Shown here: piece by piece, positions 1 to 64,000 of the stretch
How the letters are laid out: every line of letters begins with the position of its first letter
How positions within the stretch are numbered: the first letter of the stretch is position 1
Virus record (IMG/VR): IMGVR_UViG_3300034073_003340
Coordinates: 1-64,000 of that record
Length of the DNA stretch: 64,000 bases
Reading direction: 5' to 3' (one strand)
Made by a program: the position numbers and the translations under genes
The notes under the pieces: generated by a model
What the model saw: the letters and a program-made list of their open reading frames with translations, nothing else
What the model was told of the DNA's origin: nothing
The model's database searches: none

Positions 1-1599
1 AATAAGCGACTCGATATCACTATCATACTCAGCATCATTATCGCCGCTATATGGATTTGGGTTGTAATATGACTCGTCAACTTCTCCGGCATTCAAATCA
101 TCTTCAAGCGTCTGAATCAATTTGCTCGCAATGGTCTTTTCAGCACCGTCTAGCTTTTTACCTTCAGCCATCTTATCAATGATGGTCCCAACGTAGTTCA
201 GTGTAGCAGGATTAGCCAAAGCATGTTGACCCACATACAAATCTAGATAAAAACGCGCCTTAGCGTTCATGTCAGCAAAACCGGGAACTCTTTCAGGAAA
301 CTCTGGAATTTCAAAATTGCCAGCCAAAATAGCACGCAATCCATCAGCCAACTCTTCAATACCCTTTTCTTGATCCTTGTCTAGTTGTGCTGGGCGACCA
401 GCATCGTCAACTTGTCCCGAAGCCGCATGACGCGATTTAGTCCAAGCAGTGGCATAGTTCAAAACCGCATCCTCTTCGTTGATCTGATATGGTGTTTCCA
501 TCAGATCCAAGAAACCAGTTGCGTCTTCGAAGATTTCACTTTCATTGAACGCCATACTAGAACCAAATCGGGTCCAGCTTTCTTCGTTGTGTCCATATTC
601 ATCCAGAAGAGCCTCGACTAACGCGTCAGCAGCGGCATCCTCGAGAGTGAGGACGCTATGGAACATTTTGTTCATATTGGTCATATTTTCACCCATTTGT
701 AGCAGAGCGACTGGCATCAAAGACTCTGCCAGAGCATGGTTGGAGTCAATCATTAGAATATCCTGTAGGTGGCTGATTCTATCACCGACTGATTCATTAA
801 GATTGACTGTATTTAACGGAAGGGACTCTTTTATTTTGTGATAACCGCGTGGTCTACTCATTGTCATGAAGGCTTTACGAAGCTCAACAATGCGATTTTT
901 GATAGGGGTTCTCAGAGAAAGTGCTTCTTCACCTAGTAAATTTCTAGCATGATGAATATAGCGGCTAACCTGGGCCAGATTCAAACTTTCTTGTGCCAGA
1001 ACTGATATCTTGTTCCCAATATCATCATAAGGTCTTCCGCCTTGATTGATATGTTGGGCAAACGCACGTCCTGCGCTCAAATGGTTCTCCGAGAACTTAA
1101 ATCGTTCTCCTTCTTTGGTCTCAACAAAAAGACCTAGGATATTTCGACCACGAGCACCAATTACCCCTTCAACTACAGGACGACAGTGTCGTACAATCAA
1201 TTTAGTGGGACCAAACTTTTGATAACTGGTCTTTGTAGACCCCCACATATTTGCTTCATTCATACTTGCCTGATAAGCAAAATCTTTGGGTTGAAGCTCG
1301 CGACCATATTTTCTAACATTGAACAATACATTATAGCGAGTCGTAATCTGTCTAAGAGTATTGATCAGCTTGCTAATGGCTTTGACATCAGTGCTTTGGC
1401 TGAGGTAAAGCTTCACCTCAGAATCACTTCCTGCTTCAATAACACTCACCATCAGGTTGTCTGGAGTGGCGAATACTCTACGAGCTGATTTGGGCTCATA
1501 GGTTTTGTTGCCATCATCGCCATACAGCGTAAGGGTCTTTCCTGATCCTTTCAGGACTTGAAATAACTCTTCGCTAAGGCTGTCAAACAACGAGCTCAT
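1..1599 (-). CDS. Conserved jumbo-phage hypothetical protein downstream of terminase (partial, runs off left edge)
   Basis: ATG at 1599 with GGAGG RBS and upstream CTAAATA. My translation (MSSLFDSLSEELFQVLKG...GARGRNILGLFVETKEGERFKFSENHLSAGRAFAQH...) stays open to position 1. Absent from the ORF track because it has no stop in the window. Confidence 0.8.
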   Translation of the reverse strand, partial: MSSLFDSLSEELFQVLKGSGKTLTLYGDDGNKTYEPKSARRVFATPDNLMVSVIEAGSDSEVKLYLSQSTDVKAISKLINTLRQITTRYNVLFNVRKYGRELQPKDFAYQASMNEANMWGSTKTSYQKFGPTKLIVRHCRPVVEGVIGARGRNILGLFVETKEGERFKFSENHLSAGRAFAQHINQGGRPYDDIGNKISVLAQESLNLAQVSRYIHHARNLLGEEALSLRTPIKNRIVELRKAFMTMSRPRGYHKIKESLPLNTVNLNESVGDRISHLQDILMIDSNHALAESLMPVALLQMGENMTNMNKMFHSVLTLEDAAADALVEALLDEYGHNEESWTRFGSSMAFNESEIFEDATGFLDLMETPYQINEEDAVLNYATAWTKSRHAASGQVDDAGRPAQLDKDQEKGIEELADGLRAILAGNFEIPEFPERVPGFADMNAKARFYLDLYVGQHALANPATLNYVGTIIDKMAEGKKLDGAEKTIASKLIQTLEDDLNAGEVDESYYNPNPYSGDNDAEYDSDIESLI

Positions 1600-1641
1600 G
1601 CGCAATCCTCCACTAAGTGTGATATTTAGCGAAAAATATCA

Positions 1642-4221
1642 TTAGAAGCTCATAGGCATAGGAGCGGATCCTATATCATCCGTGTCACCTATGCTTTTCA
1701 AGTTTTCTTCAATCTGCTCTTCCCAGTCGGCGCAAATCTGTAGTAATCTGACTATCTGTAGGGTTCCCATAACCAAGTCGTCATTTACCCCTATTTTGCC
1801 CTTGTAGGAGCCGCCACCGCGTACAAAGTTCTTGAGCTCCGTGAGTAGTGCTCTACTCTTCAAGGTCATTCTACGGGTCTCTACGAGCGTTTTAAAGCGA
1901 GCACAGGCGGTCATCTTTGTTCTACTATTGGTATTCAGACCTTTTCGACCTTTGCCGCCGCCGCTTTTGCGAGGTTCATGTGTGAAAATGCCTGGAAAGT
2001 TCTCCTCCCCAATATTATCAATATGAACCAGGGCTGCTTCACCCAAGCTGTTGTTTTCAACCGACCAGTAGATCTCTGGATCGCCATCTTGGTCTGGGTG
2101 ATTAGCCAAACTGTGATGGATATAAAGAAGAGCCTTACGAAGAATCTCAACCTGATCTTGCGTTACCGTCTTATTATGTCTCCACTCTGCTACTTGCGTC
2201 AAAGTTGTGAGATCAAATACCTGTATTGCCGAGAAGTCAGATCCGGTTCCCATCGAGGGATCAAGTGTTGCGCCATAAATGTGATTGGGTTGAGGCTCTT
2301 CAAACCAGCGCATTTGGCCAATCTTAAAGATCGGTTCCTGTGGGCTCAAGTTGGCTAATGTGAGTGGATTGATAAGAGTTTCATCCTCAGAAACGAACTT
2401 ACACTCGTATTCTCGCTGGAATTTCTCTTCGCCAAGCTGTTGACGCTGGGTCTGGGCCCAAGCTTCATCTCGGGTTGGATTCTTGTCCCAAGTAATTTCC
2501 AGGGGCTTATAACCATTACGACCCAATCCACCAGGAATTACTTCACCATTGTCGTCAATGTTATTCTTAGCACCAAACCAAATCTCAGCGAACTGATCTT
2601 CGTCGTTGTTTGGAGTAGAAGTGATGATACAGCTACCACCCGTAGACAGGGTTGGCGCAATAGCCGACCAGAACTCAACTGCTTTATTGGGCTGAACGAA
2701 CGCAAACTCGTCCAAGTACAGTAGGGAGATGGAAAGACCACGACCTGCGTCCTTGGACGTAGCTCGTGAAATGATTCTGGAGCCGTTGTCAAACGCAATT
2801 GTGCCCTTGTTGTATTCCACAACACCGCTGCGGAGCCAGTTGTACTGCTCGAGATTCTCATAAGCAAAGCGGATACGATCCATGATCTCTAGAGCAGATA
2901 CGAACTTGTTTGCCGCAATGAGAATCGTGGTATCGGGTTCAAACATTGCCTTCCAAAGAAGGAAACCAGCCGCACAAGTCGTATTGTGAGTTGGCACAAG
3001 AGTTTCACCACAAAGGAACAAATGATCCTCATTGTCTACTTGTAGACAACGAACCGGAACGCTAGTGGTGGACTCAATTGATTTGATATAGATTCTAGAA
3101 TTCTTTGGATGATTCTTACAACGCTTTTGACGTTCTAGTTTTCTTTCCAATTTGAAAATATCAAATAGCGACGTAGTAAATCGAACGGACCAGGCCGTCT
3201 TATAACCAGTTTCCCTGCTAGAAACTGTTGATTTGATACCTAGACTACTCAATAGTAGGCGAACTTTTCGCACCATGTTTTCATCACTCTGATAGAAATT
3301 ACAGGTGCCATTCTTTTCCACTGAACCATCGGTATCCATAAGACCGCGGAGAAGTTCAAGACGATTTTCTACTGAGGTGAAGATATACGAATCAGGTATA
3401 TGCTTATTAGAGATCACTCCCAAGTCACGCAACGCAACTTTGAAACCACCAGCAATATTGAAACTACCAGTCGTGTCACTTCTCTTATCTAGCCTAAACT
3501 GAGACGTTCTGAATCCAGCTTCTTCTACAGCCATCTGGTAAGTGGGAAAGTCATCAATATGACAGGTCACACCAGAAGAATTTCTTCCACCATCCCCAAG
3601 CCAGACTCCAAGCAGGTATGGATCTACAGGAAGCTTGCTATCGCTAAACTCTATAGCGGCACAATGTTTAATATGAACGCTCTGTGTGCTTTCGGGTCCA
3701 TATTTTTTGAGACAGTCAATCAGTTCAAGGGTCGTGATTGTCCTCGTCCTATCCTTTTTTAATGGCAATTCAACAGTCCAGAGATGATCCGCATCAGCAA
3801 TAACAGTCTCGCCATGGCTGAATTCTACCCTATAACAGGGGCGATCGTTCATAGTTTCAGTTATGAACTGAATTCTTGTTGGCTTACCATCAGCACCATA
3901 GATAGTGTCACCCACCCTCAGATCACCCATTGTGGTGAATCCACTAGGTGTCAGTATCGGAGTATCCAATGCCAAGGCTTTTCCCATTTGTCGAGCCGTT
4001 AGGGCAATAGTATAGCGATTCTTATGAAAAGCATCGATCATCTCTTCCTGGTAAGGCCAAAGCTTAAAAGGAACTCGACCTTGGGTGGGATGCTGGATCT
4101 TCACATAATTCTTACAGAAGTAGATAGGGTCAGACATACACTTTCTGAGCTCTTCAATCTGATTTAGATTAAAGCGGTCTTTGCTGTACCCTTTTTTAAT
4201 AATTTCAATATCTTTAGCCAT
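1642..4221 (-). CDS. terL: Terminase large subunit (T4 gp17-like) containing an intein
   Basis: Walker A ARQMGK|T split by the intein, Walker B LLYLDEFAF, ITSTPN coupling motif, and RNase H-like nuclease (LDPSMG, NDDLVM). Confidence 0.95.
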   Translation of the reverse strand: MAKDIEIIKKGYSKDRFNLNQIEELRKCMSDPIYFCKNYVKIQHPTQGRVPFKLWPYQEEMIDAFHKNRYTIALTARQMGKALALDTPILTPSGFTTMGDLRVGDTIYGADGKPTRIQFITETMNDRPCYRVEFSHGETVIADADHLWTVELPLKKDRTRTITTLELIDCLKKYGPESTQSVHIKHCAAIEFSDSKLPVDPYLLGVWLGDGGRNSSGVTCHIDDFPTYQMAVEEAGFRTSQFRLDKRSDTTGSFNIAGGFKVALRDLGVISNKHIPDSYIFTSVENRLELLRGLMDTDGSVEKNGTCNFYQSDENMVRKVRLLLSSLGIKSTVSSRETGYKTAWSVRFTTSLFDIFKLERKLERQKRCKNHPKNSRIYIKSIESTTSVPVRCLQVDNEDHLFLCGETLVPTHNTTCAAGFLLWKAMFEPDTTILIAANKFVSALEIMDRIRFAYENLEQYNWLRSGVVEYNKGTIAFDNGSRIISRATSKDAGRGLSISLLYLDEFAFVQPNKAVEFWSAIAPTLSTGGSCIITSTPNNDEDQFAEIWFGAKNNIDDNGEVIPGGLGRNGYKPLEITWDKNPTRDEAWAQTQRQQLGEEKFQREYECKFVSEDETLINPLTLANLSPQEPIFKIGQMRWFEEPQPNHIYGATLDPSMGTGSDFSAIQVFDLTTLTQVAEWRHNKTVTQDQVEILRKALLYIHHSLANHPDQDGDPEIYWSVENNSLGEAALVHIDNIGEENFPGIFTHEPRKSGGGKGRKGLNTNSRTKMTACARFKTLVETRRMTLKSRALLTELKNFVRGGGSYKGKIGVNDDLVMGTLQIVRLLQICADWEEQIEENLKSIGDTDDIGSAPMPMSF
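2983..3978 (-). mobile_element. Class 3 intein (332 aa) with LAGLIDADG homing endonuclease, in the terminase P-loop
   Basis: Starts ALALDTPILTP (Ala1) and ends PTHN|T. WCT signature: block B DHLW, block F VRCLQV, block G PTHN. LAGLIDADG motifs LLGVWLGDG and LLRGLMDTDG. Confidence 0.93.
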
Positions 4222-4266
4222 AGATGAACAAGGGCTCTGATCAACAGACCAGAGCCCTTTCCTATT

Positions 4267-6177
4267 TTAATCGAAGGTCTTTACAGACAGCTTCTTGGTT
4301 GGAGAAACACCGTGTTTAGACATCATATCAACGACCATTTCATAGTTGTTGATAAGATCAAGGGAGGTGAAACTAGCAATCACCTTTCCAGGACGATATT
4401 TGCTTCCGGTAGAGGTCTGAGTAACACAAGTAACTGGTGTCCCATTAGGAGTTCTGCTTAGCCCAGTTACATAGTTGAGACCCTTCTTTCCATTACGATC
4501 AATTTCTAGAACAGTTACACCAGCCCTGCTGCTACCGCTACTCATATCATCAAAATATTGTGCGGTTCCATTCTTGATATCTTCCAAACTAGCGTATCCG
4601 CAATCGGTGTTTAGATAGAAAGGCTCTCCGTATTTGGTATGTGGTGACTTGGAATAGTAGAGTTGAACCTCATCCAGATCTGAATTCTTGAATTCGTCCA
4701 ATAAACTCTCAGCCGTTGGTTCCAAACGGTCTAAGCCTTTTTCACGCTTCCAAGCAATGCGATCATGAGCATTGCGCCATTTTGCCACTCTTTTACCTGC
4801 ACCCTTACGCATAATACCCATGCGTTCAGCTTCTTCAGCATCATGGACTAAATCGTCCAGATCGCCCGCTTTCTTCTCATGATGAGCCTTGCTGTCTCGA
4901 GCCTTGGCAGCATAGCGTCCCTTGAGATCACCACTTAGTTCGTTCAGCTCAGTTTCATCAGAAGCCGTTTGGCTTTCACCAAAATCACCACCCATATCAA
5001 AGCCCAACTCTGCACTGGTGTCTTCTCCGTGATCCTCTTCGCGATTATGTCCAAAATAGCCTACGCCATAGATACCATAACCAAACTTTGGGTTATTGGA
5101 CTTCTTGGAAGCTTCCTCGACATAATCACGAAAGCTTTTTGGAGAAACCGACTCTTCTTGATGGAACTGATTGGTGCTGTGATCAACGGCTTCTTGTCTA
5201 ATTCTATCCATTGTCTTTTGATCGATACGATCAATAATGTCTTCACCAGTTGATTTAACCACTACTGCGGTAAGGTCTAGCGTGCCGCCCATGCTAGCAA
5301 CTGGCATGTGATCCAATCCAGTATCAAAGTCTCCTGAGTCCCAATCATAATGAACGGTAACTTCAACTTCGCCCTGTGGGTGAGTCTCATCTTCAATCCA
5401 GGTGTCAAACTCTTCACTGCCACCGGGCTTATAAGGAGATTCAGTAACCTGCTCGGATACATCAACGTCTTCAAAATCCATATCGTTTAGATAGACAATG
5501 GACTTACCGCCCTTGTGGGTTACTAGCCAAACGCCATCTACCATTGAATCAGGCTTTGCGGTGGCACCATCCATATCATGAGTGCTCATGAAATCTAGAA
5601 ACGCGATCGCACCTTCTTCGGTGTCAGGAAACTTAGTCTTCAGCTTGTCTTCAAACGGTCCTTCGGATAGTGGGTTATCGCCTGAACGAGCTGGAACTCT
5701 TTTTGTATCCGGCTGAACTACTGTTCGGCTAGCAATGCCTGCGTATTCCTGAGGATCAGTTTCATTCGTGCGGTAATCATAATTGGCTTCTTCACCAATC
5801 TTTGGATCAACTAGGTCACTACCCATATCCACTTCTTTGGAAGCTGCCTCTGGACCGTTTGGATCAATTGGATCCACCATATGATCATCGTCGCCGTCCG
5901 AATAGCTCATTGCTGCGAACTGTGGTTCCAAGAGATTCATGATAGAACGTAGATCTGGTGAATTGATGGTGGAGGTCATTGTCGCTCCACCCTCTTGAAC
6001 ATCAACGGTCAAAGTAGCTGGACCATTGAAGGCAGCACTATTACCAGCAATGCCTGCGTTCTTGAGAACCTGAGCCAGTTCAGGAATATCAGCCGCTGTA
6101 ATTGTGGTATTTGATGTCATATCACCATTGCTATTGGAGATATTGAGACTCACTGCCTCATCAATCTTCTTAGTCAT
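4267..6177 (-). CDS. Acidic probable head-internal/prohead core polyprotein
   Basis: 636 aa, very acidic, many (I/L/V)xE-S/A sites. The ELSGDLKGRYAAKA motif resembles ELSRDTQMAYAKKA in 44827..46290. Confidence 0.5.
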   Translation of the reverse strand: MTKKIDEAVSLNISNSNGDMTSNTTITAADIPELAQVLKNAGIAGNSAAFNGPATLTVDVQEGGATMTSTINSPDLRSIMNLLEPQFAAMSYSDGDDDHMVDPIDPNGPEAASKEVDMGSDLVDPKIGEEANYDYRTNETDPQEYAGIASRTVVQPDTKRVPARSGDNPLSEGPFEDKLKTKFPDTEEGAIAFLDFMSTHDMDGATAKPDSMVDGVWLVTHKGGKSIVYLNDMDFEDVDVSEQVTESPYKPGGSEEFDTWIEDETHPQGEVEVTVHYDWDSGDFDTGLDHMPVASMGGTLDLTAVVVKSTGEDIIDRIDQKTMDRIRQEAVDHSTNQFHQEESVSPKSFRDYVEEASKKSNNPKFGYGIYGVGYFGHNREEDHGEDTSAELGFDMGGDFGESQTASDETELNELSGDLKGRYAAKARDSKAHHEKKAGDLDDLVHDAEEAERMGIMRKGAGKRVAKWRNAHDRIAWKREKGLDRLEPTAESLLDEFKNSDLDEVQLYYSKSPHTKYGEPFYLNTDCGYASLEDIKNGTAQYFDDMSSGSSRAGVTVLEIDRNGKKGLNYVTGLSRTPNGTPVTCVTQTSTGSKYRPGKVIASFTSLDLINNYEMVVDMMSKHGVSPTKKLSVKTFD

Positions 6178-6179
6178 GA

Positions 6180-6884
6180 TTAGCCCTTCCTTTTGACGTT
6201 TTCGTCATAGTTACCATGGTTACCAACTAGACTGGGCTTTGACGTCTTGGTGCCGGCCTTTTTGGTGTTAACGTGGACAGGCTTGACCGTATCCATGTCT
6301 TTGTTGAAATCATCAGCGACTTCAGTGCTCTTTTTGTTAAGCCAGGAAAACTTATTGGTTTTCCTAATCTCTTCAATTGCCGGAACGGTTTCTGCTTCAG
6401 CGTCTGCTTTGATCTGCGCTAGATAGTTCAGGAATTTCTTATTGTATTCGTCACCAAAAGCGACTTCTTTGGGCTGGTCTTCCTTTTCATAAAAAGGATC
6501 TTCTAGAACAGCCTGATGATCATCCTTATGAATTTCTTCAAGGGCTTCTGCCTCAATAGCCACTGGTTCGTTCTCGCCTCTGACGATTAGGGCGCTATCC
6601 GCGATCTGAAAGGCTTGGCGCAGCTCAGTGGCCAAAACATAGCTAGAGGCAGAAACACCAGTCTTGATATCCAGGACCCAAATCTCTGCCATTGGATAAT
6701 TCTTAAAATCCAGGGGAGACTTTTGAGCCATCAGCTTCTTTGGTGTAGAAACACTTTGGATGTCATACTTGAAAAGAGCCTTTTTGAGCGTTTCGACGAA
6801 GTGGGCGTCCATGGGAACAACCGACTTGACGCGATACCCAAAGCTCTTGGCAGATTCTGCCAGATAGTGGTAAAATGATTTCAT
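6180..6884 (-). CDS. Conserved virion-associated hypothetical protein
   Basis: Start MKSFYHYLAES with GAGG RBS and a late-promoter motif at 6912-6917. Confidence 0.6.
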   Translation of the reverse strand: MKSFYHYLAESAKSFGYRVKSVVPMDAHFVETLKKALFKYDIQSVSTPKKLMAQKSPLDFKNYPMAEIWVLDIKTGVSASSYVLATELRQAFQIADSALIVRGENEPVAIEAEALEEIHKDDHQAVLEDPFYEKEDQPKEVAFGDEYNKKFLNYLAQIKADAEAETVPAIEEIRKTNKFSWLNKKSTEVADDFNKDMDTVKPVHVNTKKAGTKTSKPSLVGNHGNYDENVKRKG

Positions 6885-6927
6885 GGCGTCCCTCACACTT
6901 GGAGTTTAGCCTATTTAGCGGAAATCT

Positions 6928-7434
6928 TTAGATCTCGCCTTTGCGGATCTTAGCCATAAGATCATTACGGTTTGCGGTAATACTAGAACCGTTATCTATG
7001 AACTCCCCATCTTCAACACCATCGTTCATGTCACGCTTGTGTTTATCCTGCTCCATTATCAGACGGATCTCTTCCATTCGTCTTTCTGACTTCGAACGGG
7101 AAGCCTTAAGAGCGATCTCCAGAGCTTTGAGGGCAGGAGTAAAAGCATTGGGTCCTGCATTCTTGGGTTCAATATTGAACCCAAGGTCCATGAGATCCTT
7201 GTGAGCGCGCATTGCGACATCGTAGATTTCATCAGTCTCTGCGGTGTGTTCCTTTACCCCGGTTGGATCTGTGGAGGCAGACAACGCCAGAGGGCTAGCA
7301 TTAGCTAACGCATTAGCCATCTGAGATACCTCTGCGTTCACAGCAGGAGTTTCTTCAACTTGACCCTCAGCGAGCTCTTTTAGGGCATCTTCCAAACGCG
7401 GTAGATTTAGTTCGTCTTCTAAAGCTTTTGTCAT
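6928..7434 (-). CDS. Conserved helical hypothetical protein (possible small terminase)
   Basis: 168 aa helical/coiled-coil ORF in the packaging cluster. The function is inferred from position only. Confidence 0.4.
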   Translation of the reverse strand: MTKALEDELNLPRLEDALKELAEGQVEETPAVNAEVSQMANALANASPLALSASTDPTGVKEHTAETDEIYDVAMRAHKDLMDLGFNIEPKNAGPNAFTPALKALEIALKASRSKSERRMEEIRLIMEQDKHKRDMNDGVEDGEFIDNGSSITANRNDLMAKIRKGEI

Positions 7435-7862
7435 TTGTCTTCATCCCTGGGCAACTCAAATTCGACAATAGGAGCGTTTGGCTTCAATTTTCTAAACTGA
7501 GATGCTTCACGGAGGCTTTGCTTGCCACCACCAACGCGAACTAAGGCATCTATATAAGTCAGAAAGGTTTCACTTTCATCACCCCAATCTTTCCCAACAA
7601 TGATTTTATCATCTACGGGAAAGCAAGGATAATCTGATGCTTTTGAACACGCGATACCAACGGTGGTCATTTCACCACCGAGTGGATCAACCGCGATTCT
7701 ATAAGCCAAACCTGGTATTCCTTGATCTGTAAGACCAGAAACCATATGGGTTACCATTTTCCCACTTGTAGATTCAACATGATAGATACCTAGGACTATG
7801 AGACGCTTTGCTTCAGTCTCATCAAAAGTACCTTCGCTATAACCAACAATACCAAGTTTCAT
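7431..7862 (-). CDS. SLOG/LOG-superfamily nucleotide-binding protein
   Basis: Rossmannoid pattern MKLGIVGYS...VSGLTDQG...VRVGGGKQSLRE, similar to the LOG/SLOG GGxG(T/S)xxE motif. Confidence 0.55.
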   Translation of the reverse strand: MKLGIVGYSEGTFDETEAKRLIVLGIYHVESTSGKMVTHMVSGLTDQGIPGLAYRIAVDPLGGEMTTVGIACSKASDYPCFPVDDKIIVGKDWGDESETFLTYIDALVRVGGGKQSLREASQFRKLKPNAPIVEFELPRDEDK

Positions 7863-7884
7863 AAATACACCTCTGTGTATTTAC

Positions 7885-8319
7885 TCACCTTTTACCAGCT
7901 TGTCTGTAAAGTTGGCGTTCAGTCATGATACGAAACTTTATGCCATTGGATTTACACCAATTATAGGCAGCTTCCCACTTGGCTTCATTTAGCGTGATGG
8001 CATCAATATCCTTTTGCGTTCGAGCAGCTTCTGGGATGCTCTGACTCAAAGGTTTGATCTCAATTATCTCAGCGTGCTTGGCACCAGTTTTGTCGGTGTA
8101 AAGTATAAAGAAGTCTGGGATATAATTGCGAATCTTTCCAGTGAACGGATCCTGATACTGTATCTTAAGAGACTCGCTTGCCCATTGTTCAACATAAGGA
8201 TGTTGGTCGCATAGATTCATAAAGGTCAATTCCCAAGCGGACCTATATGTGATAGGAAGAGTCCCAACGTATTTTTCTGGGTTCTTGGGTTCAAACGTTC
8301 CTTGATTATAAAACGCCAT
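7885..8319 (-). CDS. Head completion nuclease (T4 gp4-like)
   Basis: F-x-PKNPEKY, YRSAWE, WASE, YIPDF and IEIKP motifs. Confidence 0.88.
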   Translation of the reverse strand: MAFYNQGTFEPKNPEKYVGTLPITYRSAWELTFMNLCDQHPYVEQWASESLKIQYQDPFTGKIRNYIPDFFILYTDKTGAKHAEIIEIKPLSQSIPEAARTQKDIDAITLNEAKWEAAYNWCKSNGIKFRIMTERQLYRQAGKR

Positions 8320-9383
8320 TAGAATAGCTTTCCAGGTCTACCAAACAAGGCACCTTTTAAAAGACCTTGGACACCCTGTCTGGCCGCTCCAGTATTACCA
8401 GAGACGATGTTTTTTAAACTAGATGCGGCAGTCTTACCAATAGCAAGACCTCTATTGGCATCATAAGATCCTGCTATTTCGCTGATAATACGACCAGGAC
8501 TACCGAAGCCTTGGCCGGTTATACCACTCAAGAGATTTCTCTGTAAGGTCGCACCAATGGTATCATCTAAACTACGGGTTATAGCATTTGGAGTTGTCGC
8601 CAGACCAGGAGTAATATCTAGATTTGGTAGATCGTTTGGAACGTCCCAATATTGACCAAAATCCAAACCAGCATCCTCAGCAATTTCCTGTGTTATGGGT
8701 TCGGGGTCAGCGTAAACTATTCCCTCAAAATCAATAGACATCTGAATTTCGTTGGTAACGGCACCAACGCTATAATCAAAATCGTCTGGGTTGAAGCTGG
8801 AGATCTTTGGATTGATCAGATCAAATCGTTCCATTACACCATTGTAGAATTGATACACCGAGATATGACTAAAGAAATAGGCGTAGTTCTGCTCTACCAT
8901 TGGGGGTAGAAAACCCCAGCGACCCAGTTCAAAGGACTCGCCAGTTACGATATCATAGACCGTTGATCCACTTGAACCTGCACCGTATATCTTACTATCA
9001 CCATAATAATATTGGTAATATTCAACAAACATATTTCGCAGATCCTGCGAAATGGTATCATGAAATCTAACCTGGAGCGGCTCAAAGTCATGACCGGTTT
9101 GAACAATACGTTTACGATTATACTGATTCAGCGTCTCTTGGCGAAAGGTAACTTTGGGTCGATCAATATTCTTGACAACTAGTCCAATTCCTCTTTCCCA
9201 TCCACTACCACCAGTAGACTCCGGGCGATAGAACTTCATCCAAAAAAGGAATTTGTTCTTGGGAACATTGGCGAATCTAGTTCCGCCCAAACCAAAATTG
9301 TTTGAAGCGTGATGGCTGTCCCCCAACATGAGGGACAGCCCATTAGGATCAGAAGTCCTACCGCCTCTTGAAGTTTCAGTCAC
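8319..9383 (-). CDS. Tail tube-like protein (baseplate tube initiator/gp54-like)
   Basis: PKVTFRQETLNQYNRKRIVQT...F-x-P-x-x-V-x-FHD tube-fold motif, directly downstream of the tail tube gene. Confidence 0.6.
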   Translation of the reverse strand: MTETSRGGRTSDPNGLSLMLGDSHHASNNFGLGGTRFANVPKNKFLFWMKFYRPESTGGSGWERGIGLVVKNIDRPKVTFRQETLNQYNRKRIVQTGHDFEPLQVRFHDTISQDLRNMFVEYYQYYYGDSKIYGAGSSGSTVYDIVTGESFELGRWGFLPPMVEQNYAYFFSHISVYQFYNGVMERFDLINPKISSFNPDDFDYSVGAVTNEIQMSIDFEGIVYADPEPITQEIAEDAGLDFGQYWDVPNDLPNLDITPGLATTPNAITRSLDDTIGATLQRNLLSGITGQGFGSPGRIISEIAGSYDANRGLAIGKTAASSLKNIVSGNTGAARQGVQGLLKGALFGRPGKLF

Positions 9384-9393
9384 TGACTAAACC

Positions 9394-10232
9394 TTATAGA
9401 CGGTTGCCAGGAATCTGCTCAGGAAGCGCGGTCATTAGACCGTTTGCCTGCGTTGCGTTATCAAAACGAACAGTCAACGTAATGGTCTGGAAACCGGATT
9501 CAGCATAGTCCAGATCCATGTAGTCAACGTTCTGTAGGAAGCAACCTTCAAGCGTCCATGTCTCAACGACAGTGTCATTGCCACCGTCCATGGTCTCAAT
9601 AATGGTTACAAACTTATAGTTGATACCAGAAGCAAAAGCCGTCTGCTCAAAGTGGTTGAGCTGCTTCTGTAACTGGTGCCCAACAAGCTTAGCAACGTTG
9701 TTGGTCAAGTCATCCTTGAGAACAATCTGCAAGGTCTCCCACGTATGCTTACCAGCATAGTAGGCGGTGCTGTTGTAACTATGAACAGGAACTTCTTCGT
9801 GGGCAATTTTTGGTTTGCCAACGCTCTGAACCTGCTGGGTGAAGTCGAGACCACCTGCGATTGGACCAAAGTTAACCACGCGGACGCGGAAGCGATACTT
9901 ATACTTGAGTTGGAGAAGACCACCGCGGCCCTGTCCGCCTCCAAGTGGAACCATTTGTATTCAATCAGTGTCGTTAATACTGATCCGCCTTACGGCTGCT
10001 CATTGTTACCAATGAGATTAGACTATATCATGACCCACTTGGGGCCCCACCCGTTTCAGCCCACTTGGGCCTACGACCTTTCGGTCTAGTCGTTGAACGT
10101 TCCGGTTCATAACTCCGGCTTCGCTGCTGATTGTCCCTGAGGGATTTTCCAGCAATTAGAGTGGTTTTTCGACCAGGATCACTCCTGGAAGCAGCTATTC
10201 CTTTAACCGAACTTAGATAGAGTTTCTGCCAT
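9394..10232 (-). CDS. Tail tube protein (T4 gp19-like), spliced: exon 1 10232-10206, exon 2 9951-9394 (194 aa)
   Basis: GGAGG RBS plus ATG GCA GAA ACT CTA TCT AAG TTC GGT (MAETLSKFG) joins in frame to GTT CCA CTT (VPLGGGQGRGGLLQ...KYRFRV). Also YYAGKHTW and W-x-L-x-GCF tube motifs. Confidence 0.92.
9952..10205 (-). mobile_element. Group I intron (subgroup IA-like, 254 nt, no internal ORF)
   Basis: P AATTGCTGGAAA, Q AATCAGCAG, R GTTCAACGACTA, S ATGATATAGTCT. Exon-terminal U pairs with G in P1 (CGGU|UA with UAGCUG). P10 GGAAU pairs with exon 2 GUUCC. P3 CCACTC/GGGTGG. P7.1 GACC-GAAA-GGTC and P7.2 GCCC-AAGT-GGGC. Terminal omega-G. Confidence 0.95.
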
Positions 10233-10329
10233 GACGATATCACCTCCTAGGTAACGATCTATTTTGATTATTTAGCGTTTCAGATTGTAAATAGAAACAA
10301 TTAGAAACTTTTAGAAGATTTGGAGTTCA

Positions 10330-11142
10330 ATGTATTACGTTTATACCTTGTGTGATCCAAGAAGAGATGACCAACCATTTTATGTTGGCAAGGGATCACG
10401 AGACCGATGTAAGTCCCATCTATATGAAACGTATCAGAATACGAGCAATCGCCGCAAGTGGTGTAAGATAGCTGCTATTAAGAAGTCCGGGCTTGAAGTT
10501 ACTATCAAAAAGATTCAAGAGGATTTATCAGAGTCTGATGCTTATGATCTGGAAGAAGAATTAATCAAGAAGTACGGTAGAATAGGCTATGAATCCAATG
10601 GCATCTTAACCAACATATGTGAATCTTCTCGTCCTCCCTCTGCTAAAGGAAGAATGATATCAGATGAAACTCGTAGAAAGCATAGTGAACGCCAAAAAGG
10701 TCCACTAAATCATAGATATGGTATCAAGATGTCAGATGAGGAAAAGGAATATAGGCGTCGATTTAATTTAGAAAATGGTATCAGACCGCCTGATAGGACA
10801 GGGGTTTCCCACACTGAAGAGACCAAAATCAAGATGAGTCTAGCCAGCAAAGGTAAGAAGAAAAGCCCTGAGCATTGTAAGGCGATTGGTGAAGCTCGTC
10901 GTGGAAAATCTCTAGGACCATGTTCCAATGAGAAAGCCAAGAAAATAGCAGAATCACAGTATAGAAACTATCAGCTTACTAGCCCTGAAGGTAAAAATTA
11001 CACAGTGAACACAAGTAAACTAAGAGAGATGATAAAGATATTCAATTGGTCATATGGGGGAATCATGGCAGCTAAAATTGCTGGGAGAAAATATCGAGGT
11101 TGGACTATTTTAGATCTGGGACGATCTAAAATACCAGATTAA
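10330..11142 (+). CDS. Free-standing GIY-YIG-type homing endonuclease with NUMOD3-like repeats
   Basis: YYVY...PFYVGKG...R...H catalytic module and basic GxxxSxETxxKxS repeats. Opposite strand to its neighbours. Confidence 0.85.
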   Translation: MYYVYTLCDPRRDDQPFYVGKGSRDRCKSHLYETYQNTSNRRKWCKIAAIKKSGLEVTIKKIQEDLSESDAYDLEEELIKKYGRIGYESNGILTNICESSRPPSAKGRMISDETRRKHSERQKGPLNHRYGIKMSDEEKEYRRRFNLENGIRPPDRTGVSHTEETKIKMSLASKGKKKSPEHCKAIGEARRGKSLGPCSNEKAKKIAESQYRNYQLTSPEGKNYTVNTSKLREMIKIFNWSYGGIMAAKIAGRKYRGWTILDLGRSKIPD

Positions 11143-12051
11143 CTAGTATTCCTGAACCGCGACGATTTTAGCCTTAGTGGTCAGATATTCCCAAAGAGGA
11201 TCATCAGTTGGTTTCCCAGCCCAATAATTTTCTGCGGCTGTTTTGAGTTCCTGGCTATCATAGTCGTGTCCGTCGTCTACCAGGGAAGATATAAGACTAG
11301 ACCAGTTCATATCATGCTTATAAACAGGCCCTAGAGGTTGTAAGGTGAACACGTATTCAGTTGAGCCTCCCGCCGAATCCAAATCATCTTCATTACTAAC
11401 CATGAAAACCGCATCACGGTGAGAAAGCTTGTCGGCTGGTCGATAGCGTTCTAGAACTTCAAAAAACGGCACATATCCCCAGTCACGATCATAATCACTT
11501 CCTCGACCGGTTAGGATCGTTCCTACGTCTAATTCATTGACGCTGGAGTGATAATAGAGACGAGTATTCAAAGATTCTTCCAGTTGTCCTGGAGTGATAG
11601 ATTTCATAAATTTCAGGAAAGTGGAGGTAGAAATGTTCCAATCTGTGGAATTTTCAACCATTCTTACCAAATTAGGCGCATACAGATCAAAATTAAAAAC
11701 CGCAGACTCAAAATCGTTGTATTCTCGTTCTATCCAATCAGCAATAGAATCATTGGTGACTTTTCCGTCGCCGTCAAACAGAGAACCCCTTACATAAACC
11801 GCAACGTGATAGACTCTAGCATCCGAAGTCAGAATATCTTCTGGCTCAGCTTCATCTCCATCTCCATATACGTCCTCACAGATTACTACTATTCTGGGGA
11901 CCTCACCTTGCTCTTCGAGAATCGTAGCCAAAGCCAAGGCAAATGTCCCACAGTTTCCTGAGAATAGATTACCACTACCAAAATGAGATTGGCAAGAATT
12001 TATCAAACCAACAATATCCAATTTGGATTCAGAGATTTCAGACCAGCGCAT
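11143..12051 (-). CDS. Two-domain protein: papain-like Cys-His-Asp domain plus Arr-like ADP-ribosyltransferase-like domain; probable head-packaged effector
   Basis: NCGTFALAL / YHVAVY / FDGDG in the N-half. LYYHSS...L-x-VGTIL...AVFMV...YW-x-G...WEYL in the C-half. Each domain is preceded by an xxES site. Late promoter upstream. Confidence 0.55.
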   Translation of the reverse strand: MRWSEISESKLDIVGLINSCQSHFGSGNLFSGNCGTFALALATILEEQGEVPRIVVICEDVYGDGDEAEPEDILTSDARVYHVAVYVRGSLFDGDGKVTNDSIADWIEREYNDFESAVFNFDLYAPNLVRMVENSTDWNISTSTFLKFMKSITPGQLEESLNTRLYYHSSVNELDVGTILTGRGSDYDRDWGYVPFFEVLERYRPADKLSHRDAVFMVSNEDDLDSAGGSTEYVFTLQPLGPVYKHDMNWSSLISSLVDDGHDYDSQELKTAAENYWAGKPTDDPLWEYLTTKAKIVAVQEY

Positions 12052-12064
12052 ACATATATTTAGT

Positions 12065-12100
12065 CATGGAAATAGCCCCAGTTTCCCAGGACCATTCCTT
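12065..12100 (-). terminator. Hairpin following the stranded Ro60 3' end (probable original Ro60 terminator)
   Basis: AAT-GGTCCTGG-GAAA-CTGGGGCT-ATT on the minus strand, just after the stranded TAA at 12106. Confidence 0.5.
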
Positions 12101-12105
12101 TTGCC

Positions 12106-12150
12106 TTACTTGCTGAAGAAGTCCGACATGATCTGCGGAGCCGCAGTGTC
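12106..12150 (-). pseudogene. Stranded duplicate of the last 14 codons of Ro60 (DTAAPQIMSDFFSK*)
   Basis: Translates to DTAAPQIMSDFFSK*, versus the current Ro60 end SQDAPQVMSDFFSK*. Same length and recoded codons. Confidence 0.92.
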
Positions 12151-12464
12151 AATAGGCTTTAATCATTTTACCATTTATAGCCATATTTTCAGTTAAGCAA
12201 AAATCTGGATTATTTTTCTGAATCTCTTTCTTCAATTCATCAATTTGCTTCTCTAGAAGCTTGATATGATTTTTCAAAAAAGTGATATCTGATTGTTTTG
12301 CTGGATCGTTTAGCATAGTTTCTCCATTTATATTCTTTGTTTTAGCATAGCAAATATAAATGTATTTTTCAATAAATAGGAGTGGTAAGCCAGAGGGGTC
12401 GGATCCTCTGGCAACCTAGCTTGGAGCAAACAGGCTGTCCCACTTGATATTTATTGGAGCTCAT

Positions 12465-13337
12465 ATGAGTCAGATCTGCGACTATGGCTGTGGTCGTCTT
12501 GCCACAACATTCAAACCCTATTCTAAACGCTGGTGCTGTGAAACATCTCAGAACAAGTGTCCTGCAATCAAGACCAAGCAGAATACCCAACAGGCGATCG
12601 AAGCCCGTAAGCAAGGTGTGAGGAGCAAATACGGGGTAGATAACATCTCACAAATACAAGCCGTTAAGGACAAGAAGATCGCAACTTGCTTGAGCAATTA
12701 CGGTGTTGAGAATCCCAATCAATCTTCAATCATCCGTCAAAAAGCTGAAGCCACTAACCTAGATAGGTATGGTGGAACAAATCCTCGTCATTGTGACAAA
12801 GTTAAGGAGAAAGGACGTCAGACTTGTCTTGAACGTTACGGAGTAGATAACGGAAGCAAGACTGAGCAAGCCAAAACAAAAATATCATCACACAAGCTAG
12901 GTCTCACTGATCAGGAAAAGCTACAGATAGCCAAGAGAAGAGAAGAAACTTGTTTAGAACGCTACGGAGTGAGGAATGTATCTCAGAACGAGAAGATCCA
13001 TTACTCTAAGCTAGTCACGGCCAGGGCCAAAACCTACACCTTTCCCTCAGGACAAATAGCAACGGTACAAGGATATGAACCACAGGTTTTAGATTCGTTA
13101 TTAAAAGCCGGTATTAGAGAGCAGGATATCAAAGTTGGACGTCGCAACGTGCCAACTATTCGCTATCACTATGAGGGCAAGGACAGATTCTATTTTCCTG
13201 ATATCTATATAGCCAGTCACAACTGGATCATTGAGGTCAAGAGTCTTTTTACATTCCGACTTGAACGCGAGAAGAACATGGCAAAAAGAGTAGCCACCAA
13301 AGCTGATGGCTACTCCTTTAGTTTCGTGATACGGTGA
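12465..13337 (+). CDS. Free-standing PD-(D/E)xK endonuclease with N-terminal Cys cluster and five YGVxN repeats (homing-type)
   Basis: CDYGCG...CC...CP; KYGVDN/NYGVEN/RYGGTN/RYGVDN/RYGVRN; YFPDIYI...IIEVKS. GGAG RBS before ATG 12465. Confidence 0.75.
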   Translation: MSQICDYGCGRLATTFKPYSKRWCCETSQNKCPAIKTKQNTQQAIEARKQGVRSKYGVDNISQIQAVKDKKIATCLSNYGVENPNQSSIIRQKAEATNLDRYGGTNPRHCDKVKEKGRQTCLERYGVDNGSKTEQAKTKISSHKLGLTDQEKLQIAKRREETCLERYGVRNVSQNEKIHYSKLVTARAKTYTFPSGQIATVQGYEPQVLDSLLKAGIREQDIKVGRRNVPTIRYHYEGKDRFYFPDIYIASHNWIIEVKSLFTFRLEREKNMAKRVATKADGYSFSFVIR

Positions 13338-15080
13338 TTACTTCGAGAAGAAATCGCTCATCACCTGGGGAGCATCCTGGCTAAAGCCAACTACGTCCAA
13401 CATACCAGCGTCCTTGGGGTCCGCAATGGTACAGCTGGTCGCAGTCATACCAACCACAACAGACTTAGCAGGGATGCCAGTCTTCTGTCGGTAAGTCTTC
13501 AGAGCCTGAGAAGGAGCCTGACGACCCGCATAGGTCTCGTTGTCCGTGTAGACAGCGAAGTTCTCCACGGGCAGCTTGTTATCAAGCGCCCACTCAAAGG
13601 GTAGCGAGCAGTCCGTGTTACCGAACGGCAGGCCCGAGATCGTGTTGATCACGTCATCCAGTCGCTGACGCGGACTGATCTTCAGGATCGACACCGGACC
13701 AGCATCCTTGACGTTGGCGTTCATGCGACCTCCATAGCCGTAACCATAGCCGCTACGACCACTGCCACCAGTGAATCCAATGAACTCATAAGAGTTCTCG
13801 ACATTCGCCGTGATCAACGCCATAGCCGCCGAAGCGTCACGAGCAGTTAGTCCCGGAATGTTGCCGATGGCAGCACTGCCCATGGACCCCGACACGTCAA
13901 GAGCTAGCAGCGTATTCTTGCCGGTCGGGGCCACATTGCCAAACGAGGCATAAAATGCCTGGTCGAGCGAGTCTACAACGCCGCGAACGACGTTCCAGGA
14001 CAGACTACCCTTGAAACCACGACCCTGACCGTAGGTCTTCATCGCAGCAAGGATAGCAATTGGGTGAACACGAGCCTTGCGAAGAGCCTCACCATCGGAA
14101 AGCTTGGCCTTGACCAGCTTCTCGGCGGCAGACATCGGAGTCAGAAGACCAACACTTGACATCTTGCCCAGGTTACGAATCATCGCAGTCAGCGACATGT
14201 TGGTCAGCAAAGCCTCCCAAACATTGGCATCGTTAAGGAACTGAGTGGGAATCGCCTCACGAGGAAGGTTGTGATCCACAATCAGCTGGATGATCTCCTT
14301 GGCAGAAGTTGCCTTCTTTGCCGCCTCAAATGCGAGAATCTGAGGGTGGAGAACACCAGACACGTCAGAACGGGACAGGCGAACCTCGCTTTCAAGATTT
14401 GCCGAGCCACGAACGTAGTCCGTAGCACCAACATTCGACATTCCACCAACCATCCAACGCAGGACAGCATCACGCGCAACATCGTCCGTCTTGGGGTGAC
14501 CCAGACGAAGCATGTCACGGTGCGACCATCCATCGCGCTGCTGATACTTGATCGCCTGGTTAGCCAGCCGGTCAAGTGGCATCTCTAGATACCAGTTACC
14601 TACTGCTCGACGTAGAGCGCGCCCCCAACCGCGAACGCCGTCCACAAAGGCAGCAAAGTGGAACAGATGGGTTCCAATCCGAGCGACCTTGGGTAGAGCG
14701 TCAAGAGCAGCCTTACGAGTTGCCTCGCTGTCAGCTGCCGATGCTAGAGCCAGAACGAATAGAGCAGGGTCGTTCTTGGGAGCGCGGCCAGAGTCACTGA
14801 TCTCTACCACACGATTTACAACGCGGATGCCATCCTCGTCAATTAGACGCAGGACGTTCTGAGCATTGGACTTGGTCAGCTCGCGCTCACCCACATAGTA
14901 GGTTCCACCCTCGGTTCCGAGGATCAGGAAGCGATCAAGCTGATCCCATGGAGAAACCACGAAGGTGAATCCACCGGCGTTATTCTTGGCCATTTCCGAC
15001 TCACGGCCCGGAATGGGCTGAGTCTGCGGCGTCTGCTTGGAAGCAATGGCACCCATCAGGACGTTCTTGGAATTACTCAT
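13338..15080 (-). CDS. rsr: Ro60/TROVE-vWA RNA-binding protein (Rsr)
   Basis: NNAGGFTF, LDRFLILGTEGGTYY, IKYQQRDGWSHRD, ALDVSGSM (MIDAS), VYTDNET and GMLDVVGF. GAGGAG RBS before ATG 15080. Confidence 0.95.
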   Translation of the reverse strand: MSNSKNVLMGAIASKQTPQTQPIPGRESEMAKNNAGGFTFVVSPWDQLDRFLILGTEGGTYYVGERELTKSNAQNVLRLIDEDGIRVVNRVVEISDSGRAPKNDPALFVLALASAADSEATRKAALDALPKVARIGTHLFHFAAFVDGVRGWGRALRRAVGNWYLEMPLDRLANQAIKYQQRDGWSHRDMLRLGHPKTDDVARDAVLRWMVGGMSNVGATDYVRGSANLESEVRLSRSDVSGVLHPQILAFEAAKKATSAKEIIQLIVDHNLPREAIPTQFLNDANVWEALLTNMSLTAMIRNLGKMSSVGLLTPMSAAEKLVKAKLSDGEALRKARVHPIAILAAMKTYGQGRGFKGSLSWNVVRGVVDSLDQAFYASFGNVAPTGKNTLLALDVSGSMGSAAIGNIPGLTARDASAAMALITANVENSYEFIGFTGGSGRSGYGYGYGGRMNANVKDAGPVSILKISPRQRLDDVINTISGLPFGNTDCSLPFEWALDNKLPVENFAVYTDNETYAGRQAPSQALKTYRQKTGIPAKSVVVGMTATSCTIADPKDAGMLDVVGFSQDAPQVMSDFFSK

Positions 15081-15097
15081 GATCTGTACTCCTCTTT

Positions 15098-15252
15098 TCG
15101 GCTCGTGAAACCCACGAGCAAGGTTGGCCTCTGACATCAAGGCCGGTAGTTCGATCTAGGGAGTGGGGTGACGGCCACTCGGCTCACAGCTTACGCTGTG
15201 ATTGAGAAACGGACGGTTTTCTATAGAAACACAAAGCGGACGGGCTTTGTGA
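15098..15252 (-). ncRNA. Structured RNA immediately upstream of rsr (leader or Y-RNA-like candidate)
   Basis: Six consecutive hairpins in about 155 nt. Three have CCGUC-containing loops and one has a GUAA tetraloop. Confidence 0.5.
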
Positions 15253-15259
15253 TAATGCC

Positions 15260-15562
15260 TTATAACTGGGCTTGGTTTGCCTCGTCAAGAGTCTTTTTTA
15301 GAACTTCTAGCACTTCTGCCTTGCTTCCAAAAATACCACTCATTGAGACTGGATTTGTAATAGCAACATGGATTACCGTCGGACTAAAAAATCTGATGAT
15401 TCCATAGCCTTCAAATCGACCGTTTCCAGGCTTGCGATTGTTCCATCTGGTTCGATACTTACCGCCCACACTGTAGACGTCATATCTATAATTGTTTTCG
15501 ATGCCCAGCAAATCTGAGACATCCTGGTAGAACTTTTCTACCTCACTGATTTCCTTTTCCAT
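15260..15562 (-). CDS. Phage hypothetical protein
   Basis: 100 aa ORF (RWNNRKPGNGRF motif) with TTGACA-N17-TTAAAT directly upstream. Confidence 0.7.
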   Translation of the reverse strand: MEKEISEVEKFYQDVSDLLGIENNYRYDVYSVGGKYRTRWNNRKPGNGRFEGYGIIRFFSPTVIHVAITNPVSMSGIFGSKAEVLEVLKKTLDEANQAQL

Positions 15563-15604
15563 ACTCTATTTAAGCATAGATTTGGAATCTTGTCAACTCA
15601 ATGG

Positions 15605-16425
15605 TTGTCGGGTAGCACGAACTCTACCCGACGAGGCTCCACCACCATATAGGTATTGGATAAAAGTAAAGGTCTCGTTCGTGAGACCACCCCTGCGTCA
15701 TCAACAACATGGCACTTTGGACCGCAAGGTCCGAAGAGCAAGTAACGAGGTGGACCGGGCTAGTGTATTGAGATCGAAATCTTAATACCTATATCTCCCT
15801 AAGCAGACCGAAGCCTGTTTCCATGTTGTTGAGTCAGCGTGTTAGGTTACTTTCTAGTAAGATAACCCACCATCATCGGCTCTCGATCTATTTATTTGGG
15901 GGTCTCCGGAGACCGAAGTCTCCGGAGGGCAAGTTGACTAGGTCTTTCCAGCGCCAACTTGCGGGGCTTGATAAATCAGATACTTGGTCTGATCACACCT
16001 ACTGAGTCCTATGCCTTTCAGACCCAACGCGTCTAGGGGAAGTTACTCAAGGCCCCCATGTTTCCGATCAAGGTAGTTAAGGAGGAACCAAATCTAGGCC
16101 TTATGACCGAAGCCCGCCTATCCTCTTTATTCGTTTTAATAGCGTTGGTGACACTATTTAAACTACTAAACCTCACCGTCGCACGCTAGGATGAGGGTGA
16201 GGGGTGATCCTTCCCTCAACATAACTACCATGTGGGACCGAAATCCCAGATCACTAGGGACACTCGCAAGCGCCCCGTCGCACTTTACCAGGTCGATTCC
16301 TGGACTTTTGTTCTCCTCCGGTGCCGTCCGGCAGATACCTTTATGTGTCAGCACACACCCCAGTCGCCAAGAACAAAATATATGGGTTCAAGAGCCTAGG
16401 CTCCTCCGTGCCGTTTAACCGTTGT
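15605..16425 (-). ncRNA. Large structured non-coding region, possibly three tandem ~250-280 nt RNAs
   Basis: No credible ORF. Five UUCG-capped hairpins, G-U pairs that only work on the minus strand, a 12-bp and an 11-bp long-range helix in pseudoknot order, and internal TAAATA motifs at 16155-16160 and 15889-15894. Confidence 0.7.
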
Positions 16426-16464
16426 ATATTAGATCCTTTTGAATCGCAATATTCTATTCATGGA

Positions 16465-16492
16465 AATGGAGAGAGTTTTACCTCTCTCCATT
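16465..16492 (-). terminator. Hairpin terminator after tail sheath
   Basis: AATGGAGAGAG / CTCTCTCCATT 11-bp stem just after the sheath stop. Confidence 0.7.
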
Positions 16493-16495
16493 CTC

Positions 16496-18910
16496 TTAGT
16501 TAAACAGAGCGCCTAAATCATCACCGGTGGCAACAATGCGAACCGGAATATAGATGAATTCAATTGCCTGAACTGGCTGGATAGCAATATCTACCCATAG
16601 TTCCTGGCGATCAATTCGCTCTGGTGTGTTGTTGGTTTCATCACAAACCACAATGAAGTCGTAAAGACCACGTAGACCTACTAGATCTGCTAGAAAACGC
16701 TCAAAGGTCGTTCTCACAGAATCTCGAGTCTGGAAGTCGTTTGGTTCAAAGAGGAACGGCTTGCTGATGTTATCCAAGTTGTAACGTAGGTAATTGACCA
16801 AACGAGCAACGTTGATGCGATCAAGAGCTGTTTCTAGGCTGTGACGAGTCTTCTGCCCATATACCACCAAACCACGATTTGGAATAAACGCGATTGGGTT
16901 GATCTTATTGGAATACAGAATATCACGCTGACCAGGGTTCAAGATAGCAGCCTTGAATTCACCCTCATCATCAAGATATCCAACGCTAGAGGCATTGTTA
17001 ACAAGACCACGAGTGAAACCAGCAGGAGCCATCCAAGGGTAGCTGATGCTATCATTGTAAGCCAGAGTTCTAAGAGCAATCGTCGACGGTGGGACCATGA
17101 TCTCGTTACCATCAACATTGGTGCTCAGACCCCATGGATAATACATACCAACATATGGGTTGAAAGTGCTGACACCATTTTCAGTGTTACCATTTCCAGC
17201 ATTGTTGGCAAACTCTGTGATTGCCGCGCCAGTTGGCTTCAAGCGGATTGGAGTGTCACCTACAATAAATGCCACTTCCTTCATGTCCGTGTTCAAAGTA
17301 ACCATCTCATCGATTAGTTCAATGTAACCAGGAGCAGCCAGGAGGTTAAAGTAAACCGTTTCTGCACGGATGTCTTCATTTGCGGAAATCGTTGCCGCAA
17401 GCGAGCGGACAATCATCTGACGCTGCGCACGACGTCCAAAGAACGGAACACCATTTGTCTGGAAGCCAGAAACGTTTGACCACTTGCCTTCAGAAGCATT
17501 GTATTGCTTGACGTCGTTGGTAGACGCAGCAAGATCAAACAACTTCATACCTTCAGCATAGTTGAGTGACTCGGTAGTTTCAGCTTCACCAAACGCAATA
17601 CCGTCAATTGGGTCAATGTTGTTTTCAACATTAATAACCTTCCACAAGCCACCGGTTCGACGATACATCTTTGGATAATTTTCCAAATCCGAAGTATCAA
17701 CCCAAAGATCGTTTTCGACCAGTGGAGCACCAGTGGACTGAACCGTTGGTGCCGATCCCAGCAGGATCACACCGTTGGCATCAGTTGCTGGATAAACTGT
17801 GCGGTATGGACGCCATTCTCCGCCTTGGTTAACCTTGACGTTTACTACTAGATTCTGGTTATTGAACCAGAGAGTTCCATCATCGGCTGTGTTGGTTGGC
17901 TCAGTCGCACTAGCTTCTTCCCCAAGAGCTTCCCAAACATCAGTATTTTCGTTATAACGAAGGAACTCAAAAACCGCACGAGTATCTTCATAACTCAAGA
18001 ATACTGAACCAGCAACTCTAGTTAGAGTGTTGACCTTTGACAAGCTGTAGATAGGAACTAGGGTTTCTGCCCAAATGCCAGTTCCGGCATTATAGGTTTT
18101 TAGAAGCCAGGTCGCTGCCGCACTAATGCTGGTAATAACATCAGGGGTATTGAGAACTAGAACGTCGCCAATGTTTCCAGTAGCAGGACGGAAATTGTTG
18201 TATTTTAGTTCCAGAGAAGCCGAAGATCCTTCAGCAACCTTAGCTGTCTTCCATTCTGGTGTTCCTACAACAAACCATTCGTCGGCAATACGCTGATAAA
18301 GAACCTTCTTTGAATACAACACTACCATGGCAAAATCACCATTGGCAGAATCTACCAGAAGAGGAACTTTCTGTCCAGGAATGATTTCAGGAGCCGCGCT
18401 ATCAAGAGAAGACTCATCTTCTACGATCCAAAGATCGCGCTCAGTCCATTCACTACCAGTATATTCGTAAATACCCCAGGTATTGTTTTGCGTATCTAGC
18501 CAGTTCGTGCCATTGGTAGCTTCGGCACGAGGCTCAGAAGCCTGTGGCATCAGCTGCCCATAGTCGATCGCAGCACGAATGACAAACGCACGGTTAGCAA
18601 TACCAAGATACTGGTAAGCAGCATGAAGACCATACTCGTTTAGTTCGTAACCATGAACGGCAGAGCCATTTCTGGTGTAAAAAATTGGGTTGCCAAACGT
18701 CTGGAGGAGTTCGCGCTGGCTCGTGATAGGGTAGAGCTTGTTCGCGTTCTCGGGCAAGGTGCCTTCGGCCACGCCGCTACCCGAAGGCAGAGACTTGAAT
18801 TCGTGCGTGCCGATAATAATCAGCGGAACAGTGCCTTCACCAGCCGTTGCGTAGTTGGATTCGTCGGTTACGGTAACAGATGTACCGGGCGACACTAGAG
18901 GATATACCAT
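16496..18910 (-). CDS. Tail sheath protein (T4 gp18-like)
   Basis: LVSPGTSVTVTDES N-terminus; YPWMAPAGFTRG, INPI, RINVARL, FLFEPND and PVQAIEFIYIP. Confidence 0.95.
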   Translation of the reverse strand: MVYPLVSPGTSVTVTDESNYATAGEGTVPLIIIGTHEFKSLPSGSGVAEGTLPENANKLYPITSQRELLQTFGNPIFYTRNGSAVHGYELNEYGLHAAYQYLGIANRAFVIRAAIDYGQLMPQASEPRAEATNGTNWLDTQNNTWGIYEYTGSEWTERDLWIVEDESSLDSAAPEIIPGQKVPLLVDSANGDFAMVVLYSKKVLYQRIADEWFVVGTPEWKTAKVAEGSSASLELKYNNFRPATGNIGDVLVLNTPDVITSISAAATWLLKTYNAGTGIWAETLVPIYSLSKVNTLTRVAGSVFLSYEDTRAVFEFLRYNENTDVWEALGEEASATEPTNTADDGTLWFNNQNLVVNVKVNQGGEWRPYRTVYPATDANGVILLGSAPTVQSTGAPLVENDLWVDTSDLENYPKMYRRTGGLWKVINVENNIDPIDGIAFGEAETTESLNYAEGMKLFDLAASTNDVKQYNASEGKWSNVSGFQTNGVPFFGRRAQRQMIVRSLAATISANEDIRAETVYFNLLAAPGYIELIDEMVTLNTDMKEVAFIVGDTPIRLKPTGAAITEFANNAGNGNTENGVSTFNPYVGMYYPWGLSTNVDGNEIMVPPSTIALRTLAYNDSISYPWMAPAGFTRGLVNNASSVGYLDDEGEFKAAILNPGQRDILYSNKINPIAFIPNRGLVVYGQKTRHSLETALDRINVARLVNYLRYNLDNISKPFLFEPNDFQTRDSVRTTFERFLADLVGLRGLYDFIVVCDETNNTPERIDRQELWVDIAIQPVQAIEFIYIPVRIVATGDDLGALFN

Positions 18911-19024
18911 AAACCAGCCCCTTTTGCAATCGGTGGATTTCGTTACCAGTATTTATCCAGCGCGCAGAAAGGTAGCGGTATTAAGTGCTAGGAGAACCTA
19001 ACCTAAATTTAGACTATAGTCAGA

Positions 19025-19627
19025 TTAATCTTTTATCCAACCAAATAGGTTGCGAATCGCCCATTTACCAGCATTGTTTAGGTCACGGGTTCCAATACCT
19101 GCCCATATACCCGAGGGCTTAGGTGGAGCATCAATTGGTTTCCATCCACCAATCCATTGAAACCATTGTTCTTTGCTTTGGTCGAAAACATAACAAGGGA
19201 TAGGTTCAAACTGAGCAAGTTTTTCGTGGCGATCCAAGAACATCTGAACCGCCCAGCCTGTCCCACCATCAACAAGATTACGAGCGTTGATCGTTGATAC
19301 CGCGTAAACAGCTTCAGCCCACTGAACTTGATACCAGTTGCGTCTCAGAAGGGATTTGACGTTATGAGATCGTTTGCCTGGCCAAGGACGCTTGATCGTC
19401 TTACTGGCCCTGAGAAGTGCTGAATCAGCCTTCTCTAGTTGCTCTTGGGAGAGGACTACAATCTCTTGTTTGGGCGCGTCACTACGGTGCTTTTCAAAGG
19501 ACCAATGGATAACGCTTTGCCCGTCGCGCCCAGCATTCATACCCCACTGTAGATCAGAACCAATTGCCCCACCACTTAGACAAATGTTTCCAGTCAGGGC
19601 TTCAAAAAGTGATTCTTCAGTAGACAT
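19025..19627 (-). CDS. SLOG/DprA-like nucleotide-binding protein
   Basis: CLSGGAIGSD, LLRRN-x-x-QV, DGGTGWAV and WAGIGTR motifs. Confidence 0.6.
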   Translation of the reverse strand: MSTEESLFEALTGNICLSGGAIGSDLQWGMNAGRDGQSVIHWSFEKHRSDAPKQEIVVLSQEQLEKADSALLRASKTIKRPWPGKRSHNVKSLLRRNWYQVQWAEAVYAVSTINARNLVDGGTGWAVQMFLDRHEKLAQFEPIPCYVFDQSKEQWFQWIGGWKPIDAPPKPSGIWAGIGTRDLNNAGKWAIRNLFGWIKD

Positions 19628-20256
19628 TGTGTTTTACCATATAGATCTTGAATGGTCCCGTCATTGTCTATAACGGGCGCAGGTTCCCCTAGCCATGCCC
19701 ATTCAGATACATGGACGGTGGGATGCGAAATAGCCATAGCTGAACGAACGGGACTATCATCAAGGGCAGTTTTCAACGCCAGATCAAACCATTCAGGCTC
19801 TGGTCCTCTTTTTACTCTGAAGAGGAGACCATTGTATTGACGGATCAAAGCACATTCATTTGGAAAGCGACAATCAGTTACTACCACTCTCTCTTTGCCA
19901 CGTAGCCGAGACTCCAAGCTTTTGATCCAGAGATTGTTGTCAAAATGCTCACGCATTACATCAGTTCCAATTACCTGCATTGCCGTTCTTGGAGTGAATC
20001 GGCCTAGGTAATTGTAAGGGCTTTCATGCCAGTTAAGCTTTTGTTCCCACCATTCATCCGGGGTCTCTCGCCAGGTTCTACTATCAGTGGTGTTGCCTTC
20101 TAATAGCGCACGATCCCAGCCAAATACAGCAGCCAGCAAGTCTTTTAGAGGGTTAGCAAAGCTTTCTACTTCAAATCCATGCTCACGAACGAGATATTCA
20201 CCCGCCGTATCTTTTCCTGATCCTTTGAAGCCAAGGATTCCTACAACTTGAATCAT
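19594..20256 (-). CDS. Deoxynucleoside monophosphate kinase (T4 gp1-like)
   Basis: GFKGSGKDT P-loop, SFANPLKD, TPR-x-x-MQ-x-x-GT and VTDCRFPNE. Confidence 0.92.
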   Translation of the reverse strand: MIQVVGILGFKGSGKDTAGEYLVREHGFEVESFANPLKDLLAAVFGWDRALLEGNTTDSRTWRETPDEWWEQKLNWHESPYNYLGRFTPRTAMQVIGTDVMREHFDNNLWIKSLESRLRGKERVVVTDCRFPNECALIRQYNGLLFRVKRGPEPEWFDLALKTALDDSPVRSAMAISHPTVHVSEWAWLGEPAPVIDNDGTIQDLYGKTQCLLKNHFLKP

Positions 20257-20313
20257 ATTCTCACCTGTTTATTTTAGGTGAGAATAACAGATCAAACTAC
20301 ATAGTGTCAGTAT

Positions 20314-20667
20314 TCAGGTGGGAAGAAACTCTTTGAGGCGCGCAATGGCTTCAAGATGAATGGGAACAATATAGACTCTACCAATACCAATGGGATCGGC
20401 AGGAATTTTCAATTCCTCGATAAGAGCATGGATTTCATCGGGATCGAAGGCGTGGCCCGCTTCGAGTTTTTCAATCATCCCTGCGGCTCGAATCTGAATC
20501 TCCGGTTGATTTTCAAACTTTCGAACGTGATGAGGCTGACCATCTAAGATGATCTCACCCTCTAGAGGTCCCAGACCATCGTTGATAGGAATAGCGTAGA
20601 TCCCTCCAAGTCGGCGAACCAACGAGGAGGGATCATACCATTCAGGAGTCGCATAGGGATCAGTCAT
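20314..20667 (-). CDS. Hypothetical protein
   Basis: ATG 20667 overlaps the upstream gene stop; 117 aa. Confidence 0.6.
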   Translation of the reverse strand: MTDPYATPEWYDPSSLVRRLGGIYAIPINDGLGPLEGEIILDGQPHHVRKFENQPEIQIRAAGMIEKLEAGHAFDPDEIHALIEELKIPADPIGIGRVYIVPIHLEAIARLKEFLPT

Positions 20668-21148
20668 TGGGGTAAAGGCCAAAGCGAGCCAACAGGATCG
20701 CCAGTTCAGCCTTGTCACCGAACACATAGGCAGTGGTCACTTCCTTGCGGAAGCATACCATCTTACCCGGAGGACCATATACCGGCGGCATCGTATGAAC
20801 CGAGGCGTCCATGAACTGGACGATTTCCTTGTCCACCAAGTAGGGATACGTGGGGTCGACCACCAGGTCAGCAACAAAGCCCAGCTTCTTGGCAGCGTCG
20901 ACCACTGACGTAATAGTCGTGATATCCAGCTGGTTCTTATCACCCAGTGCGATCGTGGTTCCGAAACCGCCGGCGCTGTTGTGCCAGGTCATGATGTCCG
21001 CATTGGGCTCTTCGCCCTTACTCAAGGGCATCACAACTTCACGCCACGTCATCTGGTTGCCGGCGTGCATCGCATGGGCAATTGCCTTCCCGGCACCCAG
21101 GCTGGGCAGGTCAGTGCGGATCAAACAATATCCGATCAAATCAGGCAT
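20660..21148 (-). CDS. Peptidyl-tRNA hydrolase type 2 (PTH2)-like protein
   Basis: YCLIRTDLPSLGAGKAIAHAMHA matches the PTH2 R-x-DL...GK...Q/H-x-x-HA motif. GGAG RBS. Confidence 0.6.
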   Translation of the reverse strand: MPDLIGYCLIRTDLPSLGAGKAIAHAMHAGNQMTWREVVMPLSKGEEPNADIMTWHNSAGGFGTTIALGDKNQLDITTITSVVDAAKKLGFVADLVVDPTYPYLVDKEIVQFMDASVHTMPPVYGPPGKMVCFRKEVTTAYVFGDKAELAILLARFGLYPND

Positions 21149-21198
21149 AAATACTTTTCTCCTATTCAGTTTCAAATAATCTAACACCAGGTGGCTAG

Positions 21199-21834
21199 AT
21201 GTCAAATGATTTCTACGTCTATCTTCTACTTGATCCTAGAAGATACTATCTACCATTTTATATCGGCAAAGGCAAAGGTGATAGAGCAAACCATCATTTG
21301 AAATATGAGAGTCACGCAAAAACCAATACTTTCAAAAAATCAGTCATACAAAAGATTAGAATTAGTGGTCAAGAACCAAAGGTTATGTTCTGGGCTGTAA
21401 ATCTAACTGAATCAGAGGCTTTTGACTTAGAAAAGCAACTTATAGCAAGATTTGGTAGAAGAGATCTGAAAACTGGTATTCTAACCAATCTGTCAGAAGG
21501 TGGATTCGGAAATGCTGGAAGAAAATTCACAGAGGAACATCGAAGGAAGATGTCTGAAGCTGCTAAAGGTAGAAAACACACTGACGAATCCAAAGCTAAA
21601 ATTAGTCTGAAACGTAAAGGCGTTTTGGCCTCAGAAGAAACTAAAAAGAAACTATCTGAAGCGAAAAAGGGGAAAGGTGTCGGATCGGCCAATCCAATGT
21701 ATGGACGGCGTGGAGAATTACATCACAACTACGGAAAAGAAGGTCTTACTGGTGAAAAGAATGGAATGTTCGGTCGCAGACATTCACCGGAAACCATAGA
21801 AAAGATCCGTCAGAAAGCATTAGCTAGGAAGTAA
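21199..21834 (+). CDS. Free-standing GIY-YIG-type homing endonuclease with NUMOD3-like repeats
   Basis: FYVYLL-x-DPR...PFYIGKG...R...H; G-x-K-x-T/S-EE-x-R/K-x-K repeats and NPMYG/NGMFG. Confidence 0.85.
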   Translation: MSNDFYVYLLLDPRRYYLPFYIGKGKGDRANHHLKYESHAKTNTFKKSVIQKIRISGQEPKVMFWAVNLTESEAFDLEKQLIARFGRRDLKTGILTNLSEGGFGNAGRKFTEEHRRKMSEAAKGRKHTDESKAKISLKRKGVLASEETKKKLSEAKKGKGVGSANPMYGRRGELHHNYGKEGLTGEKNGMFGRRHSPETIEKIRQKALARK

Positions 21835-21894
21835 AGATCTTTCATATTAGCCTCCTGTGCTGTTAAAAAGGATCTAGCATATATTTGCTGGTTG

Positions 21895-22353
21895 TCAACC
21901 AGCTTGACTCAGATAGTGAGCCTGTCGTTTCGCCTGATACTTGATGGCGTCTTTCTGGCTGCTAAAGTAGCAGTGGTTGTAGAAATTGTTGTTATTGACC
22001 GAATTACCCACAGTGATGCGATGTAGAGCGCCGCCGGTGTGATTCACATATTCGTAGTCGCGTATCTTCTCCAAGGTATCGAGGCATTCACCGTTTGCCC
22101 CTCTTGGCCTATAGTTGTGAATCACGTTGATCTGGCTGGAAATCGTATTGCCATTTCTGGTAACGATAACTTGGTATATCCTAGACTGTGTGAGGCTGAT
22201 CAGTTGCTCAGGGAAGATGATAGCACTCTTATAGGCACGGAGCATCTTTTCACGATCGCGATAGGTCTGGGCCCATTCACCAGAGGCTGACAGGATTCGC
22301 CAGGCTTTGTAGCCCTTGGTTCCCACTTTCTTGAAATCAACTGCTCCAGCCAT
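21895..22353 (-). CDS. Hypothetical protein
   Basis: 152 aa ORF with an upstream TTGACA promoter. Confidence 0.65.
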   Translation of the reverse strand: MAGAVDFKKVGTKGYKAWRILSASGEWAQTYRDREKMLRAYKSAIIFPEQLISLTQSRIYQVIVTRNGNTISSQINVIHNYRPRGANGECLDTLEKIRDYEYVNHTGGALHRITVGNSVNNNNFYNHCYFSSQKDAIKYQAKRQAHYLSQAG

Positions 22354-22485
22354 AAAGAGAGTCCTTTAGATGTTCTGATATGAATATGTCAACCATATTT
22401 TCGGTGTTGGTTATCATGAACATCAGAACATCGTGATTTATAGCACATCTTGATTTACGAGAGGATAACAGTAGATCCCAGGGTG

Positions 22486-22965
22486 TCAATCAGGATATCC
22501 ATCATAGTCTATAAGACTTGGACCGCGACGACCAATATATTTTCCCCAATCTTTATCGAGGGCATCATAGGTATAATCAAACATCTGCTGGCGTGAAATT
22601 CCCTTGATGTTGAAAACGTGACGGGCACGAAACCTATTGTGGTTTTCCCAACCGGAGCCAAGGTCGTTACCCAAGCGATCAAACTTCCTGCAAAAGGTTT
22701 TGAACTCTTCCACAAAGCAAGTATAGCTGAGACAGCGGATAGGACAACTCATTTTGAAGACTATGACTCGCTGACGATCTCTAGGAAGCAGATCATCGAA
22801 ATTGGTATAGAGGACACGAGCAATATCGGTTGGTTTATAGAAATAATCTTCTACACCAATAAATCGATCGCGAAGCTGTAGCGCAACGAGAGCTCGCCAA
22901 ACATCAAATGGATGCTGACGGTTCATTCTGCGGTTGGGATCAATCTTGCGGCCAATAGGTCTCAT
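22486..22965 (-). CDS. Hypothetical protein
   Basis: 159 aa ORF with upstream TTGACG-N16-TAATCA. Confidence 0.6.
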   Translation of the reverse strand: MRPIGRKIDPNRRMNRQHPFDVWRALVALQLRDRFIGVEDYFYKPTDIARVLYTNFDDLLPRDRQRVIVFKMSCPIRCLSYTCFVEEFKTFCRKFDRLGNDLGSGWENHNRFRARHVFNIKGISRQQMFDYTYDALDKDWGKYIGRRGPSLIDYDGYPD

Positions 22966-23002
22966 GTGTCTTGATTAACACAGAGCCACATGGCGTCAAC
23001 CT

Positions 23003-23776
23003 TTAACCGAACAAAAACCCGTACCCAATATTTTGCTCAACTTGATTACTGAGCTCCAAGAGTAGAGCATCCATTTCCTGTTGGCCTTCAGCCTTTAAAG
23101 CAGCGCCATTCAAAGTAGTTCCACCTTGTGGGCCAATGAAGGTTCCAAATCTATCACGTGCTTCACCCAACATGACTTTTGCCTGAGCCGTAGTAAATCG
23201 AACCAACCAAGGTCTAGCGTAAGTGTCTGTTAGAATAAGTTCATCAGGACGATGCGCATAAACCCAAAGCATAACAGTCTCATTGGCAACAGGTTTACGT
23301 AGAATGTCCAAACGGTGTCGGGTTGGATGCCAGTTAAACATGATATGAAAACCAAACATTCTACCCACTAATTCTTGGAAACCTGTAAAAAGTTCATAGG
23401 TAACCAAGCTGGGAATACCTCCACCATTTCCACCAAAACCGCCGACACCAGCGGATCCAAGTAGAGTATGATTGGCCACCGCAGCCGCAAATGGTTCAAA
23501 GTCGGAACCAACGTTTGACATGGCGCCGCCGTATCCTCCTCGGAAAATTTGACGAACTTCCTGTATTTCATCCGGAAGGATATATTCAGATTGGTCTGGT
23601 TGAAGTTCGAGGAACGCATATCGTTCCTCGACGGAATTACTGGACCTTTGACGATAAGTTGCGAGAGCAAAGTCTAGAGCATCTTCATAATGCTCCGGAG
23701 TCAGTTCGATCTTAACCATACCGCCGCCAAGGCGACGAAACACCTCTTGAATCAAGATTTCGCGCTGAGTTTTCAT
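23003..23776 (-). CDS. Neck protein (T4 gp13-like)
   Basis: RRLGGGMVKIELT-x-EHY, K-x-MLGEAR-x-x-F...GPQGGTTLNG-x-x-LK. Confidence 0.88.
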   Translation of the reverse strand: MKTQREILIQEVFRRLGGGMVKIELTPEHYEDALDFALATYRQRSSNSVEERYAFLELQPDQSEYILPDEIQEVRQIFRGGYGGAMSNVGSDFEPFAAAVANHTLLGSAGVGGFGGNGGGIPSLVTYELFTGFQELVGRMFGFHIMFNWHPTRHRLDILRKPVANETVMLWVYAHRPDELILTDTYARPWLVRFTTAQAKVMLGEARDRFGTFIGPQGGTTLNGAALKAEGQQEMDALLLELSNQVEQNIGYGFLFG

Positions 23777-23850
23777 AATAGATCCTCCACCTGGGCTCTA
23801 CCTATTTAGTGGGTGACCGCGGATAAGTAATAGAGAACCGGAGGATCGAT

Positions 23851-24975
23851 ATGGCCAAGATGTCAATGTGGGATCGTCACAAAAATGACGATTACTACTT
23901 TATTGATGAACAAGTTAGGGAGCAATTCAACATTGGCGGTGTTGAAGTTCTCCTACACAAATATCTTGGAATTCATGATCAGGGAGAGCAGGGGGACGCT
24001 ACTCAACCCAGCAAAGCCAAAAGCAAAAAGCAGGGTATACGTCAAATCCAAGATCTTTTCTTTCTGGAAAATAGAGATCGAGCCTACGATCCTAACGTTT
24101 ACGAGATGAGAGCCTCCTATAACGTTCAGGACACTGAATTTGATATTAGACAGTTTGGTTTATTCCTAGAGGCAGATACTCTTTATCTGGAGTTTCATAT
24201 AAATGATACTCTAGAAAAGATTGGACGTAAACTAATGTCCGGCGATGTGCTTGAGTTTCCACATATGAGAGACGATGCGCTCCTGGAAGAAGACGCACCA
24301 GCTATCAACAAATATTACGTCGTCAACGATGTAAGTCGAGCAGCCGGAGGGTGGTCCCAAGTATGGAGACCACACATCTTCAGAGTCAAATGTAAGCCTC
24401 TGACTGATAGCCAGGAATATAAAGATATCCTGGATAAGGCAGCCACTGATGCTAACGGCGATGACACTGGTTTCAACATTCGTGATCTAATAAGTGACTT
24501 CAGAGATCAAATTGAAATCAGTGATGCCATTGTGGAACAAGCAAACAATGACGTCTCTCTGAGAAATTTCGAAACTGCTCAATTCTACGTAGTACCTGGA
24601 GATGAGATGGGTAAACAATACCCATGGATTTTTGCCGGTGACGGAAAGCCTCCAAATGGAGCAGAATTAGCCGGAGCAGGCATGAGCTTTCCAGACGAAC
24701 CCAGAGACGGTGATTGGTTTTTACACCTTGGGATGGAACCCAACGTTCTCTATCAATTTGTGGGTAATCAGGAAGTAGATCAATTTGGTCAACCAATTGG
24801 AGCAGGCGGAGGTTCTTGGCATCGTAGAGAAGTAGACTTGAGGAAAAAATGGCAAGCTGCTCACCGAATTCTTCAAAGCTTCATTAACAATGATCGCACC
24901 GGTAATATTGGCGGAGACCAGGTCAAAGAAAAAGTGGCTCTGTCAAAGGCAGTAAAGCCCCGTGCGGATTTTTAA
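23851..24975 (+). CDS. Neck/head-closure protein (T4 gp14-like)
   Basis: IQDLFFLENRDR-x-YD, FG-x-FL...F-HIND...GR-x-LM-x-GDVLE-x-PH. Confidence 0.8.
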   Translation: MAKMSMWDRHKNDDYYFIDEQVREQFNIGGVEVLLHKYLGIHDQGEQGDATQPSKAKSKKQGIRQIQDLFFLENRDRAYDPNVYEMRASYNVQDTEFDIRQFGLFLEADTLYLEFHINDTLEKIGRKLMSGDVLEFPHMRDDALLEEDAPAINKYYVVNDVSRAAGGWSQVWRPHIFRVKCKPLTDSQEYKDILDKAATDANGDDTGFNIRDLISDFRDQIEISDAIVEQANNDVSLRNFETAQFYVVPGDEMGKQYPWIFAGDGKPPNGAELAGAGMSFPDEPRDGDWFLHLGMEPNVLYQFVGNQEVDQFGQPIGAGGGSWHRREVDLRKKWQAAHRILQSFINNDRTGNIGGDQVKEKVALSKAVKPRADF

Positions 24976-24985
24976 GGAGAGTGAA

Positions 24986-25426
24986 ATGAAAACAGGTTCA
25001 AAAGGAATTGAATTAATCAAAGCATTTGAAGGGTTTAAGGCAGAAGCCTATCTCTGCCCAGCCAATGTTTGGACGATCGGATATGGAACAACCTCTGGTG
25101 TAAGAAGAGGTCAGATTGTTACGATCAAAGAAGCTGAAGAACTACTTCAAAAGGATCTGGAAAAGTTTGAAAGATCTGTCAACAGTTTGGTAAAAGTAAA
25201 ACTCACACAGGATCAATTCGATGCTCTTATTTCTTTTGTCTACAACGTGGGTTCTGGTAATTTCAGAGGTTCAACCCTTTTAAGCCTACTAAACCAGGGA
25301 GACTACGCATCTGTACCATTTCAGATGGCACGATGGAACCGAGCAAACGGACGAGTTCTCGCTGGTCTGACTCGTCGTAGAAAAGCTGAAGGCGATCTAT
25401 TTAGAACTGGTAGATTCACCGCTTAA
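24986..25426 (+). CDS. GH24 lysozyme (endolysin-like)
   Basis: E-8x-C-5x-T triad (EGFKAEAYLCPANVWTIGYG), QFDAL-x-SF-x-YNVG and GL-x-RRRKAE. AAGGAG RBS. Confidence 0.92.
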   Translation: MKTGSKGIELIKAFEGFKAEAYLCPANVWTIGYGTTSGVRRGQIVTIKEAEELLQKDLEKFERSVNSLVKVKLTQDQFDALISFVYNVGSGNFRGSTLLSLLNQGDYASVPFQMARWNRANGRVLAGLTRRRKAEGDLFRTGRFTA

Positions 25427-25435
25427 GGAGTCGTC

Positions 25436-26827
25436 ATGTCGCTAGACTATTGGTATGATGGGCAGTTACGTCGTTATTGGCTTCAATTCTGCCGCATCTT
25501 TGAAGGGTTTCAGTATGAAAGTGGGGTAGGCGCCAATGGCACCAAGACCCTTCGTACCTTTCCAGTAAGTCTGGGCGGTAAGAATAGACAAGTGGGTCAT
25601 ATTCTAAGAAATGGTAGCGAAAACACGATGTTATCCACTCCCAGGATAACTTGTGAAATGACAGAAATCGTGCCTTCCAGCGAAAGACGTCAAACTCCAA
25701 ATCATGTTTCAACTGTCAACATCTTTGAAAGAGCAATTGATCCAAATACTAATCTTTACACCAATGAACTGGGAAAGACATACACCGTAGAACGATTTAT
25801 GGCGATCCCATACGATATTACGATGCGGGTCAACGTTTGGACTTCTAACGAGCAACAAAAACACCAGTTCATGGAACAAGTATTGGTCCTATTCAATCCT
25901 AGCATCGATATTCAGACTGGTGATAATCCAATCGACTGGACCAGTCTGACTATTGTTGAGTTGGATTCCATAACCTGGACGAATCGAGAATTGCCTATTG
26001 GCACAGAAGACGATATCGAAATTGCTACATTGACATTCAAAATGCCCATTTGGCTAACTCCGCCTGCTAAGATCAAGAGACAAAACATTATTCATCAGAT
26101 TATAACCAACATTGGCGAAATGAATAAAAGCTATGTTGGTGAGCAAGCCGGTGGGTATAATTTTTCTCCAAACGATCTTCACACTAGAGTCATTGTAACT
26201 CCTGGTAACCATCAGGCAAGAGCCGAGGTTCTCTTGGATTCTGCCGGTAGACCATATTGTGAAATCACTCTCTTGAGTGAAGAGGGGCTTGTCACAAAGC
26301 CAAACGGGGAGGATGTATGGGAATGGAGAGAACTGCTCACTAGATATGGACAATATCGAAAAGGCGTCAGTCAGTTTCGTCTCAAAACTACCGATGATCT
26401 CGATGATGAAGATTCTGATATCATTGGTATCTTTGACTTCCACCCAACCGAAGCCAATAAGATTCTCTGGACACCAGATCCTGAGACCTTACCAGTTAAT
26501 ACCCTACAGACCATAAATGGTATGATAAGTCCAAACGCAGGTCATGCGCCCGGTCGCGGATTACCAGACGCAGAAGAAGGCCAGCGATATCTACTAGCCG
26601 ATGACTTAGATGCTGTCCCAGAATGGACAAATCTAAAGGCTTCTGCCAATGATATTATAGAATTTGATGGGACAGAATGGAAGGTTTCTTTTGACGCATC
26701 AGTTAATACTGATATCAAAGTAGTTCTAAACGGTAGATCAGGAAAGCAACTTCGCTGGACGGGGGAAATTTGGGTTGATGCTATATCAGCCGACTATAAT
26801 CCCGGATACTGGAGAATCTTTCTGTGA
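25436..26827 (+). CDS. Tail terminator/sheath stabiliser (T4 gp15-like) with C-terminal extension
   Basis: YWYDGQLRRY-x-x-QF-x-RIF, P-x-PY...NVWTSN-x-x-QK-x-Q-x-x-EQ-x-L-x-x-FNP. Confidence 0.8.
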   Translation: MSLDYWYDGQLRRYWLQFCRIFEGFQYESGVGANGTKTLRTFPVSLGGKNRQVGHILRNGSENTMLSTPRITCEMTEIVPSSERRQTPNHVSTVNIFERAIDPNTNLYTNELGKTYTVERFMAIPYDITMRVNVWTSNEQQKHQFMEQVLVLFNPSIDIQTGDNPIDWTSLTIVELDSITWTNRELPIGTEDDIEIATLTFKMPIWLTPPAKIKRQNIIHQIITNIGEMNKSYVGEQAGGYNFSPNDLHTRVIVTPGNHQARAEVLLDSAGRPYCEITLLSEEGLVTKPNGEDVWEWRELLTRYGQYRKGVSQFRLKTTDDLDDEDSDIIGIFDFHPTEANKILWTPDPETLPVNTLQTINGMISPNAGHAPGRGLPDAEEGQRYLLADDLDAVPEWTNLKASANDIIEFDGTEWKVSFDASVNTDIKVVLNGRSGKQLRWTGEIWVDAISADYNPGYWRIFL

Positions 26828-26887
26828 CGGCATAGAAGCCCGTGCGGCACATTGTGAACACCTAGCCGGACGTAACCAGTAGACTGG

Positions 26888-27112
26888 TCAAATATCCGGT
26901 GTAACGTTCTTGCGGGCTTCTATCTGCTCCACAAACCATTGCGTTGAATGCTCTGCTGAGCAAAAGTCTACTCTTACTTCAGTGTATTCACAGATATCAG
27001 GATTGGCCCAATATATACCACGGCCATACTCGTCTTTGACGTAGCTGGGATCAGAAACCGGCTTACCACAAACCTTACACCTGGACACAAGAGAATTCAT
27101 CAAATCAAACAT
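26888..27112 (-). CDS. Small Cys-rich hypothetical protein
   Basis: 74 aa with CxxC...C...FCS pattern. Confidence 0.5.
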   Translation of the reverse strand: MFDLMNSLVSRCKVCGKPVSDPSYVKDEYGRGIYWANPDICEYTEVRVDFCSAEHSTQWFVEQIEARKNVTPDI

Positions 27113-27142
27113 ATTGACTCCGTTCGTGCGAACTCATTACTG

Positions 27143-27556
27143 GTGTCGCAAAGAAAGGTCAAGGATATGCGCGAAACTATCAGCAGAAAACTTCTTATAC
27201 GATATCAGGACGATGACGGCGAATATGTGTTCTTGTCTGGTTTTGAGAACGGTAAACGCGGGGAAATGGCTGTTTTTGAAGGCTTTTCAATTGAAGATGC
27301 TAGAAATCTCGAAGGGCTCTGCGACGATGTAGTTCTAGAAGTTTTTGAGGCTTTTCAAAAAGCCAATAGACTCAAAAGCTGCGAATTTGTGAGAATCACC
27401 ACATCCGAAATTATAGATGATTTCCTAGAAGGCGATGAACGTCTGCGTGAAGTTCGACAGATGGCCGCAATATCAAAGCTCACTGAGAGTGAAATCAAGG
27501 CTCTGGATTTGACCAATATCGCGGTCTATATCAAAACCAAGTATCATAACACATGA
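27143..27556 (+). CDS. Hypothetical protein, paralog family A
   Basis: C-terminal LR...A-x-x-KLT-x-x-E-x-x-AL...VY-x-K-x-K-x-HNT, shared with the next gene. Confidence 0.7.
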   Translation: MSQRKVKDMRETISRKLLIRYQDDDGEYVFLSGFENGKRGEMAVFEGFSIEDARNLEGLCDDVVLEVFEAFQKANRLKSCEFVRITTSEIIDDFLEGDERLREVRQMAAISKLTESEIKALDLTNIAVYIKTKYHNT

Positions 27557-27987
27557 AAACTTTCATAGAAAAAAGAAGAGTCATTCTCATCAAAACCCTT
27601 TGGGAAATTGGCGAGTTCGCTCCAAACGAATGCTATTTCTACGAGAGACCTCGAGGAATGAGCGACAACAAGGGAAAATCTTTGGCTGGCCATGCCCGAT
27701 GGGCTGGGGTGAATGATATAAGAGATGCTACCAATTTAGAAGGCATGAGCTCTGACGAGGTCCTGGATCTTTTTTACCAGATAAAAGATTTGCTAGACGA
27801 CGGTGATACCATAGAAATAATAGATCTCGTTCTTACAATGAGCCATACGCCAGTTTCATTTGATCCCGATTTGGAAAAAGAATTCCTACGCGAAAAAGCT
27901 TTGAAAAAGCTCACACTGGATGAAATAGCAGCTCTCGGAGTAACCAATCTCGCCGTCTATTCAAAGGTAAAAAACCATAATACTTGA
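27553..27987 (+). CDS. Hypothetical protein, paralog family A
   Basis: C-terminal LREKALKKLTLDEIAALGVTNLAVYSKVKNHNT. Confidence 0.7.
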   Translation: MKTFIEKRRVILIKTLWEIGEFAPNECYFYERPRGMSDNKGKSLAGHARWAGVNDIRDATNLEGMSSDEVLDLFYQIKDLLDDGDTIEIIDLVLTMSHTPVSFDPDLEKEFLREKALKKLTLDEIAALGVTNLAVYSKVKNHNT

Positions 27988-28011
27988 CTCCTGAGCACAA
28001 TCTGTTAGATC
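27984..28011 (+). promoter_or_regulatory. Early/host-sigma promoter TTGAC(A/T)-N16-TA(G/A)AT (representative)
   Basis: Same 16-nt spacing, usually with TG(T/C) before the -10, at + 33514-33541, 34651-34678, 37931-37958, 46372-46399 and - 21178-21205, 21871-21898. Confidence 0.75.
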
Positions 28012-28029
28012 AAAAATCGAGGAGAATTT

Positions 28030-28674
28030 ATGACTACCAGGAAAGTCTACAAGGTAAAGGATTTATCAACTGGTCTCTATATGGGAAAAGGCGGGGGTTG
28101 GGATAAAAAAGGCAAAACCTGGGAGTCAATCGGTCAGCTCAAACTTACTTTGGGAAATTGCGGCTGGTGGTCTAGAAGCAATGAAAAAATGAATGACAAT
28201 GATCTTCCCAATTCTGATATAAAGATCATCGAGATTGTCATTGTTGAAGACGAAAACAATATGACTGATCTGGCTGAAATTGTTGCTCGCCAGAGGCGCT
28301 ATATCAAACTTGAAGAGAAATTCGGCAGCTCGTTCAGAGAGCTAGTAGAGAGGATCGAGGCACAAGGCCAGGTCAATCAGTTCCAGTGGGTTATGATTGT
28401 TGAATCAAGCTACGACTATAACAACAAAGCCCACAAAGGCGATATCGTGGAAATGCTTGATATGATTAAGCATTTGAAACTCAAACAAAACAAAGACTAC
28501 AAGAAGGCCTCAAGCTATTTCAACCAGCAAGCCGCTATAGCATTTGCTAGCAAGCAGGTTGCCATGCAGGTGAGGCTAGGAATGAAGGCAAGAGTCCAAG
28601 GTGTGGATATCAAGGATTTTGTTGAAACAAATCTTGACGAATCGGAAAAACCCCTGCTAAATAGTAGCACATAA
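28030..28674 (+). CDS. Hypothetical protein, paralog family B
   Basis: VYKVKDLSTG...GKTW N-terminus and C-terminal layout similar to 37329..37910. Confidence 0.7.
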   Translation: MTTRKVYKVKDLSTGLYMGKGGGWDKKGKTWESIGQLKLTLGNCGWWSRSNEKMNDNDLPNSDIKIIEIVIVEDENNMTDLAEIVARQRRYIKLEEKFGSSFRELVERIEAQGQVNQFQWVMIVESSYDYNNKAHKGDIVEMLDMIKHLKLKQNKDYKKASSYFNQQAAIAFASKQVAMQVRLGMKARVQGVDIKDFVETNLDESEKPLLNSST

Positions 28675-28739
28675 GGAGATGCGAATCCATACGGGGTTGC
28701 GCACACTTATAAACATAGCCTATCGAAAGGTAAGGTAAC

Positions 28740-29735
28740 ATGACACTGAAATCACAAATTCTCGATCTGTCGCGTCAGAATAACATTGGCGCACTTTCCC
28801 CATTCATCGATAAGCTGTTTGATGAACAGATTGAACGGGGACTTTTCCCCACTACGTCTGATCTCGCAGCGACCAAGGACGCCATCATCAAGTTTCTTGA
28901 AGACTATCGTGAGCAGACCGGTCGACAGACGGTAGTCCTGGGGATGAGTGGCGGTGTAGACTCGGCACTGACTGCCGCACTTTTCAAAAGCGCAGGCTGG
29001 CGCGTTATTGGCGTTACCATGCCAATCCATCAGAACCCCGAGGAAACCGCCCGAGGCAAGGAAGCTTGTGAGGCTCTCGGTATTGAAGCTCGTCATATCG
29101 ATCTTTCCGATCTGTATGATGTCACCCTGAAGCACGAAGCCGTTCTGGACCCTGAGCTCAATGGTCCGATTATGGAAACCTTTGGTAACGAATTGCGTGT
29201 GGCAATTCGCAAGGGTAATATCCGGGCGCGCCTTCGCATGGTCACCCTCTACAACCTTGCTGCCAAGGAAGGCGGCATCGTGGCTTCAACTGATAACTTC
29301 AGTGAACTCGGAGCCGGTTTCTGGACGCTACACGGCGACGTGGGCGATGTTTCACCCATCCAGGCGCTGCTGAAAAGCTGGGAGGTACCATACATCTCGA
29401 GCATTGCTGGTGTTCCTGAAAGCACCTATCGCGCGACGCCAACCGACGGACTCGGCATCAGCAATGGTGACGAAGCTCAGCTAGGAGCCAGCTACCTCGA
29501 GTGGGATATCATGGTAAACGCCATGATGACGCTGGATCTGCATTCTCTGAAGAAGTTCATTGAAGCCAGCCAGGACGAACGAGCCATGGTGGTATTTTCA
29601 GCGGTTAGCCAGCGACTTGGTAGCAGCTGGTTCAAGCGTATGAACCCGGTCAATACCAAGCATCCCCTATTCCCTGACCGTTATGAGCAGCTTGCTGGCT
29701 TGGATCAAGAATTCCAGCCCAAGGTGGTCCTCTAA
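28740..29735 (+). CDS. nadE: NH3-dependent NAD+ synthetase
   Basis: VVLGMSGGVDS PP-loop, GNIRARLRMVTLY, TDNFSE...GFWTLHGD and PTDGL. No glutaminase domain. Confidence 0.92.
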   Translation: MTLKSQILDLSRQNNIGALSPFIDKLFDEQIERGLFPTTSDLAATKDAIIKFLEDYREQTGRQTVVLGMSGGVDSALTAALFKSAGWRVIGVTMPIHQNPEETARGKEACEALGIEARHIDLSDLYDVTLKHEAVLDPELNGPIMETFGNELRVAIRKGNIRARLRMVTLYNLAAKEGGIVASTDNFSELGAGFWTLHGDVGDVSPIQALLKSWEVPYISSIAGVPESTYRATPTDGLGISNGDEAQLGASYLEWDIMVNAMMTLDLHSLKKFIEASQDERAMVVFSAVSQRLGSSWFKRMNPVNTKHPLFPDRYEQLAGLDQEFQPKVVL

Positions 29736-29802
29736 ACACAATCTGGTTGCGATAGCGCGAAAACGTGCTATCGCACCATTTGTAACTGAATAGGAGGATC
29801 AT

Positions 29803-31116
29803 ATGGTCGATCTCGCAACTCGCGCCCACAATCACAACTGGCGCATGGATCCCATTATCAGGTCCCTATTGGACACTGATTTTTACAAGCTTATGATGGG
29901 CCAGTTCATTTTTGAACGTCATCCCAATCATATCATCACTTTTGGTCTCAAGAATCGAACCAAGACCTTTGTTCTTGCTGATCACATCAACATCAATGAT
30001 CTAACTGAGCAGCTTGATCATGTGAGATCTCTTCGATTCACTCCTCAGGAGTTGATCTGGCTCCAGGGCAATACATTCTATGGTCAAGAAAGAATCTTCA
30101 AGCCCGCATATATCAATTTCCTACGGACTTTGAAACTTCCTCCATATAGCATCGGGTTCAACGAGGATGGAGATTACTCCATCACCTTTACTGGGACTTG
30201 GGCCGAAGTGACCTTCTGGGAGATTTATTGTCTCTCAATTGTAAGCGAGCTCAAGACTCGTGCCGCACTTCGGACGCTCAGCAAGTTTGAACTTGATATT
30301 CTCTATTCAAATGCCAAGTCTAAGCTTTGGAAGAATTTGAAGAGGATTCGCAAAGCGGAAGTTCGTGGTCTATCGGATATGGGAACGCGTCGTAGACATA
30401 GTTTCCTCTATCAGGAATGGGCGGTGCTCGCTGCGGCTGAAGCCTTGGACCAAGGGTTTGCTGGAACCAGCAACGCATATCTTGCTATGAAGTATGGCTT
30501 TGAAGCTATCGGAACTAATGCTCATGAGATGCCCATGGTATTAGCTGCTATCAAAGCAAGTCAGGGCGGCACCGATGAAGAAATCCGCCAAACCCAGTAT
30601 GATTTTCTACAGGGATGGCAGAATGGATACTCCGGAAACGTGTTGGTGGCTTTGCCTGATACTTTTGGAACAACACAGTTTCTCAGGGACGCACCACAGT
30701 ATCTAAGCAATTGGCGTGGATTCCGTCCTGATAGCAAAAAGCCAGACGAGGCAACTGAAGAGCTTATTGCTTTTTGGAAGCGTATGGGTGTTGATCCTTT
30801 GAAGAAGCTGGTTCTTTATAGTGACGGACTGGATGTGGATGAAATTATTCGCATTTGGAATAAGTGGAACGGTATCGTCCAAATTGGTTTTGGATGGGGG
30901 ACCAACCTGACCAATGACTTCAGGGATTGTCACCCGCGCGGGGAAACTACGCTGGATCCACTATCACTGGTTTGTAAGGTAATTGAAGCCAATGGTCATC
31001 CGGCGGTCAAGCTGTCTGACAATTACTCTAAGGCCACTGGTGATAAGGCCGAAGTAGATCGCTATCGTAGAATTTTCGGTAGCGAAGGAATGAGCAACAT
31101 TGGAGTTGTGGTATAA
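29803..31116 (+). CDS. pncB: Nicotinate phosphoribosyltransferase
   Basis: SLLDTDFYKL, DMGTRRRHSF, GTSN, GTNAHE (phospho-His), LPDTFGT, RPDS, SDGLD, FGWGTNLTND and VKLSDN. Alphaproteobacterial-style N-terminus. Confidence 0.95.
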   Translation: MVDLATRAHNHNWRMDPIIRSLLDTDFYKLMMGQFIFERHPNHIITFGLKNRTKTFVLADHININDLTEQLDHVRSLRFTPQELIWLQGNTFYGQERIFKPAYINFLRTLKLPPYSIGFNEDGDYSITFTGTWAEVTFWEIYCLSIVSELKTRAALRTLSKFELDILYSNAKSKLWKNLKRIRKAEVRGLSDMGTRRRHSFLYQEWAVLAAAEALDQGFAGTSNAYLAMKYGFEAIGTNAHEMPMVLAAIKASQGGTDEEIRQTQYDFLQGWQNGYSGNVLVALPDTFGTTQFLRDAPQYLSNWRGFRPDSKKPDEATEELIAFWKRMGVDPLKKLVLYSDGLDVDEIIRIWNKWNGIVQIGFGWGTNLTNDFRDCHPRGETTLDPLSLVCKVIEANGHPAVKLSDNYSKATGDKAEVDRYRRIFGSEGMSNIGVVV

Positions 31117-31457
31117 TGACAGCCAATCCTAGATATGCTTGTACCACCCCTGGTTGTGGTATGAAAAATACCCGCAAGCAACTTAGGATCAATAATGGCA
31201 TTTGTCCACATTGTAAGACCGCGATGTCTCATAAGGATTGGATGGGACAACATACTGCCACAATAGCGCAAGTTCTTTCTCTTCCCAAAGCTGATGAAAT
31301 CAGCGTAGGAGACATTGCGGAAATCGTCGGTATCAGTCGGGTTGATTTGATCAATTTGGCTGTCCAGGAAAAGATTAGGGTTTGGACTTCTGACCCAAAT
31401 AATATAGAAGCTGCTGTGAAGCAGGATTTAATGCTCGCAAAGCTCTATAGGAGATAA
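31116..31457 (+). CDS. Zn-ribbon plus HTH-like protein
   Basis: CxxxxC...CPHC followed by SVGDIAEIVGISRVDLINL. Confidence 0.5.
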   Translation: MTANPRYACTTPGCGMKNTRKQLRINNGICPHCKTAMSHKDWMGQHTATIAQVLSLPKADEISVGDIAEIVGISRVDLINLAVQEKIRVWTSDPNNIEAAVKQDLMLAKLYRR

Positions 31458-31461
31458 AGAT

Positions 31462-32139
31462 ATGGCTTATTGTTATCCGTTTCGCATGGCAAGTGGCACA
31501 GCCACTATGCTGCCAATTGATGCTAAGAATCAAAGGGTTCTTCTTGGGGTTCGTTCTAAGAACGCTTGGGTATATCCTGGAAAGCTCAGCCTCGCAGGTG
31601 GCTTTATGGAAGCTCGCTTTGTTGAGGAGCAGGATCACGATCTGATGAAGCAGGCCCGGCAGTTTGTTATGAATCTCCTGGGGTGGAAGTTGGTCGCAGA
31701 CGAATACGCCGAGGGTGAAAATCTCGAAGAATGCGCGATTCGTGAACTGGAAGAAGAAATGGGCATCAAAGTTGATATTGATCAGCTCAAGATGTTCTCG
31801 GTGCGATCAAACTGTCGCACCGATACTCGTGCCCATGTGATCAATGCCTGTTACTACTTTGAGATGACTGACGAGCAAATCAAAGCTGCTACGGCCGGTG
31901 ACGATCTCGATTTTCTGGTCTGGCACTACATGGCCGACTTTGATATTGAGATTCCATATCAGGCACTGGAAGCCAAATATGATATGGCGTTCAACCACTT
32001 CGAGGTCATGATTCAGGGAATCGCAGCTTGGCGCAAGGAACAGCGATACAAGAACCTCGAAGCCGAGGTCGCTAGACTGCGCGAGCAGGTTAGCAACCTT
32101 AGCTGGGGAATGGCTGGCGATCGCCAGGGAGGCGTATAA
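31462..32139 (+). CDS. Nudix hydrolase (ADP-ribose pyrophosphatase/NrtR-type domain) with C-terminal coiled coil
   Basis: LAGGFME, Nudix box GENLEECAIRELEEEMGI, RTDTRAHVINACY and MAFNH. Confidence 0.85.
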   Translation: MAYCYPFRMASGTATMLPIDAKNQRVLLGVRSKNAWVYPGKLSLAGGFMEARFVEEQDHDLMKQARQFVMNLLGWKLVADEYAEGENLEECAIRELEEEMGIKVDIDQLKMFSVRSNCRTDTRAHVINACYYFEMTDEQIKAATAGDDLDFLVWHYMADFDIEIPYQALEAKYDMAFNHFEVMIQGIAAWRKEQRYKNLEAEVARLREQVSNLSWGMAGDRQGGV

Positions 32140-32744
32140 TGGCAAAAAGAACCGCACTAGCAGCAATGCGAACTATGCCTCTACATAAGGGGCATACTAT
32201 GATTGCCCAGCAGATGGTTGACAACTATGACACGGTGATCATTTGTAATGGTTCGGCAGACAAACCGATCACAATTCAGAATCCATTTCCTGTACAGGTT
32301 CGTATGGAGATGTGGAAGAGAGTGTTTGGTGATCGTATCAAGCTGGTTCCAGTATCTGATCTTGGAGCCACCCGTGACACCAACGAGTGGTGCGACTATC
32401 TTTTGAGCAAAATCAAGGGTCTTGGTTTGCCTGATCCCACCGATTACTGGACTGGTTCACCGGCAGATGCTATTTGGTATCGGGGTCGATTCTTCAATAA
32501 GGAGTGTGGCTCACCGGCTGATGATAATACCGATGAGTTCATCCAGCGATACATGCCAAATGGGGTCTTCCGTCAGCTTCATATGGTCGAGCGGACTGGA
32601 AACTATATTCCCAGCGCCACTGAACTGCGCCAGTTCATGGTTACCAGAGATGACGGTTGGAAACGCTGGGTTCCAGCTGTAATACATGATCTAGTCGAGG
32701 AGCATTTTCCCGAAGAGTTCAAAGTGGGACACGGAGACAAATAA
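32139..32744 (+). CDS. NadM-like NMN/NaMN adenylyltransferase
   Basis: PLHKGH (HxGH), GSA...NPF...R-x-EM and SATELR. Confidence 0.85.
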   Translation: MAKRTALAAMRTMPLHKGHTMIAQQMVDNYDTVIICNGSADKPITIQNPFPVQVRMEMWKRVFGDRIKLVPVSDLGATRDTNEWCDYLLSKIKGLGLPDPTDYWTGSPADAIWYRGRFFNKECGSPADDNTDEFIQRYMPNGVFRQLHMVERTGNYIPSATELRQFMVTRDDGWKRWVPAVIHDLVEEHFPEEFKVGHGDK

Positions 32745-33082
32745 TGGGTGACATGGGAGATCTGTTCAAGGATCTTAAGGATATCAAGAAACAGCGGGCC
32801 CAATCAAGAGTTGATGAGTTTAAACAGAAGAAAGAATTCATTGAAAACTCTATCACCCAATCGGCCAACGAACGACGTGGAGAAGTCTATTTCAGAGTCG
32901 ATGATAGTGGAACCTTTAACGTCCATCTGATTAGTAACCGGATTACTGGAACCAGGAACAACAGAGCTACGATACAGTTCTATCCTACCAAGGGATCATG
33001 GCAGTTCAAGGGAAAAATGTTTCACGGTGGTGTAGACGCCTTTGTGGCATGGGCCACAAAAACGATAAGGAAGACATTATGA
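32744..33082 (+). CDS. Hypothetical protein
   Basis: 112 aa, translationally coupled; MGDMGD...QFYPTKG pattern. Confidence 0.65.
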   Translation: MGDMGDLFKDLKDIKKQRAQSRVDEFKQKKEFIENSITQSANERRGEVYFRVDDSGTFNVHLISNRITGTRNNRATIQFYPTKGSWQFKGKMFHGGVDAFVAWATKTIRKTL

Positions 33083-33507
33083 GTGCGATCATCCAGACCG
33101 TAGCATCAGTTGAGCCATATGGTGAAAACCTCTCCATCGTGACCACTAGCGAAGGACACAAGGTTATCGCGAATCGCAAAGAAGATGGCAGTTTTCGCTG
33201 GACCACGGGAGAAGTCATCTGCTATGTCAGCGAAGGATCCATTATCCCTGACGACGTCCTCAAGGAGCGTGGCTACTGGGACGCTGAAAAGGATCGAGGT
33301 CTACTCGACGGTGGCAAGCGAAATCGCGTCAAGATGAAGAAGTTGGCCGGCTTCGAATCACGTGGTTTGCTTTTCAAAGTCATGGAAGGCGGAGCAGGTC
33401 CTCTAAATGGAGACCTTTGGATAGTTCGAGGTGATCAGTCTAGCAATATGTTGACTCTAGGCGATGATGTATCAGAATTCCTAGGTATTGTTGAATTTCA
33501 GGGATGA
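33079..33507 (+). CDS. Stand-alone OB-fold resembling the N-terminal domain of DRB0094/Rnl5-type RNA ligases
   Basis: GEVICYVSEGSIIP...RVKMKKLAGFESRGLL...GDDVSEFLGI pattern. ATG 33079 overlaps the upstream stop. Confidence 0.6.
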   Translation: MSAIIQTVASVEPYGENLSIVTTSEGHKVIANRKEDGSFRWTTGEVICYVSEGSIIPDDVLKERGYWDAEKDRGLLDGGKRNRVKMKKLAGFESRGLLFKVMEGGAGPLNGDLWIVRGDQSSNMLTLGDDVSEFLGIVEFQG

Positions 33508-33560
33508 TCCAGATTGACAACTTGAAACTAGGATGTAGATAAAAAGGATTGGAGAATAAA

Positions 33561-34181
33561 ATGTCAAAGTTTCTCATAGTTGTCGATACACAAAGGGATT
33601 TTATGTATCCAGACGGCGCCCTGTATGTCAGCGGTGCTGATACTTTTATTCCTGCTGCCAATAGCTTTTTGCGTAATTTAGACGCACCGGAATATTCTGG
33701 TGTTCTGTTTACCATGGACACCCACACTCCTGAGGAATATGCCGGCTCACCTGAGAGTGAGATGTTTGGTCCACATTGTGTAAAGGGAACAGACGGTTGG
33801 ACCAATGTGTTCGATCCCGAATATATGAGCAAAGCGTTTCCGATCTATTATCTAGAAAAGGGCGTTTTCAATATGTGGGAAGAGCCCGGTCTCCAGATAT
33901 ATCCGACTAGTGGGGTCCTGAATTCCTATGACCATACTCGCGGGCTCCAGGGAGATGAAGAAGGTATTGATCGTGATCAATTCTTCCAGCAGCTTTTAAG
34001 TCAGGGTATGACTATTCAAGTATTTGGTGTTGCGAGCGATTACTGCGTCAAATGGGCAGTAGATGGTTTGATCCGTCGAGGATTTACCGTAGAGGTTATC
34101 GACGATCTCTGCCGGGGCATATCCACGCCGGCAAGCGAGGTATTTGCAGGTTCGGAATATCAACAGGTGAGGATCGTATAA
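33561..34181 (+). CDS. pncA: Nicotinamidase
   Basis: LIVVDTQRDF, DTH, PHCV-x-GT-x-G, KG and GVASDYCVK. GGAG RBS. Confidence 0.9.
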   Translation: MSKFLIVVDTQRDFMYPDGALYVSGADTFIPAANSFLRNLDAPEYSGVLFTMDTHTPEEYAGSPESEMFGPHCVKGTDGWTNVFDPEYMSKAFPIYYLEKGVFNMWEEPGLQIYPTSGVLNSYDHTRGLQGDEEGIDRDQFFQQLLSQGMTIQVFGVASDYCVKWAVDGLIRRGFTVEVIDDLCRGISTPASEVFAGSEYQQVRIV

Positions 34182-34654
34182 TGGGCATAGTAATTAAAAG
34201 CCCAAATAGCCTGCTACCTATTCGCAATCGTAGTATTTTCTTGGCTGGTGGGATTAGCAATTGTCCCGACTGGCAGGAGACGACTGCTCAGCGCATTGCC
34301 AATAGCGTGGATGACTGTATTGTCTATAACCCCCGGCGTGATGACTTTGATATGTCAGCGTATGAGGAAATCAGTAGACAACAGATCACCTGGGAATATC
34401 ATGCCCTCCGAATGTCCTCGGTGAACCTTTTTTGGTTTCCGGCCGAGACTCTTTGTCCCATTACTCTCTTTGAGTATGGTAGTGCGATAGAGCGTCTCCC
34501 CGACGGTGCGGTAATGTGTGGCACCCATCCCGACTATGAGCGTCGCTTCGATCTCGTTGAGCAGACACGCTTGCGAAACGGTATGCCAATCTTCAATGAT
34601 CTGGATCAACTTATCAAAGAAACCATCATACTGCTGAAAAGCATTCCTGCTTGA
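34181..34654 (+). CDS. Nucleoside 2-deoxyribosyltransferase-like protein
   Basis: IFLAGGI...WQ...NPRR...QI-x-WE...FWF...PITLFEYG. ATG overlaps the pncA stop. Confidence 0.8.
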   Translation: MGIVIKSPNSLLPIRNRSIFLAGGISNCPDWQETTAQRIANSVDDCIVYNPRRDDFDMSAYEEISRQQITWEYHALRMSSVNLFWFPAETLCPITLFEYGSAIERLPDGAVMCGTHPDYERRFDLVEQTRLRNGMPIFNDLDQLIKETIILLKSIPA

Positions 34655-34699
34655 CATATCTCCTTTCTCTGCTAATCAGGTGGGGAAAGGAGATACATC

Positions 34700-35359
34700 G
34701 TGACACCGCCAAAATATCCGCGCACATTCCACTGGCCATGGTCCCAGCAGGTTCACAGTGATGACTCCTATCATCAAGATCCTGAATTCTTTGTTGGCAA
34801 GGATGTTGTCGTAACTGAAAAGCTTGATGGTGGAAATACTGCTCTCAATGGGGGAAGTGTCTATGCCCGATCAACAGGTCAAGAAGCAACGCAAGGCTGG
34901 TTTGCCCATGTGAAGAAGTATCACGCATGGAAATCCACTGGTCTTGATCCTGATATTACCATTTACGGCGAAGATTTAGCGGCTCTTCATTCCATCAAGT
35001 ATCAGATTCCAATGGATAAAACCTATAAGGTTTTTGCGGTAAGGGAAAAAGATCAGTTCCTTTCCTGGGAGTCAGTGGTTTCCACTGCTAGCCAAATTCA
35101 TCTGGATATTGTTCCCGTGATTTTCAACGGTCGTTTCAACAGCATCAAGGAAATCACCAAGTTCTTTGAAGACGAGATTCGCAAGCCAAGTAAGTTCGGC
35201 ACAGAACGCGAAGGGTTTGTGATGAGAACTGTTGATGGGTTCGATGCCAGCAAATTCTCTCAGAATGTCTGTAAGTATGTGAGAAAGAACCACGTTCAAA
35301 CAGACGAGCACTGGACCAAGAACTGGACTTGGAACGATTTGAGCCAGCCCGGTTACTAA
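34700..35359 (+). CDS. ATP-dependent RNA ligase (nucleotidyltransferase domain only)
   Basis: KYPRT-x-H, motif I TEKLDGGN, IYGE, FAV, EGFVMR and KYVR. Confidence 0.85.
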   Translation: MTPPKYPRTFHWPWSQQVHSDDSYHQDPEFFVGKDVVVTEKLDGGNTALNGGSVYARSTGQEATQGWFAHVKKYHAWKSTGLDPDITIYGEDLAALHSIKYQIPMDKTYKVFAVREKDQFLSWESVVSTASQIHLDIVPVIFNGRFNSIKEITKFFEDEIRKPSKFGTEREGFVMRTVDGFDASKFSQNVCKYVRKNHVQTDEHWTKNWTWNDLSQPGY

Positions 35360-35405
35360 ATTGACTCTTTGGGCCTTTTGAGCACAAAGTAAGCCCAAAG
35401 AGTCA

Positions 35406-35912
35406 ATGGAGTATGCGGTGTTTAAACCAGGTAAATTCTATGCCATCCAGGCCCGAGAAAGAGACGGAAATATCGTTTTCTGTGAGGCCGTCAATCAATA
35501 TCTAAATCACTCAGATAGATTGAAGTCCATTGCTCGCCAGGCCGCCAGAGGTGGTATGAACGACTTCCAAGACAATATTGACGACGTCCATGTGATGACT
35601 CGGCCTAACCCGTTTAGTTCAAAACTATGGCCAACTGGTTCAGACATTAATGAAATAATAGATCATATGCGGTCTATACGAAACTCCTCAAGCAAATCAG
35701 ACATAGATCCAAATAGTCTAAAGATTGTTGTCATCAACTGTAGTGTTGATTCATATGTGCCTGAAAGTCCAAGTGACGAAGAAACTGAATTGAGAAGGTT
35801 TGTCCTAGAAAAACTGAATAAAGAGGAAAAGCGTTTGTTAAAGGTTGATCATTGGGACGTATATAACAAACTAGCTGATCGTTCATCTATCGATACACAT
35901 GAAGACGATTGA
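35406..35912 (+). CDS. Hypothetical protein, family A C-terminal motif
   Basis: LRRFVLEKLNKEEKRLL...VYNK. Confidence 0.65.
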   Translation: MEYAVFKPGKFYAIQARERDGNIVFCEAVNQYLNHSDRLKSIARQAARGGMNDFQDNIDDVHVMTRPNPFSSKLWPTGSDINEIIDHMRSIRNSSSKSDIDPNSLKIVVINCSVDSYVPESPSDEETELRRFVLEKLNKEEKRLLKVDHWDVYNKLADRSSIDTHEDD

Positions 35913-36900
35913 CATGCCCAAATCAGGAGTATATAAACCTGGAATGAATATGTCCAAGACAAATACACCACAGGGTCAAACTAATAGTGCCAACCCTACT
36001 AGTTTGAAAAAGCTACAAGCATCATATGATGCTTTGAAGCGCGTCGAAGACATGAGTATCCCAAAAAAATCACCAAAGCCTACCAAACAGTCTCCCCATA
36101 TCGAGGGACGATACAAGAAAATGGGCGAGGCTATAGGCATCTGCCCCTATGAGCTAAAAGCCATAATGAATGGCTCGTTTAGTGAGGATCAGATGTTGAT
36201 CCTCACTCTTCTCAAAAAGTTTGTTACTGCTGCCAAGCTTAGTGGTGCCGTGGATCTTTCCCCAATCCATACTGCTTTGAAGGAATCTGAGGAGCGATAT
36301 CAGAATGATCTCGAACAATGGAAAATATCAAGTAGAAAGATTGAAGGTGCCCAACGGCTTCATGAAAAAGAACTAGCAGAAAAGCAAAAGGACTTCAGCA
36401 CCACATGGGGTGATATCCTCATCGATCTAGTCACTAAGATTAGTCGAAACAACGATATCAAGAGCCTTGGCGAAATGGACCAACTAATGGTCTTGGCTAT
36501 AGCCAGGACAGGGTCCAAATATTGTAAGGTGGTAAAAGACAAGATCAGTCTTGACTTCAATAATTGTAAAAAGATGCCAGCCGAGGATATTATCAGTCTC
36601 CGAGATGTTGCCAATACCATCAAGGAAGAACGAAAATACAATGAGTGGATGACATGGCTCAACACAGCTTCTCTTGAAGAAATGAAAAGTGAGCTCCTGA
36701 AATCTGAACGTGGCCTCGTTGATTTGTCATATGATCAGATCTCCGATATCAGCTTTGCCATTTCGAAGAAAATAGGCATTACCGCAGGTTTTGATGATAA
36801 TGGTGACTTCGTTTACCTATATGACGGTTCTGATAGTGATGAATGGTTTGACCGACCACAATATGATTGGTATGGCAACCCACGTCATTGGAAACTCTAA
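35899..36900 (+). CDS. Hypothetical protein
   Basis: 333 aa helical ORF. Confidence 0.65.
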   Translation: MKTIDMPKSGVYKPGMNMSKTNTPQGQTNSANPTSLKKLQASYDALKRVEDMSIPKKSPKPTKQSPHIEGRYKKMGEAIGICPYELKAIMNGSFSEDQMLILTLLKKFVTAAKLSGAVDLSPIHTALKESEERYQNDLEQWKISSRKIEGAQRLHEKELAEKQKDFSTTWGDILIDLVTKISRNNDIKSLGEMDQLMVLAIARTGSKYCKVVKDKISLDFNNCKKMPAEDIISLRDVANTIKEERKYNEWMTWLNTASLEEMKSELLKSERGLVDLSYDQISDISFAISKKIGITAGFDDNGDFVYLYDGSDSDEWFDRPQYDWYGNPRHWKL

Positions 36901-36987
36901 TATAACAGAATGAGAATACAAATATAGACAGGTGACAGTTCACCTGTCTACCGTGTCCAAGAAGGTTAAAAACCACTTGGAGCACCA

Positions 36988-37329
36988 ATGTCTAGTTCAC
37001 CCGAAAATGATGATCTTGTAGCAGAAATGCAGGATCGCGCATATACCACAATAGCATATGTCATTCGCAATCTAGCGCAGTCCTACAACGCTAAGGTCAA
37101 CGACCCACTAATCATCAACAATGCTTTACTGAATACCGTGGCTCAAATGGTGGGCGAAATGATCGCCTGCTATCCCGCTAATGAGCGAGAAGAAGTTTCC
37201 CTCTCAACAGTCAAGCATATGAACTATGCTCAGGATATGATGGTCCTCGAGCTTGACCAGAAGAACAATCCTCCGTCCGGCGAAGAAGCTTTGGATCTAT
37301 CCAGCATGACCCCAAAGGGTAACTGCTGA
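36988..37329 (+). CDS. Hypothetical protein
   Basis: 113 aa ORF with GGAG RBS. Confidence 0.65.
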   Translation: MSSSPENDDLVAEMQDRAYTTIAYVIRNLAQSYNAKVNDPLIINNALLNTVAQMVGEMIACYPANEREEVSLSTVKHMNYAQDMMVLELDQKNNPPSGEEALDLSSMTPKGNC

Positions 37330-37910
37330 TGACAAAGCTATTCAAAGTTCGAGACAAGGTAACTGGTAAGTTTTGGAACGGAAACTATCGCAGGTCAGCT
37401 TTTGACGATCAGGGTAAAACTTGGAAGAAAGTAGATAAGGTAGAAAACTCCATTGGCCACTTTATAAACTACCGCAATCGTTACAACCCCCAAACCTCGC
37501 ATAGCCTGCCAGACTCCTGGGAAATCGTAACAGTTGAACTGGTAGAAAAAGAAGTAGACAAAGAAAGTCTAAATGACTTCATGAAATTCCTGTTGCTGAA
37601 GACTGAAGTTGAGAAGTCAGGCTATCAGTTTTCATATTTTGTTGAAAAGATGAGAAACAAGAAAGTTTTAGATCAGATAGAATTCTTGATTCTCTTAAAA
37701 CCCAGTGAAGGACGTCGCTATGTGGACATGGAACGAATCATAGAGGCTAGGTCGCATATTCGAGGACTCGGCATTAAGACTAGGACTTTTAGAGAAAGTT
37801 CTGGAGTGTTTGGCATGATGGATCGTCAGCAAGCCCTCAGAGCTCGAATGACCCTAGACGTTGAGGCTACAATTGATCTCAGAGAATTACGAAATAGATT
37901 AGGTCTCTAA
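37329..37910 (+). CDS. Hypothetical protein, paralog family B
   Basis: LFKVRDKVTG...GKTW; similar layout to 28030..28674. Confidence 0.7.
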   Translation: MTKLFKVRDKVTGKFWNGNYRRSAFDDQGKTWKKVDKVENSIGHFINYRNRYNPQTSHSLPDSWEIVTVELVEKEVDKESLNDFMKFLLLKTEVEKSGYQFSYFVEKMRNKKVLDQIEFLILLKPSEGRRYVDMERIIEARSHIRGLGIKTRTFRESSGVFGMMDRQQALRARMTLDVEATIDLRELRNRLGL

Positions 37911-37992
37911 TCAAACCTTTGCCTTTCTGGTTGACATCCTATCTTCTGAGTGTAGAAATAGGATATAGACAGCAAGGCAAAGGAGATCGAAA

Positions 37993-38364
37993 TTGGGCAC
38001 TACTACACTCAAGGATTATGGTCGCCATTCGGAACGGCACGGTGACATTCCTTTTTACTATGGCTTTCCGTTCCGCTTTTGGTTTGGCGAGCATCAGCTG
38101 GCACCCGAAGATGTCGAAACCTGGTGCCGTGAGAATTGTGTGGGCTTTTATAAGACCGTGAGCTACACGCATAAGTCGTCAGTTCGGGTCAAGGGACAGC
38201 CCAGCAAGTTCGACACCAAGGTCGTATATATCGACAAGATCTACCTCGCCGACGAGGCCGACGCAATGCGCGTCAAGCTTCAATTCGACGTTCGCAGCGA
38301 GGTCGTCAAGCGGCCGGAGCGCCTCAAGGCTCGGCGCAAAAAGCGCAAGGTCGTCAAGGCCTAA
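37993..38364 (+). CDS. Hypothetical protein with basic tail
   Basis: 123 aa, early promoter upstream, AAGGAG RBS, terminator downstream. Confidence 0.65.
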   Translation: MGTTTLKDYGRHSERHGDIPFYYGFPFRFWFGEHQLAPEDVETWCRENCVGFYKTVSYTHKSSVRVKGQPSKFDTKVVYIDKIYLADEADAMRVKLQFDVRSEVVKRPERLKARRKKRKVVKA

Positions 38365-38378
38365 TAGCACATATAAGG

Positions 38379-38414
38379 AAAAGGTCGGGTGAAATCAAAA
38401 CCCGACCTTTTTTC
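38379..38414. terminator. Bidirectional terminator
   Basis: AAAAGGTCGGGT / ACCCGACCTTTT stem with A and T tails. Confidence 0.8.
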
Positions 38415-38491
38415 TTATTTTGAGTATTGATCTTTTGGATCTTGCTCAGTATATAATGTTTTACCCATTGAACAACAAAAGGATATCGTTC

Positions 38492-38992
38492 ATGAAGACT
38501 ATCGTTCTCGCCGCCGTTGCGGCTCTGGCCGCAATGGCAACTCCTGCCGCAGCGCAGGATTTCACTGGTGCCCGTGTTGGTGCTACGGTGGGTTATGACA
38601 ACGTTCAGGGCGTCGAAGACGTCGCCTACAACGCCGTTGTCGGATATGACCTGGCCGTTGCTCCCCGCGTAACGCTGGGCGCAGAAGCTACCCTGGGTGA
38701 CTCGGAAGTTTCGACGGCCGGTGTGGCTGCTTCGCGCGACGTGGGTGTGTCGCTCCGTGCAGGTTACGTTCTGACCCCTCGCCTGCTGGCGTTCGGCAAG
38801 GTCGGCTACGCAACGACCCGCGTGGAAACTCTGGTGGGTAACACCAACTTCGAAGGCGTCCGTTTTGGCGGCGGTCTCGAAATGGCAGTGACCAAGGACC
38901 TCTATGTTTCGGCCGAATATGCTCGCACCGAGTATGAAGCCGGCATTGGTGGCCGTGACCAGGCTCTGATTGGTTTCGGCGTCCGCTTCTAA
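38492..38992 (+). CDS. Outer-membrane 8-stranded beta-barrel protein (Omp25/RopB/OmpA-TM-like)
   Basis: Signal peptide MKTIVLAAVAALAAMATPAAA, alternating beta strands and C-terminal GFGVRF beta signal. Confidence 0.88.
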   Translation: MKTIVLAAVAALAAMATPAAAQDFTGARVGATVGYDNVQGVEDVAYNAVVGYDLAVAPRVTLGAEATLGDSEVSTAGVAASRDVGVSLRAGYVLTPRLLAFGKVGYATTRVETLVGNTNFEGVRFGGGLEMAVTKDLYVSAEYARTEYEAGIGGRDQALIGFGVRF

Positions 38993-39007
38993 TCCAAGCG
39001 GTTTAAT

Positions 39008-39043
39008 AAATGGGCAGTCGGGCACAAATCCGACTGCCCATTT
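39008..39043 (+). terminator. Terminator after the OMP gene
   Basis: AAATGGGCAGTCGG / CCGACTGCCCATTT 14-bp stem. Confidence 0.75.
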
Positions 39044-39087
39044 CCATGAATATAGCATCTATATGAATATGGTGTTAACCAACAATA

Positions 39088-39636
39088 ATGATAACCTTAT
39101 TTCTTCTTGCCTGCGCTCTAGCAGCCGATGGCTTTGCTGTTTCAATTGCTCGCGGAGCAGCTAGTGATCATAGCTGGAAGAATGCTTTTGTTACTGGAAT
39201 AGCGTTTGGATTAACGCATGTTGCCATGATAGCGTTGGGCTGGTTTGTTGGTGATATCATATATGATTGGAAAGATGTTGCTCCTTGGATAGCCTGTGTG
39301 ATACTTTGCCTATTGGGCGGAAAAATGATCTTAGAGGGTTGCGACAACTCCAGTGAATGCGAAACTAATCAAGTTAGCAACAACAACGCATTTGCCCTCA
39401 TAGGGCTTCTGAGCGCGTCTCTGGCTACTAGTTTGGATGGCGCTGCCGCAGGTATTACCCTTCCTCTTATGGGTCTATCTTTTGCTTTAAATGCGATTGT
39501 TATAGGAGGAGTGACCACGTTACTCTGTGTTGCCGGATACCGAGCAGGAGCCCTCATAGGGGCTCGTTGGGGCAAATACGCAGAGTCTGCTGGTGGTGTT
39601 GTCCTTATAGTAATTGGGATGAACCTTATTCCTTGA
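39088..39636 (+). CDS. mntP: Manganese efflux pump MntP-like membrane protein
   Basis: Twin motifs ALAADGFAVS and ATSLDGAAAG, six hydrophobic segments, G-x-x-AE-x-x-GGVVLI-x-IG. Confidence 0.82.
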   Translation: MITLFLLACALAADGFAVSIARGAASDHSWKNAFVTGIAFGLTHVAMIALGWFVGDIIYDWKDVAPWIACVILCLLGGKMILEGCDNSSECETNQVSNNNAFALIGLLSASLATSLDGAAAGITLPLMGLSFALNAIVIGGVTTLLCVAGYRAGALIGARWGKYAESAGGVVLIVIGMNLIP

Positions 39637-39684
39637 CAAATAGGCCCAAGATATAGCAAATAAGCCACAAGCAAGGAGAAAACT

Positions 39685-40044
39685 ATGTTTGAGAAGACTC
39701 AGAAGGCAGTCAATGATCTTAGTTCGGCGCTTGCCGAAGACGCCACAAGTGCCTTAGCCGTTGCCAAAGCGACGGTTATTCCGGCGGTCAGTGGGCTGTT
39801 GAACAAGATCGCTAATGCGGCCAACACGGTAGCCCAGGGTGTTGAGGACGGTTCGCTGTTCAAGGCAGATCCTGACGACAATGACCTGGCAAAGGCACAC
39901 GACGGCGGCGGTTTCCCTGATCCACTTCCCACTGAAACCGAAAACAACGCCATCAAGATCCTACGGGCTCTCGGAAAGACTGACGAAGAGATCGCCCAGG
40001 CAGTTGGTGTTTCCCTGTTGACTGTAAAGATGTCCACCGAATAA
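39685..40044 (+). CDS. Hypothetical protein
   Basis: 119 aa with AAGGAG RBS. Confidence 0.65.
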   Translation: MFEKTQKAVNDLSSALAEDATSALAVAKATVIPAVSGLLNKIANAANTVAQGVEDGSLFKADPDDNDLAKAHDGGGFPDPLPTETENNAIKILRALGKTDEEIAQAVGVSLLTVKMSTE

Positions 40045-40052
40045 GTCAGTGG

Positions 40053-40090
40053 CAGAAAAGCCCGTTACGTTTCCGTAACGGGCTTTTCTG
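40053..40090. terminator. Bidirectional terminator between convergent units
   Basis: CAGAAAAGCCCGTTACG / CGTAACGGGCTTTTCTG. Confidence 0.85.
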
Positions 40091-40135
40091 TCCTTGAATT
40101 CCTTCAAGTGTGGGGGCCGAAGCCCCCAGCACCGA

Positions 40136-41359
40136 TTAGAGGAATTTCAGGTTGCCTGTGTTGATTCCAACCAGACCTAGGTAATCCGCAGCGTTACCCA
40201 GCGACGATGCGCTGTTGGTGAGCTCCAGGTAACCATAACGGGTCATGAACGAAACCACTGGCTCGAAAGTCTGTGGATCGATAACAACGCCCGAAGAGGT
40301 CAGTGGGACGTATGGGCAGTAGTATGCCGCAGCGTCGATTTCACCCTGGCCCTTGTAACCAACAAGAACAGGAGTGTCGTCCTGTGCGTACTGGTCAACG
40401 TAGACGCGCAGCGAGTTGTTCAGCGTACCAACATACTTGGTGTTGGTTGGTGCTTCAAACACGCCTTCGGTGGTGCGAGCGAACGCCGAAGTAGTAGCAG
40501 ACTGCAGGATGGTCAGAGCGGTTGGGCTCACAACAATCCAGTTAGCTGCGCCACGACGGGTGCGCTGTGCGATCAGGTTAGCCTGACGGTTGATCAGAAC
40601 CGAAAGAGCGGCGTGCTCGTCACCGACGAACGTTGCGGTGCCCGAAACGGAACCCTGATCGTAAATGGCAGTAGCAGCACCTGGAAGCATACGCAGCGAG
40701 TTCAGGATTTCCTGGTCGATTTCTGCGGTGATTTCCTGGGCTAGAGCAGCCATGATTTCAGCTTCAATGTCGATGCCCTGCTGAGCCTGTGCGTCCTGCT
40801 GAGCCTCGAAGGTCCAACGAGCGCTCAGACGACGGGTCTTAGCTTCGACGGTTTCCTTCAGGATCTGGATCGACAGACGGTTACCTGGGCGACCTTCAAG
40901 AGCTGCGGTTGAAGCAGCACGTGGGTTACCTGAGTTAGCTTCACCGTTACCCGAATATGCCTTAGCAATATCGAATGGGCTTAGTGCTTCTGCGCCAGCG
41001 GTCACACCAGCAGCGTTGTCCGCATAGCGAACGCGCAGAGTGTGGATCTGAGCAACAGGACCAGTCATTGGCTGAACACCAATGATTTCGTTAGCAATAA
41101 CGGTTGGCATAACGCGACGCAGAACTGGAAGGATAACCTTGTTCATTGTTGCGACGTTACCAGCAGCGGTGCCACCAGCGGACGCGGTTTCCATCAGAGG
41201 GTTACGACGCATTAGATCCTGGCGAGTGTTCTCAAGAACAGTCTCCATTACCTTCTGCTTGTTGGGGTTTGGCGAGCCATCCATGTTGACCTGCAGGTCG
41301 CGACCCTCGCAGAGAGCCTCCTTGGTAGCCTTCCAATTGCTTTCAAAAAGATTAGCCAT
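40136..41359 (-). CDS. Major capsid protein (T4 gp23-like)
   Basis: LP-x-LRRVMP-x-x-IANEI-x-GVQPMTGP, KTRRL-x-ARWT-x-EA-x-QD, EI-x-AEIDQE and FMTRYG. Confidence 0.97.
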   Translation of the reverse strand: MANLFESNWKATKEALCEGRDLQVNMDGSPNPNKQKVMETVLENTRQDLMRRNPLMETASAGGTAAGNVATMNKVILPVLRRVMPTVIANEIIGVQPMTGPVAQIHTLRVRYADNAAGVTAGAEALSPFDIAKAYSGNGEANSGNPRAASTAALEGRPGNRLSIQILKETVEAKTRRLSARWTFEAQQDAQAQQGIDIEAEIMAALAQEITAEIDQEILNSLRMLPGAATAIYDQGSVSGTATFVGDEHAALSVLINRQANLIAQRTRRGAANWIVVSPTALTILQSATTSAFARTTEGVFEAPTNTKYVGTLNNSLRVYVDQYAQDDTPVLVGYKGQGEIDAAAYYCPYVPLTSSGVVIDPQTFEPVVSFMTRYGYLELTNSASSLGNAADYLGLVGINTGNLKFL

Positions 41360-41373
41360 TGTAAAGATTCTCC

Positions 41374-42783
41374 TTATTCTTCAATTCCAGCCAGTCGGCG
41401 AAGCTCTGCAATTTCGGAAGTCGACTTTGCAGGGGCATCCTCCGCGCGGGCAGATTCAGCAAGTGGGTTGACGCGGTTGCCAGTTACGGCCACCGTCTTC
41501 TTAGGTTCGGCAGCAGTCTCAGACAGCGTGCGACGACCCTGGTTTGCGCTCCTCATGCCCTCGTTGAGGACAGTTGGAAGGTACTTTTGGAAGGCTTCTT
41601 TGAGCTTATCCGTTTTCACGGTATCAAGAAGTTCTTCCATCACGTTCCTCTTCTCCTTACTTAGTGGGGAGAGAAGTTCGTTCTTGATCTGAATTCGAGC
41701 AGCACGCTCTTCAGCTAGCTTGGCCTTGCGGGCGGCTAGCGTGATTTGCTCGTTCTTCTCGTTCAGAATCTGGTTAGCAGCTTCTAGCTGGCTCTTGCTT
41801 TCGTTAAGCTGCGCTTGTAGCTTACGAACTTCAGAACCTTCGCTGAGGTAGCTGGTCATGAACTCGGCCGAGAAAGCTTCAAACAGTCGGCGACCGAACA
41901 TATTGTTGCGGGCTTCCTGGATGTCTTCCTTGAGCTGGGTCAGTTCGCTGCGAATCTGAGCGTCGATGGTCGATTCAACTAGCTTGCTTGCGCGAGCAAT
42001 GAATGCCTTCTTGGTCTCATCTAGCTTTGCCTTAGACTCAGCAATCAAACGAACCTTGGCTTCAACAAGAGCATTCTTGTCTTCTTCCAGTTCCTTGATT
42101 TCCTTGTTCAGGTTTTCGAGAACAAAGTTCTCGAGTTTGTTAATACGGGCAGCGGTCTGCTCGTTCATCGAAATGCGGTGCTCACGAAGCTTCTTCGCAT
42201 CAGCGACGCGTTGCTCAGCAAGTGCCTTTTCCTGTGCCTTAACCGAGCCAATCTCTTCAGATAGCTTGGTCATGACAAACTGTTCGATGCGAGAAGTATG
42301 CTCGGCTAGCTTGGCATCATAAGAAGCCTTGGCTTCCGAGATTTCCTTTGCCAGCTTGACACGCTGTTCCTTCATTAGAGCGTGATCTTCTGCGATGCCC
42401 TTTAGCTCTTCAGCCAACTGGGACATAACAAACTGCTCAAGCATCTTAATATGCTCAGCAGTCTTAGCCTTGTAGGACGCACGAGCTTCCTTGATGGCCA
42501 CTGTTAGATTAGCGCGCTCTTCATTTAGTGCCTTGGTCGCAGCAACCGACTCAGCCGCATACTGCTTAACAGCATCGGTGAGCATGTTGTCCATTGCTTC
42601 AACAAGGTTTCCCTTGTCTGCTTCAAAGCGAACCGAAAACTCTTCGCGGACCTGTTCTTCAACTTCCTCACGGATAGAAGAACGGACCTCGTCAAGCTTT
42701 GCGTTCCAGGCTTCCTCGAGTGCGGTTTTAGTGTCTTCATTTAGAAGACCCGACTCCAGGAGTGAATTTAGTCCATTATCCAT
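41374..42783 (-). CDS. Prohead scaffold/core protein (T4 gp22-like)
   Basis: Long coiled coil between protease and capsid; GRRLFEAFSAEF and C-terminal LRRLAGI. Confidence 0.85.
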   Translation of the reverse strand: MDNGLNSLLESGLLNEDTKTALEEAWNAKLDEVRSSIREEVEEQVREEFSVRFEADKGNLVEAMDNMLTDAVKQYAAESVAATKALNEERANLTVAIKEARASYKAKTAEHIKMLEQFVMSQLAEELKGIAEDHALMKEQRVKLAKEISEAKASYDAKLAEHTSRIEQFVMTKLSEEIGSVKAQEKALAEQRVADAKKLREHRISMNEQTAARINKLENFVLENLNKEIKELEEDKNALVEAKVRLIAESKAKLDETKKAFIARASKLVESTIDAQIRSELTQLKEDIQEARNNMFGRRLFEAFSAEFMTSYLSEGSEVRKLQAQLNESKSQLEAANQILNEKNEQITLAARKAKLAEERAARIQIKNELLSPLSKEKRNVMEELLDTVKTDKLKEAFQKYLPTVLNEGMRSANQGRRTLSETAAEPKKTVAVTGNRVNPLAESARAEDAPAKSTSEIAELRRLAGIEE

Positions 42784-42794
42784 GAAACTTCTCC

Positions 42795-43433
42795 TTAGGC
42801 TTTGAGGTTGTGGATCCAGTTCAAGAGCTCCTTTGCGAGGTGCCCTTGTGCCTTTGGATCATGCTTCACGGCATGTGCCAGATCTTCAATGACCGCACCA
42901 CGACGACGCATGTTTAGCGCCTCGTAGACTGCCTTGGGGTAAGCCTCTGGAGCCGATGGACGTGCCACAATATCAACAGTAACAATTTCAAAATCTGAAA
43001 CGTTACCGTGATCGTCCACGTTACCGGAACCACGAGAACTAACACCAAGCTTCACACCATTCTCAAGAAGGGTGCGAACGATGTTGCCCATTGGAGTTGG
43101 GAGGATTTTCAGTTTACCCATACCATTTGGACCGTCCATATACATCTCGGTGATCATATGAGATACACGGTCGATATTGATGTTCAGTTCCTCAGGGTGA
43201 TCAGCTTCACCTAAAACACTCTCGCCTCTACGTAGGGTGTCATTGATACTATCAACAGCCATACGAATTTCGCTAACTGGATAGATTCTCTGGTTATGGT
43301 TCTTGGTACCGCCCTGGACGAAAATACCGCGCATAAACAAGTCCTTGGGCTTGCCATCTACGCCACTTGCGCCCTCTTCAACGACGCACTTGGCTTCGTC
43401 AAAGTTCATTCTTTCGGTGAGAACCAATGCCAT
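42795..43433 (-). CDS. Prohead protease (T4 gp21-like)
   Basis: N-x-N-x-RIYP, GEADHP, RVSH, LGVSSRG-x-G and DIVA-x-PSAP. Confidence 0.95.
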   Translation of the reverse strand: MALVLTERMNFDEAKCVVEEGASGVDGKPKDLFMRGIFVQGGTKNHNQRIYPVSEIRMAVDSINDTLRRGESVLGEADHPEELNINIDRVSHMITEMYMDGPNGMGKLKILPTPMGNIVRTLLENGVKLGVSSRGSGNVDDHGNVSDFEIVTVDIVARPSAPEAYPKAVYEALNMRRRGAVIEDLAHAVKHDPKAQGHLAKELLNWIHNLKA

Positions 43434-43438
43434 GTTGC

Positions 43439-44662
43439 TTACTTCCTCTTGAAGTCGGAACCGCGTAGATCAGTTGCCTGACCAATTGGGCTCTTTGGCG
43501 AATCGGAACCGAAACCATCCTTGGAGTTCAGCTTTGCCGACTTATCGCCTTCTTTGCTGACCTTTGTCTGGCCATCAGTTGCCTTCTTAACCTGATTCTT
43601 CAGTAGAGGACGTGCCTTGACTTCTGGAGCCGCTTCACGCTCATGACCTTCGTGATGATCGCTGTGGATTTCCACAGCCTTACCACCAACGCGGGCATCT
43701 GCGTCGTGCTCTGGAAGTGGGCTCTTGTCGTTAACAGCAACCTTCGCACCGTCAGCGCCAATTTCCTTACCACCGTTGAGGTTTGGATCCTTTACAGGCT
43801 CTAGAGTCCATGACTCTTCGAGATCAGCAAAATCGTCTTCCGACTCAGTTACTACTGATTCATCCATTTCGTCTTCAGACTTTTCAAAAGAGATAAGAGC
43901 TAACGCCTTGCCATCACTGGCGTATGCCTGTGCCCAAGCATCTCCTTTATCAACTCCTAGACTTGCTGCGATTTGTTCGATGTTAGGAACAACGTCAACG
44001 CCTGGGTTGTAACCCTCGTCATCGCCATCTTCATCCTCATCCTCATCACCGTCAACATCAGGAATGTCTTCACTGTAAGGGATAATAGCAACAACGAAGT
44101 GATAGTAATCACTTTCATCACTATCTATGAATACACCGTTAGATGCCTGGGCTTTTGCGTAGAACTCATCAAAGTCACCCTTGACGCGGTCTTCATAATC
44201 CCACTGGTCATCATCCATACTTTCGACAACTGGTGTTTCTTCACCTTCTTCGTCAGTACCGGTGATTTCAGCAAATTCTGCCTTGAGGCGAGCCATAACG
44301 GCTTCGAGATCCTCAATGGTATCTGCAATTGTTTCTTCAGCTGGAAGCTCTTCGCCACCAACCATGTCTGCGTCCATATCAGCTGGCAGTTCTTCACTGT
44401 CAGCTTCTAGATCCGCATCAGTCTCTTCGCCTTCAGCTTCTTCTTCGGCGTCATCGCCTTCAGCTTCGCTGTAAAACTCTTCAGACTCGATTGCTTCCTG
44501 GTCATCTTCGATGTCCTGGGAAAGCGAATTGTCCTCACTCATAAGCTCTTCGTGGATCTGCTTGCTGCGCTCCACAAACCACTCATGAAGGAGACCAGCT
44601 GCCTCGTTCTGCTCCTCATTGACGAGCATTTCGAGCACCTTATTCAGGTCAACTGTCTTCAT
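43439..44662 (-). CDS. Acidic prohead core-like protein, paralog 1
   Basis: A-x-x-LLHEWFVE N-terminus and shared C-terminus (RVGG-x-AVEI...KSA-x-LN...SPI) with the upstream paralog. Confidence 0.6.
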   Translation of the reverse strand: MKTVDLNKVLEMLVNEEQNEAAGLLHEWFVERSKQIHEELMSEDNSLSQDIEDDQEAIESEEFYSEAEGDDAEEEAEGEETDADLEADSEELPADMDADMVGGEELPAEETIADTIEDLEAVMARLKAEFAEITGTDEEGEETPVVESMDDDQWDYEDRVKGDFDEFYAKAQASNGVFIDSDESDYYHFVVAIIPYSEDIPDVDGDEDEDEDGDDEGYNPGVDVVPNIEQIAASLGVDKGDAWAQAYASDGKALALISFEKSEDEMDESVVTESEDDFADLEESWTLEPVKDPNLNGGKEIGADGAKVAVNDKSPLPEHDADARVGGKAVEIHSDHHEGHEREAAPEVKARPLLKNQVKKATDGQTKVSKEGDKSAKLNSKDGFGSDSPKSPIGQATDLRGSDFKRK

Positions 44663-44704
44663 AGTTGCTCTCCTTGTTACATTGAACATCGCGTGGCTCT
44701 GTTC

Positions 44705-44720
44705 ACCAAGTATTTAACCA
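44705..44720 (-). promoter_or_regulatory. Late promoter TAAATA (T4 TATAAATA-like; representative)
   Basis: TAAATA shortly upstream of many structural genes (around 1623, 6912, 7878, 10269, 12057, 18951, 23803, 44713, 49233, 51659). A gp55-like sigma is present. Confidence 0.75.
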
Positions 44721-44826
44721 AAGTGCTTCACAGCTAAGTGAAAAGGGTCAAAAACTTAGATTTTTGAGTATTTGATGTTCAGATTAGTATGGTAGGGGAT
44801 TTTCATCCCCTACCATTATTGTCTCT

Positions 44827-46290
44827 TTACTTTTTGAGACCCTTCGCACCCTTGCCACTAATTGGCGATTGGGTATTCACCGAACCATCCATCTTATTCA
44901 GAAGAGCCGACTTTTCGGTCTTGACCTTCTTTGGATCGTCCTTGGAATTCTGAATGTGGTGCTTGACTGGAGCATCCTTGACCTTTGGAGCCTTTTCAAG
45001 AGCATGACCCTTGTGGTCCTTGCTCTTGATCTCAACAGCTTCACCGCCTACTCGCTTGTCACCCTTCTTGGAAGGAAGGGTCGACTTGGTGTTCACTGGC
45101 ACTTTGCCTTCTTCACCAACTTGCGCTCCTTCAACATTCTGAAGCTTATCAGAAACGGCTTCCAGACCAGCAAAGCTTTCCTGTAGCTCAGCAATAAGAG
45201 ATTCAACAGTATTTGCCCTGGTGTCATTTCTCAGTGCGCGTTCAGCAGCGTTGCTTTCTCTATCGAACACTCTAGAGTGTTCCTCGTCAGATGAATTGTC
45301 TTTGGACGACTCTTTGATCTCATCTTCATCTTCATCTTCATCTTCATCGTCAAATTCTTCGTCGTCATCGTCACTATACGAATGCTCTTCTTCTATACTC
45401 TTTTCGATATGATCGAGCATTGCTTTTGCCAGAGGTATTTTGATTTCATCTGGCATTTCCGACGTTGGTAGATCATCATCGCCGTCGATTTCGTCACTAT
45501 CAGAAAGCTTCTTTAAAATTTCCTCTAGAGTGAGATCATCGTACATTTCAGAAAACAGAAGATTTACGAAATATCCTTCGACAATGCCAGTGTAACCAAC
45601 CATTACTCCGGCCGTTGGGTTACCATCCTGCTCTACTTCTAGATCTGGATAACCGTTTAGAGAATAAAGGTCGAATTCCTCATCGTTGGCATCTTTTTCT
45701 TCATATTGAAGAGCCGCTCTTTCCTTGCGAGCCTTGTTGGCAACCATGTCCAGACCAACAACTCTGCGACCTACTTTCTCAAGATCAGCACTTGGTTGAT
45801 CACGAAACTTGCGAGCTTTTTTCGCATATGCCATCTGAGTATCGCGAGAAAGTTCATCAACGCGAGCTTCATCCATGTCTTCAGACGGAGTGAAGATCAC
45901 ATAAGCAATAGAAATCTGCCTGTCTTCATCAGGCCAAATTCCACTGTCGTAAACCGCGTCTGGATCGATATCAGACATAAGTCGAGTCATAACCTCAGAA
46001 TGACCATCAAACACGCCTTCTTCGTATGGGACTTGCTCCCAAGAAGCTAGGGCAAGATCCCCATCTAGCTCAAACTCGGTCTCACCTGAAGTTTCACCAC
46101 TTTCAATCATCCCGCCAATCTCATCCAAGACGTCGAAAACCTCGTCTTCGGAATTTTCCATGATAGGATTAGTGATTGAATTGTGAACCTTTTTACCTTG
46201 CTCAACAAACCACTCATGTAGAGCAGCCTGGGCATCTTCCACGTTATCGCTGTTTAGCGATTCCATGATATCCATTAGAGTGATTTTCAT
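44827..46290 (-). CDS. Acidic prohead core-like protein, paralog 2
   Basis: Start MKITLMDIMES; ALHEWFVE; C-terminus homologous to 43439..44662. Confidence 0.6.
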   Translation of the reverse strand: MKITLMDIMESLNSDNVEDAQAALHEWFVEQGKKVHNSITNPIMENSEDEVFDVLDEIGGMIESGETSGETEFELDGDLALASWEQVPYEEGVFDGHSEVMTRLMSDIDPDAVYDSGIWPDEDRQISIAYVIFTPSEDMDEARVDELSRDTQMAYAKKARKFRDQPSADLEKVGRRVVGLDMVANKARKERAALQYEEKDANDEEFDLYSLNGYPDLEVEQDGNPTAGVMVGYTGIVEGYFVNLLFSEMYDDLTLEEILKKLSDSDEIDGDDDLPTSEMPDEIKIPLAKAMLDHIEKSIEEEHSYSDDDDEEFDDEDEDEDEDEIKESSKDNSSDEEHSRVFDRESNAAERALRNDTRANTVESLIAELQESFAGLEAVSDKLQNVEGAQVGEEGKVPVNTKSTLPSKKGDKRVGGEAVEIKSKDHKGHALEKAPKVKDAPVKHHIQNSKDDPKKVKTEKSALLNKMDGSVNTQSPISGKGAKGLKK

Positions 46291-46397
46291 TTTTTCTCCT
46301 TCGCGAAAGGAATCAGAGTCAAGGCTCTGATATTCTTTTGTATTTACCGTAATGACAAACACCTTTGATGTTTGACAGGTGATCCTCGGCTGCTAAT

Positions 46398-46868
46398 ATG
46401 ATATCAAAGGAGAAAAGCGTGACACCGATTGATACCAAGCTCATTGAAGGGGTTGAAACCTTCAAAGATTGCGCAGATCGTTCATTTCTGAATATTCTTC
46501 GGGGAATGGATCGAGATGATATTCAAGGCCAGGCAACAATTCGTTACCTAATTCAAATCAAGCATTGGCCTTTTACTCAAGACAGTGAGTTCGCTGAACT
46601 ACTGGAACATTTCTTTGGATCATATGTTGGACGTAAGTCTCTGCCTGCTGAGGAATATCAGAAGAAAACTTTTGATATGATCAAAGACGCTTGGAATTAT
46701 GAATGCGTTGTACCGGTTGTTGAGCCAAAGGAACCAATCGCAGATAAACCCAAAGCTGGCAAAAGAGCCGCAAAGCCCAAAATGGTAAGCGAAAATCATT
46801 TGGACGAAGAAGGAGAAAGTGGCTCAAAAACCTTCAAGTCGATCAATCAAGCCGCTTCTAGCACTTGA
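46398..46868 (+). CDS. Hypothetical protein
   Basis: 156 aa with early promoter at 46372-46399. Confidence 0.65.
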   Translation: MISKEKSVTPIDTKLIEGVETFKDCADRSFLNILRGMDRDDIQGQATIRYLIQIKHWPFTQDSEFAELLEHFFGSYVGRKSLPAEEYQKKTFDMIKDAWNYECVVPVVEPKEPIADKPKAGKRAAKPKMVSENHLDEEGESGSKTFKSINQAASST

Positions 46869-46910
46869 TCTAGAAACAAATAATCTAGAATAGGTGTAGG
46901 GAGTTTTTGA

Positions 46911-47198
46911 ATGCAGAGCGAAAAGATCAAGACCATTGTTGCCCAAGTCAAGGCATTGTCTCGAGGAGAGGAAGATGCCGAGAATGTAATGGTAGCAATG
47001 TTAAGAGACATGGCCAAATCACCAACATTTGCTGTTGCGATCATCCATCGTCTAAAAGATGAGGGTATAGATCTGTTAGACCATGACGGCGAAGCCGCAG
47101 AAGCATTCAAGGCCAAATTTAGACCACAAATGGAAAAACTGGGTGAGCGAGAACTCACCCAGATCAAAAAGATTTCAGGAAAATTATTTCAAGAATAG
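46911..47198 (+). CDS. Hypothetical protein
   Basis: 95 aa with GGAG RBS. Confidence 0.65.
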   Translation: MQSEKIKTIVAQVKALSRGEEDAENVMVAMLRDMAKSPTFAVAIIHRLKDEGIDLLDHDGEAAEAFKAKFRPQMEKLGERELTQIKKISGKLFQE

Positions 47199-47201
47199 TG
47201 T

Positions 47202-47468
47202 TTATTCTTCTCCGGCATTGACACCGTTCAGACCATACATGATACCAAGCAGTTCCTGCTTACGTGTCATTTCAAGATTTTTAGTGGACCGGATCTTTTT
47301 AAGACGATTGATCATCTTCAAAGTAAGCTTTGGCTTTCTAGTCGCCTCAATGTCTGGTCCACTGATTTCATCTTCTTCAGGACTATAGCGTGAATTAGAT
47401 TCTTGGTCTCTGACCGTTTCAACCCTTTGGGCATCTTCAGTTATCTTTGAAAATTCACGATATCTCAT
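47202..47468 (-). CDS. Small conserved protein downstream of portal
   Basis: TRKPKLTL-x-x-IN-x-L-x-K-x-R...MYG; overlaps the portal stop. Confidence 0.7.
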   Translation of the reverse strand: MRYREFSKITEDAQRVETVRDQESNSRYSPEEDEISGPDIEATRKPKLTLKMINRLKKIRSTKNLEMTRKQELLGIMYGLNGVNAGEE

Positions 47469-49204
47469 TCTACGTCCTCTCCGTCGTCAGTAGACGATTC
47501 ATCACCACTTATTGGACTCGCTGATCCATCATCAGCGTTATCATCAAAAGTTTCATCTTCTAGATCGTCGCCCATATCCAGATCATCATTTGGTCTGATT
47601 CCAATACTATCTAGACCGGCGGGGGTCGCTCCAGCAAAACTATCGTCGGCAGCAGTTCCCTTTGTGGCGTCTCGATTTTCTTCACGCCACATACGTTCAT
47701 TTTCGTTAATTTCTTCTTCTGACATACCCAACTTATTGAGCATCAGCCATCTCTTGGAGAAATGTTTCATTTCTGCCAGAGGTTGATACACACTGATAGC
47801 AGCGGCATCTCGTTCCAACTTAGCATAAACACCAAAGTTCTCGGGTGGATTAAAGTTCAGTTCATATAGACTAGCATCTATATTGTATCCGCGTCGACGA
47901 ACGAAAAGTTTGAATTCATCATCAAATACTGGCGCTAGGAGATTTTGTAGACGCTGACAGTATTGGGCAAAACGAAACTCTTGAATATAAGCAGTTCCCA
48001 CACGGCCATCGTTAAAACTCTGCATTCCATCATCTGGCCCAGTTGGCAAATAACTTGAAGGAACACGGAGACCTCGAAGCAATTTGTTAGACCAAAATCG
48101 CAAGTCATCAATCTGACCTAGGTTTTCACCGGCTGGTAATGTCTCAACGCGCGATCCGCGGCCCTCAGCACTTTGAGCAAAGAAGAAATCTTCCATCATG
48201 CTCATTGGATTATAGGTGGCATCACCTATACTCGCACCACCACCGGTTCGGTTTGGATATCGGCGCTGATGTATCTCGTTTTTGACCTTTTCAAGATAAC
48301 CACCAACCTTGTGAAGAGGCATACCACCAACGTCCACATAAAAGACGCGACGCTCGGGAGCGCGCTGAATTCGGTAGATGATTACAGCTTCTTCAAGCAG
48401 GCCTTTTTCACGCCATACTTTGTAGACACTCTCAAGAATGGACGTTCCAAATGGCCAATTAGCATCAAGTCCTTCGCTGAGACTGAGATGAACTACATGG
48501 GTTGCCTCAATAGCGGTCTGGGTTGAATCCCTGTCAAAACGAGTGTTATTGGGATGACCACGACCCCAACGCTTCAAATCCTTACTGGGTTGCTGAACGC
48601 TCATTTGACTTGAGCCACCTGTCAAGTTCTGCCCATAGGCATCAGGGGCAGTAGCCGTAAAACTGTTTAAATTGACATCAAGGTCACTGAAAACATACGC
48701 CTCGGGCTGTTTGCCCTCGGCTTCATTGACTAAAATTTTATCAACTTTCGTGGGATCAACCCAAAACCAACGAAGAGTTTCAGGATCACGAATAAAGAAC
48801 TGATCACCATACTTTAGAGTAGAGCGAAACATTCTCCAAGTTCTACGCTTGAAATCGTTGATCTTACTCCACTGCATCAAACAGTTTTTTAGAATCTCTA
48901 CTTCTGTGTCGCTTGCTTCTTTGCGATAGTTGATTTCAAAGACTTCATCAGTTTTTGTGTCCTTTTGAACACAAAAATCTGCGATTGTATCCAAAGCAGC
49001 ATTTACTTCTGAATCATTATCCATGTCATCGTATTGACCATATCGGTCAATACGCATTGGTGAACCTTCATAAACTTCTGGTAAGATGCTAGCATAGTTG
49101 GCGCTACTCCCACCGGTGGTTGGATCATAGTCGCGAGAACGAGCCAGCTGGTTCTTCAACCGCTGGTTCATTGGTACAACCTGCATATGCTTTTTATAGG
49201 ACAT
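47465..49204 (-). CDS. Portal protein (T4 gp20-like)
   Basis: IYRIQRAPERRVFYVDVG, EDFFF...EGRGS-x-VETLP-x-G-x-NLG and L-x-VP-x-S. Confidence 0.96.
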   Translation of the reverse strand: MSYKKHMQVVPMNQRLKNQLARSRDYDPTTGGSSANYASILPEVYEGSPMRIDRYGQYDDMDNDSEVNAALDTIADFCVQKDTKTDEVFEINYRKEASDTEVEILKNCLMQWSKINDFKRRTWRMFRSTLKYGDQFFIRDPETLRWFWVDPTKVDKILVNEAEGKQPEAYVFSDLDVNLNSFTATAPDAYGQNLTGGSSQMSVQQPSKDLKRWGRGHPNNTRFDRDSTQTAIEATHVVHLSLSEGLDANWPFGTSILESVYKVWREKGLLEEAVIIYRIQRAPERRVFYVDVGGMPLHKVGGYLEKVKNEIHQRRYPNRTGGGASIGDATYNPMSMMEDFFFAQSAEGRGSRVETLPAGENLGQIDDLRFWSNKLLRGLRVPSSYLPTGPDDGMQSFNDGRVGTAYIQEFRFAQYCQRLQNLLAPVFDDEFKLFVRRRGYNIDASLYELNFNPPENFGVYAKLERDAAAISVYQPLAEMKHFSKRWLMLNKLGMSEEEINENERMWREENRDATKGTAADDSFAGATPAGLDSIGIRPNDDLDMGDDLEDETFDDNADDGSASPISGDESSTDDGEDVE

Positions 49205-49239
49205 CTGGCGCCTTTGCGGATAAACTCCAGATATTTAGC

Positions 49240-51636
49240 TTAGAAGGAATGCTCGGCTATAGACTTTGTATTCTTGTTTCCTTCTTGTAGCAGACGATCC
49301 ATTCTATCGCTCATATTGCGGATCACCGCAATTTCCTCACGAACTGCTTCCAAATGTCTATCACTATTATCTTTGATTTGTTTTAGAAGACCAGTTGAAC
49401 GTTCGCTTGCTTCCATGATACGGTTTGTCATCTGATCGACCGTAAGAGAAGTTCTAGAACGCTGCCCAGTGGCGTCAGCAGGAGCAGCAACGTTACGTGA
49501 TCTAGACATGGGAGCACTTGACCCTGCGCGGGCTGCTCTGGGGCTCTGAGAAGCATCACTGCTACCAGTTAAGTTATCCCAATCATTATAGATAGCACCA
49601 CCAAGCCCGGTGAGACCGCCTAGGACAGCTCCAGGAATGGCACCTACACCGGCGAAAGCTGATCCGGCCAGTGCGCCGCTTCCTGCTCCACTTAAAATGC
49701 TAGTCAGATAGCTTGAACTACGTGATCCAAAGAATCCTTTTTCGTTGGCACCAGTCCCAGTAAAGCTTTCACCCTTACGACTTTGGATTTGCTCACCAGA
49801 AAGGTACATGCCGCCTATTCCGGCCGCAACACCGCCAGCAATACCTAGAGCTGGTGCTGCTACTCTAGCTAAACCGGCGAACCTACCAGCGCCTCCGGCC
49901 GCACCTGCTGCTCGACCAATACCACTAGCACCTCTACCCCCAGACCCTAGAACTGAACTAAGACCGCGGAACAATTTCAATGAACCAGCTGCGGCGGTCA
50001 AACCCCCAGAGAAAATAGCCAAACCACCTGCGACTGCGAGGGCGGCGGTACCTATAGAACCCATGGTGTTAGTTTGAAGAGATGCGCTCATTGCTGCTTC
50101 TTGTAGCTTTACGTTGAAAGCGTCCATACTAGGAAGGATATCATCTCTTAGCTTGGGACCCAACATATCAACCATTGGATTGAATACCGCGGTGACTCCA
50201 GAATCAATGGTTACCATTGCCTTATTGAATGATTCAGCAAGCTGTAGAGCTCCTGTCGCTGCTCTCTGTTCATTGTTTTGATTCTGATCTGATGCTCTGT
50301 TGAAATCCCCATCCGTATTGTTGCTTTGGGAAACAAAACGATTCTGCAGAACTGATTTTAAAGCGCCACTGAGTGGATTATTATCAAGCTGCGCTTGTTG
50401 GGCAAATTGGAGTTGGAGATCTTTATTCTTCGCTAGATTTGCTCCATTTTCCTTTAGAGCCCTTGCCACTTCCAACTGAACTTGATCCGAAGATGCGCCA
50501 TTTCTCAGCATACCTTCAGCAAGAGCCAACGCCTTTTGTAAATCAGGATTGACTGCCGCTAGTTCAGCGGCTGGCTTGTTGACAACTTGACCAAAAGTCA
50601 GCTGATCAGTAATTGCTTGAACGCCGACGTCACCAAAGTTGTTTTTAAAAATATCCCTTACAGCATTAGCAGCCTGAGCGTCAAAGCCCTTGGAGTCAGC
50701 TACCGCATTAAACTGATAATCTGCGGCTGCTAGCTTTTGGGCTTCAAGGGCTTCTTCCCTAGTCTTACCTAAGATATGAGCAGTGGTTTCACTGGTCTTT
50801 ACGAGGTTTAAGATGCCCGCCGCCATTTGCTCACTGGAGCGATTCTGACCCGCACCCTGAAGCCTCAAAATTTCAGCATATGTGGACGTGACTTCGGTAA
50901 TTTGGTCTGGCAACATTCCCATATAACCAGATGCTCTAGTCATCTCCAACAGAGACTTTCGCACGTCACCAAACTTGATAGCCCCAAGCTGACGAGCACC
51001 CTGCGTTCCATTGCTCATTGCTTCAACGAACTGTTTTACAGTCATGCCAGCGGCGGACGCTTGGCGTCCCATATCCTGCATTGACATGACCGAACCTTCG
51101 CCAGTTGCCATCAACTGTCTATAGAAGTCAATTCGTTCTGCACCAACAGAAAAGCTTTTTGCCACAAAAGCAGAAGCTGATGAGGCGACCGCCCCAAAAG
51201 AACTATTAGCCGCCGCTAATCTCTCTCCAAAAGTCTTGGTATTCTTACCGGCAGTATCCACAGCATCAGAAAATTCGTTTGCCTCTGATCCTGCTTTTCT
51301 AAGGATTTGATCCAAAATGGTATTACCATCCGTGGATCCTTGACGACGAGTCTTTTCCTCAGTGATTATGGTATTTCGTTTGGTAGTAGGAGATTGGACA
51401 GGACCAGTACCCGGCCTTGGAGCGCCTTTGCGCATTTCCTTGACCAACTCACTTATGATAGTTTTTCTATCCTGAGTTGTTGAATCACCTTTACCAATTG
51501 ATCCACTCATTTTGTTGAGGATCATTCTGATACGATAAAGCTCGTCACGGGAAAGCTGATCACCTTTGGTTCGCTCTAGGCGGTCACCAAGGTTTTCAAT
51601 GATCGTCTTGAGTTGTTCAAGGTCAAAATCAGCCAT
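49240..51636 (-). CDS. Tape-measure-like/baseplate hub protein
   Basis: About 800 aa, Ala/Gly-rich helical with glycine-zipper segments. Probable start MADFDLEQ; late promoter upstream. Confidence 0.6.
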   Translation of the reverse strand: MADFDLEQLKTIIENLGDRLERTKGDQLSRDELYRIRMILNKMSGSIGKGDSTTQDRKTIISELVKEMRKGAPRPGTGPVQSPTTKRNTIITEEKTRRQGSTDGNTILDQILRKAGSEANEFSDAVDTAGKNTKTFGERLAAANSSFGAVASSASAFVAKSFSVGAERIDFYRQLMATGEGSVMSMQDMGRQASAAGMTVKQFVEAMSNGTQGARQLGAIKFGDVRKSLLEMTRASGYMGMLPDQITEVTSTYAEILRLQGAGQNRSSEQMAAGILNLVKTSETTAHILGKTREEALEAQKLAAADYQFNAVADSKGFDAQAANAVRDIFKNNFGDVGVQAITDQLTFGQVVNKPAAELAAVNPDLQKALALAEGMLRNGASSDQVQLEVARALKENGANLAKNKDLQLQFAQQAQLDNNPLSGALKSVLQNRFVSQSNNTDGDFNRASDQNQNNEQRAATGALQLAESFNKAMVTIDSGVTAVFNPMVDMLGPKLRDDILPSMDAFNVKLQEAAMSASLQTNTMGSIGTAALAVAGGLAIFSGGLTAAAGSLKLFRGLSSVLGSGGRGASGIGRAAGAAGGAGRFAGLARVAAPALGIAGGVAAGIGGMYLSGEQIQSRKGESFTGTGANEKGFFGSRSSSYLTSILSGAGSGALAGSAFAGVGAIPGAVLGGLTGLGGAIYNDWDNLTGSSDASQSPRAARAGSSAPMSRSRNVAAPADATGQRSRTSLTVDQMTNRIMEASERSTGLLKQIKDNSDRHLEAVREEIAVIRNMSDRMDRLLQEGNKNTKSIAEHSF

Positions 51637-51726
51637 ATGTCTCCCCGATCTTACATCATTATTTAGTGACCTATTAACCGTGCGGTTAATCAACCGATAA
51701 GTAGACATATGACAGAGGAGACAAAA

Positions 51727-52587
51727 ATGTCCGACAATCCATTAGCAGCATATTTTCGTGGGGCAGACGTCCACCAGATGCTACCAACTCAAGGTCAGTT
51801 CTTTGATGAAAATGAAATTGAACTGGCTATCAACGGAGAAGTGGCAGTTCTACCAATGACTGCTGCTGATGAAATTATCCTAAAGAACCCTGATGCTCTA
51901 CTAAATGGTGATGCGTTGGAGCGACTCTTTAAAAGTTGTGTTCCTGCCATCAAGGCTCCTCGAAAGATTAGCGTTCCTGATATGGACGTCTTGCTACTAG
52001 CTATCAAATTAGCCAGTTATGGCGATACGTTGGAAATATCCACTACTTGTCCTAATTGTAAGACTGAATCTTCTTTTGAAACTAGCATCAGAGGAATCTT
52101 GTCAGATATAACCCTAGTCAAAGATGAAGATACCTTGGTCCGTATTGATGATGACATGGTAGTGTATTTGAAGCCCTATGATTTTGAAAGCAAGACCAAG
52201 CTGGACTTAGCAGCATTTGAAGAAGCCAAACTTCTCCAACACCTATTGAGCATGGATGCTGATGATGAAGAGAAGGCCAAACTCTTCAATGAGTCATTTG
52301 AAAAAATCGCAGAACTCAATCTGGATCTTTTGAGTCATTGTATAAGACACATTCAAATTCCCAATAAGGCTGATGCCGGTAAGACTATCATGGTGTCAGA
52401 TCAAAAACATATCAGGGAATTTATTCGTAACGCTGACAAGAATAAAATCAAAAAGATCAATGAAAAGCTGGCCCATCTGAGCAAAAGTGGAGTCAATCGC
52501 GATATTGACGTTCAATGCTCAAATGAAGAATGTAAGCACGAATGGACAACTCAAATGACGTTCGATGCTGCCCATTTTTTCGCCTAA
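51727..52587 (+). CDS. Baseplate hub/tail assembly chaperone (T4 gp26-like)
   Basis: NPL-x-x-YFR...LPT-x-G, MTA-x-DEI-x-LK-x-PDAL-x-NG, D-x-D-x-LL-x-AI-x-x-ASYG, two CxxC motifs, ends HFFA. GAGGAG RBS. Confidence 0.8.
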   Translation: MSDNPLAAYFRGADVHQMLPTQGQFFDENEIELAINGEVAVLPMTAADEIILKNPDALLNGDALERLFKSCVPAIKAPRKISVPDMDVLLLAIKLASYGDTLEISTTCPNCKTESSFETSIRGILSDITLVKDEDTLVRIDDDMVVYLKPYDFESKTKLDLAAFEEAKLLQHLLSMDADDEEKAKLFNESFEKIAELNLDLLSHCIRHIQIPNKADAGKTIMVSDQKHIREFIRNADKNKIKKINEKLAHLSKSGVNRDIDVQCSNEECKHEWTTQMTFDAAHFFA

Positions 52588-52811
52588 GGCTCTTGGGAAC
52601 TCCACCTGAAGATGTTCCAATGATTCTTCAGGAATATGTAGACGACGCAAGAGCCTTAGAAAATCAGCTTATACAGATTGCGTTTTATATGAGAGGTGGT
52701 TGCCCTCTTGATCAAGCTTATAAGCTAACGAATCGTCAGAGAAAGAACACTCTGAAGTTCATTGAAGAAAATATCGAGAGAACAAACAAGACCGGGGTCA
52801 TGATGCACTAA
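52582..52811 (+). CDS. Small gp51-like chaperone domain, possibly expressed by -1 frameshift from the gp26-like gene
   Basis: Open -1 frame across T TTT TTC at 52575-52581; I-x-FYMRGG...AY...QR...FI-x-EN motif. Confidence 0.55.
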
Positions 52812-53188
52812 AGAGTTCCATGCTCTAGAAAAATTCCGGCCAGATTGGAGTCACGACGAACATGACAAAGCTCAAGATCAAGACCCTGAGAGACCTCCTT
52901 GAATTGTTTGAACAAGTCGATAAGCAATTGGTTATTGATCTTCCAAAGACCAGAAGCTTGATTGATGACCAATTGACTGTCACCAAAAATGACAGCCTTT
53001 TGGATGCCATTGTCTTTGGCCCAAATAACCGCCCAGACCAAAGCTGACCATTCAGCGATATTATTGGTTCCCTGACCCAGGTCCTTCATCGTAAGGGCTT
53101 GAGGCTTTTCCCCATCCCTGCATATAACAATACAGCTAGACATCTTTCCTGGGTTTGGGGAACAACCACCATCAAAATATATGTTCAT
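52808..53188 (-). CDS. rnhA: Ribonuclease HI-family protein
   Basis: FDGGCSPNPG, TNNIAEWSAL, GDSQLVINQ...W and HV-x-R-x-x-N. Confidence 0.88.
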   Translation of the reverse strand: MNIYFDGGCSPNPGKMSSCIVICRDGEKPQALTMKDLGQGTNNIAEWSALVWAVIWAKDNGIQKAVIFGDSQLVINQASGLWKINNQLLIDLFKQFKEVSQGLDLELCHVRRDSNLAGIFLEHGTL

Positions 53189-53244
53189 TCACCAATTTAG
53201 CTTATCTGAATCCTCGGTGTCAATCAGTCGCAGATATTCCAAAC

Positions 53245-54060
53245 CTCTTTGGGCTATTAGCCCATAACGTTCACCTCGAACTTACGTTCGAGGACTAAGG
53301 TGTTTCATTTAGCTTTCTTCGCTTACGCTCATTCGCTAATTCAACACCTTAGTGAGGACATTGTTCAATGCTGTTCTGAAAAACTAGATTTATCATCAAT
53401 CAACATCACCAATTGCCAGAACTTTAACGACATATCAATTACTCAGGACGAATTAATTGATAACAAGTAACTGAGCTTTCTGGCATGCCAGAAAGTGAAG
53501 TAGGACTTGCGTTGCGAAGCTAGCAAGGCCTCTTAACCTTAATGGATAATCGATCAATTCATTCAGTCACACTGACTTCCCCCGTCTCCGGGAGAAGTTC
53601 AAAAAATGAATGAAATCTACAATTTTAGGGATTCACACAATATGACTGGCGTGGACAGTTCAGAGGATCCTAGGTCTGCCATTATATCCTGCACCTTTTC
53701 AGTGCTCACTGCCGCTTCTGTGTAATCGGTCTCCAGCTGGAGTACCTTTCCACACAGGACGGTCGGTAGTTCGTTACGCTACCACTCAACATCTCCATTG
53801 CTCACGCCAGCGGCTCCGGAGACTTGCTCGTTTCTTTTCAAAACGAGTCTAGTCTTTGACTAGGGCGTCCCACTCTTTGGAGAGCGAGGGACCTGCCTAG
53901 ATTTCCAGGACGTTGCCGAAGCCATCTCCAGATCCATTCTAGATCCGTTGAAGTTCCTCTGGGGTTTAGCACGTAGCCACTTTCCCAGCCCATGGTCGCC
54001 GCCCAATACAGCGCTCTCCGGGGGTTCGAGGGCATGATCTGCGCCTCCACTGCCTTATCT
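53245..54060 (-). ncRNA. Large ornate structured non-coding region (ncRNA and/or replication origin candidate)
   Basis: No credible ORF. Nested hairpins capped by GUAA, GAGA, GAAA and C(UUCG)G loops on the minus strand, with G-U pairs favouring minus. Perfect 20-bp palindrome at 53476-53495. Confidence 0.65.
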
Positions 54061-54190
54061 TTCTCACACTTCAGCTTCCAAAAACTGATAAATAAGTATG
54101 TAAAGGACGGGTATGTTATTGGGTGTGTTTTTAGCTCAATAATAAATTACAAGGTGTCGTGGTAGTCCCAGGTGACCGTTCTTAGTGTAT

Positions 54191-54240
54191 GGGCCCCGGT
54201 TGGAACTTCTAGTTCCTCCGGGGCTCTTTGTTTTTGTTTT
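54191..54240 (+). terminator. Plus-strand intrinsic terminator within the non-coding region
   Basis: GGGCCCCGG...CCGGGGCTC stem followed by TTTGTTTTTGTTTT. Confidence 0.7.
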
Positions 54241-54368
54241 GTGTTCAAGAGCTATAAAGTAGAATCTGTAACTATCCTCTTGTGGGATATTTAGTACACA
54301 GATCAGACCGTTTCTACGGCCTCGATTCAGCTACATCTGATAATCGATCTGAGGAGAATGTTGGTCTC

Positions 54369-55196
54369 TCATTCAAAACATCTCCTATTCGTATTCATCA
54401 TAATAGATGTTTTGATCATAGGAGCATTCGTATACTCTAGATAGTATGGTACCTGGCTATGCTTTATGTCAACAAACCAGGATTCTTTTTCTTCATTGGA
54501 TTGATAATGGAGTATAGCCATATTCCAGCGACGATCAGACGCTAGATCATATCCATCAACTTTTACCGGTGTTTTACTATATGGTGTATAGATATGGGTT
54601 TGATCTAGATCACTGAGATACTCAATTCTCGATAGTGCCATTCTGGGCATCTGGAGACAGCTTCGGTGATTTAAATCACACTCTCCCAATAGGTTGATTG
54701 GCTTAGAAAGTTTGTCTTTTTTCATGAACTTGGAGGCCTGGATTCTATAGAAATCCAAGAATACTCTCGCCATGCTCTTTCTAATCTGAGGGTCAATCCT
54801 GGTCTCTTTAGCAGCCAGGTTAAGAGTGTATAAAATACTCTCATTCAGAAACCGCTGGCCCAGAACGTTTCTACCTAGCAACATCCTCCGGTGTGGTTCC
54901 AAATGTTCAGGTAGAGAGATATCTTCAGATGCGTTTAAAAATGGAGTAATGGACGTTCCATACTCAGCCAAAGTTTCCCAAAGTCTTGTCCAATCCTTAT
55001 GAAGAGAAAGCAAAACAGTAGGATTGGTTCGAACTTTGGAACTCAGCCCAGATACTAAATGATTGTGATAGTAGAGTTCCTCTTTTATGAACCCTTTGAA
55101 GCAAGTCTTGTCAGCAAAAGCTAGATTAATCATAATTCTCAAATCACGAAATTTAGCGTTCACATTCAACTCCTTTCTGATATCAACATGCGGCAA
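54369..55196 (-). CDS. Hypothetical protein resembling the WED/REC half of TnpB/Cas12f, lacking RuvC
   Basis: By-eye register with TnpB: INL...YYHNHLV ~ LYP...FVYNHFL; HIYTPYSKTPVKV ~ LKLPKLGWVK; WNMAILH ~ LNVTVRR; SWFVDIK ~ HYEASV. The ORF ends before any RuvC-I Asp. Confidence 0.4.
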   Translation of the reverse strand: MPHVDIRKELNVNAKFRDLRIMINLAFADKTCFKGFIKEELYYHNHLVSGLSSKVRTNPTVLLSLHKDWTRLWETLAEYGTSITPFLNASEDISLPEHLEPHRRMLLGRNVLGQRFLNESILYTLNLAAKETRIDPQIRKSMARVFLDFYRIQASKFMKKDKLSKPINLLGECDLNHRSCLQMPRMALSRIEYLSDLDQTHIYTPYSKTPVKVDGYDLASDRRWNMAILHYQSNEEKESWFVDIKHSQVPYYLEYTNAPMIKTSIMMNTNRRCFE

Positions 55197-55261
55197 TCAG
55201 GGTTACCTTGTCTATATTCTGGTGTTAATAAATACCTACATAATTGGAAAAAGGATACTTC

Positions 55262-55801
55262 ATGACTAGCCGACAAAAATCCAAAGGTAACGCCTGGGAA
55301 AACGAAATTTGTAAGTTCTTTGGAGAAACCCTGGGAGGTAACTTTCAGCGAGTCCCAAACTCAGGAGCATACATCGGTGGTAAGAACGTATACAGAAAAG
55401 ATCAATTATCTGAGGGACAGGCGCGAGCTGCCAAAGGGGATATCATCCCACCGGATGATCTACCAAAATTGAATATCGAAGCCAAGAACTATGGTGATAT
55501 TGCGTTCCATCAGATTCTTGACGGATGCTGTAAGCAACTTGACACCTGGATTGATCAAACTGAGGAACCAGCAGATCCTGGTGATTTCTCTATGACCATT
55601 TTTAAGATCACCCGCAGGGGAAGTTGGGTCGCTTTCAAATCAGAGAATCTGGCTAATTTTGATATGACTGGCTTGTCTTATGTTACGTATCGAAAAGGCT
55701 TTGGATCTGAAAATGCCTGTGATTATATCATTGTCAGTCACGTCCCATTTTTCACCCAAAACAAGTTGGCAGTGAGAAAATTAGGTGGCGCTGAAAATTG
55801 A
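55262..55801 (+). CDS. Holliday junction resolvase (Hjc-type PD-(D/E)xK)
   Basis: SKSKGN-x-WE-x-EI, F-x-RVPNSGA, GDII-x-P and IEAKNY. Confidence 0.85.
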   Translation: MTSRQKSKGNAWENEICKFFGETLGGNFQRVPNSGAYIGGKNVYRKDQLSEGQARAAKGDIIPPDDLPKLNIEAKNYGDIAFHQILDGCCKQLDTWIDQTEEPADPGDFSMTIFKITRRGSWVAFKSENLANFDMTGLSYVTYRKGFGSENACDYIIVSHVPFFTQNKLAVRKLGGAEN

Positions 55802-55868
55802 CCTTTGGTCACCATTTATAGCATAAAGAAAGCCGGGATAGTTTTCCGGCTTTCTTTATGGAGTAACA

Positions 55869-56219
55869 ATGAGTAAACTGAGCCTCAAGCAGCTTGAACG
55901 CAAGCACCTTCCATATGGAAAGTTCAAATTCATCGTTCTCTTGAAAAGAGAATCCCGTCGCATATGGCGTTGCTCTAGCAACGCATCAATGGTTGAGCAA
56001 ATGCGTGGATTTCTGAGAACCACCGTCAACGGATCTTTTAAATTGGTTCATGAATACAATTACAAAGGCCGTAGGGTATATACTCATCTATATCTGACTG
56101 AGCCAATGGATCTAGCCATGCTCAAGCTAGTTCATGGTGATAGGCTTTTTAAGATTTACAAGGTAAAACTGGTTCAGCCTCACGAATCACCTTTAGGTGA
56201 TGGTCAAACTGAATCCTGA
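55869..56219 (+). CDS. Hypothetical protein
   Basis: 116 aa with GGAG RBS. Confidence 0.6.
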   Translation: MSKLSLKQLERKHLPYGKFKFIVLLKRESRRIWRCSSNASMVEQMRGFLRTTVNGSFKLVHEYNYKGRRVYTHLYLTEPMDLAMLKLVHGDRLFKIYKVKLVQPHESPLGDGQTES

Positions 56220-56394
56220 CCACAAAGACGTCTTGGAGCTCGTTTGTATAAAACGAGTCCCCTATGATTTCATATTCACCAACAAATCTACCAGCGAACC
56301 AGTCATCGACTTGTTTGGCTTTGTCTTTGTGGATAAACTGTGCTTGGTAACGCCACTTATTGAAAAATTTACTCGTCGTCTTTTGAAATCTCAT
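56149..56394 (-). CDS. Small hypothetical protein
   Basis: 81 aa, coupled to the upstream minus-strand ORF. Confidence 0.5.
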   Translation of the reverse strand: MRFQKTTSKFFNKWRYQAQFIHKDKAKQVDDWFAGRFVGEYEIIGDSFYTNELQDVFVVRIQFDHHLKVIREAEPVLPCKS

Positions 56395-56725
56395 CAGGAT
56401 CGTCCGTATGCTGCTCTACCCGGTCGAACAGCGTTTTGAATGCTTCATGATCCTGAAGTTTCCACATCAACAAAGTTCCAGAGTTCTGTAGATACAGCTC
56501 AACTTCGTTTGTGGCTGGATGATTCTGGAGTTTCCAATCAACATCCTCTTCTCCGACTTCTCGCCGTAGTCGCTTTTCCAGCCGACTTTTTTGCGAAATA
56601 GCAGTGATCACATCATTTGTTTTGGCGAGAACAGCCCGGATTTTGAAACCAGTGAAAATCGTCGAGGGGTCCCAGTCCGCATCATAGCGGTTGACCTTGC
56701 GAATCTCAAGCTTGTTGCTGCTCAT
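56369..56725 (-). CDS. Hypothetical protein
   Basis: 118 aa with GGAG RBS. Confidence 0.6.
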   Translation of the reverse strand: MSSNKLEIRKVNRYDADWDPSTIFTGFKIRAVLAKTNDVITAISQKSRLEKRLRREVGEEDVDWKLQNHPATNEVELYLQNSGTLLMWKLQDHEAFKTLFDRVEQHTDDPDEISKDDE

Positions 56726-56787
56726 TGCTTACTCCATATTTAACCATCGGGAAATGGCATAACACAGACAGCTATAGAGTCAACCAA

Positions 56788-57102
56788 TTAGGTCCAAACT
56801 AATTTGAACATTAAAGCGTGATCAGGGTTTTTAAAGAAGATCTTCATATGTGTTTGTCTATTTGTAAAATGAGGTTCAAGATATGGGTCTATATCGCCGT
56901 ATGGAATCCATGCCCAATTGTAATGAAATTGGGTTATTGCCGCGATAGCTTCGTCTTCAGTCCACCATATCATGGTATCACCGGGTCCAGCTATACTCTC
57001 AAGGCAACTTTTTATCTCATTACTCATATAGCATCTGGACTGAGTTTTAGACCAGACACTAGCAGACTGTAGAGGAAGTATAATGCTCTTGATTACAGCC
57101 AT
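56788..57102 (-). CDS. Hypothetical protein
   Basis: Ends F-x-N-x-x-HALMFKLVW, similar to the next gene. Confidence 0.6.
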   Translation of the reverse strand: MAVIKSIILPLQSASVWSKTQSRCYMSNEIKSCLESIAGPGDTMIWWTEDEAIAAITQFHYNWAWIPYGDIDPYLEPHFTNRQTHMKIFFKNPDHALMFKLVWT

Positions 57103-57317
57103 GTGAGTTTGAACCTCAACGCATCACTTATGTTCTTAAAAGAAAAGATTGTTGAAAACGCGTCTGGATTCGCTGTCCAAGACCATTCCTTTTCATTCAA
57201 GTTATCCAACAACCACTTATGGCAATCTGGGGTTATTTGTATTCTCTCCCAGATATCGTATGATACACCTTGTCTGCCATCAGCATGTGGTGCTACTTCA
57301 ATGTTGATGTGGATCAT
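57093..57317 (-). CDS. Hypothetical protein
   Basis: Ends F[13 protein letters not shown]. Confidence 0.6.
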
Positions 57318-58176
57318 CTACAAACATTCCACAACTAGCCTTGACATCAAAGCCGACTCTTGGAACAATCCTACTACTCTCATTACCAAACGCCTCAGCA
57401 AGAATATCAAAGTTTCGCTGTATGATCTCTTCACTGGGTTCATTACCTTGAGCTGGGCTATAGGGATTATAGCGAACCAAATTGAACTTTACATCTAGAC
57501 TGCGAACCAAGATAGCCATAATGATTTCTTCCAAGACTTCAAGACTATCATTTTGGTCCTCAATAAAAGACCAATGAAGAGTAACAAGCTGACCAGTCTT
57601 TTGCTGCCATTCCACAAGCTTCCATAACGCATCATGTGGGTTCATTGACTTAGGAAGCCATCTTTTTCGAAAGTCGTCTCTCATAGAATAGAGAGAATAA
57701 TAGATCTGTGCCCCAGTGTCACCAAAGATGTCATAAAGACTACGATCTGAAACCTCTTCTGGCATAATTGTGCTGATGTTGTATTTGGCTATCAGAGCGT
57801 GTTGCTCTGCGAGGCTCTGTAAGGGCCTACAAACATCATCCCACTTAGATAGCACTGTGGGGTTAGATAACGGCTCACCACGCGCCATGAAGTTGAAATT
57901 GACCCTCTGGGCATCATCAAACTGACGATAATGACGAAACACCTGCAGGGCTTGGTTTTCGTAGTCCCAAGCACTAGCAGGTGTCATCATAGTTTGGCGA
58001 GTCTGAGTCAAATGACAAAACCTACAAGCTTTATTACAACCTGTGTGGCTGCTCAAATAGGTTATAAAATAATCCTCTTGGCGCCGTACATACCTAGCCT
58101 CAAAGGCTCCTTTGTCATCGTGTGGGATGACAAAATTTACACTGGCATCTTCGGCGCTATAGAGGACTCTAGTCAT
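57298..58176 (-). CDS. RlmN/Cfr-like radical SAM enzyme
   Basis: [13 protein letters not shown] (CxxxCxxC), FMARGEP (cf. MGMGEP), SL-x-S, ND, NL-x-x-YNP and ASCG. Confidence 0.8.
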
Positions 58177-59953
58177 TGGCTTCCGTATCTGTTACAAATG
58201 TTGTGAAGTTGTTTTCCTTTTGAACCAGAAGTATCCGTGGCACACGACTGACCAAGCTGTCATTATGTGAAATTAGAAAAACGTTCTTACCACGGTCGCG
58301 GGTCATCTTCTTGAGAATCTCGAGAGCCAAATCCATACCAGCCGGATCCATACCAGAGTCAACGAGTTCGTCAATCATCAGTAGGTTCAGGGGCTTGTTC
58401 ATGGTTTCCCAAACATCTCTAAACGACCACGCTAGTGAAAGAACCAAACGGTTGGCTTCACCATTGCTCAGCTGCGCAAAGTCATATTCCTTACCAAGCA
58501 ACATGATCTCAACAGACAGATCGCTCTGGAAGCTTACTTCGTGAGGAAGCTGAACCTTGTCCAGATAACTGTTGAGACGGACGTTCAGATAGCTTAGGTT
58601 CTGATCAATAATCTTTTTGCGAATAAAGGAGTTCTTGTCTGTAAGCAGCTTGACCAGAAAGTTCTGATGTTCCTGAAGTCGACTCAACTCGTTGAGGTAG
58701 TCATAGGAGATATCTTGAAGACCAGAAGTGCTCAAAGTGGCAATCTGATCAAGATATGGCGACTCGACCGCCACTTCTCTGTTGATATCGCTTATCAGTT
58801 TGTCCAGAGTATGACGATGATTTAGAGCTTGTTCCATGTTGTCATAATTGACAACAGGCGCGCTTCCCAAAGCCTCGAGATCACCTATTGCCTTTTCTAG
58901 ATCCGTCGCCGCAGCATAGAGATCAGTTGCGGCAACTTCTCGTTCCTGTAAAAGTTTGGATTTGCGATCCTGTAAATCTGCTAGAATTTCCGCATGTTTT
59001 TCACTGTGAACTTCCTGGCCACAAGTGTGACATAGGTTTTCATTAGCCATGCTGAGCTGGCTTTCGATGCGCTCAATATTACTATCAATTGAGTTGAAGG
59101 CTCTTTCTAGTCTAGAAGCATCGCGTTCAAAGCGAGCAACTTCCTGACTAAGGCGATTGAATTCAACTAGAGTTCTCTGATTGTTGATTTCAACTTCAAT
59201 ATCAATCTCGTTTAGATTGTCTATCGCCTTTTCCAGTTTAAGCAACTTGGCGGTATGTTCCTTATCCCATACTTTGTTTTTGAAATTGAGCTCATTAATA
59301 GTCTTTTGGATCTTTTCGTTGGAATCTTTGACAGTCTTAATACGGATTTCTTCTCCTTTGATCTCGTCCTTGATCTGCTTGACGAGTTCTTTGAGCTGAT
59401 CAGCTTTGCTTGACAGCTGGGTGATACCTAGCAATTCTTCAATTACATCACGCTGATCTTTGGCGCTCATATCAAGGAATGGAACGGTCTTGCTGTGAAG
59501 CGCGACAATATGCTTGAATAGCAAATGGGAACACCCAATCGTCTTTTCAATTTCAGCCTGAGTTACTTTGCTTTCGCCATGGGCTTCATCGGTCCCTTCA
59601 GCATTCACCAATCCATCGTTTACATAAAAGCGCAAAAAGTTTGGTTTGCGGCCGCGCTCAATACGGTAATTCTTGTTACCGATATCAAAATCCAGACTTA
59701 CGCTCATCTGCTTTTGATTGGTTTTGTTGACGAGGTTATCTCTTTTAATCGCAGTAAGAGGAAGACCATAAATCGCATAGCAGATGGCTTGTATCAAGGT
59801 CGTTTTACCAACACCATTTCTGCTACCACCTGACCCCAGATCTACATTTTCACCAAGAATCAGTGTCAAGCCGTGCTCGTCAAGATTCACGGCCTGCGTG
59901 GTGTTTCCTACACTGAGGAAGTTCTTCATCGTAACGGTTCGAATTTTTATCAT
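58169..59953 (-). CDS. SbcC/Rad50-like ATPase (T4 gp46-like)
   Basis: NFLS-x-G, NGVGKTT Walker A, CHTC zinc hook, LSNGE signature, IDE Walker B and ISH. Confidence 0.95.
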
Positions 59954-60294
59954 TCTGTGTTCTTTCGACCCAAATAGAGGTTTACCCGTGCTAGAACTGA
60001 TGAGGCATTGCCCACCTGTCCTTCAAAATTTATACCGGTAGACAGTTTGACCAGAACGGCGTCTAGTTCCAAAGGGTCTACCGTGAATACCATGAAGCCA
60101 TTCATGAGCATCAGGATACCATACTCTACATTCTGATGATCTAGAATGTCAGTTACTGCGTTGGCGGTATTTTGAAAATCTGCTGAGCTCATGATTTGAT
60201 TCTTTTTTACAAACTCATATACGAACTCAAATTTTCTAGAGCTGTCTGGTTTACTAGCCGAAATGAAATCAATCTGCCACGGTTCCAAAATCAT
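59950..60294 (-). CDS. Hypothetical protein between gp47 and gp46
   Basis: 114 aa, coupled on both sides. Confidence 0.6.
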   Translation of the reverse strand: MILEPWQIDFISASKPDSSRKFEFVYEFVKKNQIMSSADFQNTANAVTDILDHQNVEYGILMLMNGFMVFTVDPLELDAVLVKLSTGINFEGQVGNASSVLARVNLYLGRKNTE

Positions 60295-61319
60295 GAAAGA
60301 CCTCGGTAAATTTCAATCAGTAGATTCTTGTCTACGGTCAGGCTATCAATACCCTTGAGGCCTTCGATGACAATCTGATCAACCGATTGGAAGATAACGT
60401 CCTCACCAAAAGATTGCTCTTCATTTTCCTTGGTTCCGGGCATGATATCAATTTTGCGAGGACTGAATTGAGCAGCAAATGTGTCCTTTATAAACTGCGC
60501 CTCATCATGATTGACCGGAATATCACAGGTGATACGAGCATAGGTTTTGTCATCAATAAAGCTAGTTGGTGATTCCAGGATCTCAGTCAGCTTCAGAGTT
60601 CGATACTTTGGAGCATCAGGCCATGCTATGAACTCGGGTTCCTGCCCCCATTCCAGGAACATCATACCACGCTCATCATCCCACGCATCAGCAAAGTTGT
60701 GCGGGAATGGATTGCCCAGATAACAAATTTTGTTCTTGGCTTGTCTCTTATGGAAATGACCCGAGAATGCCCAATATTTGACGTCATCAAAGGCTGAAGC
60801 ATTGATCCCACCATGGTCTGGCATTTCAACCATGGCGTTCATCATAAAATGTGGCAACTCAAAATGACCAAACATATAGTCTGACTTTTTGGCCAGTTTG
60901 CTTACCTTTTTGCTATCGTCACCCACTAACCAGGGACAGAATGTAACTCCTCCAACTGTTAGAAAGTCATTGATAATCGTGACGTTCTTGAGATTTCTAC
61001 CAATAGCCACGCTGCTGATTTCACGCTTCTCTTTGTAATAGAGATCATGGTTACCAGGAATAAAGTAAAAGTGCTCAAAGGCATCTGCTAACCTTTCCAT
61101 ATTGGAAAGTGAATAGTTCAGCGTTGAGACATGGATTGCGTGCCGATTGTCATGCCAATCACCTGTGAAGATGATGGTGTCAACATCCCTTGATTTGGCT
61201 TGTTCAATAAACCATTTTACAAAATTTTCACAATCCTGGTTGTGCTGTCGGTCATTGTTCTTTTTACCGAAATGGATATCTGTAAAAACTGCTGCTCGCT
61301 TGAAGAGCTTTTCGCTCAT
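60291..61319 (-). CDS. SbcD/Mre11-like nuclease (T4 gp47-like)
   Basis: TDIHFG, GDW, GNHD, GHFE and SGHFH metallophosphoesterase motifs. Confidence 0.95.
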   Translation of the reverse strand: MSEKLFKRAAVFTDIHFGKKNNDRQHNQDCENFVKWFIEQAKSRDVDTIIFTGDWHDNRHAIHVSTLNYSLSNMERLADAFEHFYFIPGNHDLYYKEKREISSVAIGRNLKNVTIINDFLTVGGVTFCPWLVGDDSKKVSKLAKKSDYMFGHFELPHFMMNAMVEMPDHGGINASAFDDVKYWAFSGHFHKRQAKNKICYLGNPFPHNFADAWDDERGMMFLEWGQEPEFIAWPDAPKYRTLKLTEILESPTSFIDDKTYARITCDIPVNHDEAQFIKDTFAAQFSPRKIDIMPGTKENEEQSFGEDVIFQSVDQIVIEGLKGIDSLTVDKNLLIEIYRGLS

Positions 61320-61375
61320 GGAAACCTCGCTATCTTATTTGTTCCAGTATTAAGACCCTTGACCCCTAGAAGTCA

Positions 61376-62344
61376 TTATTGGTCTGGCATCTGGTTCTTC
61401 GCTAGATAAGCGGCGACACGAGCTTTGCGGGCTTCCTCTTCTTCGGGAGTCAAGACAACCTTTTCAATTTTCACGTTGTTTGGTGAAGTCTTGCGGACAA
61501 GCTTCTTGGCCTCTGGTGCTTCCCCGTTGGCGATAGCCCTCTGACTCAGGGAGTTATCTACCTGTCTAGTCATCGATGGAGTTACACCGTGCATAACCAA
61601 CATATCGTCCCTGATATTCTGATTACGCTTTTCTAGATTTAGAACGCGAGTAAATGCGTTGCTAACTGTCACGGTATAGTAGGCAAAAGGGTTGTCTGAG
61701 CGAGCTTCGTTGAACTGAAGGCCAACTAGACTTAGCTGAAGCAATGCCTGACTCCTCATTTCATCAACATAGGTGTAGCCACGCCAGTTTCCGCGCTGCG
61801 AATATCTTTCAACCAGTTTCATAAACATATTGGCCAAACGATTTGTAATCTTACCATGTGTTTGGCAGAATTCACCGTTTTCCAAGGCATCCTTCCAATG
61901 AGATCTACCAACTTCCTTGGCACCCTCATCTTCGGTTATGATGTAGTGTTTGAAAGGTGGAAAGTTCAAACGAACATGGTTATCTGCCACACTTTTAGGA
62001 TTCTTTACACGACCGTCTTCCAGAGGAATGTGCTCATGTGTCATTACTCTCCACACAATACTATCAACTGGAATCGACAGTGGGTCAATTTCTTCAATTT
62101 TGATCTGATGATTTTTAAGACCTTTTTCCTTTTGGATTAGCTTTTCAGCCTGCATCATCTTCTTGGCCTTGCTCTCACGAACCGACTGGATGAGCTCTAG
62201 ATTGATTTCATCAAGCGATCCTACGATACAGTCATAGGATGAATACTTGGGATCTACAAAATAGGAAAAGGTATTCTTGGACTTGTGAATCTCGCTCAGG
62301 AGTTCTTTGTTGGTTAGATAATTGACCTTGGGTGTAATAGCCAT
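61376..62344 (-). CDS. Late-transcription sigma factor (T4 gp55-like)
   Basis: NYL-x-NKELL, NWRGYTY-x-DEM and NPFAYYT. Confidence 0.85.
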   Translation of the reverse strand: MAITPKVNYLTNKELLSEIHKSKNTFSYFVDPKYSSYDCIVGSLDEINLELIQSVRESKAKKMMQAEKLIQKEKGLKNHQIKIEEIDPLSIPVDSIVWRVMTHEHIPLEDGRVKNPKSVADNHVRLNFPPFKHYIITEDEGAKEVGRSHWKDALENGEFCQTHGKITNRLANMFMKLVERYSQRGNWRGYTYVDEMRSQALLQLSLVGLQFNEARSDNPFAYYTVTVSNAFTRVLNLEKRNQNIRDDMLVMHGVTPSMTRQVDNSLSQRAIANGEAPEAKKLVRKTSPNNVKIEKVVLTPEEEEARKARVAAYLAKNQMPDQ

Positions 62345-62579
62345 ATGTGGCGCCGCTCCTTATGTTTTTATTATTGGCGGTTAATGTAAAAAGCAGTCTC
62401 TGGGTCATTGCCAGCGCATCGCTTGTATTCTTTTTATAGACTAATAGACACCAGAAATCTATAAATTATACACTCGCCATACCCTTGACTGATTGAAATA
62501 AAAGAATAATGACATCTTATTATGGTGTCTATAGAGAGAAGACAGGTTTATTAAAACTCAGGTTTATAGGTCGGTAAAT

Positions 62580-63152
62580 ATGAATAGAGGCAGTAACAAA
62601 GTGGTCTTTGGAGTTGGGCGTTTGAATCCGCCTACTAGGGGTCATGATGTGATGGTTCAACAGGTCAAGGAAGCTGCTGAGCGTCTTGGAGCCCGAGCAA
62701 TGCTCTACATCGTAGATGGAGAGAAATCAGGTCAGGACAAAAGCAAAAATCCTTTAACTGGTGAACAACGTGTTGCGATTGCCCGCAGGCTCTTTCCAGG
62801 GGTCACTGTTGATGTCGTTGGATCAGCCTACGAAGCCCTGGAAGTGTTAGACCTACAATACCTTGAACCAAAGGTATGGGTTGCGGGATCTGACCGTGCT
62901 GCCAAATACCGCAAGCTTCTTGCTAGTGAACAACTAGATTGTGAAGTGCTTGAGGTGGACCGTAGTGCAGGTGAAGCAGATGGTGTAAGCGCCACTGCCG
63001 CACGCAAAGCAGCCCTTGAGGGTAACATGGAAGAGTTCGCTCACCATATGCCCTCAGACCTTAGCCCACAGGAACTTGCGGAGATAGCAGATATGATTCG
63101 TGAGGTGTCCTTGTGTCAGAACCCAATAAGAGTAATACATCAACTGGGCTAG
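62580..63152 (+). CDS. Cytidylyltransferase-like HxGH nucleotidyltransferase
   Basis: GRLNPPTRGH, KNPL, AGSDR and SAT-x-x-R. Confidence 0.8.
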   Translation: MNRGSNKVVFGVGRLNPPTRGHDVMVQQVKEAAERLGARAMLYIVDGEKSGQDKSKNPLTGEQRVAIARRLFPGVTVDVVGSAYEALEVLDLQYLEPKVWVAGSDRAAKYRKLLASEQLDCEVLEVDRSAGEADGVSATAARKAALEGNMEEFAHHMPSDLSPQELAEIADMIREVSLCQNPIRVIHQLG

Positions 63153-64000
63153 TATCCAGCGGTAGCGGACAAAGCGTAAACGCTAAGGCTATCAGTGCCG
63201 GTGACTTTGCTTATGGTGCTCTAGGCAATGGTACGGCCGGTGGACTAGGTAACGCTGCTCTATTGAGCACCACTACAATTCTTCCCAACACTCGCAGAAC
63301 CAAGATCAGCAGAACCCAATTGGAAGCGGCGGATAAAGAGTATACCCGCCAGATGAATATCCTCAGCCAGTTTTGGTCCGTAAAGGATACTTCTAGCCCT
63401 GAATACGCGGCCCAAAAACAAAATGCTATGATGGCACAATACCAGTGGGAACTGGCAAGAAACAATCTTGAAGAAGTTGTCTCTTCTGAATTGTCAAGAC
63501 AAGATCAACCAATCGAAGTTCTACCCGGCGACATCGTAACCTCTCCAACCATCATAGGAGATCTTGAAGGTATTGTCCCCCAAGTTGACGCTGCCCCGGT
63601 AGAAGACGAGATTGTAGTTATTGGTCGCCCCAGAGATAGTAGAATTCGAATCTCTCCAAAGGAAGGCCAACGAGAAGAAATCTTTGGTGACGAAGAATCC
63701 ATTCTCTATATGTTGCGAGAAACAGATGGGGTATTTTTCCCCTATACTCCAACGATAGATTTCAGTCACCGCGCTGAATACTCGTCTATGGCTCCTACAC
63801 ATGCGAATACTAGCTATTATACCTATACCCATACCCCAGCAGTGCAGATCACCATACAGGGGCAATTCAGTGCCCAGAACTTGGCCGAAGCCAAATATAC
63901 TCTAGCGGCGATACACTTCTTTAGAACGGTAACTAAGATGCATTTTGGTGCTCAAGAAGCTGAAGAAGGCACAGCCGGTCTTCCCCCACCAGTTTTGAAC
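63113..64000 (+). CDS. Probable baseplate/tail protein (partial, runs off right edge)
   Basis: GTG start with GAGG RBS, open to 64000 in my translation; GVFFPYTP...HFFRTVTKMHFG...GLPPPV motif. Confidence 0.7.
   Translation, partial: MSEPNKSNTSTGLVSSGSGQSVNAKAISAGDFAYGALGNGTAGGLGNAALLSTTTILPNTRRTKISRTQLEAADKEYTRQMNILSQFWSVKDTSSPEYAAQKQNAMMAQYQWELARNNLEEVVSSELSRQDQPIEVLPGDIVTSPTIIGDLEGIVPQVDAAPVEDEIVVIGRPRDSRIRISPKEGQREEIFGDEESILYMLRETDGVFFPYTPTIDFSHRAEYSSMAPTHANTSYYTYTHTPAVQITIQGQFSAQNLAEAKYTLAAIHFFRTVTKMHFGAQEAEEGTAGLPPPVLN

What the first reader, a model, noticed from the sequence alone, without database searches (positions are those of the whole stretch)
28740..34654. Complete phage-encoded deamidating (Preiss-Handler) NAD+ rebuilding pathway
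Seen in one co-directional cluster: nadE, pncB, Nudix, NadM-like adenylyltransferase, pncA and an NDT-like gene, all with intact catalytic motifs. Established chemistry: nicotinamide to nicotinate (PncA), to NaMN (PncB + PRPP), to NaAD (adenylyltransferase), to NAD+ (NadE). ADPR pyrophosphatase yields ribose-5-P for PRPP, and the NH3 released by PncA is NadE's substrate. The phage NAD reconstitution routes I know (NARP1: ADPR-PP synthetase + Namat; NARP2: Nampt + Nmnat) are two-enzyme amidated routes. Inference: a distinct four-step route that recycles both NADase products to defeat NAD-depleting defences (SIR2/TIR/SEFIR effectors). Whether it is already described needs a literature check.
Basis: partly seen in the sequence, partly recalled or inferred. 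Interest (0 to 1): 0.85.

Follow-up and report, generated by a model that had tools for sequence, protein, structure and literature searches.

The report
Jumbo-phage nicotinamide-to-NAD salvage gene cluster
A giant soil phage carries, side by side, all four enzymes needed to turn nicotinamide back into NAD+ by the nicotinic-acid route, plus an ADP-ribose-type Nudix enzyme. Related gene sets have already been catalogued in giant phages, but nobody has tested this route as a counter to bacterial NAD-destroying defences.

Summary
Window 28740-34654 (+) encodes NadE, PncB, a Nudix protein, a NadM-type adenylyltransferase, a PncA-type nicotinamidase and an NDT-fold protein. Catalytic motifs are intact, and three small unknown ORFs lie in between.

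The window is the first 64 kb of a 436-kb IMG/VR jumbo myophage related to Agrobacterium phage Atu_ph07 and Sinorhizobium phage Phosso.

Comparative evidence for a working pathway is strong:
- The four core enzymes recur together in different gene orders in at least five divergent phage lineages, once as a bare four-gene operon.
- Two relatives carry a glutamine-dependent two-domain NadE in the NadE slot, and one carries a canonical nicotinamidase in the PncA slot.
- Non-synonymous divergence is low while synonymous sites are saturated.

The Nudix model is closest to ADP-ribose-binding Nudix domains (NrtR, NadM-Nudix).

Three parts of the interpretation are not supported:
- No PRPP synthetase lies in the window or in any fetched locus.
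- Ammonia hand-over from PncA to NadE is not conserved.
- The anti-defence role is untested.

Novelty is limited. Preiss-Handler clusters in jumbo phages were published in 2024, and Phosso's GenBank record already names most of these genes. The new elements are the PncA entry step, the phage-specific NadM, and the candidacy as a fourth NAD+ reconstitution route.

The parts
28030..28674 (+). Conserved unknown ORF (214 aa) directly upstream of nadE. It is a neighbour, not shown to belong to the pathway.
   Evidence: No Pfam, PHROG or NCBIfam hit. Syntenic upstream of NadE in all close IMG/VR loci and in the distant L019. Absent from Phosso and from the L021 and L024 types.
28740..29735 (+). NadE: single-domain NAD+ synthetase, 331 aa, with N- and C-terminal extensions.
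   Evidence: PF02540 4.8e-41; TIGR00552 136.8 bits (cut-off 63.65); closest named family is the archaeal-type NF010587, below its cut-off. Best PDB hit is P. horikoshii NadE 2e18. SGGVDS and the other core motifs are invariant. pN 0.055 against pS 0.64 versus L003.
29803..31116 (+). PncB: nicotinate phosphoribosyltransferase, 437 aa.
   Evidence: NF003704 432.8 bits (cut-off 379); TIGR01514 277 bits (cut-off 269.55); PF04095 and PF17767. 54-56% identical to the PncB of Atu_ph07 and Phosso.
31116..31457 (+). Unknown small ORF (113 aa) between pncB and the Nudix gene.
   Evidence: Only a weak UPF0175 hit (0.0064). The Atlas search was uninformative. Syntenic in the close clade only.
31462..32139 (+). 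Nudix hydrolase (225 aa), putative ADP-ribose pyrophosphatase. It has an insertion in the Nudix box and a long C-terminal helix.
   Evidence: PF00293 6e-11. REUxEE is intact and the insertion is visible. AF2 model pLDDT 85.5. Best Foldseek hits are the NrtR-like 2fml, the NrtR Nudix domain with ADPR (3gz8) and NadM-Nudix ADPRases 2qjt/2r5w/2qjo. The family has 69 clusters; none carries an organism name, 16 sit on contigs over 100 kb, 5 are identifiable as the IMG/VR contigs found here, and most are on short fragments of unknown origin.
32139..32744 (+). NadM-type (archaeal-type) NMN/NaMN adenylyltransferase, 201 aa.
   Evidence: RxxPxHxGH and PSATELR are invariant. The profile hits only NadM-type NMNATs in the PDB, with 1f9a at 1.8e-14. 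Scores are below the NCBIfam cut-offs. It is the most constrained gene, pN 0.023. Only 4 distant MAG relatives were found in 185,579 species genomes.
32744..33082 (+). Unknown small ORF (112 aa).
   Evidence: No family hit. The Atlas search returned only unnamed viral clusters. Syntenic in the close clade.
33079..33507 (+). 142-aa protein resembling the N-terminal module of DraRnl/Rnl5-type RNA ligases. Probably not part of NAD metabolism.
   Evidence: phrog_968 positions 12-135 of 398, and a weak TIGR02306 hit. The true start at 33079 comes from alignment with relatives.
33549..34181 (+). PncA-type nicotinamidase (210 aa), a divergent isochorismatase-family member.
   Evidence: PF00857 5.7e-10. 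Best PDB hits are nicotinamidases 3pl1, 1ilw and 2wt9. The D13/K104/C166 triad and D57/H59/H76 metal site are invariant across 10 sequences, including a canonical nicotinamidase. In L004 the same slot holds an equivalog-level nicotinamidase.
34181..34654 (+). NDT-fold (PF15891) protein, 157 aa, start overlapping the pncA stop codon by 1 nt. Substrate unknown; an accessory member.
   Evidence: PF15891 1.9e-17. Start refined. AF2 pLDDT 76; Foldseek hits are 4mcj (6e-9), then DNPH1 and MilB. Missing in L005 and in the searched Atu_ph07 flanks. No literature found.
34700..35359 (+). RNA-ligase nucleotidyltransferase-domain protein (219 aa). A neighbour, probably unrelated to NAD synthesis.
   Evidence: PF09414 7.9e-21 over the full profile. 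phrog_24030 positions 135-333 of 342. Syntenic in the close clade only.

Best explanation
The cluster is a phage-encoded deamidating NAD+ salvage module.

Proposed steps:
1. PncA hydrolyses nicotinamide to nicotinate.
2. PncB, using PRPP and ATP, makes NaMN.
3. The NadM-type adenylyltransferase makes NaAD.
4. NadE amidates NaAD to NAD+.

The adjacent Nudix enzyme most likely hydrolyses ADP-ribose to AMP and ribose-5-phosphate. This mirrors the NadM-Nudix fusion enzymes of bacteria and phage KVP40. PRPP itself has to come from a Prs encoded elsewhere, by the host or another part of the phage genome.

The module raises or restores the NAD+ pool during the long infection of a roughly 436-kb phage. 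Because its entry substrate is nicotinamide, a product of NADase cleavage, it is a plausible fourth kind of NAD+ reconstitution route against NAD-depleting defences.

Shown here: gene identities, motifs, conservation and selection. Inferred: substrate order, the Nudix substrate and the biological role.
For: Enzyme identities and catalytic residues are established.

The four core genes cluster in several orders across divergent phages:
- the window clade;
- Phosso;
- Atu_ph07, with Nudix-NadM-PncA next to PncB and NadE elsewhere in the genome;
- L019 and L021;
- L024-L028, as a bare PncB-NadE-NadM-PncA operon.

Functional replacements occur in the same slots:
- L005 and L006 carry a two-domain glutamine-dependent NAD synthetase (NF010588, 647 bits, cut-off 479).
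- L004 carries a canonical nicotinamidase (NF008623, 198 bits, cut-off 174; 2wt9 at 3e-53).

The canonical two-domain synthetase sits next to a NadM 81% identical to the window's. That argues NadM supplies NaAD, as in Acinetobacter. Archaeal NadM is bifunctional for NMN and NaMN, and the archaeal-type single-domain NadE is a true ammonia-dependent NAD synthetase (PMC3376133).

The Nudix model is nearest to ADPR-binding Nudix domains. In L022 the NadM and Nudix domains form one fused protein next to PncB and PncA.

pN is 0.02-0.18 while pS is saturated at 0.6-0.8. Gene starts and stops abut or overlap, as in an operon.

NAD-synthesis pathways of phages (NARP2, NARP3) have been shown to counter NADase defences (PMC13464706).
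Against: - No enzyme was assayed.
- NadM and PncA score below the curated NCBIfam cut-offs.
- The Nudix box carries an unusual insertion, and the margin over other Nudix folds is modest.
- No Prs is in the window or the fetched flanks.
- The NadE C-terminal extension aligns with the C-terminal loop of the glutamine-dependent forms, so strict ammonia dependence is not certain.
- The cluster lies among structural genes, and no recognisable promoter or timing signal was found.
- Nothing links these phages to NADase-bearing hosts.
Confidence: 0.7

Rival explanations
1. The genes are the same but the role is different. The module is a general auxiliary metabolic pathway. It tops up NAD+ for the phage's own long, NAD-hungry replication and is not an adaptation against NADase defences.
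For: Jumbo phages commonly carry NAD synthesis genes together with NAD-consuming enzymes (PMC11662467). The relative Atu_ph07 also carries PnuC and NadR, which suggests a general investment in NAD supply. The cluster sits among structural genes and no early-expression signal was found.
Against: The same kinds of 'metabolic' genes (Nampt+Nmnat, PnuC+NadR) turned out to rescue phages from NADase defences (PMC13464706). PncA and an ADPR-type Nudix act on precisely the NADase products. The two roles are not exclusive.
Confidence: 0.4
2. The order follows Francisella. NadE acts as an NMN synthetase (NaMN to NMN), and the NadM-type enzyme then adenylylates NMN to NAD+.
For: The phage has a NadM-type and no NadD-type enzyme. 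That is the genomic signature that accompanies NMN synthetase in Francisella (PMC3376133). The Francisella enzyme 3fiu is among the PDB hits, with a score close to those of true NAD synthetases.
Against: Close relatives pair the same NadM with a canonical two-domain NAD synthetase. The closest named NadE family is the archaeal type, whose tested member has no NMN synthetase activity. Archaeal and Acinetobacter NadM accept NaMN.
Confidence: 0.15
3. The Nudix protein is not an ADP-ribose pyrophosphatase. It might hydrolyse NAD(H) or NAD-capped RNA, degrade ADPR-derived immune signals, or act as an ADPR-sensing regulator like NrtR.
For: The best structural hits include NrtR regulators (2fml, 3gz8, 3gz5), and Dcp2 decapping enzymes are not far behind. 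The Nudix box carries an insertion and there is a 40-residue C-terminal helix. The L024-L028 operons lack the Nudix gene, so it is dispensable for the core route.
Against: The catalytic REUxEE glutamates are invariant in 36 sequences. No DNA-binding domain was detected. The NadM-Nudix ADPRases are among the top hits, and the domains are fused in L022.
Confidence: 0.3
4. The cluster is a passively carried, recently captured host operon with no function for the phage.
For: Pathway genes of this kind are common in bacteria.
Against: There is no close cellular relative of the NadM subfamily: 4 MAG hits at 25-36% identity. The cluster has been retained across lineages that share only about 40-55% protein identity. 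Functional replacements occur in the same slots and purifying selection is strong. G+C content shows no anomaly.
Confidence: 0.03

Closest known systems
Preiss-Handler gene clusters of 'NAD-jumbo phages' (PMC11662467, Microbiome 2024; e.g. Kuafu_71 pncB-nadD-nadE)
   Same: A phage over 200 kb carrying physically clustered genes sufficient for deamidated NAD+ synthesis. That paper also mentions phage pncA.
   Different: Here the adenylyltransferase is a phage-specific NadM type, not NadD. A nicotinamidase gives entry from nicotinamide. An ADPR-type Nudix and an NDT-fold gene are attached. In both cases the evidence is genomic only.
NARP2 (Nampt + Nmnat; Vibrio phage KVP40 type) and NARP3 (PnuC + NadR, PMC13464706)
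   Same: Phage-encoded salvage of a pyridine precursor into NAD+, ending with an HxGH adenylyltransferase. KVP40 NatV also joins NMNAT and Nudix.
   Different: Those are two-enzyme amidated routes through NMN. This one is a four-enzyme deamidated route through nicotinate, NaMN and NaAD, and it costs more ATP. No Nampt, NadR or PnuC is in the window.
NARP1 (Adps + Namat)
   Same: Both would make use of NADase products.
   Different: NARP1 phosphorylates ADPR directly to ADPR-PP and couples it to nicotinamide. Here there is no PRPS-like gene, and ADPR would at best be broken down to ribose-5-P.
Bacterial and archaeal PncA-PncB-NadM-NadE networks (Acinetobacter; Archaea) and bifunctional NadM-Nudix (Synechocystis, Francisella)
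   Same: The same four enzyme families, with NadM standing in for NadD. The Nudix partner is of the ADPR-binding subfamily (PMC3376133).
   Different: NadM and Nudix are separate genes in the reverse order. The NadM, PncA, NadE and Nudix subfamilies are divergent and appear virus-restricted. The genes form one tight phage cluster.
Annotated clusters in Sinorhizobium phage Phosso (PV764938) and Agrobacterium phage Atu_ph07 (MF403008)
   Same: Orthologous genes at 31-56% identity. Phosso has the same order.
   Different: In Atu_ph07 the set is dispersed, with NadE about 85 kb away. The window clade adds three small ORFs and the ligase pieces. No publication discussing the pathway in these two phages was found in the library searched.

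Membership tests
Deamidating nicotinamide salvage (PncA - PncB - NaMN adenylyltransferase - NadE) | Nicotinamidase with an Asp-Lys-Cys triad and an Asp/His/His metal site | tested here: met
   D13/K104/C166 and D57/H59/H76 are invariant and align to M. tuberculosis PncA and to a canonical nicotinamidase. The NF008623 score of 52 bits is below its cut-off of 174.
Deamidating nicotinamide salvage (PncA - PncB - NaMN adenylyltransferase - NadE) | Nicotinate phosphoribosyltransferase | tested here: met
   NF003704 432.8 bits (cut-off 379); TIGR01514 277 bits (cut-off 269.55).
Deamidating nicotinamide salvage (PncA - PncB - NaMN adenylyltransferase - NadE) | Adenylyltransferase that accepts NaMN | not testable with these tools
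   The NadM-type enzyme is present. NaMN use is inferred from its pairing with a canonical two-domain NadE in L005 and L006 and from the precedent in PMC3376133.
Deamidating nicotinamide salvage (PncA - PncB - NaMN adenylyltransferase - NadE) | NAD+ synthetase with a PP-loop | tested here: met
   PF02540 4.8e-41; TIGR00552 136.8 bits (cut-off 63.65); SGGVDS present. The substrate (NaAD or NaMN) and the nitrogen donor were not testable.
NadM family (archaeal-type NMNAT) | HxGH and SxTxxR motifs, with specific similarity to NadM rather than to other cytidylyltransferase-like enzymes | tested here: met
   Both motifs are invariant. All 11 PDB hits of the profile are NadM-type NMNATs. The curated NCBIfam cut-offs are not reached: 51.6 bits against 127.
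ADP-ribose pyrophosphatase (NadM-Nudix / COG1051 type) | Intact Nudix catalytic helix and an ADPR-binding fold | tested here: inconclusive
   REUxEE is intact, but the Nudix box is interrupted by an insertion. The top structural neighbours bind ADPR. Substrate not tested.
NARP1 | PRPS-like ADPR pyrophosphokinase (Adps) plus Namat | tested here: not met
   tblastn with E. coli Prs found no Prs-like sequence in the window or in any fetched locus. The phosphoribosyltransferase is an equivalog-level NAPRTase.
NARP2 | Nampt plus Nmnat | tested here: not met
   An NMNAT-type enzyme is present, but the phosphoribosyltransferase is PncB, not Nampt.
NARP3 | PnuC transporter plus a NadR-like bifunctional enzyme | tested here: not met
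   The Pfam scans found no NMN_transporter or NadR in the 64-kb window. The rest of the 436-kb genome was not seen. Atu_ph07 has both elsewhere.
NAD-jumbo phage (PMC11662467) | Genome over 200 kb with a complete NAD+ synthesis pathway | tested here: met
   The source contig is 435,856 bp, and the full gene set is present.
Nucleoside 2-deoxyribosyltransferase superfamily (PF15891) | NDT fold with a conserved acidic residue in an ExG motif after beta-4 | tested here: met
   PF15891 at 1.9e-17. Foldseek hits are 4mcj, DNPH1, MilB and NDTs. E98 and G100 are invariant. Substrate unknown.

The most novel reading that the evidence does not exclude
This is a fourth, mechanistically distinct phage NAD+ reconstitution pathway. 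It would be a virus-specific PncA-PncB-NadM-NadE module, helped by an ADPR pyrophosphatase, that rebuilds NAD+ from NADase-released nicotinamide through deamidated intermediates and so rescues jumbo phages from SIR2, TIR or SEFIR NADase defences. The NDT-fold enzyme, whose start overlaps the pncA stop codon by 1 nt, might feed it by releasing nicotinamide from NMN or nicotinamide riboside, or by breaking down ADPR-derived signals.
Probability: 0.4. Interest if true: 0.7.

Novelty: new variant of a known kind. Interest (0 to 1): 0.5.

Why it matters
NAD+ depletion is one of the commonest bacterial anti-phage strategies. Three phage reconstitution routes have been shown experimentally so far, all through amidated intermediates. 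A deamidating route starting from nicotinamide would extend that list. It would also show that phages can bring in a complete four-step cofactor pathway built from virus-specific enzyme subfamilies. Cultured relatives exist (Phosso on Sinorhizobium, Atu_ph07 on Agrobacterium), so the idea can be tested directly. The bare four-gene operon of L024-L028 is a compact construct for such tests.

Tried and rejected
- **Nucleotide search of GenBank phages.** Megablast with the cluster found nothing. Relatives appeared only at protein level.
- **Read-through.** I considered that 32744-33082 and 32998-33507 might be one gene read through a stop or a frameshift, because they lie in one frame in some relatives. 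Three-frame translation of eight loci shows two separate genes with their own starts, and unrelated insertions between them in some loci. Rejected.
- **Long NDT ORF (34052 start).** Rejected in favour of 34181, from the alignment.
- **Promoter, terminator and T4-late-motif scans.** Nothing above chance.
- **Prs in the cluster or its flanks.** None found. The GenBank-wide Prs search could not tell whether Atu_ph07 or Phosso carry one.
- **Does the window's phage carry NadR and PnuC like Atu_ph07?** The pattern-based scan returned only Atu_ph07 itself.
- **The small ORFs and the flanking unknowns.** Atlas, PHROG, Pfam and PDB searches were uninformative.
- **RNA-ligase domain protein.** phmmer against the PDB found no hit.
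- **NaAD versus NaMN specificity of NadE.** PDB scores do not discriminate. The Francisella paper is not held in the library.
- **Literature.** No report was found of a phage nicotinamidase or a deamidating route tested as a counter-defence, and none on PF15891.

Full report
**1. What is there**

ORF listing and family scans confirm a tight, co-directional block on the + strand:

| Gene | Coordinates | Size |
|---|---|---|
| NadE | 28740-29735 | 331 aa |
| PncB | 29803-31116 | 437 aa |
| unknown | 31116-31457 | 113 aa |
| Nudix | 31462-32139 | 225 aa |
| NadM-type adenylyltransferase | 32139-32744 | 201 aa |
| unknown | 32744-33082 | 112 aa |
| ligase-N-module-like protein | 33079-33507 | 142 aa |
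| PncA-type nicotinamidase | 33549-34181 | 210 aa |
| NDT-fold protein | 34181-34654 | 157 aa |

Gene ends abut or overlap by 1-4 nt, except for short gaps that contain hairpins.

Two gene starts were corrected from alignments with relatives: the NDT gene starts at 34181 and the 142-aa gene at 33079. No read-through of a stop is needed anywhere.

**2. Where it comes from**

The window holds a T4-like portal, a prohead protease, a major head protein, tail sheath and tube proteins and an 859-aa large terminase. The NadM gene is 100% identical to IMGVR_UViG_3300034073_003340 (435,856 bp) and sits at the same coordinates there. The window is therefore the first 64 kb of that contig.

The nearest cultured relatives are Sinorhizobium phage Phosso (469 kb) and Agrobacterium phage Atu_ph07 (490 kb). 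TerL is 53-63% identical over the aligned parts and PncB 54-56%. There is no nucleotide-level match in GenBank phages.

**3. Are the enzymes what they seem?**

- **PncB** passes two curated NCBIfam thresholds.
- **NadE** passes the TIGR00552 domain threshold and has the SGGVDS PP-loop. Its closest named family is the archaeal-type single-domain NadE (NF010587), and its best PDB hit is P. horikoshii 2e18.
- **PncA-like** is divergent: NF008623 gives 52 bits against a cut-off of 174. Its best PDB hits are all nicotinamidases. The Asp-Lys-Cys triad and the Asp/His/His metal site are invariant in ten sequences, including a canonical nicotinamidase.
- **NadM-like** also falls below the curated cut-offs. 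Both nucleotidyltransferase motifs are invariant. A profile of the family hits only NadM-type NMNATs in the PDB: M. jannaschii, M. thermautotrophicus, and the Francisella and Synechocystis NadM-Nudix enzymes.
- **Nudix** keeps E-x7-REUxEExGU but has about 35 residues inserted after the GGF of the box. Its AF2 model (pLDDT 85.5) is closest to the NrtR-like 2fml, the NrtR Nudix domain bound to ADP-ribose (3gz8) and the NadM-Nudix ADPR pyrophosphatases. ADP-ribose is the best guess for its ligand. The margin over other Nudix folds is modest.
- **NDT-fold protein** is confirmed structurally: 4mcj, then DNPH1 and MilB. PF15891 is a largely viral family, sometimes fused to phosphoesterases or Nudix. 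No function has been published.

**4. Comparative evidence that the genes work together**

Nine IMG/VR contigs keep the whole block in the same order. Phosso has nadE-pncB-Nudix-NadM-PncA-NDT in order and Atu_ph07 has Nudix-NadM-PncA next to pncB, at 31-56% identity. Atu_ph07's NadE lies elsewhere in its genome.

A profile search with PncA found more distant phage loci in which the core is arranged differently:
- L019 and L021: NadE-PncB-Nudix-NadM-PncA.
- L024-L028: a bare PncB-NadE-NadM-PncA operon.
- L022 and L023: a fused NadM-Nudix protein followed by PncB and PncA, with a PnuC gene nearby.

Most telling are replacements in the same slot. In L005 and L006 the NadE position holds a 591-606-aa two-domain glutamine-dependent NAD synthetase (NF010588, 647 bits, cut-off 479). 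In L004 the PncA position holds a canonical nicotinamidase (NF008623, 198 bits, cut-off 174; 2wt9 at 3e-53). Selection therefore keeps the activities, not the particular genes.

Between the window and L003, synonymous sites are saturated (pS 0.6-0.85) while pN is 0.02-0.23. NadM is the most constrained gene.

The NadM subfamily is essentially viral. Only four distant MAG hits were found among 185,579 species genomes.

**5. Mechanism**

The best-supported order is nicotinamide to nicotinate (PncA), to NaMN (PncB), to NaAD (NadM), to NAD+ (NadE).

The alternative Francisella order, NaMN to NMN to NAD+, is possible because the adenylyltransferase is NadM-type. It is disfavoured for two reasons. 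First, orthologous NadM proteins (81% identical) are paired with a canonical two-domain NAD synthetase in L005 and L006. Second, the archaeal-type NadE that has been tested has no NMN synthetase activity, while archaeal and Acinetobacter NadM accept NaMN (PMC3376133). Under either order the gene set is sufficient.

- Recycling of ADP-ribose into PRPP needs a Prs, and none is in the window or in any fetched locus.
- An ammonia hand-over from PncA to NadE cannot be a conserved design, given the glutamine-dependent replacements. In addition, the window NadE has a C-terminal extension that aligns with the loop used for glutaminase contacts in other forms.

**6. Role**

Nothing in the sequence shows a counter-defence role. 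It is plausible by analogy. NARP2 and NARP3 are ordinary salvage enzymes that rescue phages from NADases (PMC13464706). PncA and an ADPR-type Nudix act on the two NADase products. A general supply role for a large, slow phage is an equally live reading and is not exclusive of the first (PMC11662467). The cluster lies among structural genes, and no timing signal was found.

**7. Novelty**

- The 2024 Microbiome paper on 'NAD-jumbo phages' reports clustered pncB-nadD-nadE and mentions phage pncA.
- Phosso's GenBank record annotates nadE, pncB, the Nudix, the NMNAT and the NDT, and calls the PncA-like gene just 'hydrolase'.
- The Atu_ph07 paper names pncB, Nudix, NadR and PnuC but does not discuss a pathway.
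- No paper in the library tests a deamidating route or a phage nicotinamidase against NADase defences. The NARP3 paper of August 2026 still lists only amidated routes.

I therefore rate this a new variant of a known kind: real, well conserved, experimentally open, but not a surprise to specialists.

Noticed in passing
window 33079-33507 and 34700-35359 (+): An Rnl5/DraRnl-type RNA ligase appears split into two genes. The N-terminal module (142 aa) and a complete nucleotidyltransferase domain (219 aa) are separated by pncA and the NDT gene. The arrangement is conserved in all close IMG/VR relatives and absent from Phosso.
   Followed up: partly
L005:3445-5265, L006:3219-4994, L004:9757-10428: Gene replacements within the cluster's slots. 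A two-domain glutamine-dependent NadE replaces the single-domain NadE in two relatives. A canonical nicotinamidase replaces the divergent PncA in one.
   Followed up: yes
L022:7423-12691 (IMGVR_UViG_3300046003_007892, 240 kb): A different variant of the module: a fused NadM-Nudix protein, PncB, PncA, a NYN-domain protein, an outer-membrane-like protein and a PnuC transporter. No NadE was detected within 10 kb.
   Followed up: partly
window 9999-10215 (-) and 10330-11142 (+): A group I intron (Rfam RF00028, 85 bits) lies next to a GIY-YIG/NUMOD3 homing endonuclease gene. It probably interrupts a minus-strand gene whose pieces are 9394-9954 and 11143-12051. A second GIY-YIG/NUMOD3 ORF is at 21199-21834.
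   Followed up: partly
window 13338-15140 (-): A 600-aa Ro60-like protein (TROVE plus vWA domains; phrog_850). No Y-RNA-like or tRNA gene was detected in the window by Rfam or ARAGORN.
   Followed up: partly
window 62580-63152 (+): A second cytidylyltransferase-like protein (190 aa; motif GRLNPPTRGH; phrog_3041 'cytidyltransferase'). It is distantly similar to the NadM-like enzyme and has no NCBIfam hit. Function unknown.
   Followed up: partly
window 39088-39636 (+): A MntP-type putative manganese efflux pump (PF02659, 1e-34) encoded next to the major head gene.
   Followed up: no
window 29745-29780, 34655-34699, 35360-35405, 36924-36951, 37911-37992: The short intergenic gaps of the + strand block each hold a different perfect or near-perfect palindrome without a T-run. 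These may be RNA processing or stability elements, or transcription stops of a non-canonical kind.
   Followed up: no
window 31600-31715 (Nudix residues about 49-84): An insertion of about 35 residues, including a helix, splits the Nudix box between GGF and E-x7-REUxEExGU. It is shorter in Atu_ph07 and variable across the family.
   Followed up: partly
L008:8870-9155 and L011:8870-9140: In two relatives a small ORF with a lipoprotein-like signal (…LLIASCSQ…) is inserted between the two small genes downstream of NadM.
   Followed up: no
window 57298-58176 (-): A radical-SAM-like ORF of 292 aa, just under the Pfam cut-off (28.6 bits against 29.5). A dNMP kinase, an RNase H-like protein and an SMC/AAA_23 protein are also encoded elsewhere in the window.
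   Followed up: no

Follow-up and report, generated by a model that had tools for sequence, protein, structure and literature searches.

A conserved gene-free region upstream of an RNase H-like gene in a giant T4-like phage encodes a large, intricately folded non-coding RNA with an EGFOA-related domain, as inferred from comparative sequence analysis

The region studied lies in a window of 64,000 nucleotides (positions 1 to 64,000 of IMG/VR record IMGVR_UViG_3300034073_003340) from a T4-like phage with a 436-kb genome. A stretch of 1,180 nt without protein genes (53189-54368), the longest gene-free stretch without tRNA genes in this genome, is located between a gene for a 275-aa protein and a minus-strand gene for a type-1 RNase H-like protein of 126 aa (52808-53188). 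The latter was identified through matches to Pfam RVT_3 (1.5e-10) and RNase_H (4.8e-7) and to PHROG 'Rnase H' (3.4e-16); its best solved relative was Sulfolobus tokodaii RNase HI (E about 3e-12), and the D/E/D/D-bearing motifs align. On the contrary, a search for relatives through the 275-aa protein found none, and comparisons with Pfam, PHROGs, PDB sequences and the ESM Atlas revealed no function for it. A sigma-70-like match (TTGACA-18-TAAATT, 53223-53194, minus strand), whose −35 and −10 positions are kept in the homologues, lies directly upstream of the RNase H-like gene and marks the probable downstream limit of the RNA unit. This match supports the claim of the first-pass annotation that RNase H has its own promoter.

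That annotation, made from the sequence alone, had described a non-coding element of about 800 nt (53245-54060) with dense minus-strand structure and no credible ORF, and this observation was confirmed. All the features listed were found on the minus strand: CTTCTCCCG-GAGA-CGGGGGAAG at 53597-53576, CCTCGAAC-GTAA-GTTCGAGG at 53293-53274, GC-TTCG-GC at 53922-53915, CTCGTTT-TGAAAAG-AAACGAG at 53847-53827, CTGTGT...ACACAG at 53757-53718, and the 20-bp palindrome CTTTCTGGCATGCCAGAAAG at 53495-53476. Three points had to be corrected. The conserved element is larger, running from about 54350 to about 53250 with its first covarying helix at 54100-54065; the CTGTGT/ACACAG helix is kept in only 4 of the 7 homologues; and the palindrome, as read from the alignment, is a hairpin whose sequence differs between homologues while the pairing is kept, and is therefore an RNA stem and not a DNA site. 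The minus-strand core (546 nt) folded at −200.3 kcal/mol (z = −4.73), and 0 of 100 shuffles folded as well, whereas the plus strand gave −164.5 kcal/mol (z = −2.32), 36 kcal/mol less than the minus strand. GNRA and UUCG loops appear only on the minus strand. All six frames carry TAA, TAG and TGA, and the longest open stretch was of 102 codons, or 169 with one stop type read through.

A hidden gene using a recoded stop codon, a self-splicing intron or a mobile-element RNA could be considered, since the window holds a group I intron elsewhere and the genome has two tRNAs with a CUA anticodon, with TAG being rare as a stop. However, no Rfam intron, ribozyme or IS-guide family matched the region even at E = 10, there are no flanking exon halves and no transposase or endonuclease ORF inside, the flanking genes are intact and separate, and the substitution pattern is pair-compensating, not codon-like. 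Together with the stop codons described above, these results effectively refute this reading.

To determine whether the region is conserved, homologous loci were sought. A blastn search of public phage genomes in distant mode gave no match to the stretch, but it was found conserved in six other contigs, five of them viral (159-465 kb) and one a short metagenome contig, with the same gene order where the flanks are held. Four of the seven records, counting the window's own, are complete or nearly complete genomes of 417-465 kb. The RNase H-like gene sits beside the element in every homologue whose downstream flank is held (6 of 7, counting the window; it was not recovered in the short locus L011), although it is a syntenic neighbour not shown to be part of the system. 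The nucleotide identity of the core to the window was 98.8, 88.8, 79.7, 73.6, 76.4 and 77.7% in the six homologues, in comparison with 82.7, 81.1, 76.1, 75.6, not available and 63.8% for the RNase H gene and 50-63% for the 275-aa gene, indicating a conservation that matches or exceeds that of the former and clearly exceeds that of the latter. An nhmmer search with the core profile found no paralogue in the phage's own genome and no further members among 90 fetched loci. Additional scans of viral sequences with three other invariant motifs returned only the same contigs plus one isolated look-alike hairpin (locus L094), and a scan of genome contigs gave only two canonical EGFOAs and no member of the large family.

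We then examined covariation in the 580-nt core (54100-53573). RNAalifold gave 138 pairs, 46 of them compensated. A curated set of 120 base pairs was 97.5% canonical, and 45 of them showed compensatory double changes, against 4-13 in slid controls and 23±2.5 in shuffles (0 of 500 shuffles reached this value). G·U cells outnumbered A·C cells 71 to 6, indicating that the RNA is the minus strand. It has to be noted that these values rest on 7 related sequences (about 5 independent lineages), so that some covariation may be inflated by shared ancestry. A long-range closing helix proposed by RNAalifold (alignment columns 69-74 with 501-506) was rejected because it pairs in 34 of 42 cells, whereas the local outer helix of the EGFOA-like domain pairs in 42 of 42.

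The first covarying hairpin of the core, H0 (54065-54100), has 7 bp with 4 compensated and a 24-nt loop that holds the invariant UAUUUAUC and a UUGG that can pair with the CCAA loop of H7 (54081-54077 with 53881-53877). In this loop-loop pairing 32 of 35 cells are paired and 2 pairs are compensated, including a G-to-A change matched by C-to-U in homologue L013. The 5' domain (53907-54047, helices H2-H6) includes the invariant GCAGAUCAUGCC hairpin and a variable-length insertion hairpin inside H4, with 3 of 5 pairs compensated in H4, 4 of 4 in H5 and 5 of 7 in H6. The middle domain (53787-53897, helices H7-H10) includes the invariant CUAGUC-AAA-GACUAG hairpin and the CUCGUUUU/GAAACGAG hairpin; its 40 pairs are 99.2% paired and 14 are compensated, a level reached by 0 of 500 shuffles, with 0-3 in slid controls. 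It is followed by the EGFOA-like domain (53652-53794), which comprises hairpin H11, a P1 with an inserted hairpin H13, an outer helix (53713-53708 with 53659-53654), and hairpins H14 and H15 carrying the AUAAUGGCAGACCUAGG loop. A pseudoknot, PK1 (53645-53811), is formed by GCUGGCGUG in the loop of H10 (53811-53803) and CACGCCAGU directly 3' of the EGFOA outer helix (53653-53645); its 9 bp are paired in 63 of 63 cells, but with only one covarying position (C-G to U-A in homologue L014) its support is moderate. A near-invariant G+C-rich GNRA hairpin (53573-53601; CUUCUCCCG-GNNA-CGGGGGAAG), followed by AGUCAGUGUGRCUG, comes next, with 83 of 84 cells paired, loops of GAGA, GAAA and GGAA, and no covariation. 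Further downstream, a faster-evolving 3' peripheral domain (53251-53572) holds the GAGGCCUU/AAGUCCU helix, the 53495-53476 hairpin, which changes sequence but keeps its pairing in homologues L002, L003 and L014, the CUAAGGUGU/ACACCUUAG helix (53352-53295), the GUAA hairpin at 53293-53274, and GGGCUAAUAGCCC at 53263-53251. In this domain RNAalifold gave 29 pairs, 8 of them compensated.

Comparison with Rfam revealed that positions 53794-53652 score 35.9 bits against EGFOA (RF02955; Weinberg et al. 2017, PMC5737381), just under the gathering cut-off of 37.7 bits, and the six homologues score 34.8-37.5 bits; the shortfall is small and consistent. The conserved CCGUC and AGACCU-GG nucleotides of the family are invariant in all 7 sequences, although the loop reads AUAAUGGC where the family consensus reads GUAAAGCU, and a sequence pattern built on them retrieved canonical EGFOAs scoring 44-69 bits, some of them on phage contigs. 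A model built from our domain (R2) found in return other EGFOA-pattern loci at E values from 6e-10 to 5e-4, including locus L009, which scores 61.6 bits with Rfam; these loci were, however, chosen with a pattern that covers 22 nt of the motif. In a joint alignment of the 7 sequences with 6 other EGFOA-pattern loci (one, L009, confirmed above Rfam's cut-off), the three-way junction formed by an outer helix and two hairpins, the second with a large loop holding the conserved AGACCU-GG, with CCGUC upstream, is kept, with 98.5% of cells paired and 22 of 31 pairs compensated (outer helix 6 of 6, hairpins 4 of 5 and 4 of 5), and 0 of 500 shuffles reached this value. The setting is also shared, since EGFOA is known for lying in unusually long gene-free regions (preprint 10.64898/2026.07.01.735769) and the other EGFOA loci have gaps of 0.5-1.6 kb. 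RF02956, checked as a possible EGFOA-associated family, is unrelated.

On the other hand, the domain differs from EGFOA, described as an sRNA of about 110 nt, in its two inserted hairpins (H11 and H13), in the pseudoknot tying its 3' flank to an upstream hairpin, and in being one domain of a conserved RNA of 580 to about 1,000 nt. The other domains were not found at 77 other loci fetched with the EGFOA pattern (at least 12 of them confirmed EGFOAs), and a model of the middle domain (R1) found it only in the 7 homologues. The region might be read as a cluster of separate short elements (an EGFOA sRNA, terminators, protein-binding hairpins) that only look like one large element because the phages are closely related. 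Similarity between distant canonical EGFOA loci stops at the roughly 100-nt motif, and contigs from RNA-labelled libraries (see below) are short and patchy. Against this reading, PK1 across about 150 nt and the H0-H7 contact across about 200 nt tie the domains together, each with compensatory change, conservation is continuous across 580 nt, and no promoter- or terminator-like sites were found inside the core on the minus strand. We consider this alternative unlikely, although transcript ends are inferred here from motifs only.

Regarding other RNA families, the 53594-53410 stretch showed a weak local resemblance to the 5' part of the model of manA (RF01745), a phage-borne RNA class that self-assembles. 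The score was of 20.7 bits against a cut-off of 55.2, in the window only, and none of the six homologues matched at E of 1 or less, so we treat it as chance. GOLLD (RF02032) did not match within 52700-54700 at E of 10 or less, but a copy is present elsewhere in the same genome (299655-300084; 164.1 bits) and GOLLD was found in all three complete or nearly complete relatives. GOLLD and ROOL (Weinberg et al. 2009; Kretsch et al. 2025, PMC12286853) resemble the element in size class (0.6-1 kb), in their many covarying helices, pseudoknots and tetraloops, and in being carried by phages with unknown function. There is, however, no sequence or model similarity, and the element is not next to the tRNA array.

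To get insight into the possible transcription of the element, we analyzed its upstream region. A small hairpin (54323-54346, minus strand; CGAU/UCAG stem, AUGUAG loop), near-invariant in the 7 homologues with 2 pairs compensated, lies just after the 275-aa ORF; as it is upstream of the promoter-like motif, its belonging to the RNA is uncertain. This late-promoter-like motif, ACTAAATA (54288-54295, minus strand), points into the element with an inferred start near 54281, and sits in the same alignment column in all 7 homologues, reading TATAAATA in L013 and L014. TAAATA occurs 137 times in the genome against about 519 expected, and 55 of these lie within 60 nt upstream of ORFs of at least 100 aa, where about 4% would be expected, with a logo of [AG][CA]TAAATA. 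On the plus strand, an invariant GATAAATA (54087-54094), 5 of whose 9 occurrences in the genome lie upstream of ORFs, is followed by about 140 nt of mostly variable sequence and by an intrinsic terminator (54191-54241), a G+C-rich hairpin with a 1x2 internal loop and a T-run. Motif, terminator and a spacing of 127-165 nt are found in all 7 homologues, defining, from motifs only, a candidate cis-antisense small RNA unit (54087-54241) over the leader. Compensatory changes are seen in the terminator hairpin, and its mismatches are A·C when read on the minus strand (5 cells), which are G·U on the plus strand, with no minus-strand G·U cells, indicating that it functions on the plus strand.

Core sequence also appeared in assembled contigs (78-272 nt) of wastewater RNA-labelled libraries, at a depth comparable to the relatives' portal gene. 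Contigs at least 99% identical to the window lie only inside 53627-54047, and the flanks are covered only by relatives under 90% identical. These contigs carry no strand information and could be DNA carry-over or come from relatives, and the pattern does not separate high expression from high conservation. DNA runs from wastewater, soil and marine samples in which relatives are present hold 30-70% of the sampled sequence words.

The position of the element raised the possibility that it is a very long 5' UTR controlling late expression, stability or translation of the RNase H-like gene, as a riboswitch-like or protein-binding leader modulated by the antisense RNA. It lies on the same strand as the gene and directly upstream of it in every homologue whose downstream flank is held, and no intrinsic terminator on the minus strand was found between the core and the gene. 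However, the most conserved part lies 380-900 nt upstream of the start codon, a variable segment of about 300 nt separates the core from it, the stretch next to the gene is the least conserved part, and the conserved sigma-70-like site lies between them. In addition, no relative of this RNase H was found at any other EGFOA-pattern locus fetched, so the EGFOA domain is not tied to such a gene, and a leader of about 1 kb for a 126-aa protein would be without known parallel. We consider this role improbable, in agreement with the first-pass annotation, which held that the element is not simply the RNase H leader.

The same annotation had proposed a large functional RNA or an R-loop-primed origin, and we find this interpretation partly supported: the evidence for the former is strong, whereas the latter has no direct support, although it is not excluded. 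The layout has the same topology as ColE1 RNA II / RNA I, with a long structured RNA, a candidate countertranscript of roughly 140 nt over its 5' leader ending near the long RNA's inferred start, and an RNase HI gene next door, RNase H being involved in ColE1. In this view, the RNA would form a persistent hybrid downstream of the core in the A+T-rich stretch 53300-53500 (G+C falls to 0.365 at 53300-53499), the RNase HI would trim it into a replication primer, and the antisense RNA would set the firing frequency, as RNA I does for RNA II. The antisense-covered leader varies between phages, as specificity regions of countertranscript systems do. On the contrary, cumulative GC skew, the only indirect test, showed no turning point at 53-54 kb, the EGFOA domain is homologous to RNAs at many other loci and none of the fetched loci holds a relative of this RNase H, and the near-invariant loops, the pseudoknot, the tetraloops and the loop-loop contact suggest a compact RNA working as a folded molecule rather than a nascent-strand hybrid. 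The fold is also far more conserved and knotted than RNA II, the setting is a phage and not a plasmid, and the known R-loop origins of T4 (oriF, oriG) use short, unstructured transcripts from middle promoters. An origin at this locus thus remains an unlikely hypothesis.

Altogether, we favor, with moderate confidence, the explanation that the gene-free stretch encodes a multi-domain, pseudoknotted non-coding RNA on the minus strand. The analysis establishes the conserved core at about 54100-53573, within a full unit that is probably about 1 kb (from near 54281 to near 53250), the presence of one domain that is a divergent member of the EGFOA fold, and the restriction of the other domains, among the sequences searched, to this clade of T4-like phages. 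It is by inference, on the other hand, that we propose that the RNA is made late from an ACTAAATA late-type promoter, that it folds into a compact tertiary structure with an H0-H7 loop-loop contact and a 9-bp pseudoknot that clamps the EGFOA domain, and that it acts in trans, most likely as a self-assembling or scaffolding particle. Self-assembly rests purely on analogy with EGFOA, for which RNA-only trimers and dimers were seen by cryo-EM in vitro for other family members (preprint 10.64898/2026.07.01.735769), and with GOLLD. Also inferred is that the roughly 140-nt antisense RNA, with its own late-type promoter and terminator, probably limits or processes the long RNA, although the constant adjacency of an RNase HI gene and an antisense RNA would also fit a primer-RNA or regulatory role. 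A more far-reaching reading, which we regard as tentative, is that EGFOA is not a small RNA here but the conserved assembly module of a new class of roughly 1-kb ornate phage RNA, made late and trimmed or throttled by its own antisense RNA, that would build an RNA-only or RNA-protein particle alongside GOLLD in the same infected cell. By extension, the long gene-free regions around other EGFOAs could also be large, fast-evolving RNAs of this kind.

Very few bacterial or phage non-coding RNAs of this size and complexity are known (GOLLD, ROOL, OLE, and the ribosomal and RNase P RNAs), and each has opened new biology, most recently with the finding that GOLLD, ROOL and OLE form RNA-only homo-oligomeric complexes. 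The element described here would add a roughly 1-kb, pseudoknotted RNA carried by phages with 417-465-kb genomes, and would link the orphan EGFOA motif to a larger architecture, which may explain why EGFOAs sit in long gene-free regions. The conserved antisense unit and the adjacent RNase HI would give concrete handles on its regulation or on a possible role in priming. Furthermore, one phage lineage would carry at least two unrelated giant RNAs, this one and GOLLD, plus a third candidate at 15.5-16.5 kb, making it a natural system for asking what such RNAs do during infection.

The analyzed stretch corresponds to the first 64 kb of a 435,856-bp virus record with direct terminal repeats, and its genes, including a gp20-type portal and a T4 baseplate protein, mark it as T4-like. 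The element under study lies in a region of 1,180 nt (53189-54368) with no ORF of 75 aa or more, located on the minus strand between a 275-aa ORF with no family match and a 126-aa type-1 RNase H-like gene. This is the longest gene-free stretch of the genome that holds no tRNA genes. We first investigated whether the structures listed in the first-pass annotation were real. The observation held, since every hairpin listed was found on the minus strand at its given position. The 546-nt core folds at -200.3 kcal/mol on the minus strand (z = -4.73, with 0 of 100 shuffles as stable), whereas a value of -164.5 kcal/mol (z = -2.32) was obtained for the plus strand. A second gene-free stretch, located at 15563-16495 on the minus strand, also folds exceptionally well (-330.9 kcal/mol, z = -6.3), with several UUCG-capped hairpins and no Rfam match at E of 1 or less. 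This region is presumably the element that the annotation had counted as the first ornate element, and it has no detectable sequence relation to the one studied here.

To elucidate whether the region might conceal a protein-coding gene, the six reading frames were examined. All six frames carry all three stop codons, and reading any one stop through gives at most 169 codons, so that the region is not a gene hidden by recoding, even though the phage has two tRNAs with a CUA (amber-reading) anticodon, at 99130-99204 and 293258-293333 of the genome. It has to be noted that these are two of 59 tRNA genes in the genome, and that TAG ends only 17 of 229 long ORFs, which hints at possible TAG suppression or recoding in part of the genome. 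A group I intron (RF00028, 85.2 bits) was found elsewhere in the window, at 9999-10215 on the minus strand, between ORFs 9394-9954 and 10330-11142. For the element itself, an origin as an intron or a hidden gene was considered very unlikely.

Searches with the RNase H protein and with DNA patterns taken from invariant stretches retrieved six further copies of the element, five of them on IMG/VR viral contigs of 159-465 kb and one on a 3-kb metagenome contig. Where the flanks are present, the order is always the same: 275-aa ORF, gene-free stretch, and RNase H. The nucleotide identity of the RNA core to the window was 98.8, 88.8, 79.7, 73.6, 76.4, and 77.7% for the homologous loci L002, L003, L013, L014, L011, and L073, respectively. 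The corresponding values for the RNase H gene were 82.7, 81.1, 76.1, and 75.6% in L002, L003, L013, and L014, and 63.8% in L073 (L011 not included), whereas those for the 275-aa gene were 62.7, 53.2, 50.4, and 52.0% in L002, L003, L014, and L011 (L013 and L073 not included). The RNA core is thus at least as conserved as the RNase H gene in all comparisons but one, the exception being L014, and is far more conserved than the 275-aa gene in every comparison. No paralogue exists in the genome, and no further member was found among about 90 fetched loci.

Prediction of a consensus structure with RNAalifold on the seven-sequence core alignment yielded 138 pairs, 46 of them with compensatory double changes. 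We curated 24 helices (120 pairs), in which 97.5% of cells are canonical and 45 pairs are compensated. Sliding the partners gave 4-13 compensated pairs and shuffling gave 23±2.5, with 0 of 500 shuffles reaching the observed value. Automated counts on model-fitted alignments agree with this result: the middle domain is 99.2% paired with 14 of 40 pairs compensated, in comparison with 0-3 in slid controls. A scan of all column pairs added two long-range contacts. The first one is a 9-bp pseudoknot (PK1) between the loop of hairpin H10 (53811-53803) and the strand directly 3′ of the EGFOA domain (53653-53645), which pairs in 63 of 63 cells with one compensated pair. The second one is a loop-loop pairing of UUGGA (54081-54077) with UCCAA (53881-53877), with two compensated pairs. 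With only about five independent lineages, single compensations such as the one in PK1 are suggestive rather than proven. On the other hand, the helix used by RNAalifold to close the whole core was discarded, as it pairs less well (34 of 42 cells) than the local EGFOA outer helix (42 of 42). The 3′ part (53572-53250) evolves faster but still holds covarying helices, including the one that the first-pass annotation had described as a palindrome. In the curated helices, G·U cells number 71 and A·C cells 6, and GNRA and UUCG tetraloops appear only when the minus strand is read. These data indicate that the functional RNA is the minus strand.

A hairpin whose loop carries the same 18-nt sequence as H10, GAGCCGCUGGCGUGAGCA, was also found at 5600-5635 (minus strand) of L094, an unrelated, G+C-rich viral contig of 52 kb, with a weaker second copy 160 nt away (5436-5469, minus strand). 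This resemblance may be due to chance or to a shared small module.

To get insight into the identity of the element, the stretch was compared with Rfam. Nothing was found at the gathering cut-offs, but at relaxed thresholds the EGFOA family (RF02955) matched positions 53794-53652 at 35.9 bits, against a cut-off of 37.7, with E = 2.4e-4. All six homologues scored 34.8-37.5 bits at the same place. Furthermore, a covariance model built only from the seven domains finds canonical EGFOAs at other loci, with E down to 6e-10, and in the joint alignment the three helices of the EGFOA junction are kept, with 22 of 31 pairs compensated. The EGFOA fold is therefore present, as a divergent subfamily with two inserted hairpins. 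On the contrary, a model of the middle domain found nothing in 77 other loci fetched with the EGFOA pattern, and between distant canonical EGFOA loci similarity ends at the roughly 100-nt motif. The possibility that the region is a cluster of separate small elements was regarded as unlikely. A weak match to manA (20.7 bits) was not seen in any homologue and was attributed to chance. EGFOA is described in the literature as a putative small RNA that sits in unusually long gene-free regions, and a 2026 preprint reports that two members form an RNA-only trimer and a strand-swapped dimer. On another viral contig (L009, 5050-5503, plus strand), a canonical EGFOA (61.6 bits) lies directly downstream of a tRNA-Leu and a tmRNA-like match, the kind of setting described for GOLLD and ROOL.

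We then searched for signals that might direct transcription of the element. The sequence TAAATA is fourfold depleted in the genome (137 copies against about 519 expected), and 40% of those copies lie within 60 nt upstream of ORFs of at least 100 aa (for example, at 49237, 55229, and 56742 of the window), where 4% would be expected. The logo, [AG][CA]TAAATA, resembles the T4 late promoter, and this looks like the late-promoter element of the phage. One such motif (ACTAAATA, 54295-54288, minus strand) points into the element, and is kept in all homologues, reading TATAAATA in two of them. A second motif (GATAAATA, 54087-54094, plus strand) is invariant in all seven sequences and is followed after 127-165 nt by a hairpin and T-run (54191-54241) that is also present in all seven. 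The mismatches of that hairpin are A·C on the minus strand, which are G·U on the plus strand, indicating that it works on the plus strand. Together, these signals suggest a roughly 140-nt antisense RNA covering the leader of the long RNA, both transcripts being inferred from sequence alone. The statement of the first-pass annotation that RNase H has its own promoter is supported by a sigma-70-like promoter (53223-53194) that is conserved in position, which argues that the RNA unit ends before it; a role of the element as a leader for RNase H appears unlikely.

Words from the core occur in subsurface, wastewater, soil, and marine metagenomes and in RNA-labelled libraries. In four such libraries (two declared metatranscriptomes; one is probably DNA), contigs at least 99% identical to the window fall only within 53627-54047, whereas the 5 kb of flanking sequence is covered only by relatives under 90% identical, at similar depth for the portal gene. 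Contigs 99-100% identical to the core were found in wastewater RNA-labelled libraries, although the window appears to come from a subsurface metagenome. This distribution fits an expressed, highly conserved RNA, but it cannot exclude DNA carry-over, and the contigs carry no strand information. The RNA core is unusually widespread and invariant.

The same phage genome carries a GOLLD RNA (RF02032, 164.1 bits, cut-off 150) at 299655-300084 on the minus strand (locus L095, 356-785), in another gene-free stretch of about 1.1 kb near the tRNA array, and GOLLD matches of 148.8-171.1 bits were found in all three complete or nearly complete relatives. A fourth long gene-free stretch holds a permuted (two-piece type) tmRNA gene at 392220-392585 on the minus strand (locus L096, 821-1186), scoring 89.3 bits with tmRNA_permuted and 76.6 bits with alpha_tmRNA.

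The interpretation of the first-pass annotation, which had proposed a large functional RNA or an R-loop-primed origin, was supported only in part. We are highly confident that this is a real large structured RNA with an EGFOA-type domain; the conserved, covarying fold and its strand are shown by the comparative analysis, whereas late transcription, the antisense RNA, and action in trans are inferred. The main alternative is the origin in its ColE1-like form, whose topology (long RNA, countertranscript, and RNase HI next door) fits. However, GC skew shows no turning point, no relative of this RNase H was found at any other EGFOA-pattern locus, and the fold looks like that of a stable particle, so that we consider this alternative unlikely. 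The explanation that we favor is a trans-acting, late, compactly folded RNA that probably self-assembles or scaffolds, on the basis of the EGFOA homology, the tertiary contacts, conservation that matches or exceeds that of the neighboring RNase H gene, and the presence of GOLLD in the same genome and its matches in the relatives, although its action in trans as an assembling particle is proposed only tentatively. Large ornate phage RNAs and the EGFOA motif are already known. In the literature searched, EGFOA is mentioned in only two papers, and the large IMG/VR survey of structured RNAs reports only motifs of 29-151 nt. Altogether, this roughly 1-kb architecture appears to be undescribed, as do its extra domains, its pseudoknot, its putative antisense partner, and its occurrence together with GOLLD in T4-like phages with genomes of 417-465 kb.

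Follow-up and report, generated by a model that had tools for sequence, protein, structure and literature searches.

Gene X of a giant T4-like phage encodes a protein whose predicted fold is that of the recognition lobe of TnpB and Cas12, and the gene is followed, on the same strand, by a structured RNA that covaries across related phages. We are confident that X is a real gene and that an EGFOA-containing RNA island lies beside it. Judged from its structural model, X would represent the TnpB/Cas12 fold in a new form that lacks RuvC and adjoins a phage RNA island; RNA-guided action is possible for it.

The window, by which we mean the whole 64,000-nucleotide stretch of DNA analysed, belongs to a metagenomic contig of 435,856 bp (JGI 3300034073; IMG/VR). 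The size of this contig, together with its genes for a T4-type major capsid protein, sheath, portal, baseplate hub protein and gp46/gp47-like nuclease, identifies the source as a giant T4-like phage. The gene order leading to X is gp47, gp46, radical SAM, small ORFs and a PDDEXK_15 nuclease; beyond X come 1.18 kb (53189-54368) with no credible ORFs, an RNase H gene and then the baseplate hub genes. The genes that concern us are:

55244-55801, plus strand: PD-(D/E)xK nuclease, divergent from X (Pfam PDDEXK_15, 9.3e-23; PHROG 244)
54369-55163, minus strand: gene X (predicted WED and REC, TnpB/Cas12-like), 264 aa from a GTG at 55163; stop codon at 54369-54371
52808-53188, minus strand: RNase H, type 1-like (Pfam RVT_3, 1.5e-10, and RNase_H, 4.8e-7; PHROG 531)

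Synteny around X is fixed in all loci examined, X is a single-copy gene in the phage genomes, and the PDDEXK_15 nuclease is its most constant neighbour across loci. The original prediction had named this divergent neighbour an Hjc resolvase; it is indeed a divergent nuclease, and Hjc is only a putative identity for it, the assignments obtained being PDDEXK_15 and PHROG 244 (annotated as 'RusA-like resolvase'), with no relative found among PDB sequences. The RNase H proposed downstream of the non-coding region is borne out by its Pfam matches; it occurs in groups A and B and is missing from some X loci. Likewise the reported lack of tnpA agrees with the precomputed Pfam list, which places no transposase within 10 kb on either side of X, and with the fixed synteny this leaves X with no transposon context. 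No tRNA or tmRNA genes were found in the gaps downstream of X, and a promoter and terminator scan of the X region was uninformative.

The X protein family

The 275-aa ORF originally reported was recovered at 54369-55196 on the minus strand, with a TTG start at 55196. The true start is more likely the GTG at 55163, giving a product of 264 aa, because an AAGGAG lies 7 nt upstream of it and because the N-terminus of a homologue (P0002, MKAKFRDL) matches there, aligning with residue 12 of the 275-aa ORF. A public gene call of 254 aa was rejected, as it would truncate the first β-strand of the model (residues 8-12).

Relatives of the X locus were collected from IMG/VR and JGI metagenomes with a 10-sequence alignment as query, supplemented by exact-protein look-up. 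An HMM search that covered 1.84 billion representatives exhaustively places at least 159 clusters in the family at E≤1e-3; members of all 159 are 160-345 aa long, none is TnpB-sized, and no full-length relative carrying a RuvC domain was found among them. A word-indexed search of 5.8 billion proteins gave a single relative, at 57% identity, and a profile search of the same set returned unnamed family members only. The X sequence by itself matched nothing in Pfam, PHROG, NCBIfam or PDB sequences; 108 aligned family members matched no family in Pfam, NCBIfam or PHROG; the 108-sequence profile found no match among PDB sequences; and tblastn with three family members found none in 50,697 deposited phage genomes. 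No OrfB_IS605 or zinc-ribbon Pfam match was detected in X, and CxxC pairs are also absent. The TnpB homology put forward in the original prediction thus has no counterpart at the level of sequence profiles, and by these searches X is a member of an uncharacterised family that belongs to no known sequence family. The family is basic (median pI 9.4), has near-invariant residues at E29, N34, K167, Q171, W229 and Y240, and its ORF is intact in all loci compared.

The copy of X in the window has evolved quickly. It is 54% identical to X of a related phage (L001), whereas seven neighbouring proteins are 83-98% identical between the two (six of them 90-98%) and synonymous sites in the neighbours are saturated (pS 0.56-0.72). 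The dN of X in this pair is 0.37, some ten times that of the neighbours, with a dN/dS of ~0.16; in other phage pairs the rate of X about equals that of its neighbours. A K-R-H motif of the family is replaced in both proteins, by RSC in the window. This speed and the loss of conserved motif residues could suggest that the window carries the decaying pseudogene of a truncated TnpB, with the downstream RNA a leftover omega-RNA. We consider this very improbable: it is largely refuted by the size of the family, with 159 clusters of uniformly short proteins in conserved synteny, and by a dN/dS well below 1 in an ORF that is intact throughout, and the 1.2-kb gap consists of covarying RNA rather than degraded coding sequence, with no IS context.

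Predicted fold of X

An AlphaFold2 model of X built from an alignment of 108 sequences has a pLDDT of 93.8 and a pTM of 0.88; an alignment of this depth was needed, as one of two sequences gave a pLDDT of 41. In the model a first strand (β1, residues 8-12) is followed by helices (16-147), six strands (169-234) and a disordered tail, such that the chain ends ~30 residues past the last WED strand and ~240 residues are structured. For comparison, the WED domain of ISDra2 TnpB comprises residues 1-12 and 117-176, its REC domain (13-116) is inserted after strand 1, and RuvC starts at residue 185 (PMC10097598). The predicted order of X is that of ISDra2 TnpB and ends where RuvC would start, which upholds, at fold level, the TnpB-like reading first made by eye. 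Of the proposed domain order, the single strand, the helical REC and the succeeding strands were all recovered; the strand count was not, being 1+6 in place of 1+4.

Comparison of the model with the PDB by Foldseek gave a consistent picture. Twenty of the 21 top matches are Cas12n, p, f, m, o or k, TnpB, TranC or Fanzor2, and those named include RdCas12n, Cas12p, ISDra2 and ISFba1 TnpB and dCas12f. Nineteen of these 20 superfamily matches have a Foldseek probability of 0.63-1.0, the exception being a Cas12f entry at 0.35, while the probability for unrelated folds is at most 0.14 and that of the sole unrelated entry, near rank 22, is 0.06. E-values range from 5e-4 to 8e-2 and TM-scores from 0.22 to 0.42, over alignments of 235-446 columns (235-275 for TnpB and Cas12f). 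In BFVD, two members of the X family came first (A0A345MN37, TM 0.79), followed by TnpB/Fanzor 'transposases' of giant viruses and phages. A comparison through the ESM Atlas was uninformative, its model of X being poor, and no TnpB genes were found among the fetched X loci.

The model and the Foldseek matches, nearly all of them to TnpB, Cas12 or Fanzor, agree with the original prediction of a TnpB-like WED-REC protein that ends before RuvC, and a WED-like barrel, the feature on which that prediction hinged, is part of the predicted fold. We are confident in the model-based assignment of X as a TnpB/Cas12 recognition lobe (WED and REC) with neither RuvC nor zinc finger, the link being one of fold only. 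The shared feature is a predicted seven-strand WED barrel split after strand 1 by a helical REC; missing are the RuvC domain with its D-E-D triad, the TNB or zinc ribbon, and membership of any TnpB/Cas12 sequence profile.

That X shows no sequence signal in the PDB, in Pfam, in NCBIfam or in sets of 5.8 and 1.8 billion proteins, that no RuvC-bearing intermediate was found, and that the TM-scores and E-values above are so modest would also fit a different history, in which an OB-barrel and helical-bundle module that binds nucleic acid converged on the TnpB/Cas12 arrangement or shares a very remote ancestor with it; X would then not be a domesticated TnpB and would at no time have carried a RuvC domain. 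We think this unlikely, since the 235-275-column alignments cover both domains with REC inserted after β1, the matches fall almost exclusively within the TnpB/Cas12 superfamily in two structure libraries, and the RNA at the 3' end of X mirrors the layout of an omega-RNA.

The RNA island downstream of X

The gap between X and the RNase H gene had been described as ~1 kb of structured non-coding DNA, and its structure does exceed chance: the folding z-score of module 1 is about -4.3 and its observed values are reached in 0 of 500 shuffles, and module 2 contains compensatory base pairs. The features of the gap, in the direction of transcription of X, are:

54353-54370, minus strand: H0, a hairpin (GAGA..TCTC) between the X stop codon and module 1, read in 12 loci
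54175-54351, minus strand: module 1, a 177-nt structured RNA of five helices, described by covariance model R1
54337-54346 with 54323-54330, minus strand: H1 of module 1, with the invariant loop AUGUAG
54317-54322 with 54305-54310, minus strand: H2 of module 1
54297-54304 with 54263-54270, minus strand: H3 of module 1, enclosing UAAAUA (54288-54293) and H3b
54284-54289 with 54273-54279, minus strand: H3b of module 1
54251-54262, minus strand: invariant single strand CUACUUUAUAGC of module 1, followed by an A-rich linker
54212-54224 with 54193-54206, minus strand: H4 of module 1, carrying a bulge
54122-54174, minus strand: variable linker of 53 nt between modules 1 and 2, 42-50% identical to L001, with indels
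53560-54121, minus strand: module 2, a multi-helix RNA of ~560 nt whose 3' part (53652-53794) is EGFOA-like
53410-53594, minus strand: manA-like match

H0 is a weak helix of 4-5 bp in the window; in relatives it has 7-9 bp of wholly turned-over sequence, and in loci with module 1 no U-tract comes after it. Module 1 itself starts ~17 nt past the X stop codon in the window and 5-29 nt past it in 12 loci. Its consensus was drawn from four sequences and converted into R1; single-sequence folds show the same architecture. With scores of 57-198 bits, R1 finds module 1 immediately 3' of X, on the strand of the gene, in 12 distinct loci, and it also finds it in L034, which is cut by a contig end (the window at 197 bits, L001 and L005-L014 being the others). 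The X proteins of these 13 loci are 29-100% identical, and L005 and L006, whose X proteins are ~30% identical, still match at 57-61 bits. Compensatory changes occur in 32 of 40 base pairs, and 91.3% of alignment cells are paired against 26-44% in slid-partner controls; none of 500 shuffles attains the values observed, with the proviso that the alignment was fitted to the model, which somewhat favours it. The folding z-score of module 1 in the window is -4.27. Invariant even at ~30% identity of X are AGAUCG with H1 and its AUGUAG loop, UAAAUA and CUACUUUAUAGC.

No Rfam family corresponds to module 1. A looser motif scan of IMG/VR gave mostly chance matches and a stricter pattern was adopted; this occurs at 11 places, ten of which are X loci and the eleventh a chance match inside a baseplate ORF. 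No further copies of the invariant motifs were found in the window. We are confident that module 1 is a new class of covarying RNA.

A three-way junction had originally been drawn at 54299-54351. Two of its hairpins, H1 (54323-54346) and H2 (54305-54322), are conserved; the stem CAGATC/GATCTG drawn to close it is wrong, as GATCTG has its partner further downstream. AGATCG shows no variation and stays unpaired, GATCTGTG (54297-54304) covaries with 54263-54270 to form H3, and GAUCUGUG covaries with a downstream CACAGAU. Separately, the GUAG of the H1 loop could pair with CUAC; given the invariance, this pairing offers no covariation test.

The linker that follows module 1 diverges as neutrally expected from the saturated synonymous sites, and is a candidate guide or simply an unconstrained spacer. 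Module 2, beyond it, has 145 pairs predicted by RNAalifold from six sequences, 43 of them with compensatory changes. Its EGFOA-like part scores 35.9 bits against RF02955 in the window, where the gathering score is 37.7; six other loci (L007, L008, L010, L013, L035 and L288) give 33.5-37.5 bits. The closing helix of this part carries compensatory changes from G-C to A-U. Module 2 also lies downstream of the distant X genes of L035 and L288 (nhmmer E-values of 2.5e-22 and 1e-5). Between the window and L001 it is 99.8% identical, differing at 1 of 411 aligned positions, which in the face of saturated synonymous sites points to either recent exchange of the RNA segment or extreme constraint. The literature places EGFOA, a putative small RNA, in gene-free regions of unusual length, and reports that EGFOA and manA RNAs both self-assemble without protein into RNA-only oligomers (bioRxiv 10.64898/2026.07.01.735769). 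The manA-like match, at 20.7 bits against a gathering score of 55.2 for RF01745, is a lead only, and it was not recovered in relatives at E≤0.1.

The contents of this site vary. In L009, L011, L012 and L014 module 1 is followed by ~770 nt of unrelated, strongly folding sequence (z -4.7), and L289 and L290 have yet another hairpin-rich gap downstream of X. Because its RNA content differs by lineage, the site downstream of X is an RNA-gene hot spot, and it follows that adjacency alone is no proof of a partnership between X and an RNA.

X, module 1 and known systems

X and its non-coding region travel together only in part: module 1 adjoins X in 13 loci and is missing from large parts of the family. 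In the other major X clade (L015-L027, L037 and L038) module 1 is absent; X ends in a terminator-like hairpin, with a clear U-tract in most loci, beyond which come a sigma-70-like promoter and a basic ORF of ~90 aa that is conserved. Four members of the module 1 clade, L035, L288, L289 and L291, also lack it: in L035 X has its own intrinsic terminator, and an AT-rich stretch of ~200 nt separates it from module 2; L288 retains only the hairpin and AGATCG; and L291 has no gap. The X proteins of loci without module 1 keep the same near-invariant residues. Over the stretch that opens the locus and takes in X, H0 and H1, L012 and L013 share 95% DNA identity; all blastn similarity then stops at the final nucleotide of the invariant H1. 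The two loci encode the same X protein, and the bodies of their module 1 copies are only 57% identical. Recombination therefore separates X from the body of module 1, with a breakpoint at the end of H1.

These observations bear on two readings that we hold to be about equally likely, neither with much confidence. In the first, which we regard as plausible but unproven, X binds module 1 as an omega-RNA-like partner. X would be a fixed, basic, nuclease-free nucleic-acid-binding protein in the recombination and replication block of an uncultured clade of T4-like phages, most likely co-transcribed with module 1 in the branch of the window, and would probably bind it through the H1 loop, UAAAUA, CUACUUUAUAGC and the bulge of H4; the gene-then-RNA layout, being that of TnpB and its omega-RNA, may yield an RNP that recognises nucleic acid without cutting it. 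Strict adjacency, a shared strand, the lack of a terminator between X and module 1 and the positive charge of the protein favour such a partnership, as does the fact that in most loci without module 1 X is closed by a hairpin and a U-rich run, whereas loci with module 1 have no U-tract. By analogy with TnpB, however, an RNP of X with module 1 is harder to envisage, since half of the surface for the omega-RNA and half of the heteroduplex channel of TnpB come from its RuvC domain (PMC10097598), which X lacks. Regulation, R-loop formation and RNA handling would be candidate roles for such an RNP.

In the second reading X acts alone, or with the PDDEXK nuclease and gp46/47, in recombination or replication, and the downstream RNAs are independent genes whose adjacency reflects the shared ancestry of a syntenic clade. 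Many lineages do have X with the same invariant residues and no module 1, L035 has its own terminator after X with module 2 some 200 nt further on, different lineages carry different downstream RNAs (types A and B among them), and recombination uncouples X from the RNA body. The near-identity of module 2 at saturated synonymous divergence suggests, moreover, an RNA segment that is mobile on its own, and EGFOA and manA need no protein for assembly (bioRxiv 10.64898/2026.07.01.735769). Set against this, the strict motif scan of IMG/VR never found module 1 apart from X, the interval of 5-29 nt from the stop codon holds in 12 loci with no terminator between, and known proteins of the X fold all use RNA from the 3' end of their gene.

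If X does bind module 1, the two might form a minimal, nuclease-free RNA-guided DNA-recognition particle in which RNA replaces the NUC lobe, marking sites in phage or host DNA and handing them to the PDDEXK nuclease, RNase H and gp46/47. We consider this quite unlikely. Searches for a target of the segment after H4 gave chance-level 11-mers only in the local contexts, no second complementary site in the window and, among the matches listed from a 14-mer scan of IMG/VR, only chance ones. In a T4-like phage such a particle might be used to seed replication or recombination that depends on R-loops, much as the original prediction envisaged; RNA-guided R-loop formation by X for these purposes is speculative and improbable, and its use in regulation, which that prediction also raised, would be conjecture too.

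A conserved family consisting of the recognition lobe only would be evidence that the lobe is able to work, and to come under selection, by itself, and X, if RNA-guided, would be by far the smallest such scaffold. The orphan EGFOA motif meanwhile gains a genomic home, in an RNA island beside X in T4-like and often giant phages. With one gene and 200 nt, the locus is also a simple test system.

Among known systems, the closest in layout is TnpB of the IS200/IS605 elements, as in ISDra2. X resembles it in being a basic protein with a predicted WED barrel split by REC after a single N-terminal strand, and in having a structured RNA of ~180 nt at its 3' end on the same strand. X differs in having no RuvC, no TNB zinc finger, no C-terminal domain and no sequence-profile similarity; its locus has no TnpA or transposon ends and X is a fixed single-copy phage gene; and module 1 begins beyond the stop codon, outside the ORF, with no guide identified.

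The TldR proteins, dCas12f-sigma factor systems, Cas12k and Cas12m derive from the same fold and are, as X would be, domesticated, immobilised and non-cutting, with binding in place of cleavage. These derivatives keep the whole RuvC fold with its catalytic residues mutated (PMC10691335), whereas X lacks the entire NUC lobe and has no promoter target match in the local contexts. Our literature search found no RuvC-less TnpB/Cas12 family, the inactivated derivatives described so far keeping the RuvC fold.

Two further systems offer conceptual analogies in proteins of other folds and lineages. IscB and IsrB, with their large omega-RNA, are a precedent for RNA replacing a missing protein domain; and Nop5 is reported to have arisen from IS110 through loss of RuvC to become an RNA-binding scaffold (bioRxiv 10.1101/2024.06.21.599552). 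Finally, as is characteristic of EGFOA RNAs, the EGFOA-like domain of the window sits in an unusually long gene-free gap, but here a larger RNA of ~560 nt contains it as its 3' part, and all of its scores fall just below threshold.

Recombination and possible exchange at the structured RNAs

Between the window (53560-54121) and the related locus L001 (about 11060-11640), module 2, the structured RNA lying further 3' of gene X, differs at only one of 411 aligned bases, even though synonymous sites in the genes neighbouring it are saturated between the same two phages. This near-identity suggests either recent horizontal exchange or extreme constraint. At module 1, the structured RNA directly 3' of X, a second pair of related loci (L012 and L013) has a sharp recombination breakpoint at position 5877, which is the exact 3' end of the invariant first hairpin, H1. 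The two loci are 95% identical upstream of this position and have no similarity downstream of it; their X proteins are identical, but their RNA islands differ.

Gene X itself (window 54369-55163), when compared with L001 (10001-10801), has changed approximately 10 times faster than neighbouring genes in the window lineage, where the KRH motif of the X family has also been lost. The rate of change of X is normal in other lineages.

Surroundings of gene X in related loci

A clade of loci (L015-L021, L025 and L038; for example, L019 5807-6094) lacks module 1, and carries instead a terminator 3' of X. The terminator is followed by a sigma-70-like promoter of the form TTGGCT-N17-TATTAT, in which GGCTCA/ACGTT boxes recur. 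After this promoter comes a conserved basic ORF of ~90 aa with no assigned function. Two members of this clade are listed below for the ORF upstream of X, and in two other loci the site downstream of X is occupied by unrelated non-coding sequences, which are further unclassified phage RNAs.

Features flanking X in related loci
L017 3729-4808 (-): SegE-type GIY-YIG homing endonuclease, upstream of X, in the usual position of the PDDEXK_15 nuclease
L038 3609-4679 (-): 356-aa ORF, matching the L017 endonuclease in position
L009 6011-6785 and L290 1760-2330: strongly folding or hairpin-rich non-coding sequence, downstream of X

Other features of the window

Two stretches of ~0.9-1.2 kb each (26828-28029 and 7435-8318) have no ORF that reaches 150 aa. 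The window also carries a group I intron adjoined, on the opposite strand, by a homing-endonuclease ORF, and a phage-encoded orthologue of Ro60.

Intron and Ro60 features of the window
9999-10215 (-): group I intron, matching Rfam RF00028 at 85 bits
10330-11142 (+): ORF with GIY-YIG and NUMOD3 homing-endonuclease domains
13338-15140 (-): Ro60 orthologue with TROVE and Ro60 vWA domains

The Ro60 gene lies in a patch of 52-55% GC in a genome of 44% GC. Next to the gene, 1.36 kb of sequence (15141-16495) with no ORF of at least 150 aa and no Rfam match could encode Y-RNA-like partners.
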